From Sphyrna mokarran (taxonomy: Eukaryota), in the NCBI GenBank assembly GCA_024679065.1, contig JAGIQG010000012.1, positions 9,796,001 to 9,860,000 of the forward strand: 64,000 bases of DNA, read 5' to 3'. A program made the position numbers and the translations under genes. Of this stretch, positions 1-64,000 are shown in pieces. Each line of letters begins with the position of its first letter. Position 1 is the first letter of the stretch. Under the pieces are notes generated by a model. The model was not told where the DNA came from. It saw only the letters and a list, made by a program, of their open reading frames with translations, and ran no database searches.

Positions 1-622
1 TAATATTCCTTGCAAATTTTTTCGTGTTCCATTTTGCTTTTCATGTTACTTTCTTGTGTTCTTTTGTTGCTCTGTGCAAAAATCCATGTCTACAAAATCT
101 TTACTGAATGATTATTTTCCTTACGAATATTAGAAGAAAGCAATGAGCAACATATCTGAGTCTCTCTTGAATAGAGTGGTGGAGATAAAAATTCTGAAGT
201 AATTTAAGAATCAATTAAATGATGGAATGAGACTTTTTAGAGTCATTCCAGCTAAATGAATTAAGAACAGCTAAATGAACTTCTTCATTGTAAATTATTG
301 TGTCTCTTATATCTTGACTCTTGTATCTGTCAAATCTGACAATATCATTATTTCCCAAAGTCTAGTGAATCTAAGGGTAAAATAGTTGCATATTTTATTT
401 TGTTTTTGTCAGATTTTCACTCTTTGAATTGTAAAAAGATCTTTTAATTTGAATGTAATATTTTTTAGTGTCTCAATGTTTCGCAAGTTATTAATTTCAA
501 ATACCTCTGAAAATGGTTATGAGCTATCTTACTTCTTTAGCCAAAACAACTGATGGTAGATTGTCATTTTTATCCTATCCCACAGCCTATGGGACTAACA
601 TCTTCTAAAATCTGTTACATAC

Positions 623-800
623 CTGTATTTACTGTGGGCATCTCTGGGGAAGAAGTGTTAACAGATGAATCTAAAGTATATCTGGCATCATCTTTTTCAG
701 ACATCAGCTGACTGCCTTCATTTGGTAAACTGTATGTTGCTGGTATCTCCAGTACACTATTTGTCTCCGATAGGTTACTTGATAAAACTTCATTTGACAT
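623..800 (-). CDS. SHLD1: Probable shieldin complex subunit 1 (C20orf196 orthologue), first coding exon; the gene continues off the left edge
   Basis: MSNEVLSSNLSETNSVLEIPATY resembles the remembered SHLD1 N-terminus (SGSLSEESSALDLPSAC). Acceptor cttttcccacag|gattATG (exon starts at 804) and donor ACAG|gtatgt after 623; 178 coding nt. SHLD1 is the divergent neighbour of GPCPD1 in human. Confidence 0.78.
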
Positions 801-959
801 AATCCTGTGGGAAAAGAATGAAAAGTTAATTCATAAACACCTAAGCACACTATATGCAACGCAATACAAGGCACATTTATAAGCCATAACAACAATGCTT
901 TTAAAAATAACAAACACTTCCTTAAGATATAATTACTCAGAGTTCTGAATTAGAAGGTA

Positions 960-1330
960 GTGGGCACAAGTTCCAATTGAGGCATGAGCATAAAATCTAG
1001 GCTGACACTCCAATGCAGTACTGAGAGAATACTATTCTGTCAGAGGTGCTGTCCTTCAAATGAGAGTATTAAACTGAGGTTGTGTCTGCTCTCTCAGATG
1101 GGTATATTTTATGGCACTATTTTGAAAATAAGCCTGGGAGTGCTCCTGATTCCTAGCCAATCATTATGCCTCAAGAAAGATTATGGGATCTTGCTGTGCA
1201 TAAATTGGTTGCCATATTTCCCACATTAAAACATTGACCACACATGTGAAATACTTAATTGGCTGTGATCCCCTTAATAAATATACATCATTCTTCTTAA
1301 TTTAATCTAAAGTGCTTTGGAATATCCTGA
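960..1330 (+). mobile_element. Deu-domain SINE (SacSINE1/AmnSINE-like), decayed
   Basis: gaggtgctgtccttcaaatgag...taaactgagg...ttgctgtgcataaattggttgcc resembles the remembered Deu domain and tail. Confidence 0.65.
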
Positions 1331-1479
1331 AGAAAAAGTATAAGAAAAAGTTTTTTCTTCTAATTACTTTGCCAATTTACCTTTTCCTCATCCTCAGGTT
1401 TATGTGGAGGATTTCTACTAGAAACGTGGATATAAAAATTTATAGCAGCAAAACAATATCACCGACATGTGATGAAAAG

Positions 1480-2180
1480 AATGACAACAGGAAGCAAGTT
1501 TTATAGGCACGAAATGCACTCAGATGCTATATTAGTAGGTATTAAGTCAAAAAAAGACTTGGTCAAAGAGCATTTAAAGGAAAGAGAAGTATACAGGTAG
1601 AGAAGTTTAAAAGAAATTCCAGAGTTAATGGGCAGGATTTTATGGCCTTCCTTGTCCTGAAACCATAAAATCCCACCCGAGATCAATGGATCTTCCTATT
1701 GTCCACTTCTCACATGCTCTGATTCCTGTGACAGGGCAGGACTGTAAATTTCCAGCCTATGGGGCACAAACGGTGGAGCAAATTGAATTGAGAGTGTGCA
1801 AAGGCATGAATTGGAGGAGTGCATTTTTTTTAGCAGATCGTATGGCTTGTGGAGGTTCCAGAGATAGGAAGGGGCGAAATCATAGAAGAAATTTAAAAAA
1901 GGATAGAGATTTTAAAGTTAAGACAACTGAAACTGCTCAGCTGAAAATCAATGTGGGTCAATAAGCACAGGGTGAATGAAACTTGATACAAATTAGCATA
2001 CAAGCAAAGTTTTGGATGAGCTTTGGTTTATGGAAGATGGGAGTTTGACCAGGATATTGGAATAGGCAAGTCTAGAGATAATAAAGGCAAGAACAAACGT
2101 TTCAGCACCACTTGGGTTTAGGCAGGGGTAGAGTTAGACAACATTATGTAGATGGAAAGATGCAATCTTAGTCCTCTGAC
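1480..2180 (-). mobile_element. L2-like LINE relic with a short MITE-like insert at about 1630-1758
   Basis: Purine-rich decayed sequence similar to 39180-39850. The insert has imperfect terminal inverted repeats gggcaggattttat / gtaaatttccagcc. Confidence 0.45.
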
Positions 2181-5100
2181 AATGATGCATAGACTTCACT
2201 AGCTCCATTTATGAAGTTATTCTATGAGATATCTTGCGACCATTTCACTTGTCTTGGTATTTTCTCAAATGAGTTAAAAAATGCCTCCATATCTTTTACT
2301 TCAAATTTTGGAAGTGCCTATACAAACTTAAACATCTCCCACTAAGTTCATGTCTAAAACTACTTCTTTCCTCAATCTACTCTAGTGTTTCTGCTTTAAT
2401 TTTCAACATTTTAAACTGAAGGTCTTTTTCCCCTTTACTCTTTCTGCCATTGTCCAAGTCTATCTGAAAAGTTCTCTCTTTGTTTCTTTCCTTTACCTTT
2501 CTTTTTGATTCTCTTGCATATCATTTCGACTTCTTTTTCTTTTTCCTGCAATTCTAATTGTTTCACCTGTAATTAAATTTTAGTTAATTCAATTTTCTCA
2601 CTTTTGGGAGAACTTGGTCAATCTGACGATTCTTGTACATTTAAATGCTTGCTATTCTTTCAATTACCTCAGCTTTCTTAGTCCCTCTAGGTAACCCTAA
2701 TTACAACATGTTTGCCAATTTTATCAATTTAGCTTTAGGTACACTTTTCAACCTTTCCAAATTTATATTGTCTACACCCAAACAAGTTTTATCCATTGCA
2801 ACAGCTATGTTACAGTCACCTTACTCACACGCTTCCTCAAATTGGTTCATCACCTTCTTTACCATGTTAGATAAAAATCATAAATTTCCCTACACTCAAA
2901 GAATTATACTTTTCGAAATCCTGCCACAGAGCCCCCAGGTTTGTTAAGAGCCCCGCTGCTGTTGAATTTGAGGGCATCCCAAAACCCAGAAGAATAACTT
3001 GCAACATCAGTTCTTAGTATGTATATTTTCGATTTTGTATAATGTGAGAAAAGATACGTTGCAAACCAGGGAAAAGCAGTCCAGTTGTTTTGTGATCAAT
3101 TAATAAAGGATATTAATTTAAATAAAACATGCAAGAAGAACTATAATTCACTACAACAGTGTACTTTACTCTGATAGCTATACACACACAGCATCTCATA
3201 AAGTTACCCCTTGTTCCCAACTATCTACATTTCATGAATATTGAGAAATGCCCCTTTTTGCCAAATAACATCCAATATTATATAACCCCTAAGGGCAGAT
3301 ATTTAACACCTACAGTTTATTTATCCACATTTGGAAAAGCTTTCTTGCTGCTTTTTAAAAATTAGTCATTATAAGTTATAAGTACAGGCAATCAAAGACC
3401 ACTTCATGATGCAATTTCTGTAAAAGACAGGATTGACTATCTATGTCAAAGATTCACTGATCTCAGCCAGCCAGACATCTTCTCAGAGAAGGGAATTGTC
3501 CCAGAGTCTCTGATACGAGGATTGTAGCTAGCAGTGAGTGAAGAGCTGCAACTACAGAGGAATTTGAAATGATTAAAAGTAAAGGCATAGCATCACAGGG
3601 ATTATGATCTCATTGGTAAGAAATCTGCTAATTTGAATGTAATTAGTGGACTTGAAGCCCGGTTCAAAGCCCTCTCCCATTCACCTGTCTCCCCAGTGAG
3701 ATCTGCACCTTTGGTACTGATCAGGAGCATGGTTACAAGGGTCTTGAGGGTTAGCTGGGCTCAGGTTAGGGGCAAGGCACCTGACCTCTGCACTCTGATC
3801 CCAGGATGGGGATCATGTGGCTAGATTGCCCTTTTTAATCCTGTAAACCTGAACATCACTCTTGAGTTGGTGATTCCAGGTATCTCTCTGATCAACGTCT
3901 TCATGTTGACTGTGAAAACTTTGAAGTGGGCTAGTCACTTAAACCTCCATGCCCCCTGGGCACCTGACAGGCTTCCAAATCACAACAGCACTGTACTATA
4001 TACGTGGAGTACAGTATTTCAACTTGTTGATTGTTTTTTTCCAGGTGAGAAATTCTGAAAGAACATAATTCTGATTTTAATATGGATTACGAAGGCACTT
4101 ATGTTTCGTTCAAAGCTGTTTCACTAAAAGTTCACAAAATATAATTAGGACCTTGAATCAGAAATAATTGTAAATGCAAGTTCATGCTCGTTTTTTGGTT
4201 GCAGTCTTGTAGGTATCGGGAAGATTTTGAGGGATCTGGAGATGAGCAGCCAGCTTTTACTTGAAATCTGTAGCCAGACTATTGAGGTGACTGGTGTATT
4301 CTAGCTCTAGCCAATAATGCCCTCCATATTATGAGAATACACATTATGAAAATATAATTTCTAATTTTCTTTGGCTGAGCTTTTAAAAAAAGCAAAGAAC
4401 TGTAATTCTATTAAGTATAGGATTGCTAGCCACACAGAGTATACAACTTGCTGGAATTGTGCTGTAACAGAGCACAAGCTTTAAGTTGGTGATTAGGAGC
4501 AGCCGTCCCTAACTGGAGAAAGATTAGGCAATCATTGCAAGAGTATAAAAACCAATTCACATCAAGTTTTGAGGAGATCAAGAGAAATGTGTGGCCCCAT
4601 CTCCTATCAGCTTTCATACTATCTTGCAACATTTCAAAAGTTCCTGAAATGAGACATCAAAATGCAAATACCTGTTCCACAAAACAATGACGACAGCAAA
4701 CAGTTTTAGCAAGCCAGAGAGATTGCATGGAAAGATCACCTCTCTCTCTCTCTCTCTATGGATTTCTAATGTGAATTCTGCTGAAAACCCAGATCTCCCA
4801 GGGAAGTCTGTTCCATGCAGCTATACCCAGGAAGAAAACTGAATACAAACAACCACACTTTTCACCTTCCTCACAAACTTCAGAAAACCATTTGGCTAAT
4901 TCTTTATAATCTCAGAGTATACATTGTGACACTCCTGCAAAGCACATCCTCGTTAAATTCATGAAAAAGCTTTGTTATGATCAGACTCGCGTGATATAAT
5001 AGGGGAGTCATTCTTATACCTCCCCCCGCCCCCCCCAACTCACTTGGTCATGACACTCTTAACATTGACGATGCGGCACTTGTCAAAGGACCATTGAAGG

Positions 5101-5564
5101 TTAGGAGTGGTTAGGACATTGCTTATTAGAGATTATCATTGTCTGGCATTTACATGATACAAATATACCAGCTACTTACTCATTTTCTCATACTCCACAT
5201 TATTCGCACGTGTAATTTTCAGGACTAAATTTTTCCTTTACTACTAAGTCCCACAGATGATATGAATAAATCTTTCATTTTTCAGGATTGTTATGAGTGT
5301 CTCACTAAAGATGTTTAAACTTCAACAATTGCTTTAAATCTGTCAACAATATATTTTTTCTGATAATACCGGGGAACTGAGTGAAAGTTGTGGTGAAATA
5401 GCAAAGTCTATTTAAGCACCTGACACAAAGTATATTGATAATGAGAGGAACGTTGGAGCTACTGGCATTCTGAAAATAGCATCTTTTCCAACATTTGTTG
5501 TGAGCCAGGAAGAGGAGAACTTGTCCCTTGGTCCTTCAGAAAAGCCTTTGGGCGCCTACCTGTG

Positions 5565-5565
<1 letters not shown>

Positions 5566-5625
<60 letters not shown>
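5566..5625 (+). repeat. (AC)n microsatellite, about 30 units
   Basis: Read directly. Confidence 0.98.
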
Positions 5626-5627
<2 letters not shown>

Positions 5628-7631
5628 CATGTACTGACATATCCATCATACTGGTCCCAATGTCCTCACTTTTCCTCCAGCTGCAATTGATGACCCTTGC
5701 CTAACGTGATTAATGGAGTCCATTCCCAAGGGTTCACAACTTGTTGTCACAGGTTGTCTCCTGATGCTGGTTTTTCATTCTGACCGTTGGCCAGACTATT
5801 AATTTGTCTACTTTTCCACAGGGAACAGAACAAAAAGTAATAAGGCCCTGCAAAATTAACACAACCCAGCCTTGTTGGGCTATTTATTATTTTTGGCCTC
5901 TCCCACACACCACAGTCAACCTTTATGCAAATATAAGGGTTGTTTACTCTTTCCCTCCAAACAAAGTTTGCCTGGCCTACTAAGTGTTTTCCACTATTTC
6001 ATTTTTTGTTCATATTTCCAGGATCCTCCGTATTTTGCTTTTATTTCAAAAGAGATGAGTCAAAGAAAAATCCATCAAAGTATAATTCCAATTCACTAAT
6101 TCTTATTTTAGAAACTCTTAATGCTTTAAAATTGTGGTTGTGGGGGGGGTATCTTAGCAAAAAATGGCAGACTTGTTTCTGGTGAGAAAACCAGCGTGTT
6201 TCTGAGAGAAACATGCCAGTTTTTCTCTCCAAATCCGATGAAATTCTGCCTAACAAAATCAATTTTCATGCTGTCATATAGGGGAGCACGGCCTCAACAC
6301 ATTGACAAAACCCAGCTGCACTGAGATCGGGGTGCCATCTTTAAAGGGTGCCCTCATTATTATAGGAATAAACCTCATCCCCAGCCCACTACAGAGGTCT
6401 CAGGGGTACATCTCCCCACCCCCGATCAGAGTGGGTACTTCATTCCCCACTACCCTGATCATCGGCCCCTCCGCCATCATAGGCCCCTTCCCCAACTTCC
6501 CTCATCTTCTCAATCATCAGCCGCTTCCCCCGATCTTGGGCCCTCTCATCCTCTTCCTCCACTAATCATTAGCCCCTTTCCCTCAATCATTGGATGTTGG
6601 CTCTTCCCCCTTACCCCTGATCATCGGCGTCCCTCCAGAATAGGAACCAGCACGCCCCCTGCACTACTGCCACTCCCCACTGCAAAGCCATCACCAATAT
6701 CCTCTGTCCATTCCTAACACACAACAAAATCTGAATAACTCCCCCGCTACCCGGCCCATGAGGCTCCTATTGAGATCCACCCCTTGACGCAGGTTGGCAG
6801 TTGGGTATAGTGCCAAATAGCAATGCCAACCCGTGCCAAGGGACAGTGCTAGAGTGCATTACCAGGCCATTGCCTGGCCATGTCCCTTGTCCTCAGAGGC
6901 TGTATTCACCTTGGCTGTATTCACTTCTGGAAAACCTCACCCTACAGATTCATGTCTATGTGAACTTGTTGTATATGGCGCCAGCTTGCCATCACTCTGA
7001 AGCCCATTGAATATCCAGTAAGGGAGGAAATCCCGAAATACTTGCTTGCTTTCTGCAGTCCTGTAGCATGTTTCAAGCCACTCTATCAGTGAGGGGCCAG
7101 AGAGGGGAGGAGTGTTGGGGGAAAAATGCTTACTAAATTTTGAGACGGAGATGGAGGATGCGGGTTCAAAATTGCCCCCAATTAATTGTTAACTAATAAC
7201 AAGCTGTTATCAAAAACTCTGCATTGGCTTGTAAAGGAAATATTTAATTTTTTCTGTGAAAAAGTGATTTAAGCGGAAAGACCACCAAGTTCTGAGAAAA
7301 ACGCATGTTAAATTCCTGTTTCAGTCTTTCCTGCGCAATATTGCTTTTGTTGATGTGGTCATTTGGCAAGGATTTTCTTTTCCACTTTATCACAAAGTTA
7401 TCTGATTAGAATTTGTGCACTGTCAATAAATGAAAATATCAGAGTGAAGGGTCAACAGAAAGTTCAAAAACCTCTTCCCAGAAACAAAATTCGCAGTGTC
7501 ATCACTACTCTGATTATGTGCAGCAACCAAATTTCTCCTAATATGAAGATAAGCACTTAAAGTAATCACACCAGAATTCAGTGACTACCTGGTGGTTCCA
7601 TGGGGCCCACTAAATAAACACCAAGTTTTTC

Positions 7632-7661
7632 ATATATATATATATATGTGTGTGTGTGTGT
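7632..7661 (+). repeat. Compound (AT)n(GT)n microsatellite
   Basis: Read directly. Confidence 0.9.
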
Positions 7662-7978
7662 CACATGCCTTATGTGGGAAAGGTAGAGATTTGACACTTT
7701 CAAGAGTATCGTTAAGGCTGACAACGTAATTTTCTCCATAAAGAGGGGATAAAAATAGCCACAAATTCAAAACCATAACTACTAATTTATGGTTGAATTT
7801 ACCCTCTAACTCTAGTGCTGAGAAAACATATTAGTCTAAGATTACAGCTGCTTTTAGATTGCAGTTCAGAATCAGCTAAATATAGGACTGTGCACTGTAG
7901 CACATTATGATGCATTACACCCCAGTATTGAGAAGCTATCATAAACCTTCTGAGCAAACAAGTCTCAGGCAATTAGCA

Positions 7979-8139
7979 TTGTGCATGTTCCCAGAAATAG
8001 TCTTGCTGAAAGATAAATACTGACCAGGATGTCAAAACCCTTGTAGATTTTGAGTTTGTGCATGTTCCCAGAAATAGTTTTGCCAAAAGATAAATACTGA
8101 CCAGGATGTCAAAATCTTTGTAAGTTTTGAGTTTGTGCA
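7979..8139 (+). repeat. 77-bp tandem duplication (2 copies)
   Basis: gtgca recurs at 7981, 8058 and 8135; the copies differ by a few substitutions. Confidence 0.9.
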
Positions 8140-9419
8140 ATAGAGTGACAGTGAATTAGCATATTTATTTACATTTCCTGATTTTCATTGTCTTCAGCAA
8201 TAAGATCTGAACTCCTTGTGATAGACTTATTCAAACTGCAATATGGAACATTTTGGTTATGAGGAAAACACATTATTCTAATCTTATTTGGATCATCAGT
8301 GAGGTCATGTTTGGGTGTTTCTCTTCAAAAGCTAAACACTCAAAACATAGTTCATGATGTCAAAAACAGCTGTAAGCTCAAACATAGAAGGCAACATTTA
8401 AGAGAGGGAGAAATAAGGTAATACTTCAGACAATTCTGGTGAATGCTATTCAAAATGTTAACCTTTGTCTCTCCAGATGCTGTCTGAACATTCCATGTTT
8501 CCATTACTTTGTTTTGCTTAAATAATTATACGAATGTATTCCTTTGAAATAGGTTTCAAAATTAGAACCCTCTCTTAAAAGTTTGCTCTGCCAGGTCTGG
8601 GAATCTCTTATTCTGAAAATATTTACAATACTAATGGAATCTATTAGGGCAGAAGAATCAATATGCAACATTTTTTTTTTAGGTAGCTTTAAATGTTATA
8701 GTTTTCAAATTGGAAAAGCAAACTGAAATTTATTGCTCTCTCTTTCAAACTATCCAATCTCTTAAACAGGACGCAATAGCCACATCACCATTGCTAATGA
8801 GAGTCTGATAACTGATACCACCACACTGAATTCCAAAGGTCAGCAAAACATTCATAGCTTTGCACAAGAAGTTATGTGATTACATAACAATGTGATATAG
8901 TACTTTTCAACACCACCCATGCCAAAAGCTGCAACACTTACTAAGTGTTTTGGGAAAGACTTGAAGGCTAACTTATTCATCTGAATTGATCAGTTGACCA
9001 AAATATTGGTAATTTGTCCTAATATCCTTTTATGTGGTTCAACGTCAGTTTGTTTATTCTCCCGAAGTGCCTTGAGATGTATTCCCATGTCCTTCTTAAC
9101 ATGTACAGTAATCACCAAGCCAGGCAGTAACTTTAAAGTGGTCAAAGCTCCCAGAGCAGCTTTCCACTATGATTCATTGATTGGGTGCATCCCAATTGTA
9201 GTCGGGGTTTCCTGCAAGGCCTTGGCCAGTGCAGAAACATTTGAGGAGGGTCCAATATTGGCTTGGCAGGTTAAACTCACTGTATAAATACAAGTTGTTG
9301 TTGAATTGTTATACAATTCTGAACATTGTAAAGGGCAATACCAGGGTATCTATACTGGTGTCACTCAATCCCCTCTCATTCCTATGCTTTCTGTCTTAAA
9401 ATTATTGGTCACATTTTAC

Positions 9420-9750
9420 CTGGATTTGAACTTTGCCCATTCGGCCCACAAGTTGCCCCGATCATCATACCTACCTGACCTATCTATAACTCTCATTATA
9501 TGTACTTATATTAAATGTACTTATCCAGAAGTTTCTTAAAAGACCTCAGCGAGTTTGCCTCTACCAGCACTGAAGGCAGCTGATTCCACTCATTCACCAC
9601 CCTCTGGGTGAAAAATTTACCCCAACGTCTCTCTGTACGTGTTCCCCACACCTTAAAACCGTGTCCTCTTGTAGCGACCATTTCAGGCCTAGGAAATAGT
9701 CTTCGAGAATCCATCCTATCTATACCTCTCAACATCTTATAAACCTACAG
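9420..9750 (-). mobile_element. CR1-type LINE 3' fragment
   Basis: ORF 9511-9735 TRGHGFK...FFTQRVVNEWNQLP...SFKKLLDKY is the typical CR1 ORF2 C-terminus. Confidence 0.9.
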
Positions 9751-9799
9751 TAACATTTTTCAAAATGCAACATCAATTTCCACGTGTGCTACAACACCA

Positions 9800-10540
9800 G
9801 GCTCTATCAAGTGCACCTCGCTTGACCCATCATTGTCTCTAACTTCCAAGATTGTTCTGATACTGGATGAGCAGGAATTTCCTCAAACTGTATAGTTGCA
9901 AGGTCAAACTCTTTGGTTATCACATCAAACTCCACCGCCTAACCATCAACTCCATCCTTCTTTCTGATAACTGTCTTTGAAGGAACCAGTCTGTTCGCAA
10001 CTTGATATCATATCTGATCTCAAACTGAGCTTCCTCTCACATATCCATTCATTTCCTATTCTGTAATACCTCCGACATAGCTGTCCATTTCTTGCCTCTG
10101 TTCTGCAATCTCATTCATACTTCAGTTATCTCTTTAATGCAGTCCCAGCTGGACTCCCATGTTCTACTTGACCTCACATAAAACACTGCAACTTGACCAA
10201 TTTAATCATCACTGCCCTACATTGGTTTCCAGTTAAGCAATACCTCAATTTTAAAATTCTAACCTGTGTTTTGATATCCCTTTATGGCTTTGCCACCATC
10301 TTTGTTACTCTTCCAGCTTCACAACCATCCAACATCCTCATTTCTCCAATTCCAATCTTTTGCAGATTCCCAATTTCAAACAGGTAACCTTAAGCTCTTG
10401 AAATCTATTCCCCATTTCTCCTCACTCCTTCACTAAGATCACCCTGATATGGTTTAAGTAATATAAGTATCAAATTTTGTTTGATATAACACTTCTATGA
10501 AGTGCTTTAAGAATCTTTCTTATGTTAAAGACATTATCCC
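9800..10540 (+). mobile_element. L2-like LINE 3' relic
   Basis: LHWFPVKQYLNFKIL (ORF 10193) matches the L2 ORF2 C-terminal LHWLPV..RI.FKI motif. Confidence 0.75.
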
Positions 10541-11619
10541 AGTCTTTTGGCTAACAAATGTAGATGGAGAAAGAACGACTACAACGATGATTTTAACAAT
10601 AATGGTAATATTGGTTGTAAATGGCTATTCTGGTTGAGAGTTAAACATGCTGGGATTTTTGGTCAACTTATAATGGAAACGAGATGCAGGTCATAAAGTT
10701 ACTCTGAGTCAGGGTTCTGGTCTGGGAACTGAGGTCTGACACTTCCTATGTTGACCAAATATGGGAAATTGTTTACTTTTGAGTAGTCTGGATGGTATCA
10801 AATTTTTCTGCTATTATGTAAGGGACACGCAGTTGAACAAAGCATAATGACGTTGTTTGGCTGTTCAAGTGTGTGATCAGTTTCTGGTTATATGATTGGC
10901 TGGATGACAGAGAATCTTCTGGAAACAAGTGAATAATTTGTAGATAAAAGATATGTGCAGTCTTTTGTTTGGCAATGACAAATCTATAGAGATTCACCAT
11001 CATAAGAAGTGCGCCCTGAAGTATTCTTCAGAGAGAAGATAGATTGAAAATAGGGAATATTTTTTGGCTAAGGTTTTCTAAACTCAGTCGTATCTATTTT
11101 CAGTAAAATAATTAAAGTTAATGTTCAATTAAAAGTTAAAGTTCAGTAAAAGAGCTAGAGGGTTGCAACTGTATAAATTTGAGTTGGTACCTAGTGTGAA
11201 ATGAAGAGAGATTGTTTGATTGATTAAGAGTCTACTCCCATTCTTGTTTGCCTCATTAAACTGGAATGCTTGGAGGGTGTTTGAATTGAAAGCCAAACAA
11301 CAGATCAAAGTATCAGATCAAGTCCAAGATCCGGTGCAATATCCTTTCTTGTCAGCTTGGATCTGTATGTCTCTCTTGTGGGGATCACGAAAGAGATTCA
11401 ACTTGAACTTGAATTTGCAAGCAAGGAAATGGAATAGGAGTTTGCTTGCCCTGTCCATTCTGTGCATTTGGCTTTGTAACTTTAATAATGGTTTAATAAT
11501 TGTTTTAAGGAGGAAAATGCAAACTGCTGTTATCATAAGTTGAGTACTGAAGTAAAAAGTGCTGAATTGTGCACAATGTCAAGTGCTGCTCACCAAGAAT
11601 AATTCAGACTGGAAGGTAG

Positions 11620-11940
11620 AGGGGAGAGGAAGGAAGTCGCAAGAGCACAAGAAACTACAAAGAGTTGTGAATGTAGTCCAGACCATCAACAAGACAACCT
11701 TCCATCCATTGACTCCATCTAAACTTCCAGCTGCTTTGGAAAAACAGCCAGCATATCCAAGGATCCCACACATCCTGATGTACTTTTTTTCACCTTCTTC
11801 CATTGGAAAAAAGATACAGAAGTCTGAGAACACATTCCAACAACTCAAGAACAGCTTCTTCCCTGCTGCCATCAGACTTTTGATTGGACCCATTATATAT
11901 TAAGCTGAATTTTCTCCTTAACCTATCTGTAACTGCATCA
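11620..11940 (+). mobile_element. Rex1/Babar-type LINE 3' part, continued at 13117-13245
   Basis: KKLQRVV...KNSFFPAAIRLL C-terminal motif. Confidence 0.8.
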
Positions 11941-11942
11941 TT

Positions 11943-12228
11943 AAATTTAAGTTGATTTATTAGTGTCACAAATAGACTTACATTAACACTGTAATGAAGT
12001 TACTGTGAAAGTTCCTGAGTTGTCACACTCTGGCACTTGTTTGGTTACACTGAAGGAGAATTTAGCATAGCTAGTGCACCTAACCGGCACGTGTTTTGGA
12101 CTACAGAAGGAATCTGAGAACCCAAAGGAAACTAACACAGACACAAGGAGAACATGCACAATTCACACAGACAATGACCCAAGCTAGGGATTTAACCTGG
12201 GTCTCTGGCACTGTGAGGCAGCTGTGCT
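11943..12228 (-). mobile_element. tRNA-derived V-SINE/HE1-like SINE with the alternative tail; its head remainder is at 13081-13116
   Basis: Reverse complement reads gctgcctcacagtgccagagacccaggtt...gggtcattgtctgtgtg...cacagtaacttcatt...taataaa. Confidence 0.8.
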
Positions 12229-13080
12229 TTGATTTGATTTGATTTATTATCATCACATATATTAGTATACAGTGAAAAGCATTGTTTCTCACATGCTATA
12301 TAGACAAAGCATACCATACACATAAAAAAAGGAGAAAGTCAGCATGTAGTGTTACAGTTATAATTAGGGTGTTGAGAAAGATCAACTTAATACAAAGTAG
12401 GTCCATTCAAAAGTCTGATGCCAGCAGGGAAGAAATTGTTCTTGAGTAAGTTAGAACATGTCCTCAGACTTTTGTATATTTTTCCTAACAGAAGGTAGAA
12501 GAAAGTATATTCAGGCTGCTTTTCTGAGATAGTGGGAAGTATAGACAGAGTTAATGAATGGGAGGCTGAGTTTGCGTGATAAACTGGGCTTCGTTCATGA
12601 CCCTTTTTAGTTTTCTGGGGTGTTGGACAGAGCAGGAACCATATCAAGCTGTGATACAATCAAAAAGTATGCTTTTCACGGTGCATCTGCAAACGTTGGC
12701 GAGAGTCACAGCGACATGCCAAATTTCCTTAGCCTCCTGAGAAAGTAGAATTGTTGATGGGTTTTCTTAACTTAGCATTGGCATGGAAGGACCAGGACAG
12801 ATTGTTGGTGAGTTGAGCACCTAGAAACTTGAAGCTGTCAACCATTTCCATTTTGTTCCTGCTGATGTAGACAGGAGCATGTCCTCCACTATATTTCCTG
12901 AAGACAATGACTATCTCCTTCATTTTGTTGACATTGAGAGAGAGATAATTGACATCACATCAATTCACCAGATTCTCTATCGCTTTCCTGTACTCCGTCT
13001 CACCATTGTTTGAGATCCGGCCCCTTACAGTGACAAACTTAAAAATCAAGTTGGAGGGCATTGGAGCCACACAGTCATCA
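12229..13080 (-). mobile_element. Rex1/Babar-type LINE, 5'-truncated, with (ATCAA)n tail
   Basis: KEIVIVFRK..HAPVYI..VDSFKFLG..NLSWS and KNNFFPAGIRLLN; tail appears as tttgatttgatttgatt. Confidence 0.85.
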
Positions 13081-13116
13081 GCGTGTGCTAACTAACCCAC
13101 TGTGCTACTGTGTCGC

Positions 13117-13245
13117 TCTACATTTGGCACCCTTTCTTTTCTACCTGCCCTATGTACTATGTGGATGGTATGTTTTTGTCTGCACAGTGCGCAAGAAACA
13201 ATACTTTTCACTGCATCCTAATACACGTGACAATAATAAATCAAA
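13117..13245 (+). mobile_element. 3' UTR and tail of the Rex1-type copy that starts at 11620
   Basis: Reverse-complement match to 12235-12350; ends aataaatcaaat. Confidence 0.75.
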
Positions 13246-13429
13246 TATATATCTGTTTTACATCATAAATGACTGCCTTCTAAAGACCAGAATTAAAACA
13301 GAAGTGAGAAGTTCTGAGCAAAAGTAATCTGAAATCGGAAATTGAAAAAACAACAAGCAAGCAGAAAACCCTAAAGTCTCAGCATTTTGCTCTGAGAAGG
13401 AGGCAGCTGATCACAAGCCACCTCATCCT

Positions 13430-13620
13430 CGCCAGCTCACTCCCCTCCCCCCCGCTCCCAACAAGCCGCACAGCGCATGCGTACCACCTCGGCTAGATTG
13501 ACAGGGGGGCTCACCAATTAGACGGAAGGAGGAGAGCGCCGGTGACCAATGGGAAAGAGCAGTAGGTGGGACTCTGAATGGAGGCTGCGGCTGCGCTCTG
13601 GATGTTGTAATCCAAGTTGT
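13430..13620. promoter_or_regulatory. CpG-rich TATA-less promoter of GPCPD1, possibly bidirectional with SHLD1
   Basis: Abrupt rise in GC and CpG. GC-box-like CCCCTCCCCCCCGC about 13442-13455, NRF1-like GCGCATGCGT 13473-13482, CCAAT at 13514-13518 and 13546-13550 (32 bp apart), ETS CGGAAG 13523-13528. Confidence 0.75.
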
Positions 13621-13748
13621 CGCTCCGGCGGCTGTGAACGAGGTGGTGTTCTGTTTGTCTTCTTACTCCGCTTCCTCGTTTTTTTTTCAGAAACCTATTC
13701 CTTCTCCTATCTGTCGACGAAGAAAATCGGATTGATGATTTGCTTTAG
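13600..13748 (+). other. GPCPD1: Putative non-coding exon 1 of GPCPD1 (start approximate)
   Basis: Follows the promoter motifs and ends at a donor-like TTTAG|gtaggt (GT at 13749). The ATG exon at 21958 has its own acceptor, so an upstream exon is needed. Confidence 0.5.
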
Positions 13749-13899
13749 GTAGGTTACGGCGATCGGAGTGATTGTGAGTCGGAGGGCGAGATGCTCAGTG
13801 CTGCTGCGATTGTTGCTGCTGGCAAGTGAACCAGTTCCAGGCGGTTCGGGTATTTCCGTTAAACCCGGCGCATGAACAATGCGGGGGGGGGTGGTTAGG

Positions 13900-14862
13900 C
13901 TGGGGTTGCGGAGATTGAATGGGACTGGGTGAAATGAAGGGGACAGGGGAATTGAGGAGTGGTGGGGGGTGCGGATTGAGGGGGACGGGGAATCGAGGGA
14001 TGCGGGCATTGAGGTGGTGGAATCGAGGGTGGAGAAGGTGCGGGAATTGGGGACGGGGAATCGAGGGTAGAGGGGGATGCGGGAATTGAGGGACGGGGAT
14101 CGAGGGGTAGAGGGGATGCGGGAATTGAAGGGACGGGGAATCGGGGTAGAGGGGATGCGGGAATTGAGGGACGGGGAATCGAGGGGTAGGGGGATGCGGG
14201 AATTGAAGGGACGGGGAATCGAGGGTAGAGGGGATGCGGATTGAAGGGACGGGAATCGGGGTAGAGGGGTGCGGGAATTGAGGGACGGGAATCGAGGGTA
14301 GAGGGGGATGCGGGAATTGAAGGGACGGGAATCGAGGGTAGGGGGGATGCGGGAATTGAAGGGACGGGAATCGGGTAGAGGGGGATGCGGGAATTGAAGG
14401 GACGGGGAATCGAGGGGTAGAGGGGGATGCGGGATTGAAGGACGGGGATCGAGGGATGCGGGAATTGAGAGGGACGGGGAATCGAGGGGTAGAGAGGGTG
14501 CGGGAATTGAGGGGGACGGAGAATCGAGGGGTAGGGGGGATGCGGGAATGGGGACGGGGAATCGAGGGGTAGAGGGATGGGATCGAGGGGCGGGGGGGTT
14601 GCGGAACGAGGGATGGGGGTGCGGGATTGGGGGGGACGGGACAGGGATAGAGGGAATTGAGGGGGACGGGGAATCGAGGGATAAGGGGCTGCTGGAATTG
14701 GGGGGAATGGGGAATCGAGGGGTACAGAGGGGGTTGCGGGAATTGAGGGGGACGGGGAATCAGGGATAGAGGGGGTGCGGGAATTGAGAGGGATGGGGGG
14801 GTTGCGGGAATTGAAGGTCGGGGAATTGAGGGGCAGAGGAGGGCTGCGGGAATCGAGGGGGA
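13900..14862 (+). repeat. G-rich minisatellite, unit about 40-42 bp (GGGACGGGGAATCGAGGGGTAGAGGGGGATGCGGGAATTGAA)
   Basis: About 20 tandem units read directly, degenerating at both ends. Confidence 0.95.
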
Positions 14863-15404
14863 AGAACCAGGTGGGCATCATTTTGCTCCCCTCAAGCTTT
14901 TTCTCCACATCGACAAGTCCCGGCGGCATCGTGTTTTTGGGCCGTCTTTTTTTCTTTAAATTCAAAACCGAAACAAGAATGAGGTGTGGGGTGAGATATC
15001 TGCACATCAGACTTTCTTTTAAAAAGGGGGAAAGGACTGTGTCAGGGTGATCGCCATCTCACCACCAAGTTGTCCCCCTTCCTCGTCCCATCTGTGTAGG
15101 TAATTATACAGTGTTTTTTTTGCAGTGTACGTGCGTGTCTTTTCCTTTGTGAATCTGCGCCAATTAACCATAAACCAGATGGGACTCTTCCAAAAATTAA
15201 GATGAATTAAGGCTTTTTGGTATGCAAGAACCTTTCAGTTTTTTTTTTAAAAAGTCAGCCAAATCCTCCCACCTAGCTGAACTTTTTTTGAAACAGCCCT
15301 GTCCCTTTACCTGCAAGATGGCCATCATGATATCCCAGGGGGGAATTTAGGACAAAAGCAGTTTGTGGCCTCACAATATCATTAACCATCTGTGAGGTCT
15401 CATT

Positions 15405-15565
15405 TCCCCGAAAAGGTCATCCAGACTCGAACGTTTCAGGGAACCAAAGGTTCAGATTCAAATATTTCAGGGAAACCAAGGGTCCAGACTCAAAAGGCTG
15501 CTTCTATTCACTCTCCAGAGGCTGCAGAGATTTTCCAGCATTTTCCTGTTCTTGTTTCAGATCAC
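15405..15565 (+). mobile_element. Penelope-like terminal repeat fragment
   Basis: ggtcatccagactcgaa...gagattttccagcattttc...ttgtttcagat is shared with copies at 47455, 49485 and 58100. Confidence 0.6.
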
Positions 15566-15849
15566 AGTGCTTGGCTTTTATTATTTTTACAGTTTGGTGT
15601 GAGCAAATAGTCATTGTCAGAGGAAAGATCTTGTACCTGGGGCTGAGTGACTGGTGTGATTCATCCTGGTATATTTTTGTGCTGTAGTAATTTGCATTCG
15701 TTTTAGGTTGTAAAATGTCTCCCCTTGCAACATTTGATTCCTTTCAGTATTCAACAGTAGTGTTAGCAGAGATAATGATGCATAAAAGGGATGCAGGAGA
15801 GAGTCCTGAATAAGAGAAAAGGCCAGTTGAAAGCATAATAAAAACTTAA

Positions 15850-16260
15850 AAATAAAAGCAGGAGTAGACCATATGGCCCCCTAAAGCCTGTTACATTGTT
15901 CACCGTGTTCATGGCTGATCTTCTGCTTAAGCTGCACTCTTCTGGCAGCTCCCCAAAACCATGGTTCCCTGAAATATGTTTAACTTTGTCTGAAATATTC
16001 TCAATGATGGACTGTCCATAACCCTCTGGGAAGAAAATTCCAAAGGTTGACAAGCCCGAAACTTTAATTCTTGACATTCAAATGATCAGCTATTAATTTT
16101 AAGAACCCATCCCCATGTTTTGTATTCCCCAAGCAAGGGAAACAATCTCTTTCCCCAGTCAAACCATTTCAGAACCATGTCTATTTCAATTATCATCTCT
16201 CATCTCCAGTTTATGCTATTTCCCATCAGAGGACATTCCTGTCAACCCGGTAGCCAATCT
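15850..16260 (-). mobile_element. CR1-type LINE 3' relic
   Basis: aggagtagaccatatggccc...gttcatggctgatct tail and accctctgggaagaaaattcc (FFxQRV on the - strand). Confidence 0.65.
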
Positions 16261-16834
16261 GCAGCAGTTTGTATTTGTAAAGCACCTTTAACATAAAGCA
16301 TTTAAGGTGGTTCACAGGGCCATTATAAAAACAAAATAGTTGTGAGTGAGGACCTTTAATGCTTGAGAATGTTAAAGATTTTCAAATATGAGATAGAATT
16401 TAAAATTTGGAGACTTGGTGACTGATGTTCAGTAAGGATGATGATGGTGACCAAACTGTCCCTTCTACGTTTGAAAAGAGGCAGATTTTGCTGACTGTAG
16501 AATTTTATAGGGGATGGTAGATTTAGAGTTTAATTATTACTGTCACAAGTAGGTTTATATTAACATTGCAATGAAGTTACTGTGAAAATGCCCTAGTCAC
16601 CACACTCTTGACACCTGTTTGGGAGTTTGAGAGGCAAGTAACTGGCCACTAAATAGTAGGTTTGTGACCATGGCTAGTGTTAATTGTTTATATCAATGAA
16701 AAGGATAATTAGGTGCAGTGCATTCATTGTTTCACCATGTATAGAGATATTTACAGTTCATTCATGGTTTGTTTTGCTTGAATATAAAGAAGCATTTACT
16801 GACAGTGAGGTGGGCATAGGATTATGAGCAGCTG

Positions 16835-17990
16835 ATGTTTCACTTTGAATACATCCATTTGAGTAAAGATGGACTTCTGGTTGCTCTCTCCACCTCCCTT
16901 TCACCAAATTGCTCTTGGGAGTTTAATAGCTGGGACCTGAATATTCCAGCATATTTGACATAGAACAGGAAAGGAGGAGGAGAAGATGAGCTAGCTCTTG
17001 TTAACAAAGGATGAAATCAGAACTGTAGGGAAAAATGATTTTTGTTCATGGGATCAAAATATAAAAATTTTGGGTTGAGAGTGCAGTTAGCAAAAAGAAG
17101 AAGTCACTTGGAGATGTTGTTTATAACGCCTCTGATAGTAGCTACAATTTAGTATAGGATAAAAGTCAAGAAATGTTGGCTTCTAAGAAGGGTACTGCAA
17201 TTACGTGGGAGATTTTAACCTTCGTATATATTGAGCAAATCAAATTGACAAAGGTAGTATGGAGAATGAGTTCACAGAAACTGTCCTGAATTAATTCTAC
17301 AACTATATGTTCTGTTTTCGACTTAGTAGCATAGACTCAGAATCCTGCAGTGCAGAAGGAGGCCATTCAGCCCACCGAGTTTACATAGACCACAATCCCA
17401 TCCAGGCCTTATCCCTATAACCCCATGCACTTACCTTAGCTAGATCTCCTGACATTAAGGGGCAATTTTAGCATGGCCAATCCACCTAATATGCATGAAT
17501 CGGGATTAATTAACCTCAGAATAAAGGATCCTCTTGGTAAGAGTGATTATAAATGCAATAGAATTTCACATTTAGTTTGAGGGTGAGAAATGGGATTTGG
17601 AAACTATGTCAATATAAAAGGCAAGAGTATGAAGACAAAGTTGTCTAAAGTGGAAAGGGAAATTTGTCTTAAGACAGTAGAGGAATAGCAGACGTTTCAT
17701 GAGATATTTCATAAAGCTGGAACATGGCATTTTTGTTGAGGGAGACTTGAAAAGGATGCTTTGTCCTGGACTAACTTAGGATGTTAAAGATTGGACGTTG
17801 GAAGAAAGGATGCATAATGTTGCAAAAATCAATGCTAGGTGACAAGATGAAGAAAGTTAACCTACCTAATATTTGACATTTTCCAAATGTCAGAACCTCC
17901 TATTAAGGAGGTAGTAATAGGATATTTGGAAAATCAGAACACAGGCAAAGTCCACATGGTTTTGTTTGACAAATTAGAATTCTTTAAGAA
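16835..17990 (+). mobile_element. Decayed CR1-like ORF2 (endonuclease to RT region) interrupted by a SINE at 17337-17495
   Basis: Purine-rich relic with degenerate endonuclease motifs (ggagattttaac = GDFN, agtgattat = SDH-like). Confidence 0.5.
17337..17495 (-). mobile_element. HE1-like SINE 3' half with CR1-type tail
   Basis: agaatcctgcagtgcagaaggaggccattcagccc...gcatggccaatccacctaa. Confidence 0.8.
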
Positions 17991-18552
17991 TGTAATCTGC
18001 TTTTTTAGTAAAGATGCTGTAATTGTAAATTATATTTTCCATCTATGAGCAGATATCACATTGTGTGTTCTTGTTGACCAAATGCAACAATGTCATAAAA
18101 TTTAGTGCTGCTGAAGAACATGATAATATTAATTTTGAGCATTTTAATTCACTTCACCTTTAATACAGGGCTGGAGGTTTAAGGACAATAAGTGGAGAAA
18201 ACAAACCAGCATGAGGCTACAGAAATCCTGGTATATGAAGTACGTGTCTAACATTTATAAATACTAGTTGATTGTAAAGCATGTTTTGTTGTCATAAAGC
18301 ACAATAAGACTGTAACTATTAATGTTTCAGCAGACAGCACCCTATTTACACTGCTTGGGTGATTTTTCAGCTGTCAAATGTGATTACTTTATACCTGTAT
18401 GTTGTACACATGCTCAAGCCTCTCCGTAGCAGTTTATACAATTTAGGTCAGCTGGATTTAAGAATCGTACAGAGGCTCGTGGCATTCCAGGATCTTTTAC
18501 AGTGATTTGACATTGCTTGCCATATGATGTCCAACCAGAAGTGTGTGAGACA

Positions 18553-18705
18553 GTATCATGGAATCCCTACAGAGCAGGAGGAGGCCATTTGGCTCATCAA
18601 ACCTGCACCGACAACAATCCTATCCCTGCAACTCCATCTGCTAATCACCCTGACACAAAAGACAACTGAGCATAGCCAATCAACCTAATCCATACATCTT
18701 TGAAC
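18553..18705 (-). mobile_element. HE1-like SINE 3' half
   Basis: gaatccctacagagcaggaggaggccatttgg...gccaatcaacctaa. Confidence 0.75.
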
Positions 18706-19479
18706 TTGTAACTTCTGCTAAAGTTATAAATGCCTCAAATGAGCACTGTGTCATGAATGACATATAATAGATGTATATGTGCATGTGTGCTATTTGAATT
18801 TGAATTTAAAGTAAAATATATTTTACAAGCCTAGTACGCAAAGTTGACCAGTTAGTCCACTTAGGATAAAATTGATGTAATGTGGAGTCCTGTATTCTCA
18901 GTATCTTGGCATATAGTTTGAAATGTTTATTGAAACAAATGCCTGAAAAGTTCAGGAGTTGTGTTCACCTTGTTGCTGCAGCTTCCTGTCGTGTGGTGTG
19001 CTGGTTACAGCTTCTCTTTTGGTGCCTTTATGGATTGTTGAATTAGGGAAAACCATCAATGGCTGCTCTTCTACATTTCAGTTGAAGGAAGTAACGTAAA
19101 CTTCGTCCGTCCTGTCATGCATTTGTCCAACCTTTCATCCATAGTACGCAAAAGATTGCTTCGTTGCAACACCTGTAGCCTGTTGATTACTGCTGCAAAT
19201 TTACTCCCCTAATCTGGGGTGATGTTCATAGCATTTTCTGTGGTTACTTGCAGTTGTGTGGTTGAAGATTTATTTCATAGTATAATGCAAAACCATTGTG
19301 CAGGTTATATTAAAGTTTGCTGTATTATTTACACACTATTATGTCAGTTTGAATACTTAGAGCAGATGAGAAGTAAGGGTGTTGTTACAAACCTAGTCAA
19401 ATAGTTAAATCGGACTGGGTAACTGCTTTGTGGAACACCTTCACGTGTCTCCAGTCTTCCGCTTGCTTAGCCTTTCAAC

Positions 19480-19960
19480 TGTATCTTGCCCTCGTGCCCA
19501 CATGTCTGTCCTACGCTTGCTGCAATGCTCTGAAGATGCCCAACACAAACTGGAAGAACAATTTCCAGCCTCCTGGGCTCAATATTTGAGTTCAACAACT
19601 TTACACAGTAAACTGCTCCCTCTTTTTGACTCCCTCTTTTTTGTTTTTTGTCTCAGTTCCGCCTGTCCTGTGTTTTCAGTTTTGCTCCCACTAACACATT
19701 CTACTTCTAACCTTTTGCCCTTTTAGCACTCTTCATCCCTGAATGGCATTATTAACACACTTTTGTCTCATGTTGATGACACTGTTATCAATCTCTCCTT
19801 TGCTCTTTCTTTGTTCTTCTGTTCTGCCCCACCTACTCCAACCACCTCCCAACCATCTAATTCATTTCTACTTTTAGTTCTGTAGAAGGGCCATCTGTTT
19901 CTCTCCACCTACATTGCCAGGCCTACTGAGTTTCTCTAGGATTTTCTGTTTTTGTTTTAA
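19480..19960 (+). mobile_element. Penelope-like element 3' relic
   Basis: HMSVLRLLQCSEDAQHKLEEQ resembles the Penelope GIY-YIG C-terminus and is followed by a terminal-repeat relic. Confidence 0.6.
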
Positions 19961-20621
19961 TTAAATCATTGCCATAATTCAAACATCAAGTACATTGGTC
20001 AATCTGTTTCATGAGGAAAAGGGGAAAAATAGTGTAACTTCTCTATGCTTCAGTATTTTCCAGTATTATCTACTGCTGTAAATGGGGTAGTATTTAATTT
20101 TTGATATGATTTATTAGTCATATATATATTAATATATAGTGAAAAGTATTGTTTCTTGCATGCTATACAGACAAAACGTACAGTTCATGGAGAAGGATCA
20201 GAGAATATGCAGTAGAAAACAGTATCAAAAAATTTTGTAACATTTTAAAATGTATCATTCTCATTGAGTGCCCACACCCAAAATGTCAAGTGGGACAGAC
20301 TTCAGGCCTGAGTACTTATAACATTTGCAGCTTTTATTGCAATTAATGTTTGGATAAAAATGGAAGAGTGACTAAATGACAATGCAGGATTACAATTTAT
20401 AAGCCAGATTTTGAAGCTGCAGCAGTTGTGTTCCTATAATAAATAGTAATATCTTCTGACTATCAGCAAATTTAGTATTAATGGGCCATTTATTGCGGAA
20501 GTACTTTACAAAATTAAATGGTGGATAAGCTGATGGTTGAATCTCCTGAAAATGTCATTCATTATATTTGCTGGGCAACCCAGTTCTGTTTATAACTTGC
20601 CATGCCACGTGCAGTCTGTTC

Positions 20622-20866
20622 TTGGCATGTGGCACAGTGGTTAGCACCAGGGATGTGGGTTCAATTTGACCTTGGGTCACTGTGCGGTATTTGCACATTC
20701 TGTCTGTGTCTGGTGGGTTTCCTCTGGATGCTTCAGTTTCCTCCCACAGTCCAAAAGATGTGTTAATTAAGTGCATTGGCTCCCTCAGTGCTGGACTTGG
20801 GAATTTTCACAGTAATTTCATTGCAGTGTTAACGTAAACCCACCTATGACGCTAATAAATAAAATA
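20622..20866 (+). mobile_element. V-SINE/HE1-like SINE with the alternative tail
   Basis: gtggcacagtggttagcac head, gggtttcctc..gtttcctcccacagtccaaaagatgtg core, cacagtaatttcattgcagtgtt...taataaataaa tail. Confidence 0.85.
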
Positions 20867-21997
20867 AATTCCTTGCAACTCTTACCACCTGCTTGACCTC
20901 ATGTGTTGATTTGTAGATAAATAAAATGTGTATTTCCAGGATGAAAGTCAAGCTTGACTAATCTTTTCAAGCTGGAAGTTTCTTAGCTGGAAAGGGACTG
21001 GACTTGTATGCTGAGTCTTGTGGCCTTAAAATTGAGATTGTCTTATATGCCGGATTAATTTGTATGCAGCAATTTTCATTATTCTGAAGGCTGAAGAACT
21101 ATATTGCAATGATGTTGAAGTGCAAATGTGGAAGGTCAAAGATCATTGATTAGACGGCAACCTTTTTTTTTACAGCATTCATACAGATTCAGTAGTTTCA
21201 TATTTGCCGACCTGATTTTGGCAATGACATTACAATACAGTGTTTTTTGTGCAGGTGATGGTACTTTATTGCAGTTTGAGTGGTAACTCCACACACTGAT
21301 TTCATGGAAATTTTGAAGATTGCTTTTCTCAACTCTACTAAACAAAAAACTTAAATCTCTTTGTAAGTATTTGTAAAGATTTAAATCAAGACACAGTTGG
21401 GTCTAAATAAGCTGTAACAATATTTGAGCATTGCAGTAGAAATTATGTAGAGATTTTCTTATGTTTATTTAGGAGTATCATAATTTCTAAAAATGTTCTT
21501 CAAAAAATTTTGCAATTTTTCAGAAGTGAGTGTGTTCCTTATTGATTAGGGGAAGATAAATTTGAGATTTGATTCACAATTGACTGTTGTGTAATGGTGA
21601 GAGTATTACATTGCTTTCCTATAAGGTAACTACTGCAAAAGGTTTTGTTGACCTGCCCTTAAATCTAACAACGTTATTTGATGCTGCAAGATGCATGAAT
21701 GTGGTTCAAAGTGGGAGAAACTTGACCTCAACTTGACACCTCTCACCGCAACTCAGCTGCAATCAAAGCTCAGTGCTGTGATGTGTTGGGAAGAACTTTG
21801 TGCTGATAGAGGATTTTGCAATCTGATTAGTAAATTGATTCTTTTGTAAACACTATAAATGACTAGTTTAGTATATGACATCACAGGCAGTACAATTTTT
21901 CTAAATGTTAGTTTGTTATTGTTGTACTAATTCAGTAAATTATATTTTTTACTGTAGATAACATCAGCCATTCAGTAGTGCCTCAACGTTGGCAAAC

Positions 21998-22046
21998 ATG
22001 TTCACTTCGCAAGTCACTTTCAAAATCAAAGGAGTTACACTTCCAG
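21998..22046 (+). CDS. GPCPD1: GPCPD1 exon 2 coding part (MFTSQVTFKIKGVTLPG); exon starts at 21958
   Basis: Acceptor actgtag|, AACATG start, donor CCAG|gtatta; matches human MTPSQVAFEIRGTLLPG. Confidence 0.92.
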
Positions 22047-25000
22047 GTATTAAAGGATTAAATTATATGTTGAAGCAATTTGCATAAGTATGAAATTGGA
22101 ACTGCTGAATGAAATCTCACATGTGGGTGGATGCATGCATGTCTCCATCAGGAAGGAAATAAATTCCATATTCAACAATTCCTTATGCAGTTATTAAATT
22201 TTAATTATTAAGTTTTAAAGTAATTGTTTTGGCTTTGTGCCATACTTACTGCTTTTTTTTAACCGGTTTAGATTTGAATTAATATGATCTGTTTGGCAGG
22301 CATTTATGCAACAAAGTTACTTTTAAGTGTAGCTCCATGGTTGTGAATCACAGGGAAGTAATTCTGGTGAATTGTTCTGTGTATGTCTATAACAAAATAT
22401 AGTTATGATTCATAATGTTTTTAGTCTTGCCTTAAAATGTTTGTCAGAAAAGTTTTATTGCCATACCTCCTCATATTTTCCACTAATTGGATGTAGAACA
22501 TTTTATTTCACAATAACTCATTGCCTATGTTTATTTTAACAGGCAGCACTTCTGTGATAACATTGCCATGGACATCTTTTTGTCCAGATTATTTAAATAT
22601 GAATGAGTTCAATGCATTTGATTGACAACAATCCAACATTGCTGTTGTGCAAGTCTCAATCAACGACAAGTGAATTTGAACAGCCATAAACACAAGTGAT
22701 ACTTGCCATTTGGCCACTGATAAGCTTACATATATATCTTACAAAACCTACTGTTGTTAAGGTACCAGAGCAGAAACACAAAGTATATTATGAAGCCCAA
22801 CTAGACCCCAACAGCATATTTCACTCCAGCTATGATTCTATTGACACATTAGGAAGCTTTTAGCAAAAGAAACTTTATTTAAGAATACTATAACTAATCA
22901 GCTTAACTTTTACCATTTGAAATACTTGAGCATGACAAGGTACAGTTCTTAACTGATAACCTATCTCTCTTAGTTCTAATTTAACTAATAATCCTGTTAT
23001 AGACTCAAAATCAGTCAGCAACACACAGACTTGTACTTGGACTGCTCGTCCTTGAGCCATGATGTGAAGATGCTGGCATTGAACTGGGGTAAACACAGTA
23101 AGTCTCTCAACGCCAGGTTGAAGTCCAATAGGTTTATTTGGTATAAACGTCACTAGCTTTTGAGGTTTGCCCCTTTGTCACGTGAGTGGGAGTTCACCCA
23201 TTCCCATTCACCTGACAAAGGGGCAAACCCCGAAAGCTAGTGGCGTTTACTACCAAATAAACCTGTTCAACTTTAACCTGGTGTTATGAGACTCATTACT
23301 GTCCTTGAGCCTTCAGAACACCACTGGCGGGAGACAGTTGTTCCCTTAGCAGGTCCCAAACAACAACCTCAGAAGACAGAAAGAAAGAGACATCTCTTGC
23401 TTCTTTTCAGAACCTGGCAGTAACTGTATTTTCCTGTAAGCTTAGCTGCTTCCTTTAAGCACATGATTGTCAATCTGACTCATCAAAATTCTGCACTGAA
23501 ACCGCAGGAGAAAAACGAAATAGACAAAAATCAGTTAACTCAATTTAAAACAAATATATCCTGAGGTAAAATCAATCACTAGGCTGTATTCTCAGTATGT
23601 GAGCTGCTCAATCCCCAGACAAGTAAGCACAACATAAAACAGAGCTGAATTTTAAACATACCCATTACAAGAAACATGATATAAATTTTTTAAGGTACAA
23701 TATTGTCAACTGTCTGTAGTTTGACTGAAATGCTTCTCTTCAACCATGCTAGAAAACTGCTTACAGGTGCTAGGAGACTTTGGCTTCTCTTTAAAAGGTG
23801 TCAAATTATCCATTATCTTCAGAGTTAAAGGCAGTCCACAAAGAAACATTTTCTTGACTTTTGAAGTGTGCAAACCAAGATGCACATTGAACGGCTCGTC
23901 CTGCTCAGAAGACTTGTTTATTCTGGAAGTTCAGTTTATGCATCACTTGATGACTTGCTTAATTAATAACTTACAGCCGATCTAAAGGATGCAGGCTGTT
24001 ATTTTGGAATTTGAAAGTTCACTTAAAGTATATCTAATTCAACAGTACACATTAGACATTCAACATTTGCAAGTTGTTGCTGTTTGAGTTAATACTGATC
24101 TGAAGAGGAAAACATTTGTTTGCATAGTGCTTCTTGATAGCTGGTGATGTAAATGCCATACGAGTGGATTTCTCCATTAAAGGATTTTGGCTGATTTCTA
24201 TTTGTTAGTATGCCTGCCTTTTTGTGTAATTGGGCCTTTCATGTCAGTACATATTTGATGGACCAAAGGGCCTGTTTCACACTGTAGGATTCTGTGATTC
24301 TGTTTTTTAGTGACATTGGCTATATTAATATGGAAATAGATTAAAAAGTGGAAATTATTTTCTGCAGAGTTCTTTGCACAAGCGCTTGTTAGTGCGACTC
24401 TGTAATATGTCTTTTTATTGTGCGATTGATTTAACCAAAGGTAGCATTAGCCAGTCAATTGTAGCTTGGCTGCTAAATTATTGAGATAGTCATCATCTAA
24501 ATCTAATAATCAGAGTTGTTATTACAAAATCTATACTTTTCATATTTAACCTGTTAACGTTTGTGTGCACACGTGTTGATCCCTTTTTTCTCCCGTTTGG
24601 TACCCTAGGTGAAGTGTTTGCAGTATGTGGAAATTCAGCTGTACTGGGTAATTGGTATCCACAGAAAGCAGTGCTTCTGGAGCCAGATGCAAACGATAGG
24701 TAAGTGTAAAAGAGGATGGATTGCTGCTGGATAAATGGTCAGATTTGTGAAAGTGTCTAATCCGTAAATACAGTACAATAATTCCAATTTATTCAGTCTG
24801 GCAGTTACCTATCTGGTTTTTACAGTTTTATTTCATTAAAATTTATTTAATTCTTTTGGCATATGTTTTCCCTCATTTGTTTTTCATGCCGTTAATTATT
24901 TTGGCAGATGAAATTGGAGACATTGTCTATCAGTTATCGCTGTGGTAGTAAAACAGTTCGAAAGATGTAATGTACTGCTTAGGTTCCTCTGTACCCAAGC

Positions 25001-28000
25001 AGTGCTGGGGTGTGGCGACTAGGGAAGTTTCATAGTAACTTCATTGCAGTGTTAATGTAAGCCTACTTGTGATACTGATAAATAAACTTGTTTAAAAAAC
25101 TTAAAAGCTATCTAAATTAGGGCCCATGATATTGGAAAGCTGGTTACTGTGACTCAAAATAGCGGTTAGTATATGTTACTTTTCCTAATTTGAATAGAAA
25201 TAAAATTACTGTCCAGAATGAGAAGGAAATCTACAAATTACCCTGAGACACCTTTTGATATTTGAGTCAGATATTTTCCTACTTTATTGATTCTCGGAGG
25301 GCTGAAGGGCCTGTTCCCACGCTGTACTTTTCTTTGTTCTTTGATAAGAGGAATGGTATTGTTTCTGACATTTATTGCTCTTTGCCTTTCACGGTTAAAA
25401 GCAGGTTCTGCTTGGTTTAGGCTTAGCTCTAACAGTCTATTAATTCTGCTTTTTTCCCCTTCATTATTTATGTATAGAGGCTCGTTTAAGGCTTAGGTCT
25501 CAAGTGAGCAAGTATATAAGGTTTATTGTTTGTTAGCTCACTTTAGCCTATAGTTTGACAGGTCAAATTTTGATCTGATTTTCAGTATCCCTTTTGCGTA
25601 AGTCTTGATATTTTTTAAAATCTATATTTTAAAAAATAAAAAACATGGTGGAAGCAAGGAGGAAGTAGTGCCTCATGAAATTGATTGCTTTGGTGACTTT
25701 ATATCGGAATCAGTTATCTCCAATTATCCAGTTCTGTAAGTTAGTTAAAATTTAGAACTTCAGTGTGCACTCAATACCTTGGCTTATAAACTTAAAATAC
25801 TTTTATTCCAATACATTTTTTCACTATTATCAATCTTTAACTCACCTGCAATTTTGTACTGCCTTCTGGTCCAAAATGCTAGCTGACTGTTCATGTGCTT
25901 TGAAAGTTCTAATAAGTTTGGTTAGTGATGGCCTCAAAAATTAATACAAATGTTTGATTTTAAAAAGATGTTTCTGCAATTTTTCTGCAGCCTAATATGG
26001 AGAGCAACGGTCATTCTCCCACTATCCACCGTTTTCCAATATCGCTACTTTAAATGTTACATCATGGAACCTAAGGTAAGGTGCATTTTCTGGATTGTAC
26101 TAAATCTATGTTTAATTTTTGATTTTTCTTTTGGAGGATTTCCTGTTGTAAAATCGAGTTGTTTATTAAATGCTTCATTGTGTAAGCAAATACTAGGAGG
26201 TGTGTACGGTCAGGCCAGAGTTTTCTTACCTGGTATTTCCATTTTTCTCTCCCTCCCTCCTTGAGAAGGGGCAAAATTTGGCTCCATACAGCTGAATAGC
26301 CCACTGACATCATAAATAAAATGAAGTGAATTCTATAGGGAATAAAGGGAGTGAAAAATAATTGGTTTTCTAGCTTAGATTTTTGTCAGTAAAAATTCTT
26401 GTCTTTAACCCATCTACCTCTGCACTGGATGCTATCTATAATGATTGGTGATATTTTGTGTCTTATTAAATTTAAGATAAATTATGATTAATTGGTATAA
26501 GTATAATTGATACATTAAACTGTTCTATTCACTTGTTCTGCATTGGCAACTTCACTCTATATTGCATCAGAGACTCTCCTTCAGCAAATGTATCGACTTG
26601 ACACATCCCTTTCCATCCTTTTGAGTTATATTTTTGCGTGAGGGTTTATTATTGTTTGGTTCATTTTAGCAGCAGTAAATAACCTATTGCATTACTTTAT
26701 TTTCTCTCAATTGGCAATCAGCTAGCTTCTTTAACTAGCCATTAGATTTCTTTTAAAGTCAGCATGTTGCAAGTGATTCTTTTTTCCATTTTTCTACACT
26801 TGGTTTTTGAAATGAAGAGTGGCAATATTTAGAGGATTTAATAACCTGAGTGCTTCAGTTTTAATTTGATTTGGACTTTCTGAGAATGCACTAACAATTA
26901 AATGTATTTTTTCTAATTAATTGCTGCTGTAACCAAAATATACAAATCAACATAAATTGAAGTAAAAAGAAGCTAAGCTGTTTATTGGTGTTGCCACTAG
27001 GATTTCTGTGAACTGTTATGGTGGCTCTGAAATTTTTCTTTGGCATGATTGTGCCAGGTGAGAACATTCTGAGCAATATAACATAGATTTCTTGTTGATG
27101 GTGGTAGAAATAGTTTGAATAAAAGCAGTCAAACTGTTGTTGGCTTAAGTGGAATCATTTTTGGCCGTTAGTACTTGTACCTCTGAACAACCTAGTGACA
27201 ACGCTGATTTTAATTTTATCTGTTGGTTTCAAACAAAAACTGAGACATTTAGAAATGTCCCCTTTTCTTTTCATGCTTTGTGCTTACGCATGTAGCTATT
27301 TTGATTAATAATACACTTGGTTTAAAAAAAAATTAACCATCAATTGTAAGCGCAGGCCCAGATAGGGAATCAAAGCAAATATTATGGATTTTTATGTATT
27401 TTAAATGGACTGGTGATTGCTTGAGAAAGAATACCAATAGAATATTAAAGCTTGCTTGTGTTTTTTTTTAATTTTCCTGTGCTCCATAGTGTTAGTGAAA
27501 TCCTAACAAGAGAACACTTGTTCAATTTTTAGTGCCTGAAGAATTTATGCATTGCAACATTTTTGCTCTGCTGTCCCCATCTTGTTTCCCCTTCATTTCC
27601 CACACTGGTTGGTGTCGCCGTGAGGAATATTAAAGTACAACCAAAAGTGGAGGAAATGTTTTGCGAGGTGCCAGAGTGCTGAAACTGCCCAACTATTTTG
27701 TGTAGATCCTTAAAAGCTGCAGAAGACTTGTTTCATTAGTCCCTGTTGGCTTCAGACTTAATTGCAAGAGTGAAAGCTTAATTCATTTCCCATCATGATC
27801 CTTTAAAGTAACTTGAAGAAGAATGCTAGGTTTATTTTATATCAACTTCCTCATTTTCAGCAATCAGTACTTTTAAAGTTCAAGGTTATTAGTTACGATA
27901 TTGAAGAGTGAGTTTAAGTTGCATTTTGTAATTTTATGTATGGTACATGTATGATGATTTAGTAAAAATAATTTAAACCCTTTATTTCCTATTCAGGTCT

Positions 28001-31000
28001 TGCTGGGCTATGCACCTTCTGCAGACCTGGCAGCCTGTTCCTATGCATCTGCCAGTGCTGCTGTTCAGTCAGACAGCCATTCGAAGGCTCATGACAACCT
28101 GGCAATAGGACTCCTACCAACTTTTCTCTCCTCTAGAGAATTGATGGGACCTCTGACAGAAATGTGAGATCGGAACTCTTCAGTGAGAAGTTCAAATTTG
28201 CATCTCTCCTGTGGTACCATCTGTTGGTGCTCTGATATGCTGTGTTATTAAATTGTACTGTGGTCAATCCAGTTTCAATATTGGTTGTGATCCTCAGTAC
28301 CTGTAATTTTAGGCAATTGTGTTACTACGTGAAAAGCACAGATTGAAAAATTTGTAAACGTTCTACCAGAAGTGGTTAAAAACGTATCTCTTGTCCTCTG
28401 AGCTTACATTTTCTTCTAGTCCTTTTGTATTATTATAAAGGGCTTTAATCTTTTTATCACTTGACTCAGAACCCTGCTGATCTTCGGCAAGTGCTAGTCA
28501 ACAAGTGGGAGACTCATCCTCATCCACGATCATTTAATCCGTCGGGTATGTCACTACAGTGTATTGAGTTTCTGTTATCTGCCAGATTGGCAATAGCAGA
28601 GGTACATGTAATTAAATTAAGCATCTGACAGTTGCCATTTACTTTTCAAATTCAGAGAGTACTACTAAACGTCAGTCTTTTATTACCACATTATACTTTG
28701 ACTCTTGCGAACCAAATGTTTGTCACATTGGACATAAAGTGTGACCAGCATTTCTAAACAGCAATTTTTCTCCTTTTCCTTCCCACCTGTCTCTACAATT
28801 CTTGCCTGGTTACACTCTCAATCTATATTCTAGATATTCTGAACCAAGATTTCATAATGGTCCTTTAATCTGACCACTGGAATTTAAGTGGTTCTATATT
28901 GGCTGACATTGGCCCTCGCGCATGCTGCTGCCCCCCCACCCACCCACCACCACCACCACCCAACCCAACCCTGCATGTGCGACTAACTTGTTCCCCCCAA
29001 CCCCACCCATGCACGCAAATTTGCTTCTTACCACATTGAAGCATTATTCAGTTGTATCCCTGGACCTCTTGTCAATTTGAACCATTCCTAATAAAATGAG
29101 TTACCTTCTAGCAATTTAATTGTCAATACTGAAGACCAAATTAAGTTTTCTCAGAAGATGCTGTACACGATATGTTGGACAGCACCTCATGCTGGTAGAC
29201 AACGTATTACTGCAGCTTTTTCACTCAAAGAAGTTTTCCAGGTATTTAAAGTGAAGCTACTTTGGGTTAAGTAATGCACTGCGCTACATTTGCACTGATG
29301 ATCCACATTTGTGGAAATAATGTTTAGTGCCAATTCTTTTATCTTTCCACGTGCATATACCTTAGCTTATGACTTGTTATGTCGACTGTGTAATTTTTTA
29401 TCCCTAAGTTTATTTTCAATTTTTTAAGCATACAAAATAGATTTATTTTACAATTAATTTTTGTCCCAATCCCAAGTAACTTCAATAAAGGTTTCTTATA
29501 AAGATCTAATTTCTAATGAGTTTCCTTACGTGTAAATAAAACTAAAGATTGATCCTTCAAAATACAATTTTTCTAAGTGTCGCACAGTTTCTTCCACTTG
29601 TCTACCTTGATCACTGGTGATGAGCTTTTACCATCATTGCATCTCTGATCCAGCTGAATAAGCTATTCAGAAGTATATTCCCACAGTTGAGTGAATAGGA
29701 TTGTAGTATTGGTGTGTTGAGACTGAGTGATGCAACATGTATCCCCCCGCCTCACACTCAGCAAAACAGCATGCTGCTGTTTCAGCGTGGTGCACCGCGG
29801 CTACGCTTTTCTCTTTAATATCTAAAGTGCATTAACTATTCTCCTATGTGCTGCTGCTGAGTGTGCCACTTTGCACCTGATTTGCCATTAAGTTTTTTAT
29901 TAAGGTTTGTTAACGACAGAAGAAAGCATTTAAAACACCTAGGAGCTATAAATTGAGAAGAATTAAACTGCATGTCACGGGTGAGTACGTTATTTAGGAG
30001 CAGGGTGTATAACTCATCATTAGAGCCAACACAAGATAACATGTGATGCTGAAGACACAACAAAAGAAACAGAAGCAGGTATACACCACATGGCTCATCA
30101 AACCTGCTTTGCCATTCAGTAAGATCGTGGCTGATCTTGGGCTTCAATGCCATTTTCCTGCCTGCTCCCCATGTGCCTTAGATCCCTGAGACCAAACTTC
30201 TGTCTATCTCAGCCTTAAATGTATTTCAACAATGAAGCAAAGGAACTGGTTGCTCAGTTCCCCCAAGATGTTGCTGCTGTAGTTGAAGCACCAGAGATAG
30301 TATCGCCTGATGAAAATAGGACATCTTTGGGTTCTCCACTGAATTTCCTTACGTTTCCATAATGAAGGTAACTATCCCTTAACACTGGCCAGAGTTCACT
30401 TAAGCTGCGGTCTGGAATGTCTGACTCATGTTCTTCACCAAAATGAAATCAGCTTCCTTCCAGTATCTCAGTACTACCCCTTTTGTTAATATTTAAAATT
30501 CAAATAACAGAAGTTTTTTAGAGCATGCCATTGTTTGAGCTATAATTCTGTTAAAACTGGAATACAGTCCAGGAGACTAGTCCTTCACTATTGAAGGTAT
30601 GTTCTTAAGTCAGAAATTCCAGTATCATCCTGGCTCTCGGACTGTTGAACTTACGGAATTCAGCACCACCTCTTCTGCCTGATTGAACCTGGTCCCAAGT
30701 TATAAGGCACACCAGGGGCCAAGATGTAAAATTACATTAGTGTACATTTCTTATGCAGCATAGCTTTGGCATTCTGTCCCATGTGTCTGGGAATGCAATA
30801 AATTTGATATTTTGCACCTAGCATAAAGACAGCTAACAACTTTGGACATCAAATATATGTAGCACATGGGTGCCACATACCAATAAGCTACTCTATAAAA
30901 TCTTTTAGAAGAATGGCACTTGGCTTCTGGTGACTCAACAGTTGTGTTAACATCTGACTGTTTTATAAAGGAGATAATGTTTGTGACTAAACTTTGCAAA

Positions 31001-34000
31001 TGATCCCATTCTGATTGTATATAAAGCTTCCCTTGTTCTCTATTTACCTATCCCTTTAAGTATGTGGGCTTCTTGCCTTTGCTATGCTGGAGTAAGTCAT
31101 TAAGAGATTCAAGTAAAACATGTATTGTCTTGCATGCGTACCAAGGGCTCTGAAGGTCTCTTGTCCAGATTTTAACACTGGGTAACTAAGAGCACAAGGA
31201 ATAAGGACCTTGAGTTTAGAAGCACTATTGTGTACAGTAATCTTGCACCTCTCTCCAACAAAAAGTACCAGAGTGTTAAATTATATCACATCCTAACTGC
31301 AGCACAGAAACTTTAAATCTATGCCAATGTTCATGTCTCATGCATGCCATCTCTGATCTCCCTAATCCATTCAGCATTTCTTCTCTTTTACTTCACTTTT
31401 ATTGCGTCTCCTCTTAAAAAGTCATCAAATCAAGGTTGAATGGAGATCAGGTAATTTTTTGAGGTTGAGAAATTTGTTAGTATCATCATACAAACGTATT
31501 TTAAGAATGTAGTTGAGAAGTGCTGAGGTCATTTTTTGGGCAATGCACTCTCCATCTGTAAATTAAGGTTGAATATAGTCCTTATTCTAAAACACTTAAA
31601 ATGGCCAGATCCATTTTTAAAGGTGCAAACTATTTACATCCAAGGTGAAGATCTTTTAAAATGTAAAATCCTATGACAGGTCCTAAACAAGAAGAATCAA
31701 TTGTCGCCATAAAATGACAAATTTAGAAGGGGAAGTTCGGTCTTGCACTGTATTAATAGTAGATCATAAAATATTGACTGAGGAGATGGGCATGACCATG
31801 AGAACTTTTTTAATCCACCTAACTATTTTCACTGCAAAAACAAAGAGAGATGGTCAATTTTAAAAGACCTTTGAATGGCTGGCTTACAATAGCAAAAGCA
31901 TGCCTTGGTTGTTTTATCATCAAAGGCCATCTTTAAGGAAGCTTGGAACTGAACAAATTGGATGAAGTTAACATGCTGGGGACTTTTAACTCTCATAGTG
32001 GACAGTAGTCCAATGAATTGCTGATTCTGATCCATCCAGACGAGTGACAACTGGGAGACTGCTGATTTTAATGATCGAGTCTCATTGACATGCCATTGAC
32101 CAACATACTCACCAAAATGGCTGGGAAAGTTTTTCTCCATTTTGAAAGTGCCATAAGGAGTAGTAGTCCACTTATTTCTGCCCAGTGGAATTTTGCAATA
32201 ATACAGAATATATTGCATATGTCTCCCAGTTTCTGATGTGATTAATTTAAGACTGAGCTGAGGGATTTTTTTTCATTCAATTTTGTGAATCTTTGCCTTC
32301 TGGAATACAGAATCTCAATATATTGTTGGTCGTCAAGAAGGCTCAAGATTAAGATAAAAGTTTTTGAACTGAGGTAATCAAAGGATGTGCTTGGGCAGAA
32401 AAGTGGAATTGGCCATTATCTTGAGGAATGTCACAGGCTTGAGGAGCTGCATGGCATACTCCTATTTGTTGTGCTCTTGGTTGAAACCCATGTTTAGTTG
32501 TGATCTTGATTCCTTAGCTTCCTTATAAATCACTAATCAGTGCTGACATCATTGTTCCCATCATTCACCTTGACTGCTATGGGAAAGAAATGACTCCAAC
32601 ATTTATTTCCAAGTTTTACAAATTTTGTTTGCATTCTGAGAGCTTGAAATGACCTTCAGTGCTCAGTATGCTGTCTGAAAAGGGTGCTAAATCAATTTTT
32701 GGGCTTTATGTTTGAAGTCAGGTCTGTGCTTAAAAAACACTTGTATGTTAATGCATTTAAATCAAGTAATATTTGTGCGTTCAAGGAAAGGTATCTTTTT
32801 AAAATTAATTTAGTTGTCTTTACAGCTAGGAATAGAAAATTTTTTAATTTTAAACTGAATGATGTGTCTAGTGTAACAATTATTGACTTCTCCCATTGCT
32901 TCCTTTCTCTGTTCTAGAACGAGAGTGCATTTTGAATGATGGATACTTTGGAATTTTCAGTAAGTGTACTGCAATATTTTATTGAATATTAAATGTAGAA
33001 TAATTTCAAAGGAGTGTCATATTGGACTCAATGTCCACAGATTACTGCAAGGTGTGCTGAGATTTCTTAGCGCTGTTATTTTTGATTTCCAGAGTCTGCA
33101 GTATTTTACTTTTTATCATAAATATAGGATGGTTTGCAAGTTAGTTGATCAGATCTATATGGAGAAGAGAATCCTGCCATGTAGTACAGTGTATTCCTTG
33201 GAGTTGAATGTGTCTTTCAAAGCGTGGGTGGGTTTCCTTCCGTAGTCCAAAGATGTGCAGTTTAGGTGGATTGGCCATGCTAAATTGCCTCTGTCGTACC
33301 GCATTTGGGGAGTCAAGACCAAGTGCAGATTTCAGGCAAAAGCAAAACCGGAACGTGGGAATGAATTAATCTGTGTGCAAACATCATTCAATCCCCATTT
33401 TAAAACATACTCTCTGCCCTTATTTTTCTATTTCTGGTATAGATTCCTATGTTTGCATTTATAATGGGGCTTACTATGAAAAGTCTGCACTTTATAATGT
33501 GGCATGTTCCTGCTCTGCTAATGCAATATCTCTATCAGAAAAATGTAATTATAGTCTGACCATTTTACAGGGATGAATTCCAACGTAAGTGTTGATGCTT
33601 GAATTTATAATGGATAAGTATTGAGGTGGAAGTGTGTACAAATTTAAGAATTTTAATGTTGGGGAGTAGCATTGTAGAATTCCTGCAAGGTTTAATTTGC
33701 TGATTTTAAAGAAAAATCAAATGAAGCCTTTTGATTCCCAAAAATGTTAACTCTTGTTACTGTGAGATAAAACAGCATCACAAATATAGGATAATTCCAA
33801 AGAAGCATTGTATTGGGCTCAGCTTTTTATATGTCTCTCTGTTTGAGCCTCAGGAGTACGTCAATAGGTTACTAAAGGTAACACAAGCAAATTGATCCTT
33901 TTGTGCCTAAAATATACACTTATATATGCACTACAAGTTTACTGTATTGCAATCTGGTGGCTCAGACAGCTGTCAAGCTGCCCGGATTGATGTCAGTTAA

Positions 34001-37000
34001 TTCATTATAGAGCGGGTTTGGAATTTGACTACTATCTGCTTATCTTAGCTCCTTATTTGGCTACTTTGCTACTAGTGGAGTTCTATTATCTTCAGAAGAT
34101 ATAATTTGACTCACTACCGTCTAATTTTTTAATCGGGGGTGGATTGATGATTTCTGTGTGGCCATTTTCTGTTTTTTTTTGAGTTTTACTGGGGTGTGTA
34201 TAAGAATGGACTTGGGTTTGTACTTTATTGCTGACCTCCTTTTCGTAAGGATTCATGGTTGTTTTGAGATAGAAACTCATTATGGGCTCCAACCACTTAG
34301 TAGAATAGCAGTATTATATACCCATTCTATATCCTACGAGTAAGTTTGACTATGCTTTATAAGATGCTGATGTGATTATGTTTCATGACACTTAGAATTG
34401 TGCACATGCATAATCTGTATTCATTAGAAACTGTTGGCTTGTAATTCTTCCTATGATTCCTATCTGTACATAGGTTCATTTCTAATTCTATTTTTATCTT
34501 GGTTGATGAATGAAATTTCAAGCTATAATGTTTATGACCCATGTTTATTTGTCTAAGTTTCATACTTTTCTCTAAAGTTTATCATACATTGGAGCTGTAC
34601 ATATTACCATGCACCAGCCAAGCCAGTGTATTTTTTAATCCCTTTGTTTACATTCCATTGCACAGATGAAAAAATGTTGAGACATTAGCTACGTTATATG
34701 AAATCTGGGTATTATAAATTTCTGCTCTGTTTTGTAATTGGGCCTGTATCCCTGAACGATGAGAAATTTATGTTCGTTAACCAATATCAAGATGTATACT
34801 AATCTAACACATTGCCATAATGACGGGATGTCATGACCTTCCCATTTACACCCTGTTAGTGAGCCAAGGATAGATGAGGGTTTTAAGCTATTCTACTTTA
34901 TTGTCAATAAGTGAGTCCACAAAGCTGTGGTTAAAGAAAATCTCAAGTCGTGCAACTTAATTTCAGTCTCATTGGTAAGAAAACTCATAAAATTTGTTCC
35001 ACTGACTATTTTGATAGGCTGCAAAAACTTAAATTTTCTTGGAACCATCTTTTTCTGTAACCTGACTAGCTGACTTTACTGTTCTTCTATAACGAAGATC
35101 TGTTCCTCCCTGCCTCGCTTAGCAGCCTTCAAAATACGCATTTAATTCTTCTGTTGTTCCTGGTGTTTGTTGGCAGTGGGGTGGTGACTTGAGCATCAAC
35201 TGTTCCTCTGTTCAAGCTTTGGTTAATGGAGACACTGCTTCTCTCACCCTCTCTTCACAACCCTCTGTCCCATGTAGACCAGATTGGATCACCTCATGCT
35301 ACCTCATCTAATTCGAATTTAGCAGTAACTAGGAATTTGGTATGCGGTTAAAAGTTCAGTAAGTGAATTCTGTAGGGCCTCACTTTCCAAGAGTTTTTGC
35401 AACGGTGTTAAGGGCACTGTGATGTTAGTATACTTTTTAAGATTTTTTTAAAATCATAGTCACAGCCTTAAGTGATGCCATTGGTGAGAGGAGGAAAAAA
35501 CTGCAGATCAGGTGACAAATTTTGTGTTTAGTTTTGTTTTGGCTGCAGTGTTAGAGGCAGTCTTAGAAGCAAGCTGGAAAAGAATGCTCTTTCTATTTTG
35601 AAAGCATGGCCTATTGCCATCCTGCAGTAAAGAATCTGTTTTGGTGTTGGAAAGCTGAAAACTACATCTGCTCTTGAGTTTTCAAGATCATTTGAAAGCA
35701 GCATTCAACCCACACAACTGCGTTCCAGCATCATGTGGGCTTTAGCCTGTGCAGTGATAAATCTGCTTGAAGGTTTTTGTTTGTTGGATTTTGGTTTTAA
35801 TTGGAACACATTGGAGATATTCATTAAGGGATGTACATTATAGCAGTTGGTTTGTTTCTTGTTTGTAATTGATAAAAAGTTGATGCTAATTTTCTTACTA
35901 TACATATTAACTGCATTCTTAATAAACTTTGTTCGATAAAAGCTCTCTACTGGATCACTTGAATTATACCTGAAGTGAAGCATTCGTACTTACCATAGCC
36001 AAATTCAGGATGCAAAATTTATGGCTCTGGCAGGCTTCGTAAAATACTTAGGAGTTTTTGACCTGAATCATAACAGCACCATGAGTGGCTGTACTCCGAT
36101 AGATTCCAAATTATGGGAGTGTCAGTGAAGAAGTGTGTAATCACTGTCAGAAACTTCTGGATTTGCATATTTAACATATCGTGCAGGCTGCTGAAGTTAC
36201 TGTCAGTTTTGGAGGAGCAATGATGCTGAACCCTGACAGCTTAACCATCATTACTACTGAAAATCGACCATAATCTTTCGGTCATCCTTTAATTGTTTAT
36301 TTACCCCAACTGAAACTTTACTCTTGAAAGAAACAAAATACTTCTGCATTGTTGTGACTCCTATCTTCATCCTGTTAATTAATTTCAGCTTTCAGTGCTT
36401 TTCTTGTGAGCATGAATTACTATTTGTACCTTTCGTCTAAATGATTCATGTGTTTATTACTTGTAGCTCCTTAAGGGCCAGTTGCTGAATGTAGCTGCTA
36501 AGATGTATGGCTGCCTTTTCCTTTCAGAACTTTTATATAAGTATATTTTTGGATGATTTGGAATATTCTATACTTAATTGCTGCTATTTGCATCCCTGTA
36601 AATTGATTTAAAGAATCTCTGTAGCATAGGAGGAGGCGGTTTGGCCCATCAAATCTGCATCATCGACAATCCCACCCTAACTCCTTAGCCCCATGTATTT
36701 GTCCTGCTAATCCTCCTGACACTAAGGGGCAATTTAACATGGCCAATTAACCTCACCCTGCATATCTTTGGACCGTGGGAGGAAACTGGAGCACCTGGAG
36801 GAAAACCACGCAGACATGGGAAGAATGTGCAGATTTCACTCAGACAGTGACCCAAAGCCTGAATTGAATCTGGGACACTGGTGCCTTGATGCAGCAGTGC
36901 TTGCCACCATGCTGCCCTTTTTTAAAATGTGACAGCAGCAGTTTGAGCCTCCAAAATCTTTTCCTATCAGCTATTCCTGATTACTAAATCCAATGTATTG

Positions 37001-40000
37001 TCATTGTCTGTATAACTAATCTCTACACAAGTAAGAAACCAGTGTTTAATGTGAATGCCTCTTATAGGGTTGCTTATCTCAGTACTTACGCAATGTTTAT
37101 CTCCGTTTAATCAAGTTCTTTCATCGATACTGACTTCCGTTTACTGGCTCTGATTGCATAGCTGCAGAACCTCATACTTTGGTGAAACAACACCCACTTT
37201 CAGTGTTGGTGTACCATCTTTTTTATGTGGCCAACTCTCCGTAACGTTTGTTCCCGTGTAAACAAGAACAGTAGTTCTTTCCTCATTTAGTATTGCCTCA
37301 ACTCTACCATCTGTCTCAGGCTGTTGTGTAAATAAAGAAACATTACAGAATCGCCATCTAGATAGACATACAGAAGAAGCAGTAAATTCTTATAGATGAC
37401 GTTTTTCCAATCCAAATCTTGAACAGGAAGCATGTGCATTTATGAAATATCTTCCGTGCTCTGAACACATCAGTGAGCCTCATGACCAATTAAGTACTTC
37501 TGAAACATAGTGGACCTAATAATGTGGGGGAATGTGATAATGTGTGCGTAGAAGAGTCCTACAAACTGCAATGAAATAAATGACTGAGAAAGCTTTTCAT
37601 AATTTTGGTTGACAAATATTGGCTAGGACACCAGGGAGGACTGTAATAGCATATGATCTTTTATGTCCATCTGGGTGCGCAACTGAAATCTCCACTTGCA
37701 TCTGAAAGAGCACTTCCCGTATACAGTAAATCTTGTGAATGTCACATATATGCTAAGGTAGGTTATGTGCTGAAGCCACAGAAATGAGGCTTGGAAACAA
37801 CTGAGTGCAACTGCTGAACTAAGGCTGGCAGATTTGAGATGTTCTGTCCCTTCTGTTATGCTGTTGGTCTACTAGTGTTTTTTCTGGTTCTTTCTTTATT
37901 AGCCCACTAGCTTTTTGTAATAGCAACCCAAATCATTTTATTTTTTAAGATTGGAGAGATGATCAGATGAGTAATTCTACTGAGGGTGTAAAGTGAAAAA
38001 GATTTTTGGTGTGAAGATTCAATGCAATTTGGGCAAAGACATGCAGTCAGTTGTTATGGTTGACTGTTTTATTTCAATACTTCGTGTTTTCAATTTAATT
38101 AGATGATTAATTTGTTAGTACTATATAATATTTAGTAAAGGCAATTATCAACAGTGCTACTTTGTAGCATCTTCAGCATCTAATTGTTTATAGAGTCACC
38201 AGAATTATAACATCGTAGTATTTGGCAGTTATTACAAATAGATATTCATTATGATGTTTACAAAAGTATTACACAGGCTGTGCAATGTTATAGTTGGCTG
38301 TGCTGAACTCTCAAAATATAACTTGATGTGAATGATTTTAAAGGATTTCTGCGAATGGGAATAAACCAAGTAACATGATTTGTGTTCACAGATGGTGTTG
38401 AGAAATTGGATTCTGGGTGGTTAACTTGCCAAAGTGAAATTCGTTTGAGGTTGCATTATTCTGAGAAACCTCCAGTTTCCATATCCAAGAAGAAGTTCAA
38501 GAAGTCCAGGTTTAGGTAAACTTTCTCTTTCTAAACATTTAAAGCCATTCAGGATATTAAACTTGGACTTGACAAGATGATTTTGGAACTGTTGTGTGCT
38601 GTAGGTTGAGATCACTAAACTCAATGAGGGCTTATTCTCCACGGATTTGTGTTTAAAAAAAAAATGCAATCATGGAGTAATAACGAATTTTGTATGAAAA
38701 TAACTGAACGTTGTAGATGTTTCAAGAGCTTCCATCGTAGCAGTAAAACATATCGACACTATTACTTCTCTGTGGAAATATTTATAGTGTCAATGCTTTG
38801 CTAGCTATCTGTGAAATAGTGTTTGTTAGAATGTATGTTTAGAGCACTAAGGGTTCTGGATCTTGTCATAGCTAACCGCTTTGCAGCTTTAGACTTTCAA
38901 TCTTAAGATAACATCAAATTTTTGAAATAGTTGCTTTTGTCATAGTTGCTTCTGGCTGTATTTCCTTGTAAATAGGCAAATGGAATTTACTGTGTCTGGA
39001 GCTACTGCAGGGTTTTTTACAGTGTAATTTTGAGAAGTTGAATTGTGATTAAAGAGTTTCTGGATCGCAGTGTGGTATGAATTAGTCTGTTGCTTTTCTT
39101 TTGTCTGAACAGAGAGGGTCATAGTAAAGAAGTAGGATAATCAACAAAGGTTTTAGCAATACAAAGGATAGGGAGGATTATTGTGAAGATATTGCTCTGA
39201 TACTTAATGTTATGGAGCATCATCTTTAAGGAGGAAGAAGAGATGGGGATGTTCACAGAGGGAATAACCAAAATGTAGGGTCTTGACTTCTGAAGACATA
39301 GCAAATAGTGGTTAAGTGATTTAAATTAGACTAATGCAATATATGAGAATTTTGCAGATGGAGGAGGTTGGAGGTAAAGAGGACAAGACAATGTAGTCAC
39401 ATGAAAAACTAGGACAAGATTTTTTAAATTGTGATATGGTATTGGTGAGCGAGCAAGGGTGTGATGGGTGAACATGTCTTGGTGGCCTTTAGCATGTTTG
39501 CATTGGAATTTTGATTGTCAAGAGTGCGTTGGAATGGTCAAGTTCAGAGGCAACAGTGGCTTGGAAGAGGAACTCAGCAGATAAGTTGAGGCAGGAATGG
39601 AGTTGGATAATGTTAAGGGTAAAGAGAGGCAGTCATAGTGTGGTTATGTGGTGGAAGCTCATCTTGGGATCAAGTATGAAATCAAGATTGTGAACACTTT
39701 GGTTCAGCCATTAGCTGTTGCTAGGTAGAGTCAGTAGAGAATGGAGTTTGTGGTGGAGGCTAAGAATTATGCTTTCAGTCTTCCCATTTCCTGATGTGCA
39801 ATTTGAGGAAATTTCTATTCATCCAGTTCTGGATGTCAGACGAGCATAGGGTTTGACAAGCAGAAGGTGAATTCAGAGGCAGCCACTGTGGAGAAAATTT
39901 GCAGAATGCACTCAGCTGTTTTTAGCAAACTCTCTTAACTTATGAAAAGCATCATAAGTGATACAATTGAAGTATTCCAATTAACTTTGTAGGAATAACA

Positions 40001-43000
40001 GTCCAATTTTGGAAAACTCTGAGGAGAACCAATGTATCATGGAATAAAGAAAATGGTTTGAGACTTGTCTGCTATGGGCATGTTTAGCAGAAGGGCAGAA
40101 CCTGGCTTTCTGATACTCGTATAGAATCAACTGCTGCAGCAGATCAGGAATAAATGTAATGCATGAAATTAATTTTCTCCTCCCACCCTGCTCCTCTAAA
40201 AGAAAAAAAAATGAGGCCTGAGTAGCAAGTAAAGGCTGTTACCTGAATTGTTCCAAGAAAGTGAGGGAAAATCTTGGTCCACTTGGGAAGGGGGACTATC
40301 TCATTTCCATTTTTGGCAATTAGCTGGTTGACGTGGTCGTCAATGCTACAGGCCTAATCCACTATGCAAGAGGATATACATTGGACCAGCAAATTAACAC
40401 ACAATGCAATTGAAAAATGTACCATTTAAGATAAGATTCATTCTGAATAGAAGATTGTTTTATGTAGATGGGAATACCTAATGTTGCTGACCCAGATGTG
40501 CAACAAGGTATATGAACAAGGTAATTATATGGTTCTAGTTGAATGTCAGAGGTTTGTAATAACCTTAGGAATTGCTTGAATTGCCTAGCTAATGCACTGA
40601 TCTTGCACACACTGAAAGGAGTTTGCCTTTTCTTATTAGAAGTCATTTTCTAATAAAATAAATGTAAAATTACAGTGAATGTTGAGTAAATGCCCTGCAA
40701 TTTTTCAAAAATTGAATTCTTTAATACTCTTTGTGTTTAAAGGGTGAAGTTGACATTGGAGGGTTTTGAGGAGGAGGATGAAGACGATGACCCCAAACTG
40801 GTTACTACCTCAGTGCAGAAAATGCCCAATACTTTAGAAATTTCCTTAATCAGTGACAGTGGATACAAATCGCGTCATTCCCAGCCAGAGTGTGGCTATG
40901 CCTTGGAACCTGGACAGTGGACAGAGTATAGCATTCAAACCATGGAGCCAGATAATCTGGAGCTCATTTTTGACTTCTTTGAGGTATGGTAATTTTTATG
41001 CTATTGCAGTTCTTTATGAAATAAAAATCTTCTGAAGGAACTATGTAAAATTATACTTTGTGAAATTCAGGATTGAAGGAAAGAACTGATTATGAAACCT
41101 TCATATTGGAAAAGTAATTGCTCTATTCAATAAGGAAAATTATTCAAAGCATTGCTTTGTTGACAAAGTTTGCACCCTTATCCAACACTTTGCTGCTGAA
41201 CAACCTTGTTCTAAGTAAGCCTTTGCCATTCAGTCAGAAGCAGCGTTAAGAATTTTCTCCAAAACAGTGGAACTAAACATTGTATTTTTCAATCTCTGTT
41301 CAACAAATTTTGTGATTTCTTGGGAATTGCAACATGTTAAAGGATGTTTATTGGTCAGGAAATGTAAAGCCTCTGTTTCAGTCCTGGAGAGATTTTGAGC
41401 AGGTCAGTTTTATGTATTTTCAGCTTCCACTTGTATTCCATTCTGGAAAAAAATCTTCAGTGCTGGGTTTTTTGTCATATCAGGAATGAATTGTCTTCTG
41501 TGTTGCTCCCCATCTTTATTGGTGTTCATTTTCAGACTATTGGCTGTTGAGCCCTCCTACCAACAGTTAGCCATAGTCATCTTCCAGTATCAGTCGCTTT
41601 CCAATTTTCTCATAGGCAAACCTTTACTCCAGACTCTGCAAATACATTTGATATGGTTGTTGAAAGAAAATCCTGAGTGCCTGACTATATAGATGTTCAT
41701 CTATTCAGAACACTTATAACAAAGATCTCTTTCAATCTCAGAATAAGGAGTGAAGTGTGAGGCACTGTATCGTACTCTGTTAACAAACATGCTTATGTGG
41801 GGACAGAGAATGTCATTTTCATTTTGCCTCTGTTGTTGGATTACGGCTCTAAATCAGAATCAAATGTTGCTATTAGCAAAAGGTGGAATGTTTGACCTCT
41901 TACTGACACATGAGTTCTCATCATTGCAGCCACTTCAGTGTTGATAGGGTGGGAAGTGTTTTTAATCAAAAGGTGAACCTGCAGTTTTTTTTTGAAGAAA
42001 ATGAAAATGAAGGAAGTTCTATTCTGGGAAGTTTTTTTCTTCAAAAAACATTGATAGCACTTCACTCTTGATAAGCATAAACGCAGACTGTGCTGGTTAG
42101 TAAGTAAAGATCCTGGATACAATAAATATAGGTTAGCCTTTCTGGGTTCAGCTGTTGAAAAGCTCTCTTTATCGACTTTTCATTTTCTGATGTCTCATTT
42201 GGCAGAAGTATTCTTTTCCTATCTGGATCTAGTTCTCACAATCTTCAAATGGTGTTGCCTCCATTCATTGTCTGAAGTAAACCTAGAGTTCAATAAAGCT
42301 ATTAAGCAACAGTTTAAGAGAGCACTAAATGAGCACTGCTGTTAAGATCAAGGCAAAGGTGGAGTTGAGAATGATCCAAAAAGTCAGATGGATTTTGAAG
42401 AATAGATAGCAAAGATAACCAATTGAGTAAGGGCAAGTGGAATGGGTAAGCAGAAAGCAGTGCAGCATAAAAATACTGCCAATCAAATTTAAGGTGAATT
42501 GGACTGTAAGAAACTAAGCCAACGCAGTGATGGGTGTAATCATCTGAGACTGACAATGGCTTAGATAATGGAGTGTAGAGAAGACTTGATTTGATAGAAG
42601 TATTCAAAATCATGAGGAATAGACACTGAATTTGAAGACCGTATACACATTGAAGGATGATTGGTACTCAGCTGGGAATGAAGGTTGAAAAATTGGGCAG
42701 GAGTATTGAAGAATAATTACGTACATCTCTTTTTCTGCTACATTTCTCTTTGGATTTGTTGTTTTATCCAGAATGAGCAAGTTGAATTGCTTGTATTTTT
42801 AAATATTGTTTAAATTTGTATCTCTTGTGTGTTTCTTTTTCAGGAAGAGTTGGGTGTAGCAGTAGTGCAAGGTGATGCATTACCTGGGCTTGTAGGAACA
42901 GCCTGTCTTCTATCTTCAACAATTGTAGAAAAATCCAATGGAGTTATCACACTTCCCATCATGAGCAGAAATTCTAGACAAACAATTGGAAAAGTGAAAG

Positions 43001-46000
43001 GTATCACTATCCAAAACTGGAAGATTGTGTGACTGCATCATTGCAAATTGTACATTGTGTGTTCAGTAAGCTACTCATAATAGTCTGTGGTTGTCTGTGT
43101 TCAATTTAAAGATTTCCTACTGTATATTCATATTTTATCCAAATGCTTTGGACAGCGGGTAGCAAAGTTAACTACTAGATACAAATCATTTTTGGTCAGT
43201 TATATATAATTAAAATAATTTTAAATAAATAGCTATAAATCATGAGCATTACAAATTATCTAACAATTCAGTAACCTAGATTTTAAAGGCTATTAGAATA
43301 ATATGTTGGTGCAGTTTTGTTTTTGTTTATTTTGTGTGTCTTTGTTTTCCTTTGCCAAGTTTATTTTTCATCCTCTTTCAAATCTGTTGACTGTTCATTG
43401 TAGATAAATTAATGGATTCTGGCCATTAGTCAACTGTAAGTGGGTGACTTTTGCATCTAAATAAATTCCAATCCACAATTGCACACCAACTTTCTAGCAG
43501 TGATAGCCAGGTAGTGTTGAGAACCAGAGTTATTTTTCCTCACTAAACCTGATTATCCTCCAAGTTGTGATACTAGACAATGTCAAAGTTGAAACCTTCC
43601 TGCTGGACTTCCTGGTTTATCCCCTTCTATAATGAAACCTCTGCCATCTGTTCATAATTATTTAGGGAATTTGTCATATTTTGCTGCCCAGTTTTTTTAT
43701 ATATAAAAAAAGGCCATTCAGCGCATTGTCTGCATCACTCTCTGAGCATTTCACCTTGCGCCATTCTCCTTCTCCCTGTAACTCAGCACTTTGCTTGTTT
43801 TCAAACAATCATTCGATTCCCTTTCAAATGCCTTAATTGAACCTGTCTCCAACGTACCCTCAGACTTCATTCCAGACCCCTAACTACTTTCTCCTTTTAT
43901 CAGTTATGTTTAATTGAAACACTTTGATTTTCAATCATTCTAGCAATGGAACAGTTTCCACCATGTCCATTTTGTCCAGCTCCTCATGATTTCGAATACA
44001 TCTATCAAATCTCCTGTCAGCTGTCTTTTGTTCAGAAACTTTTCCAAAGTTTCTCATTCCTGAAACCATTGATAAATCTTTTCTGCACATTCTCTCTAAT
44101 GCTTTCATTCACATTGTTCCTAAAATTTGGCATCCAGAACTGAATGCAGTACTTCAGCTGAGATGTAACCTAATGTCAGCTTAACCTGCTTGCTTTTAAT
44201 AAAGCCTTGGATACAGTAAGATGCTAGTTTTTAAAAATGGTCTTAAATTAAGATCTTTTAGCAAAGTAATTAACTACAATGGTTAAAGCTTTCATTCGAA
44301 AATAACAAATAATAGTTGAATTGTTATATATTAAAATTATTTAAATGTTTGATGGACTAGAATTAACCTTGGTATATGTATTAGAAACGAGGGTTCTAGT
44401 CCTGTGAGTCAAATGCAAGTTTAGTAACATTTACTTGAACATATTCTTAGACAATGCCCAGAAAACACACACACTCTCAAATTACAGTAATTGAATTCAT
44501 TTTTCTAGATCTGTTCTGTTTATCTTTGTGCTCTTCAGGTGACATTACTGTATAAGTTCGGCCACAAGACTCCTCCATCACCACCTCCATGACTTTCATT
44601 TCTGATGCTACAGTGACTGTTATTAGCTCAACATTCCAAAGATTTAGTTTCTGCTGTAAGCAGGAGATAAAAGGCTCCACTGCATGGTCTGAAGACATAA
44701 CATAAACTGGCTTATCTATTGACATTCGCATCAAAAGAAATATTCATGAGAAAATTGAAATTGTCCAAGGCTATTTTATTTAAGGTACACCCTTTCAGGC
44801 GTGTTAAGGCTCCATAGATAATTGCCTATTTCATTCAGTCTCTGAAGGAGTCCCCTTTCATCTACAAAAAGGGGTATTTAATTGTAATGAAATTGAAATG
44901 CAACAAAATCTACTGCTTTAGCAATAGCAATTGGATTGTAAAATATTAATCACTTCTGTCTGTCTTTATCTGTGTATGTAGTTGACTACCTCGTTATTAA
45001 GCCTTTGGACGTCTATGTTTGTGACATGTCTCCTTCCTTGTCCAAGTATTGGAAACCAAGAATGGCTTTAGATGTTGGGCACAGAGGTGCTGTGAATACA
45101 TCATCTGCAAAGTAAGTATTAAATTAGTTAAAATCCTCTCATTTTTGATAATCAAAGTAAAGCAGTTGTGAGAGGTGATAACAGCTTTTATAGTGTATTC
45201 GTGCTAAGTTGGGTATATAGCTGAATTTTTTAAATCTACCCCAAAATTGCACCCAAAATACAAACCACAAGAGCATATGGTGCTGCAGTTGCTATTTCCA
45301 CCTTCACTTGTATTCTTAAACCTGTTATCAATTCATTTTTTAAGAGATTAATTAACCTCATGTGAACTGTTCTGAAGATGCCATGTAATTCATAACATAA
45401 AATATAAAATTTAAAGAATGACTGTTCAAACTAAACTTTAAAATTATTTTTGTCCTCAGTCTAAATAGATATGAAATTGATTGTGTTAAAGTGTAAAGTT
45501 CAATTTTGTTTCAAAATGTCACAAAGGGTCAGTGACTTGAATGCCTCTCGCCCCCTTTAACTGAGTCTATCGTGAGTGAGATGTCTATGTGCTTTCTTTC
45601 CTCTTGACTTCCATCCTGGCTCTTGATGCAGGTAGACCAACCATACAGTTCCCAGCATGAGACATTGGGAGCAGTGATTTGTCCATTTTGTTGCTGGAAT
45701 GGACAATCTAAACACAAGCCTTTTTTTTAAACTGTGGTTAAGAGATACCCCTTTTCTGCTCTTCTCCTTCTTCCTTTCTCTCACCTTGCATCTCTGTCCT
45801 TTTTCTTTTCTGTTTCTTCACTCAAGATCACCAGAACCATTGCAAGTGTGTAATTGTGTTGTGATATGTTTGTTGTACTGTTTCCCATTGTAAATACGGA
45901 TTTATAAAGAAAATAAAAGCGGACTTATCTTCAGCATGGCGACTGAATTGTATCTGCTCTCCTTGAGAAAATTATGCTGTAATCCCACTTCATCCTGAAG

Positions 46001-49000
46001 GCTGTTTTTTAAGCCTCAACTCAGCAAATGTAATGACTTGTCCTTTTTTTCATTTGGGAGCTGAAACATAAGTACAATCCATCTGCCTGGTTAAAATAGA
46101 AGCAATCATGCAAGTTTAAAAAAAAATCTGTGCACCCCTCCGTAAACAACATGTGATATTTAGTGTCTCAGCAATAAACAGAAATGTTATTAATGTTTTC
46201 TGGATTTTTTGTTTCCATTTTACACCAAAATGTTGTTGCCTGCTCACTGGAGAATTAATAAAAATGATTAGTTCATCTTTAATTTCAGAAATTATTTAAA
46301 TGTACATGTGCATTCAACACATTTCGGTTTATTGGTGCTGACCTTTTTCCCAATTGTCTTTCAGCCTTGCAAAAGTTCGAGAAAACACGATAGCTTCCTT
46401 TAAAAATGCCGCTAATCATGTAAGTAGAATAAAAACAATGTTTTTCTGGCATATGTGGCTTTAAGGGTCACAATAAACACATCTTCTGATCCAGACTGGT
46501 ATTGCTAGATTTAACTTGAGGAACTAAATTTATGGCCCAGTTTCAGACCATAAATGTTGTTTTCAATACAAGAAAAATTGCACTTTTGACCTGAGAAGCA
46601 GATTTTTGATCTTGAGTGAATTAAATTATACAACTGAATATCTTGTGACTCATTTAGATGGAAAGATATAGGAGGTGTTGGCTATTTAAAAGTTTGCTAT
46701 GGTACAAGTCTAAGGCCTTTCTGTGGTACCTGCTACAATGGAATTAAAGTAGATCATCAGCCATGAGGACCAAATGGTTTATTCTTTTTACTAATGTTTT
46801 TTCTTATAAAATACTTTATTTTATAATATTCCAGTCTTTGTAATCTTTCATGCAATTCGTTATATGATCATCAATCCCTTGCCCCACAGCCTTAGCTTGG
46901 TTTCATTCTTCACTACTGTTAGCTTCTCTTCTCATCCTAACATCATTATTGCAAGGCTTCATGATTGCCTGCCAAAACCACCACTTCCTCATTCTTAATC
47001 CATGTCGTCCTTGCAACAGTATCTAATATGATGGGGTCCAATATGATACATGCTGATAGCATCAACTCTGAGTTCTCTTAAGGTTTCCTGTGCCTTTACC
47101 CTGTTAGATTGCTTGCCCTTCATCTGTAGTAAGACCACCTTTCTCCACCTAAATATTGGAATGCTCTAGCCCAGGCCATATCGGTGAATCTCTGCTACAT
47201 TCCTGTAGGTGCAATCATATCCAATATATAGTGTGATAGCCAGAACTTCACACAACTCTAGCTGTGGTCTAATGAGTGTTTTATATAGCTGTATCAGGAC
47301 TTCCTTGCTGTTGTATTCTCTGCCCCAGCTAATAAAGGCAAATATCCCATGAGCCTTAACCATTGTATCTACTTATCCTGTTGTCTTGGGCATCTTTGGA
47401 CATGGAACCCAAGATCCCTCTGCTTCCTGATATCCAATCATTCATTGTATATTTAAAAGCAAAATACTGCAGATGCTGGAAAATCTCAGCAGATCTGACA
47501 GCATCTGTGGAAAAGAACAGAGATAACATTTCAAATCTGGATGACAAAGAGTTAGAGAATCTTTGCAAATCAATTTTGGCAACCCGTTTTTAACATCCTG
47601 CAACCTGGCTTTAAAAACCAATGATCCAGGGTGACATAACAATTTGAATAGTGAGCAGTAATGAATTATTGAAGATATTGGTTCAACTGAAATACAAAAC
47701 CAAACAGTATCTAATCATTGCAATGGTTCAAGCAAGCATGGACGAATGAAAGTAAGTTGGCATTCTCCCATTGTCTCTGTCATTCCTCTATTATGATGTG
47801 AAGATGCTGGTGTTGGACTGGGGTAAGCACAGTAAGAAGTTTCAATGCCAGGTTAAAGTCAAACAGGTTTATTTGATAGCATGAGCCACGAGCTTTCAGA
47901 GCGCTGCTCCTTCATCAAGTAAGTGGGAGTTCTGTTCCCAAACAGGACATACAAAGAATCTCAATTTACAAAACAATGGCTGGAATGCAAGTCTTTACAG
48001 ATAATCAAGTCTTAAAATACGTTGGAGAGACCATGCAGGTACTATGACAATGGATGAATGAGCCCTGCTTGACAATTATCAGGCAGGAGTGTTCTCTCCC
48101 TGTTGGGGAACACGTCAGCAGTCATCGGCATTCAACCTCTGATCTTTGGGTAAGCATTCTCCAAAGCGGCCTTTACGACGCACAATGCAGAATTGCTGAG
48201 CAGAAATTGAGAGCCAAGTTCCGCACACACGACAATCTCAGCTGGGATCTTGGGTTCATGTCACACTATTTGTAACCCCACAACTTGGCTGGGCTTGCAA
48301 AATCTCATTAACTGTTCTGGCTGGAGACAATACACATCTCTTTAATCTATGCTTAACCTTCTCTCCACTCACGTTGTCTGTAACTTTAAGACTTGATTGC
48401 CTGTAAAGACTCGCATTCCAACCATAATTTTGTAAATTGAGTTTGTCTTTATACCCTATTTGCGAATAGAACTCTCTCTTACCTGATGAAGGAGCAGCGC
48501 TTTGAAAGCTTGTGGTTTGTGCTACCAAATAAACCTGTTGGATTTTAACCTGGTGTTGTGAGATTTCTTACTATTAATCATCGTACGTTAAAATGCATTC
48601 ATCCTTTGTTTTATGTAAAATGCTATCATGTTTACTTGTGTAACAAGTTGGGAAACATTGAAGCATTTATACAAGACATGATAAGACCTGTTTAAATAAC
48701 ACTTTCCCTGGCATATATTGACTTTAATTGAACCATTAGCAAGGTGTTGAGCGGAAGCTTAAAGTTTAGTTAATGAAATGTAATTGTGTTTTCCAAATTA
48801 ATTATAAGTCAGAATCTATTATGAAGTTTCTGAAAAAGGCCTGAAATTGATAAGCTGACTTCAGGTACACCAGCTAATTGTATTAAAAGTATTTTGAATA
48901 TAAAGAAGTGTTTGATTTCTTGCAGGGTGCTGCCTTTGTAGAGTTTGATGTCCATCTTTCAAAAGATCTTGTTCCTATTGTATACCATGATCTGACCTGT

Positions 49001-52000
49001 TGTATATCAATGAAAAAGGTATGTAATATTTTATTTTTGCACTGTCTGCATGTAAGAGAACACAGCCAGTTGGCAACATTGGTGCAAATAGCATATATTT
49101 AAAGTGATTACAAACATTGTGAAATATGCCTGTGACTTTTATTCGGCATGGGGTGAAAGACTCGGCCCTTTTAGGTGATTGTACTACTTTCATTGTGTGA
49201 AATATACATCTGCTGCTTGAAGTTAGTGTTTCAATGTACTTTGTTTTTGATTAGTAATATTTTAATCTTGTTTTGCTGAGGAAATTTGATCTTCCCTGGA
49301 TTGAATGCTACAGAAAAGTAGTCAGCCTTCTGGTTGTAATGTTATTTTTCATTGAGCTTAACATGCTAGACATTTTTCCTGGGCCAATTTTTACATTGTG
49401 TTTTTAAAACATACTCTGCAATAGAATCTCAGAATTCTGATTCTATGAATTGTTGTGGTGCAAAGGAAATAATTGGCCCACAATAAAAGCAAATTACTGT
49501 GGATACTGGAATCTGAAACAAAGAGGAAATGCCAAAAAATTTCAGCAGGTCCGGCAGCATCTGTAGGGAAAGAAAAGAGCTGATGTTTCGAGTCCAGATG
49601 ACCCATTGTCAAAGATAATTTGGCCCATCATGTCTGCATCGGTTCTCCAAGAGCACCATGACTTAGTGCTACTCATTGTCTTTTCTCATGCCCTTGTACA
49701 TTATTTTGATGTGGAGATGCCAGGATTGGACTGGGATAGGCACAATAAAAAATCTTGTAACATCAGATTAAAGTCCAACAGGTTTTTCTTAAGGCAGCAC
49801 GAGCTTTCAGAGCACAGCCCCTCACGTGATGAGGGGGCTCCAAAAGCTCGTGTTGATGAATAAACATGTTGGATTTTAACTGATGTTGTGAGGTTTCTTA
49901 CTATTACTTTGATTAGATCTTGAATATCTCAATTGAACCTGCTACCACACTTTCAGGCATTTGCTGTGTGGTGGGGAGAAATTCTCACCTCACATTTGCT
50001 GCTTTTACAAATAATTTTAAATCTGTGCCTTTGTTGTTGGTTCTTTTGATGAGGTTCTGATTTTTCTGAATAAGTTTTGAATTGTTTTGATTTTTGTTAT
50101 TGTGTGCATTATGTTTCCAACTTTGTTATGCTTTCAGAAACTGGACAAAGAATCTTCAGAATTATTTGAAATTCCAGTAAAGGAACTTACGTTTGAACAG
50201 TTGCAACTATTAAAGGTATGAAACGTTATAGTTAAGACTATAAGTTTTGTGCGCTTTAGTCATGTACTTAATGTCAAAAAGAGTAAGATATGGTAGACTG
50301 AATTGGATGAATACAATAAACTTGTACATGAAATAGATATCCGCTTACATTTGGCTAGTTTAATAGAAAGAAAAGCATTTACATCAGCTAGGGGTCTAGA
50401 AAACTTGGATATGTGAAAAACATTTCTCAAACTTCTAGAGATAGTCGATTAAATGGCTTTGCTTGGGGACAACTGGGTGGAATGTTTTGTTTCTATTATT
50501 TCACTGCATTCGCTATTTATTAACAACATTCTTGGGTTACATTACAGCCTCATTTAAAACCATCTTGTATCAGACTTTTCTCGAGTTTTGTTTTATTATC
50601 AGCACGAGAACAGACTGTTCACCTCAACCAGTTATACCAGTGTTCATGTTCTACCTGCACTTACTCCCACTCTTTTCTTGAAATTTTGTCCTTCATTTAG
50701 CCTATCAAGGCATCCTTCAATTCCTTTCTCCCTTGTGTACTTATCTAGCTTCTCTTAAATAGGATTATGCTATTTATTTCAACCATTCCATTTGCTGCAA
50801 TTTCCACATTCTCACTACTCTTGAATGAAAGAAGTTTCACCTGAATTCTTGGATAACCATCTTATGGTCCCTGGTTTAGAATTGCTCCGTAAGTAGAAAC
50901 ATTTTACCTGCGTTTACTTTAGTCAAACCTTCACAGTTCTGAAGACCATCAATCAGGTCACCTGTCTTTTTTTTCCATCTTGGGAGCCCCAGCCTGTTCC
51001 AAATTGTGTTTGGAAGAAAATCTTTTTGTATTGAAGCAGCTGTATTCTTTTGTAAAATTATTTCTACTGTCAGTTCCATTTATTGAAAGCCTTGTCTCAT
51101 TGTGATCCTCTAGTCTGTAGTTACAAGCTTTTTCTGCTTTGTTCATTAATATAATTTTTTTAAGTTTAACTTTGACTCTTGAATGACCAGTTAGTACTGT
51201 TGTAAAAAGAGACATACTGTCAAAGTTTTGCATCTCACAACCATCTGAACAGATGTAAGAATGTCAAATTTTGAAACAAGCAACAATTTATACTGTATGA
51301 GAAAAGGGTGCTGATTGGCAAAATTAATCTAATCAAGTTGTTGTCATTGAAAATGCATCAGGGAACTACTTCCCACATTGGAAAAAGTGCAATGCCTGGA
51401 GATATTTCTTCTGCCTTCAAAGATCAGATCCTTCTGTGTTGTTTGATTCAATCTGCCTGTCATTGGGATATAGGCACCCAGCCCCTTCTCCCCTCACTGG
51501 CACTAAAATTCATATACTGCATTGTTTATTTATGTGGTAGGCAGAACACCCTTTTGGCTTGACTCTAACACTTTGCTAATGAAAGATAGCACTTGTTTAG
51601 TGTTCTAAAGTAGTTGTGTAAGACAGCTAGCTTCAATTGTTGCTAAAATTTTTGAGGTACCTTGCCCTTCGAAGGTAATTTAAGGCAGATAGATTTGGCA
51701 CTTTTTGGGTCTCAAAATGGTGGCTTGGCCCACTTGAGAGTGCTGAATTGTATCAAACAGCATAATTTTTTGCAATAGGCAGAGTCATGGCCTATGCTCG
51801 TACAATTCAGCACACTTCGAATTGTTCAGCAAGTGCTGTCCAACCGCAGACTTGTATCCATTAAGAATTAAGAGTAAGAATCAACATTAAATCGTCAATT
51901 GAGCTTACAATGTGACTCATACTTGCTAGCTATATGTATTCGTATACATTGGCTCATCTGCAAATAACAGGAGTATGTTTAAGCGTTGATAGTAGTTCCC

Positions 52001-55000
52001 TGGTACCCTCTCCATGGCAATGCCTTGACCAGTCAACCCCCTTTCCTTATTCTGCATTTAAAATCTGATATTCTTGCGTCTGTGTGGTTGTAAGGTAAAA
52101 ACCTTTGACTCTGATTTTCAGCATTACTGAAATTTACTAGAATCAAGCCACTTTATATTCATTTTTTTAAATGTCTTCAATCTCTGATCCTTCTAATTCT
52201 GGTTTGATAAAAACCCATAGATTTATGGTTTTTAAGCCATGCTAATCTTTAATACTGCTTAGGAATTCCTGAGTACTAAAAGAAATCGGTCCTCTTGAGA
52301 AATTAGGAAATTGTTGCTTTGGTGTAATATTTTATATTTGGTATGGTCATCTATTGCACCGTTCCCATTCATAAATCTGTATATTGTCAAGTTTTGGATG
52401 TAACCCTTAGAGAGAGAAGTCAAAAATCAGTAGATGAGTTTCTCCCAGTTTCTGTGTCTCATCGCTTAGCAATATATTTGGGCAACAGTGCTGACCATTT
52501 GGGAGCAGGTCAGATAGTCATTGTGTTAGCTATGAAATAATGCCTGGTATGGGAATCCCTATAACTAAGAGAATTTGACAAACTGCTATAATTAATTAAA
52601 AATCTACTTGGGGATAATTATTGTATCGCCATTTGCTTTCTTTAATTGTTCTTTTGCATGAAGCCACTTCTAAGCAAAATCTCAAAACTGAAAATTACAA
52701 ATTCTAATCATTCAGTATTGTCTTCTGTTGTGTTGAAATTTGCTTGGATTCTTGTTTTCATTTTACATGTATGCAAATATTAAAAAGAAGCAAGGATGCA
52801 CATTTATGCTTATATAAGCAAGGTTACATGTTTAGTGCAATTTTTAGAACTACTGTATTTGTACATTGCCACAATCACCTGTCATTTTTTTTCAGTTGGC
52901 TCATGTGACTGCTTTGAAGATGAATGGCGATAAAGGTATATATTGAGCTAAAAAATGTCATTTTATTTTCTTAGCATTGCATTTTGAAATTCTTTTGAGA
53001 GCTATCATATGGTGTTCTTCTGAATGACAATCTGGAAAATGTTCTTTTGAACTATGTTTTAAACGTGTGCTTAATTCTTTTGTGATTTGCAGTATTTCTA
53101 TGAGTAACAAGACTGATTTTGAATTCCAAAAGATTTTTGTTTTTGTAGACCTTGTATTTTATTTCGCATGTAAATTCAGTAACAGGAATGTTGTTCTATA
53201 TAGTTATTTGAAAAGAGCATTCCTACTTTGAAACAAATTTTTTTTAGGTGGTAACCTACAAGATTGCTTGTTATCTAACATAGTTGCAGTCGGTTGTCTA
53301 CAGATAATGTTAAAAGTCAACAGATCGTAATCTGAGCAAAGGAAGTCCTAATGAAATTCTTGTTTTTAAAAAATGAGGTTGTGGAAATAATTTCAGAGTT
53401 ATGATCTCATGTTTGAGTTAAAAGTCTCTGAATCTTCGTTCTTGCAATTTATATTCTCTGAACCCCACTGAGGTTAATGTCTTGAATCCAATGAAATTTC
53501 AGAATCTAAGATTCATAATAACCATTTCTACATTGCTGTCGTACTTATGAGATCACTTGCACTATCAGAGGCAAAATAGAGGCAATGCACCAAATTTTAA
53601 GTTGAAAATCACTTGATTTTATTTATTATAGGAGTAATCAAATATTTCCAAAATTGCCAGCAGTAATAATGTAGAAATAGAAGACATTTATGCAAAGGTT
53701 GTTGCAGGTGCTGTGAAGTATTTAAAGTAAAGAAAATAAATATAATCTTTAGACATTATTCCACTGACATGAATAGTTAGGCTCAAACTGACTGAAATAT
53801 GTGCTATCTATGTATTCCTAATAACTTAGCATATAAAACAATGAGTTACCAGGATGGATACCTACTCGAGTTTGTTAGAAAATAGCTATAATTAAACTCT
53901 CACCATTTCTCCTGATATTTAATGAGCACTATATTTAGAAGGACAAAGACATGAAGTGGCGTTGATTCTCCCAATATACTTAAGAGGTATAAATGCTTAG
54001 CATGGAGCTTGAGCTTTTAACTTGCAGTTTGCCTCTGAGAAAAATGGCGTGGATACATTTGTTAAGAACTTCTAAAGTTCCTTTCCTGTAGCATGGGCGA
54101 ATACTTTCTGCACAATCCCTGCCTCCAGTATTTTGTTTCCTCATTCCATCTTTCTGTTGCTGATGGGATTCCATAGGCAACAGTTGGTCTTCCAATACTT
54201 GCTTCCCCTAACCAAATAAACATTGTTCATATGAATTTTGATGGTGACTGTCTCAATGTCTTGACCCAATGCTCAAATAAGTGCACTTTTAGTAATGTCA
54301 CTAGCCATTGATCAGAATTTATGAACCCAAGTAAATTTGATTCTCAGTGCAGGATACAGGGTATTAACTATAACATCCTGACCACTTTCAGCATCCCCAT
54401 ATTCCCAGTCCTGATGGAGATTAGTTAACTCATTGCAGACCAGTTGAAGCAAGGTGAGTCATGGCATGTATTGCTTTCCCACCTTGGCCTCCATTACTTT
54501 TGGAAAATTGAATATTTGAATAACAAATATTCCCATAGACTTTCCATCTCCTTTACCTATCAGTTAGCTCAATTGGCTGGACAGCTGGTTCCTGATTCAG
54601 AGCGATGCTAATAGTGCATGTTGAATTCCTGTACCAGCTGAGGTTATCTTCTCAACCATGCCTCAGTCTGAAGTATGGAGGTCCTCGGGTTAAATCTCCA
54701 CCAGTCAGCCCCCTCCCAATTTTTGCAAAACCCAAATTAGTGGAATGTATAGAATAGAAGCTGTTTTTACTTGAGAATGCTCTATGCAGCTTGGTCATGA
54801 TTCTCCAATCTGGATCAGTGAAATATGAATATTTCATAGTTTACTATGAAAGATTTGATCATAATAGTCTTTTTGATCATTGTGGTTTAAATGGTTACTA
54901 TATGCATTTTCATACATAGATGTGAGTTTGAGCTTCTACTCATCAGCAATGTTCCTTATTCCCAGTGGATAATGTTGCCTTGAAATTTTGATGTCAACCC

Positions 55001-58000
55001 CAACCCTAAAACTACCAACTTCACAGAAGCTCTCTAAAATGTGTGGGTTAAATGAATTGACCATGTTAGATTGACCCTTAGTGTCAGGGGGTTAATAGGG
55101 TAAATAGATGGGATTACAGAGAGAGGGCCTGGGTAAGATTGTTGTTAGTGCAGGTGTGACGGGCTGAATGGCTTCCCTCTGCATTGTAGGTGTGTGAAAA
55201 TCTCCACCACTTGGAAGATCAACCTTTGTAAAAAGTTGTAATAGAATTAATATGTCACTTCTGAGTATACTAATCAGAGGATTAAAAATATCAAATACAG
55301 CAAAAAAATAAAGAAATTCAATTATTGCTTCTACTATATGAAATTAATTTCTTGAATTCATACATAAGCAAAAAAAATCAACACACTTTATTTTGTGCAT
55401 TAACCTTTGGGTAACTTTTGAAAATTAATGCTTGAAACATGTCATTCAAATTTTCAGTTAATTGAACTCTAACTTAAATATACACTTCAAATATTGCTGT
55501 GTTAATTTTGTAAGTAGCTTTTGATCTAATGTGTTCAAAACTCACATTTGAGTTCTCTTAATTCCTTAGAACACTTAGCTGATGATGAAAATGATGCATC
55601 AGATAACCAGCCATTCCCTTCCTTGCAGCAGGTACACAGTTTCATGTATAAAATGTTGATTGTATAGAATATTCAGTAGTTAACTTTGGAGCACTGTTTC
55701 TAACTCTTAAATGAGAAATGTTTGCATGTGAGTTGTGGCACTCTTCTTGCGCTGAATGGTAAGCCACTGCTGGCATTTTCATTCAACAATGGGTATTCCT
55801 GAAGTTAGCATCAGTTTTTAAAACAATATACCAAGACATTGATTTAATTTAGTTAGAATTATGGTGCTCTCCAAATGCTGTTCTTTCGGAAACAAATTTT
55901 ATTCAGTTGCGCAATCAATTTTAAAGTTATTTTGTACTTCTGAAGTTTGCATCCTTTGTGAGTCAGATAATATTGATGCATTTTTTTGCATGAATTAAGA
56001 ATATAATTTGTCTTTTTAGGTTTTAGTATGTGTGCCTGAGCATATTGGATTCAACATTGAAATTAAATGGCCTTATCAACAAAAGGTAAGTAACCTAAAT
56101 CCTCGGTACCTCAATTTTGAGAGGTTTTTAATTTGTTGTACTGTGGTTGGTGCCACAGCTTGAAAGCACAAACTGTTGATGAATTCTAGGGCAGCCTGTA
56201 ATGAAAATGAATTGATGAGAATTTGTCTATTCTGGACATATTTTATAGGGTAAATTTCAATTGTTGAATTTTATCAGACTGGAAGGAAAACTTCAAATGA
56301 TCGCTAAGCTCAGTGAATTAGCAAGTGTTGATTTCAGTCAGTAGTAGCCTTGCTGCCTCTGTCTCAAGGCTATGTTAAAATAGTGAATTGAATTGCTAAT
56401 GTAGGCTAGCACAAGGTGTGTGCTACACTAATATTTTTTTTCCCATTGCCTCACAACACCAGAGTCCCACGTGCAATTCTGACCTTGGGGCTCACATTGT
56501 ATGCAGTTTGCACATTCTCCCTGTGTCTGCATGGGTTTCCCCTGGGTGCTCTGATTTCCTTTCACAGTTAATGATGTGTGGGTTAGGTTGATTAGCCATG
56601 CTTAATTGACCCTAGTGTCAGGGGGATTAACAGGGTAAATGTTTGGGTTGCGGGAATAGGATCTGGGTGGGATTGTGATTGGTATAGACTTGATGAGCCG
56701 AGTGACAACTTCTATACTGTAGGGATTCTATTCTATTCTGTTGAAAGTGACGTTCTCATTAGCTGTTAATCCAAGAAGCATTATTTGAAGATGCAGATAG
56801 ATGCACAGAAGACTATGCTACCTGCTTTTGAATCTAGCATAGACTTTAGATTGATTTTCAATTTACAGACCCTAAAGGGAAATTAATTTGAAATATAAAC
56901 TCAAAGCACAAGCCTGCAGCACAATACTTATCGCTTCCTGCATCATTTGCTACAAAATAACATAAAATACAAGATACTCAAGGACCTTAACAGGATAGAT
57001 TTGCTGTGGCTATTTCCTCTGAGAATATCTAGAACAATGGGCCAGCCATTTAAAATGAAGATAAGGCAAAGCTTTTTTCCATTGAGTTATGAGTCTTTGA
57101 AACACTGTTTCTGAAGAGGTGGTGGAAGCAGGGTCTTTGAAATATTTTTATGGCAGGTAGATAGATACTTGTTAAACAAAGGAGGTTATCGGAGGAGTGG
57201 AATGAAGTATAACGTTACTAAGATCAATGGTTGTTAAATAGCGAAGCAAGCTCGAGGTAAATGGTCTGCTGCTATTTGTTCATATGATCAATTTTGTTCT
57301 AAGATCCTGTGGGTTACCAGTGTGGCGATCTTCTATTTAAGCAGAAAGGAAACAGGATGAAGGAATGGGGAATATAGATACTAAACTTAGTTGTGATTTC
57401 AATTTTAAAAAGGCTTGTGTCCTGAAAGTCATTGCAACATTGGCCAAAGGGTACTGTAACTCATGTATGCTGTCATATTTGAAGTTTTGTTTTCTGCGCT
57501 GCTTATCAATTACTTTTAAACTGTGTTAACTGTCAGTGTTAACTAAAACAAGTTTTAAAATGTGTATTTTCTTATTACTAGGATGGCACTTGGGAAGGCA
57601 ACTTGCCATCCTATTTGGACATGAATCACGTTGTTGACATAATCTTAAAATGTACCTTGGAAAATGCATCTAATCGAAGAATAGTGTTTTCCTCGTTTGT
57701 TGCTGACATCTGTTCAATGTAAGTTTATTTTAAATACTTGAGTTTAGTATTTTTACTTCCACGCAACTTCAGATTCTGATCGCCATGTTGCTTGAGTATG
57801 GTTCTGTGAGATCACTAGCCATCTATCTTGCAGAAGTATTATATCTTTCTCCTGGTGGGGTGTAGCTTGATCCTGACCTCATCCAACTTACCAAGAACAT
57901 CCGATGTACACGTGTGCATGCTTAGAGTAGATGGAAAACAGGCGTAGCAGTTGTAGCTGAGTCTTCATTTTCCACCCCATCGCTAATCAGAGTTCCTTCA

Positions 58001-61000
58001 GACTATGAGTTAACCTCTACTTAGGAAAAATTCCCTCATTGCTATATGATATAAATACTGTGAATTCAGATTTGGACTTGACAACATAATCATATACAAC
58101 AAAAACTGAAAATGCTGGAATATCTTAGCAGATTTGAGAGCATCTGTGGAGAGAGAGAATTGAGCCAGTGTTTCAAGTCTGGATGACCCTTCATCAGAGC
58201 TGAGGGTAAAGAAAGTCAGATATTTGTTATGAGGGCAGGAGGTGTTTGGTGGGGGGGGAGGATGCGGGAATACTGTGAAAGGACAAAAAAAAATTTAAAT
58301 GAGGATAAAGTCAGCTGAGCGAGATACAAAAAGTGTCCATTAAAAGGTCAGATTGTATGAATGGCAGAACAGAGGTACAGATAGTTAAGGCAGTTGGCCT
58401 GAAAGGAGACAGTGGGGGCTGGAAAAATGGAAGAGAGAAAGAGGGATGATAAAAATGGATGAATGAGATTAAAAAATAGAAACAGAATGAAATAAAATAA
58501 ATGGATCCTAGCTATATATAATACTTCCTCAAACAGCAGTTTGATAGCTTAGGAAGGGACCAGTTTACTGTTCCCGTCGCTTCTCTCCTTTGCAGTGAAA
58601 AATCATGTACGTTTGAGACCTGAAAATCTTCATATTTGATTTTCTCCAAATGTCGAGTATCAACACTTGATTCCAAGCCAAGAACTTAACTACTTGGTTT
58701 GGGAGTTAGAGAGCTGCTAAAGTGCTTTGTGGTGCTCTTGCTGACAAGCTAATTTGCATGTTACTGCATTCAGAGGTTAAATGTTGAGTAATAAGATTTT
58801 TTTGACTAATTTGAATGTAACTTTGACATCCACCTTTCTTAAAAGCATGCATTTAAATGGCACTTTCATAGCGCTTTCCTAACTCTTTCATAGCCAATAA
58901 ATTACTACGGTGAGGTGTAGTTCTGCCTTTGTGCATATTTGTTTGAAGTCTGCCTAATATAAATGACTACCTAATATGGGAATTTCCGATATCTAGCAAA
59001 AAACAAAACGTATTTTGTTTCCTCAGTGTTTGCAAAATCATATAAGCCACTGATCAGCATCCTATGATTCTTCAAATCTCTAAGGCTAATGGTTAAATTG
59101 ATGTGCTAGAACTGGTTAACAAGTTTGAACATTTTTTAAATCAATAATGTACCAGAGATGAACTATACTTGCCACCAGTAGCATAGTATGAAATAAAGTG
59201 GGATGTTCTGTGCCCTCCTCAGTGCCTAAAACATGATATTTGTCATATGTTGGAGGCAATGGGCATTACTGCCCCTTTCCCATTGGTCTTCTAAAAGGAA
59301 CTGACAAAACGAGGGGAGTTAATGTTTAGATTCTTCCAAAGTTTAAATGCTGAACCATTTTATTTTCCCAGGATCAGGCAGAAGCAAAACAAGTATCCAG
59401 TTCTTTTCTTGACCCAAGGCTTCTCCAACATCTACCCTGAGCTGATGGATCTCCGGTGCCGAAGCACACCAATTGCAATGAGTTTTGCACAGTCAGAAAA
59501 TATTCTGGTGAGTACCAGTGCTATACATTTACTTGTATCTAAGTGAAAGAGGACTACCTTTAATATTATGCTTTCAAATAATTCTTTATTTCACTTGAAC
59601 ATTTTGGTTTTGTTAAAAGGGAGTTAGTGTTCACACTGAAGACTTGCTACGAAACCTGGACTATATTCAACAAGCCAAGTCAAAAGACTTGGTCATTTTT
59701 TGCTGGGGTGATGATACCAATGACTCTGAAAACAGGAAAATATTGAAGGAGAATGGAGTTGATGGCCTCATCTATGACAAGTAAGATCAAAACCATAACT
59801 TTAAATTGTACTTGAATTGCTATTAAGTATCAAAATCAGTGAATTCTCATCACTGGGAAGAATACATCTTTGTTTTATTAGCATTGTTGGAACATGTTAG
59901 ATATTAGCAATGCCAGTATTTACTGCCCATTCCTAATTGGCCTGACAAAGTCGAGGTGGAGCATCTTTTCAGAACTCGGCATGCTTCAATACACCAGTAT
60001 TCAATCAAGAACAAGTTTACTAAATAACAATTTTAGAATAAGCTAATACTGTTATAGAAGTAATATTTGTTTTTACAGCCCTTTTAAATAGAGAAAAGTG
60101 CAGCAAATTTGATGCTGTAATACATTTTCACGCTGTTTCTATATAAGAAAGAGCTTAAAACTCCTCTTAATTAAGATTTTAATCAGGGAATGTCTTTGAA
60201 TCCAAGCTACACAGCAAATGAATCAACTCATCTTTCAGTTTACTGCAGATACAGAATAAGTGCAGAATCCACTTGCTTGTATTTTAAACACCTGATCACT
60301 CTAATTCTGGTTTGTTTATATCTCAGGCACCTTGGATACTAACTCATTCCAGTAATTCTTTTTGAGAATAAGTTATGTGGAGGATATTAGGTTGTGTGTT
60401 TCTAAGTCTAGCAATCCTATATTTATGTGCCTGCTGAGTTACTCTTTGCCATATTCTTACTGCTCAATACTTCAGTTTCTCTCCTCCCTATTTTCATGGT
60501 GTATTTGGGTTCTTTACCATAAAGTAAATAATCAGAATTGGATTACGTATTTTTTGACATTGCAATGTTCATTAATATTTTAATTTAATTTTTGAACTCA
60601 GGCAATATCTTACACATTGTCCTCTTATTTCAAAACTCACAATTTAGTAAGTGCATTGTTATGTTATATATGTCACCACCATAAAGATCCATGTCAGTAG
60701 CCCTCAAATTAAGCTGGTTGAGTCATGGCAGTAAATGTTAGTGAGTTATTCATCTATCATGTGCAATGGCATCAAGTCTGAACTTCACCAGCTAGCTACA
60801 AGCATACTTTTTTTATTAGCCATTAGTCAATAGTAAGCTGGGATTGTCGTTTTTTTTTCCCCTTCCATCTTCCTCCCAAGTCCAGTGGTATAAGATCAAT
60901 TGTGCTCTGAAATTGCTAACTCAGTATCCACTGAGGTTTGAAAGTAAAATCAGGAAGGTCTCACTAATCTGAACCATTCTTTTCTAAATTGGAATGATTT

Positions 61001-61321
61001 TGTTTCTAAGCATGTTAACTAGGAGGATTTTAACATTCTGCGTACTTGTGACAAATATTTTTTTCATTTTAAAACAGGATTTGTGACTTACTGCTGGGAC
61101 AAACCAACATCTTCCAAGTAGAAGAATTAGATGAATTAAAGCAACAATTATCAGAGGAGGCATTTGTTGATTGCACGTGTTCTGATGTCAACCGTTTTAG
61201 TTGTCAGTCAACTCCTGTGGACAGTTTCAATAGGAGCAGTTATTCAAGCGAATTAAAGAGTTGTGAACAAGAAGCATACAGTACAGAATCTGACTCTGGG
61301 CAAAGTTGCAGTTCATTTTGA
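21998..61321 (+). CDS. GPCPD1: Glycerophosphocholine phosphodiesterase 1 (GDE5): CBM20 plus GDPD domain, 19 coding exons, 2067 nt, 688 aa
   Basis: join(21998-22046,24609-24699,25991-26075,28470-28545,32918-32959,38392-38515,40743-40983,42844-43000,44982-45111,46365-46419,48926-49018,50138-50215,52896-52935,55570-55631,56020-56085,57582-57718,59372-59507,59620-59780,61078-61321). Frame is open throughout. Motifs GHRG, ENT, VEFDV, YHD, FNIEIK, GVDGLIYD. Confidence 0.97.
23059..23300. mobile_element. Fold-back Penelope-like element with 11-bp target-site duplication
   Basis: Inverted arms about 23096-23191 and 23203-23300; GTCCTTGAGCC at 23048-23058 and 23301-23311. Confidence 0.8.
24609..24699 (+). 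CDS. GPCPD1: GPCPD1 exon 3 (EVFAVCGNSAVLGNWYPQKAVLL, CBM20)
   Basis: ccctag|...AG|gtaagt; CBM20 LGNW motif. Confidence 0.95.
24985..25090 (+). mobile_element. Isolated SINE alternative tail (another copy at 16520-16623, - strand)
   Basis: gtgtggcgactaggg...gtaacttcattgcagtgttaatgtaagcctacttgtga..aataaac. Confidence 0.75.
25991..26075 (+). CDS. GPCPD1: GPCPD1 exon 4 (LIWRATVILPLSTVFQYRYFKCYIMEPK)
   Basis: ttctgcag|...AAG|gtaagg. Confidence 0.95.
28470..28545 (+). CDS. GPCPD1: GPCPD1 exon 5 (NPADLRQVLVNKWETHPHPRSFNPS)
   Basis: gactcag|...G|gtatgt; KWETH motif. Confidence 0.93.
30065..30240 (-). mobile_element. CR1-type LINE 3' tail
   Basis: cctgctttgccattcagtaagatcgtggctgatctt...tatctcagccttaaatgtatt. 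Confidence 0.7.
32210..32480 (+). mobile_element. CR1-type LINE 3' relic
   Basis: taagactgagctgagggattttttt...gtgaatctt, followed by the family tail. Confidence 0.55.
32918..32959 (+). CDS. GPCPD1: GPCPD1 exon 6 (RECILNDGYFGIF)
   Basis: Long pyrimidine tract ending ttctag|...A|gtaagt; 42 nt. Confidence 0.9.
36612..36917 (-). mobile_element. Near full-length HE1/V-SINE-like SINE
   Basis: tRNA-like head, V-type core (gggaggaaactggagcacctggaggaaa) and CR1-type tail. Confidence 0.88.
37430..37830 (-). mobile_element. Deu-domain SINE, decayed
   Basis: Reverse-complement similarity to 960-1330. Confidence 0.55.
38392..38515 (+). CDS. GPCPD1: GPCPD1 exon 7 (GVEKLDSGWLTCQSEIRLRLHYSEKPPVSISKKKFKKSRF)
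   Basis: ttcacag|...AG|gtaaac; near-identical to the remembered human segment. Confidence 0.96.
39180..39850 (-). mobile_element. L2-like LINE relic
   Basis: Similar to 1480-2180 and reverse-complementary to parts of 9800-10100. Confidence 0.55.
40743..40983 (+). CDS. GPCPD1: GPCPD1 exon 8 (VKLTLEG...DNLELIFDFFE)
   Basis: tttaaag|...GAG|gtatgg; ORF track 40744. Confidence 0.97.
42844..43000 (+). CDS. GPCPD1: GPCPD1 exon 9 (EELGVAVVQGDALPG...TIGKVK)
   Basis: ttttcag|...AAG|gtatca. Confidence 0.97.
43710..44220 (-). mobile_element. CR1-type LINE relic
   Basis: ggccattcagc tail, cctcatgatttcgaatac and ccagaactgaatgcagtact (YCIQFW on the - strand). Confidence 0.65.
44982..45111 (+). CDS. GPCPD1: GPCPD1 exon 10 (DYLVIKP...LDVGHRGAVNTSSA), catalytic His
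   Basis: tatgtag|...AA|gtaagt; GHRG motif. Confidence 0.96.
46365..46419 (+). CDS. GPCPD1: GPCPD1 exon 11 (LAKVRENTIASFKNAANH)
   Basis: ctttcag|...CAT|gtaagt. Confidence 0.96.
47110..47445 (-). mobile_element. CR1-type RT fragment
   Basis: KAHGIFAFIS..EYNSKEVLIQLYKTLIRPQLE. Confidence 0.85.
47795..48572 (+). mobile_element. Penelope-like element: inverted pseudo-LTR, GIY-YIG C-terminal relic and 3' pseudo-LTR
   Basis: VGEHVSSHRHS..DLWVSILQ...RIAEQKLRAKFRTH...DLGFMSHY; 47831-48030 is the reverse complement of about 48360-48572. Confidence 0.85.
48926..49018 (+). CDS. GPCPD1: GPCPD1 exon 12 (GAAFVEFDVHLSKDLVPIVYHDLTCCISMKK)
   Basis: cttgcag|...AAG|gtatgt; metal-binding EFD and YHD. Confidence 0.97.
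49485..49613 (-). mobile_element. Penelope-like terminal repeat fragment, second family (also at 47455-47545)
   Basis: aaagcaaattactgtggatactgg...cagcatctgt...tttcgagtccagatgaccc. Confidence 0.65.
49708..49903. mobile_element. Short fold-back Penelope-like element, same family as 23059 and 47795
   Basis: gatgtggagatgcc...gtccaacaggttt...gagctttc and the inverted aaagctcgtg...tgttggattttaac. Confidence 0.75.
50138..50215 (+). CDS. GPCPD1: GPCPD1 exon 13 (KLDKESSELFEIPVKELTFEQLQLLK)
   Basis: ctttcag|...AAG|gtatga. Confidence 0.96.
50690..51000 (-). mobile_element. CR1-type LINE 3' relic
   Basis: ttccacattctcactactct (RVVRMW on the - strand); GDLI..GLTKVNAGKMF. Confidence 0.65.
52896..52935 (+). 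CDS. GPCPD1: GPCPD1 exon 14 (LAHVTALKMNGDK)
   Basis: ttttcag|...AAG|gtatat. Confidence 0.93.
54560..54718 (+). mobile_element. Probable tRNA-derived SINE of a distinct family
   Basis: A-box-like tagctcaattgg and B-box-like gttgaattcc. Confidence 0.45.
55570..55631 (+). CDS. GPCPD1: GPCPD1 exon 15 (HLADDENDASDNQPFPSLQQ)
   Basis: tccttag|...CAG|gtacac; QPFPSL motif. Confidence 0.93.
56020..56085 (+). CDS. GPCPD1: GPCPD1 exon 16 (VLVCVPEHIGFNIEIKWPYQQK)
   Basis: tttttag|...AAG|gtaagt; NIEIK motif. Confidence 0.96.
56445..56738 (+). mobile_element. HE1/V-SINE-like SINE (partial copy also at 55040-55190)
   Basis: gcctcaca head, gggtttcccctgggtgctctg core, ctgtagggattctattcta tail. Confidence 0.85.
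56970..57290 (+). mobile_element. CR1-type LINE 3' relic
   Basis: agaacaatgggccag..ttaaaatgaagat..ggtggtggaagcagggtc..gatagatactt. Confidence 0.6.
57582..57718 (+). CDS. GPCPD1: GPCPD1 exon 17 (DGTWEGNL...RRIVFSSFVADICS)
   Basis: ttactag|...AT|gtaagt. Confidence 0.96.
58095..58500 (-). mobile_element. Penelope-like terminal repeat with hammerhead-like core
   Basis: Reverse complement reads gctctgatgaagggtcatccagacttgaaac...ctccacagatgc...ttccagcattttc. Confidence 0.7.
59372..59507 (+). CDS. GPCPD1: GPCPD1 exon 18 (IRQKQNKYPVLFLTQG...SENIL)
   Basis: ttcccag|...CTG|gtgagt. Confidence 0.97.
59620..59780 (+). CDS. GPCPD1: GPCPD1 exon 19 (GVSVHTEDLL...GVDGLIYD)
   Basis: ttaaaag|...AA|gtaaga; preceded by a 112-nt intron. 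Confidence 0.96.
61078..61321 (+). CDS. GPCPD1: GPCPD1 terminal exon coding part (ICDLLLGQTNIFQVEELDELK...GQSCSSF*)
   Basis: aaaacag|; NIFQVE motif; TGA at 61319-61321. Confidence 0.93.
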
Positions 61322-63275
61322 TCCATCCTTCATTTTGATCCTTCCACAATTTTGTTTTTTTTGTCCCTCAATCCACTGTGGCATGAACAATAATTTAGTT
61401 TTCATATTTCTTATTTTTTTAAATCATTTTGGTTATTGTATATGCAGTTTCTTCTGCAGGGAGTGATAGCTTTTTTATTTTATAATATATTTGTGTGCCA
61501 TTTAAATTTTATTATAGTGGGGCATTTGCGTTATGCAATTATGTCAATGTTTACACTTTACATTTATTCTGTTACCTTCTTAGCTTCTGCATTGATCTCA
61601 GATTTGAGTGTATGCATTGCAATTTTCCTTTCTACTTTTGGGGAGAAAACCTTAATTCTTTTCATGGAAGCTAACGAATAGAAAAGGAAAGTGATGGCTT
61701 TATTACAATCATCAGCTATGGTAATATAAGGTCTGTTTCATGGGCGTGATAAACATTACTTTCTTTGCCATTAAGTGTGCATTTTATGAAACAAATTATG
61801 ATTATTTTTATGATAATCAGAAATGGAGGCCAAATGTTAGTTCGCATTGGCTGAATTATTTTTTTACATTAGATGTTGTAAAAGCATGTGTGTGGTTGTT
61901 CCAGGTCTCCACTGTCCATGCCACAAAACCTTTAATATATGAAAGGTTATTCATTTGAGTGACAATTTTTCATTTTATATGTAGTTGGCTTTTGGCTTCA
62001 CCATTTTACCTTGCGGAACACCGCTGCTGTATAAATGAGATAAATAATGTTACAAGGAACAAAACTATTTAATAGAATATTGTGAATTCTTTTCAGTATG
62101 AAAAGGGTAATCTTGCAATTCACCTTTAGTATGTAAAAATGTCAATTGTTGGTTTCTTAAGTCCATAAATCAAAATTTCTGCTATACAGGCTGATGAGTA
62201 CACCTCTTGCAATCATACCTTTCATAAATTTGACATTGTATAGATAGTAAATTCGCTATTAAAATACTGTGTTTTAAGAATAGTGAGAGAGTTGTAGTTT
62301 ATGAAATAAGATTGAAAAGAAATACGCTACACTTGCATGGAATTGGAACAATAATTCAGCATTAATTGTTCTAATTCAGCATAAATATTAATCTGTAAAA
62401 AATGAAAGTGAAATGCAACACCATACAACTGTACAGGCTAATGCTTGCAGTCGTGTAAGTGGTACTGTACTTTTCAACTAGGCAAAAAAAATTGCATGTA
62501 TCGCTGGAGTTTTGGAAATTTATTTCCATAGTATCCATATTTATCACACAAGATTATTTGATGATTCTGTAAGTTACACTGCAGTTTGGGTGAAGATTCT
62601 CATATGAGCTGTGATCAAAATTTGAGCAACTTGATAATCTCATTTGTTTCCAAGATTTGGCTTGAACTTTTAACTCCATGTAACCTTTAAACCACTAAAT
62701 AACCATTCTTTTCACTAAAATCTATTGTTATGTCCACGTTTGTATGAGGAAACCCATTGATGCATCCTTTATCATGAGACAGCAGGATCCGTTTGTGTAC
62801 CTTCAGCAGTGATGAGGATTTCAATGCACATTAAATTTCAACATTATTACAATTCATTTACAACAGTTTACTCTTGAATATTGCCAATTCAAGCACAATT
62901 CTTTGAATTGTTGATCTTTCACTAATAATTTAAGTACAAATTATAGTTGATTCTATTAATTCAATTTGCTATAAAATTGTTCAGTATATCATTTTTGCAT
63001 TTCTGCATAGGCTTTCAATTGCTCAAGATCTACAAATCTCTTTTACGTGCCTTGCTTTGGCAAGTGTCAGATTAATAGAAATTTTGCTTGAGTGTCAACT
63101 CTGCATTGAATTCTTCAATACCCATCTTTACTGCAGTCCAAGACAGCACAGCTGTAATCATTGCATGTTTGTGCCTATAATTATGGTGTGGAATTCCACA
63201 AATGCTGAAGAATTTAGAATTGCTGAAAGGAGAGAGACGCTTGAAAATTTTTACCTTGCGCTTACCAGGACTGGC

Positions 63276-63581
63276 GCAAGAATACCAGATCTCTGCGGAA
63301 ACAGTTGTACTGCATAATGAGAGGGTGCTGGTTGGTTGGCAAGTGGACTCTGGTCAAACGTGTTACGATAGAGAATACAACAAGGAACAGTTAACAGCCA
63401 GGCTGTTGCTTCAATTCAAAGCGGACAAGTCAACTGATTTGGGTTAAAGCAAAGGTTTAACAGTTATCTGTTCCCTGATGTGTTCTCCACGATAACATCT
63501 CAACCAGAGTCCACTTGCCAACCAATCAACACTAATTATGCAATATAAATTATTCCCTTTTTGAAATTTGGTATTTTTGCA
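63276..63581. repeat. Repeat-derived inverted repeat with arms of about 120 bp; related single-arm copies at 51205-51370 and 51995-52110
   Basis: ttggttggcaagtggactctggt on the left matches accagagtccacttgccaaccaa on the right. Confidence 0.8.
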
Positions 63582-63899
63582 TCTGTTCCCGTATGTACAG
63601 GACAACATTTCACAGCATGCAAGTTCTGTATACTACTAAGCAGAATTGAAAAGGATCTAAAGCTACCAATTATATTTTTTGTGTGCATGTGCAGCAGGTG
63701 AGCGAATCAGTATAATTAACCATAGGTTTTTGCATATTTTTTCATTTTAGTCTCCCAAATTCTATGCATGAAAAAGTAGTTTTGGAATCTTAAAGACTGA
63801 AACCGCTTCTGTGTACTCAGGAAATATGTAGTCAAGCATGGGTTGACTGTAACTTTGTTCTTGTCCTAACTGTTATACATAGTTGTATACTTAATATAG

Positions 63900-63905
63900 A
63901 ATAAA
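63900..63905 (+). terminator. Candidate polyadenylation signal AATAAA for GPCPD1 (an ATTAAA near 62258 is an alternative)
   Basis: Canonical hexamer at the end of an AU-rich stretch downstream of the stop, followed by T/GT-rich sequence. Confidence 0.4.
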
Positions 63906-64000
63906 ATCGTGGTTATTTATGCCATATCTTAAATGAAATAGAAATACGCAATTGTTTCTGGGTTTCTCCGGCACCTTGTGCATGCCCCTCTCACAACCAT

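Follow-up and report, generated by a model that had tools for sequence, protein, structure and literature searches.

The splicing of several metabolic enzymes is under metabolite feedback, as is the case for intron 4 of OGT, the last intron of MAT2A and the poison exon of SAT1. Like GPCPD1, the gene described here, these three encode metabolic enzymes and show intron retention or unproductive splicing, whereas they respond to their own product or substrate and the probable switch of GPCPD1 is a coding exon rather than a poison or decoy exon. Unproductive skipping of a coding exon, as proposed here for GPCPD1, is described for CLK1 and CLK4 (Boutz et al. 2015, PMC4281565, citing Ninomiya et al. 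2011), and there, too, both flanking introns are left in transcripts with the neighbouring introns spliced (PMC4281565). The MDM4 NMD switch exon with its flanking detained introns shows the same layout (PMC4281565). CLK1 is a splicing kinase for which nuclear detention was shown, together with release after heat shock, osmotic shock or kinase inhibition, while the output of MDM4 is p53 control, established by direct experiments. In contrast, GPCPD1 is a metabolic enzyme, for which detention and release are putative. Layouts with two retained introns are known mainly from splicing regulators. According to PMC11106330, GPCPD1 sets the GPC-to-choline flux of the cell, heterozygous mice accumulate GPC and the loss of both copies is lethal. 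The build-up of GPC in heterozygous mice implies that the dose of GPCPD1 matters.

The analysed window comprises 64,000 nucleotides of Sphyrna mokarran, and the gene contained in it is GPCPD1, as the original prediction had correctly named it. Based on a tblastn search with an annotated GPCPD1 protein (P0001, domains CBM_20, C2_GDE1 and GDPD), a full model of 688 amino acids was obtained, which is identical to P0001 at 665 of 689 positions. The high identity and the order CBM20, C2, GDPD characterize it as the GPCPD1/GDE5 orthologue, and the genome showed a single match. The best reading of this locus is a switch exon of the CLK1 type whose two flanking introns are retained, conserved from sharks to mammals. 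Exon 5 probably acts as an on/off switch exon flanked by two retained introns and is likely an ancient dial on the amount of enzyme made. Inclusion yields the 688-residue enzyme, while skipping leads to a stop after 80 residues and to predicted nonsense-mediated decay. Introns 4 and 5 stay in a part of the transcripts, with introns 3 and 6 spliced out, and this intron-holding RNA may form a held-back pool, possibly detained in the nucleus, that could be resolved toward inclusion or skipping; in sharks, this choice may be regulated.

Exon 5 and its flanking introns in shark transcripts

All features are located on the + strand. Coding exon 4 (25991..26075, 85 nt, from tblastn with P0001) ends in a strong donor, and it is followed by coding exon 5, the putative switch exon (28470..28545, 76 nt, from tblastn with P0001 and skip models), and coding exon 6 (32918..32959, 42 nt). 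An NMD switch or "essential" exon is defined by a frameshift upon skipping that places a stop over 50-55 nt upstream of the final junction. Skipping of the 76 nt of exon 5 shifts the frame, and the stop of the skipped frame lies in exon 6 (32933-32935), 1504 nt upstream of the last junction. Since 13 of the 17 internal exons are frame-shifting, the frameshift by itself is not special for exon 5. Its acceptor has the lowest score in the gene (rank 18 of 18 acceptors). This weakness could also account for an unselected by-product, in which the introns around exon 5 are spliced last and the exon is occasionally skipped, the resulting waste being degraded with no tuning involved. We consider this explanation unlikely, as the skipping described below for sharks, mouse and human has to be weighed against it.

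Transcript evidence was derived from four shark assemblies (X1, X2, X3 and X5) from four organisms and four studies, for which four of ten candidate runs were used; in all ten, the RNA status was guessed, the shares were small and the contigs carry no information on strand, level, library or compartment. Sequence of introns 4 and 5 was present in all four assemblies, end to end in two of them and fragmentary in the other two. Intron 4 (26076..28469, 2394 nt) was covered by a single unbroken contig from 26049 to 28497 in both X1 and X3 and by pieces in X2 and X5. Intron 5 (28546..32917, 4372 nt) was covered from 28516 to 32945 in X1 and to 32946 in X3, with pieces in X5 and X2. The neighbouring introns 3 and 6 were joined across with GT..AG borders in all four assemblies, for intron 6 (32960..38391), which served as internal control, by a joint from 32959 to 38392. 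Coverage gaps within introns 3 and 6 were considered solely because contigs span both introns. Accordingly, both flanking introns were more abundant in the contigs than their neighbours in all four runs (end to end in two). Relative to exons 3-4, the rough contig depth of introns 4 and 5 was 0.14 and 0.22 in X1 and 0.27 and 0.44 in X3. The listed pieces of X2 matched the window without any difference; in this assembly, retention was limited to islands of 1170 of 6766 nt at a depth of 2-7, compared to 90-151 for the exons. Such a low retention would fit the by-product, as would the lack of any sign of an ultraconserved block in introns 4-5 among these related sharks, whose introns diverge by 4.1-10.6% (assessed per piece).

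The contig ends were compared with a k=31 graph model. Contigs branched at the 3' end of exon 4 (contig end at 26075) and started at 32917 in all four assemblies, which implies at least two paths into exon 6. The ends determined for X3 (26075, 28497, 28516, 32946 and 32917) correspond to the graph of a spliced form plus a form containing introns 4 and 5 and give no sign of a skip. The ends in X1 require a third path into exon 6 that bypasses exon 5 and leaves either exon 4 or exon 2, from which skipping in X1 can be deduced under this model. The X1 contig starting at exon 6 comprised 1767 nt, which is the exon-6-to-stop length of the model plus one, and that of X3 comprised 3811 nt; from their lengths alone, these contigs suggest no such branch at later introns. 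Since introns 3 and 6 are missing and the contigs end at branch points of the graph, DNA contamination was rejected as the origin of the intron contigs, and the same considerations make an independent nested transcript unlikely.

Reading through intron 4 leads to a stop at 26262-26264 after 137 residues, and reading through intron 5 to a stop at 28626-28628 after 127 residues. Transcripts escaping decay had been predicted to encode CBM20-only peptides. This could not be upheld, as the predicted products would end after 80, 137 or 127 residues and be cut at residue 75 or 100; these cut points fall inside the solved N-terminal domain region, and the products would therefore be truncated rather than clean CBM20-only peptides.

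Exon 5 skipping in sharks and mammals

While no exon-4-to-6 joint was seen for Sphyrna mokarran itself, relatives indicate that the skipped form is really made, namely by shark annotations, the X1 contig ends and human and mouse tables. Exon-4-to-6 gene models were found in 9 of 13 sharks, and their protein models are the exact products of this joint with an identical remainder. All nine are compatible with the shifted frame, compared to none of 20000 random peptides each. That a skip model is missing from 4 of 13 sharks, from all 9 batoids and from the listed chimaera is uninformative, because a protein model requires an open second frame. The nine models of 593-596 residues start in the second frame and retain the C2 and GDPD domains, which could point to a second protein, an enzyme without CBM20 whose start ATG would be located in exon 4, in the second frame; an in-frame exon-2-to-6 model in two turtles likewise loses CBM20. 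However, in Sphyrna mokarran this frame runs into a TAA where exon 4 ends, the normal start is located further upstream with a frame that overlaps the second-frame ATG, and the models are selected for openness and probably reflect longest-ORF calling. A second protein thus appears highly improbable.

In favour of the switch exon, human and mouse GPCPD1 contain a same-sized 76-nt exon, fifth in order, that is skipped (MmuEX0021570; PMC4877444, PMC5000506, PMC4935974 and PMC10123112). For the human exon (20:5566840-5566915), an unproductive event of the "essential exon" class is annotated in a catalogue. Judging from length, order and a peptide match to PDB 2z0b, the shark and mammalian exons are presumably orthologous, while intron 5 comprises 1.6-1.9 kb in mammals compared to 4.4 kb in the shark. 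Thapsigargin lowered the PSI of the mouse exon from 76/87/71 to 35/41/53 at a fourfold increase of the mRNA, which by hand arithmetic corresponds to an about tenfold rise of the skipped and an about twofold rise of the included form; the mouse paper links this condition to NMD inhibition. Metformin changed the human exon by -22 and -40 points at an mRNA log2 of -0.96, and knockdown of TAF15 led to more inclusion. Under metformin and AICAR, the exons of MDM4 and GPCPD1 move together (PMC4877444). Sharks, mouse and human all skip this 76-nt exon, and drugs and stress cause shifts of 20-45 points; this speaks against a mere by-product, and in a dose-sensitive gene an uncorrected leak across that span would be hard to explain. 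In favour of the by-product, the exon 5 event is marked in the GTEx catalogue of human tissues as lacking significance for expression (psi range 0.44, z -1.57; columns interpreted from their headings).

So far, exon 5 skipping was just a row in splicing screens, and it now looks like a switch shared from shark to human. A search for GPCPD1 in supplements of the intron-retention papers PMC4281565, PMC12808957 and PMC4737145 (partial supplements for the first and third) gave no match, and the accessible parts of the papers on mammalian exon 5 contain no report of flanking-intron retention or of conservation in cartilaginous fish. The literature search yielded no paper pairing GPCPD1 with a poison exon or Potamotrygon motoro with GPCPD1. 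A shark-specific osmotic purpose of exon 5 splicing is weakened by the skipping of the exon of equal size in human and mouse. More speculatively, exon 5 and its two retained introns might form a feedback valve of choline metabolism throughout jawed vertebrates, in which GPC, choline or osmotic stress decides between maturation and decay; this reading is, in our judgement, rather improbable. The inputs recorded for the mammalian exon are stress and energy cues of a general kind (metformin/AICAR with loss of RBM3, TAF15 and ER stress), not choline, and no report of GPCPD1 splicing responding to its own substrate or product was found in the literature. If true, such a valve would be the equivalent, in phospholipid turnover, of the sensors OGT and MAT2A, and splice-switching oligonucleotides would offer a handle to raise or lower GPCPD1. 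The feedback question is directly testable, since one defined junction can be assayed under choline, osmotic and energy stress, and the enzyme dose might be shiftable.

Exon-like segments, repeats and motifs in introns 4 to 6

The original prediction assigned the control to unproductive splicing and pointed to at least three stop-bearing exon-like segments in introns 4-6. Gene, region and mechanism class were right, while the switch is probably coding exon 5 with its retained flanking introns and not a set of poison exons in introns 4-6. Scored with splice matrices that were built from the splice sites of this gene, introns 4-6 contain 64 exon-like segments (5.25/kb), 62 of them with a premature stop, so the segments are present, but their density is ordinary compared to the other 15 introns (135 segments, 5.39/kb, 131 with a premature stop). 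At a stricter cut, 6 were found versus 3.4 expected (p=0.13). As the prediction came without segment coordinates, by-eye candidates at 27997-28163, 33571-33584, 34250/34184-34339 and 34666-34708 were tested. Those in intron 6 (33571, 34184/34250 and 34666) were not seen, with a depth of 0 in 16 of 16 bin-by-run cells from 33449 to 35332, and poison exons in this intron received no support, as it is joined across in all four assemblies (although rare decay-sensitive forms can drop from contigs). Across introns 4-6, no inclusion of a stop-bearing cryptic exon was seen in the contigs of the four runs, apart from one weak hint at 27995 in X2.

The best candidate for control by cryptic stop-bearing exons, acting as poison exons or intron-holding decoys, is located in intron 4 (27997..28163). 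Its acceptor scores 7.9 compared to 0.8 for exon 5, one X2 contig begins at 27995, exactly where a junction is predicted, and retained introns that carry decoy exons have been described as a class (PMC6097662). However, this contig comprises 151 nt and ends at 28145, introns 4 and 5 contain 24-59 acceptors of comparable cut-off, and they are unbranched in X1 and X3, with no contig break at 27997-28163. The segment is thus a weak hint of a cryptic or decoy exon, and control by such exons seems decidedly unlikely compared to the switch at exon 5.

The region from 26076 to 30060 had further been described as free of repeats, with CpG-containing patches and nearby splicing motifs. Compared to a reference of 400 kb of the own genome (40 loci, contig C224), no repeat match was found from 25362 to 30058, including the whole of intron 4, so the repeat-free stretch is real, and a run of 3985 nt or more occurs in just 1 of 40 reference loci. 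It is not exceptional within the gene, where a longer gap of 6.8 kb lies downstream (36926-43726) and, among the 16 introns longer than 1 kb, five (4, 7, 8, 10 and 19) show no match, nor is it purely intronic, as it contains exon 5. An own-genome DNA search with 26076-30060 returned itself alone and, with common words skipped, is silent on repeats. Across exon 5, long-range pairing amounted to short inverted repeats at chance level. The motifs are present but at background frequency, with 5 TGCATG versus 2.7 expected in introns 4 and 5 (p=0.14; 30 across the window) and 2 ACTAAC versus 0.6 (p=0.13), which would also fit a by-product. The C/A-rich tract at 28920..29012, 427 nt past the exon 5 donor, carries the RBFOX-type TGCATG at 28972 and the QKI-type ACTAAC at 28982 and is a possible splicing-factor site, its motifs not being enriched over background; the other TGCATG named lies at 29969. 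CpG in introns 4 and 5 was likewise at background overall (52 versus 49.7 predicted by the remaining introns, p=0.39), with a mild rise just from 28546 to 30060 (21 versus 12.3, p=0.015, post hoc and uncorrected).

Gene model and the weak acceptor of exon 5

Used as a query, the exon at 40744-40983 matched GPCPD1 proteins, with those of sharks on top, and tblastn of the annotated reference protein P0001 (domains CBM_20, C2_GDE1 and GDPD) against the window gave 19 coding exons spanning 21998-61321. The refined, stop-free model comprises 688 residues and shares 665 of 689 positions with P0001; the genome contains one GPCPD1 match. Exons are numbered as in human GPCPD1, where we take the first coding exon to be exon 2. 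The feature under study comprises the coding exons 5 (28470-28545) and 6 (32918-32959), introns 4 (26076-28469) and 5 (28546-32917) and part of intron 6 (32960-38391).

Exon 5 is 76 nt long, and its acceptor ranked last among 18 in leave-one-out scoring. The encoded peptide corresponds to residues 89-106 of PDB 2z0b, a GPCPD1 N-terminal construct. Without exon 5, the reading frame closes after 80 residues, 1504 nt upstream of the last junction, while read-through stops after 137 residues if intron 4 is kept and after 127 if intron 5 is kept. Exon 5 is probably a last-decision switch: its weak acceptor would make it the last splicing decision of the transcript, RNA holding introns 4 and 5 would build up, and this RNA would then be resolved either by inclusion, giving the enzyme, or by skipping, giving a stop and presumably decay.

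Retention of introns 4 and 5 in shark assemblies

The region is represented in 10 runs (5 organisms, 5 studies), all small assemblies regarded as RNA by guess, none being recorded as such. Four of the ten (X1, X2, X3 and X5) were aligned to 24500-38600. Since GT..AG joints cross introns 3 and 6 in all four, these runs represent spliced transcripts. The non-repeat bins of intron 3 (25442-25912) were empty, with depths of 0.13, 0, 0 and 0 across the runs, and so were those of intron 6 (33449-35332), with 0 in 16 of 16 cells. Intron 4 was present as a single contig (26049-28497) in X1 and X3, as was intron 5 (28516-32945/6). Both were present but fragmented in X5, and six islands covered 1170 of 6766 nt in X2, whose listed pieces do not differ from the window. 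Differences otherwise amounted to 4.1-10.6% per intron piece and 8/303 across three exons, values compatible with constraint as well as with its absence. Rough depth ratios of introns versus exons 3-4 were 0.14/0.22 in X1 and 0.27/0.44 in X3, contig depth being a poor measure.

A simulated graph of a spliced form and a form with introns 4 and 5 (k=31, in agreement with the fit) reproduced the contig ends of X3 exactly. In X1, a contig ends at 32945 and the exon 6 contig starts at 32917, which requires a third path into exon 6, ending in AG; as deduced from these ends, with no direct joint beside exon 5 in the listed rows, it comes from exon 4 or exon 2. An exon-2-to-6 join could explain it. 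That skipping of exon 5 serves to provide an enzyme without CBM20 is very improbable. As separate observations, proteins P0033 and P0060 of two turtles are annotated in-frame exon-2-to-6 isoforms without CBM20, and the computed join here (22046 to 32918) is in frame with 604 residues.

Cryptic poison exons, as proposed in the original prediction, or decoy exons appear improbable. An exon at 27997 (candidate 27997-28163) would break the intron 4 contig, so the absence of any such break in X1 and X3 counts against it, while one X2 island begins at 27995, the start predicted by a 27997 junction, which is a weak hint in its favor. Exon-like segments do exist in introns 4-6, but are equally dense elsewhere (64 in 12.2 kb versus 135 in 25.1 kb), as scored with rough splice matrices built on only 18 sites apiece; almost every such segment bears a stop, wherever in the gene it lies.

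Skipping in other species

Nine of the 13 sharks with named proteins among the listed matches showed a protein isoform X2 of 593-596 residues. In all nine, the first eight residues correspond to the end of exon 4 in a shifted frame and the remainder to the full protein from exon 6, while a random-peptide control fitted in 0 of 20000 trials in each case. Judged by their sequences, these are exon-4-to-6 gene models. None was found among the listed proteins of four sharks, 9 batoids and the chimaera, which says little, because a protein model requires an open second frame, and this is closed in the present genome. Here the second-frame ATG of exon 4 meets a TAA just before the donor (26054-26075); the nine other sharks keep this frame open, and once exon 5 is skipped it reads on into the C2 and catalytic domains.

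For Potamotrygon motoro (P0143-P0149), 11 of 13 listed accessions begin at a methionine of exon 8, a pattern expected with a disrupted or truncated reading frame at the 5' end; a literature search found no paper on GPCPD1 in this species. Proteins P0155 and P0049, which derive from transcript contigs, have their first residues in exon 6 or in the last part of exon 5; it looks as though the contigs of a skate-like and a teleost-like sequence broke at exon 5 too.

Mammalian regulation and sequence clues

Inclusion of human exon 5 (20:5566840-5566915) is lowered by metformin by 22 and 40 points and altered by AICAR, with an mRNA log2 of -0.96 (PMC4877444). The PSI of the 76-nt mouse exon changes under thapsigargin from 76/87/71 to 35/41/53 with a fourfold mRNA, while starvation leaves it unchanged (PMC5000506), and TAF15 knockdown increases inclusion (PMC4935974). 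Harmless slow splicing, which would likewise leave introns beside a weak acceptor, is unlikely next to these shifts. The event is annotated in the essential-exon class and flagged not significant in PMC10123112, whose supplement also contains a second, rarely used annotated poison exon in a later intron of human GPCPD1 (chr20:5548443-5548488). Dose sensitivity of GPCPD1 (PMC11106330) and muscle damage by over-expressed truncated GDE5 (PMC5033411) have been described.

In the features tested, exon 5 conforms to an essential-exon event and its two flanking introns to a retained pair. As a last-decision switch it would work like that of CLK1, whose layout is described with that of MDM4 in PMC4281565, with putative nuclear detention and regulation in sharks. 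GPCPD1 was absent from five of six supplements of that paper and from the searched supplements of PMC12808957 and PMC4737145; the searched passages of PMC10825154, PMC8445024, PMC13683050 and bioRxiv 2024.12.23.630108 added nothing on exon 5. In the GPCPD1 literature searched, with most subscription papers outside it, neither retention of the flanking introns nor choline feedback nor an exon 5 event in cartilaginous fish is reported. Skipping is already catalogued in mammals, while these searches turned up no publication on the retained flanking introns or on the span from sharks to humans; the predicted feedback by choline or GPC is doubtful.

The original prediction located the module in the right place, mostly for wrong reasons. 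Compared with 400 kb (40 loci) of the same contig, a set that low-copy and old repeats escape, the window showed a repeat-match gap at 25362-30058. This gap is real and rare (mean repeat content of the loci 44%, a free run of at least 3985 nt in 1/40), but the whole gene is repeat-poor (2.7% in introns 4 and 5, 15% in its other introns) and 5 of 16 long introns contain no match. Its longest repeat-free stretch is 36926-43726 (6.8 kb, exons 7-9 with introns 7-8), which showed no sign of retention in the part covered by the 24500-38600 comparison. CpG in introns 4 and 5 overall is at the expected level (52 versus 49.7 expected), with a mild post hoc increase over the opening 1.5 kb of intron 5 (21 versus 12.3, p=0.015). 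TGCATG and ACTAAC are present at the positions claimed, but not enriched.

A G-rich, CpG-rich tandem array with strong GC skew (13931-14865, period ~39 nt, ~20 copies) precedes the first coding exon by some 7 kb and directly follows a CpG-rich stretch that probably contains exon 1.
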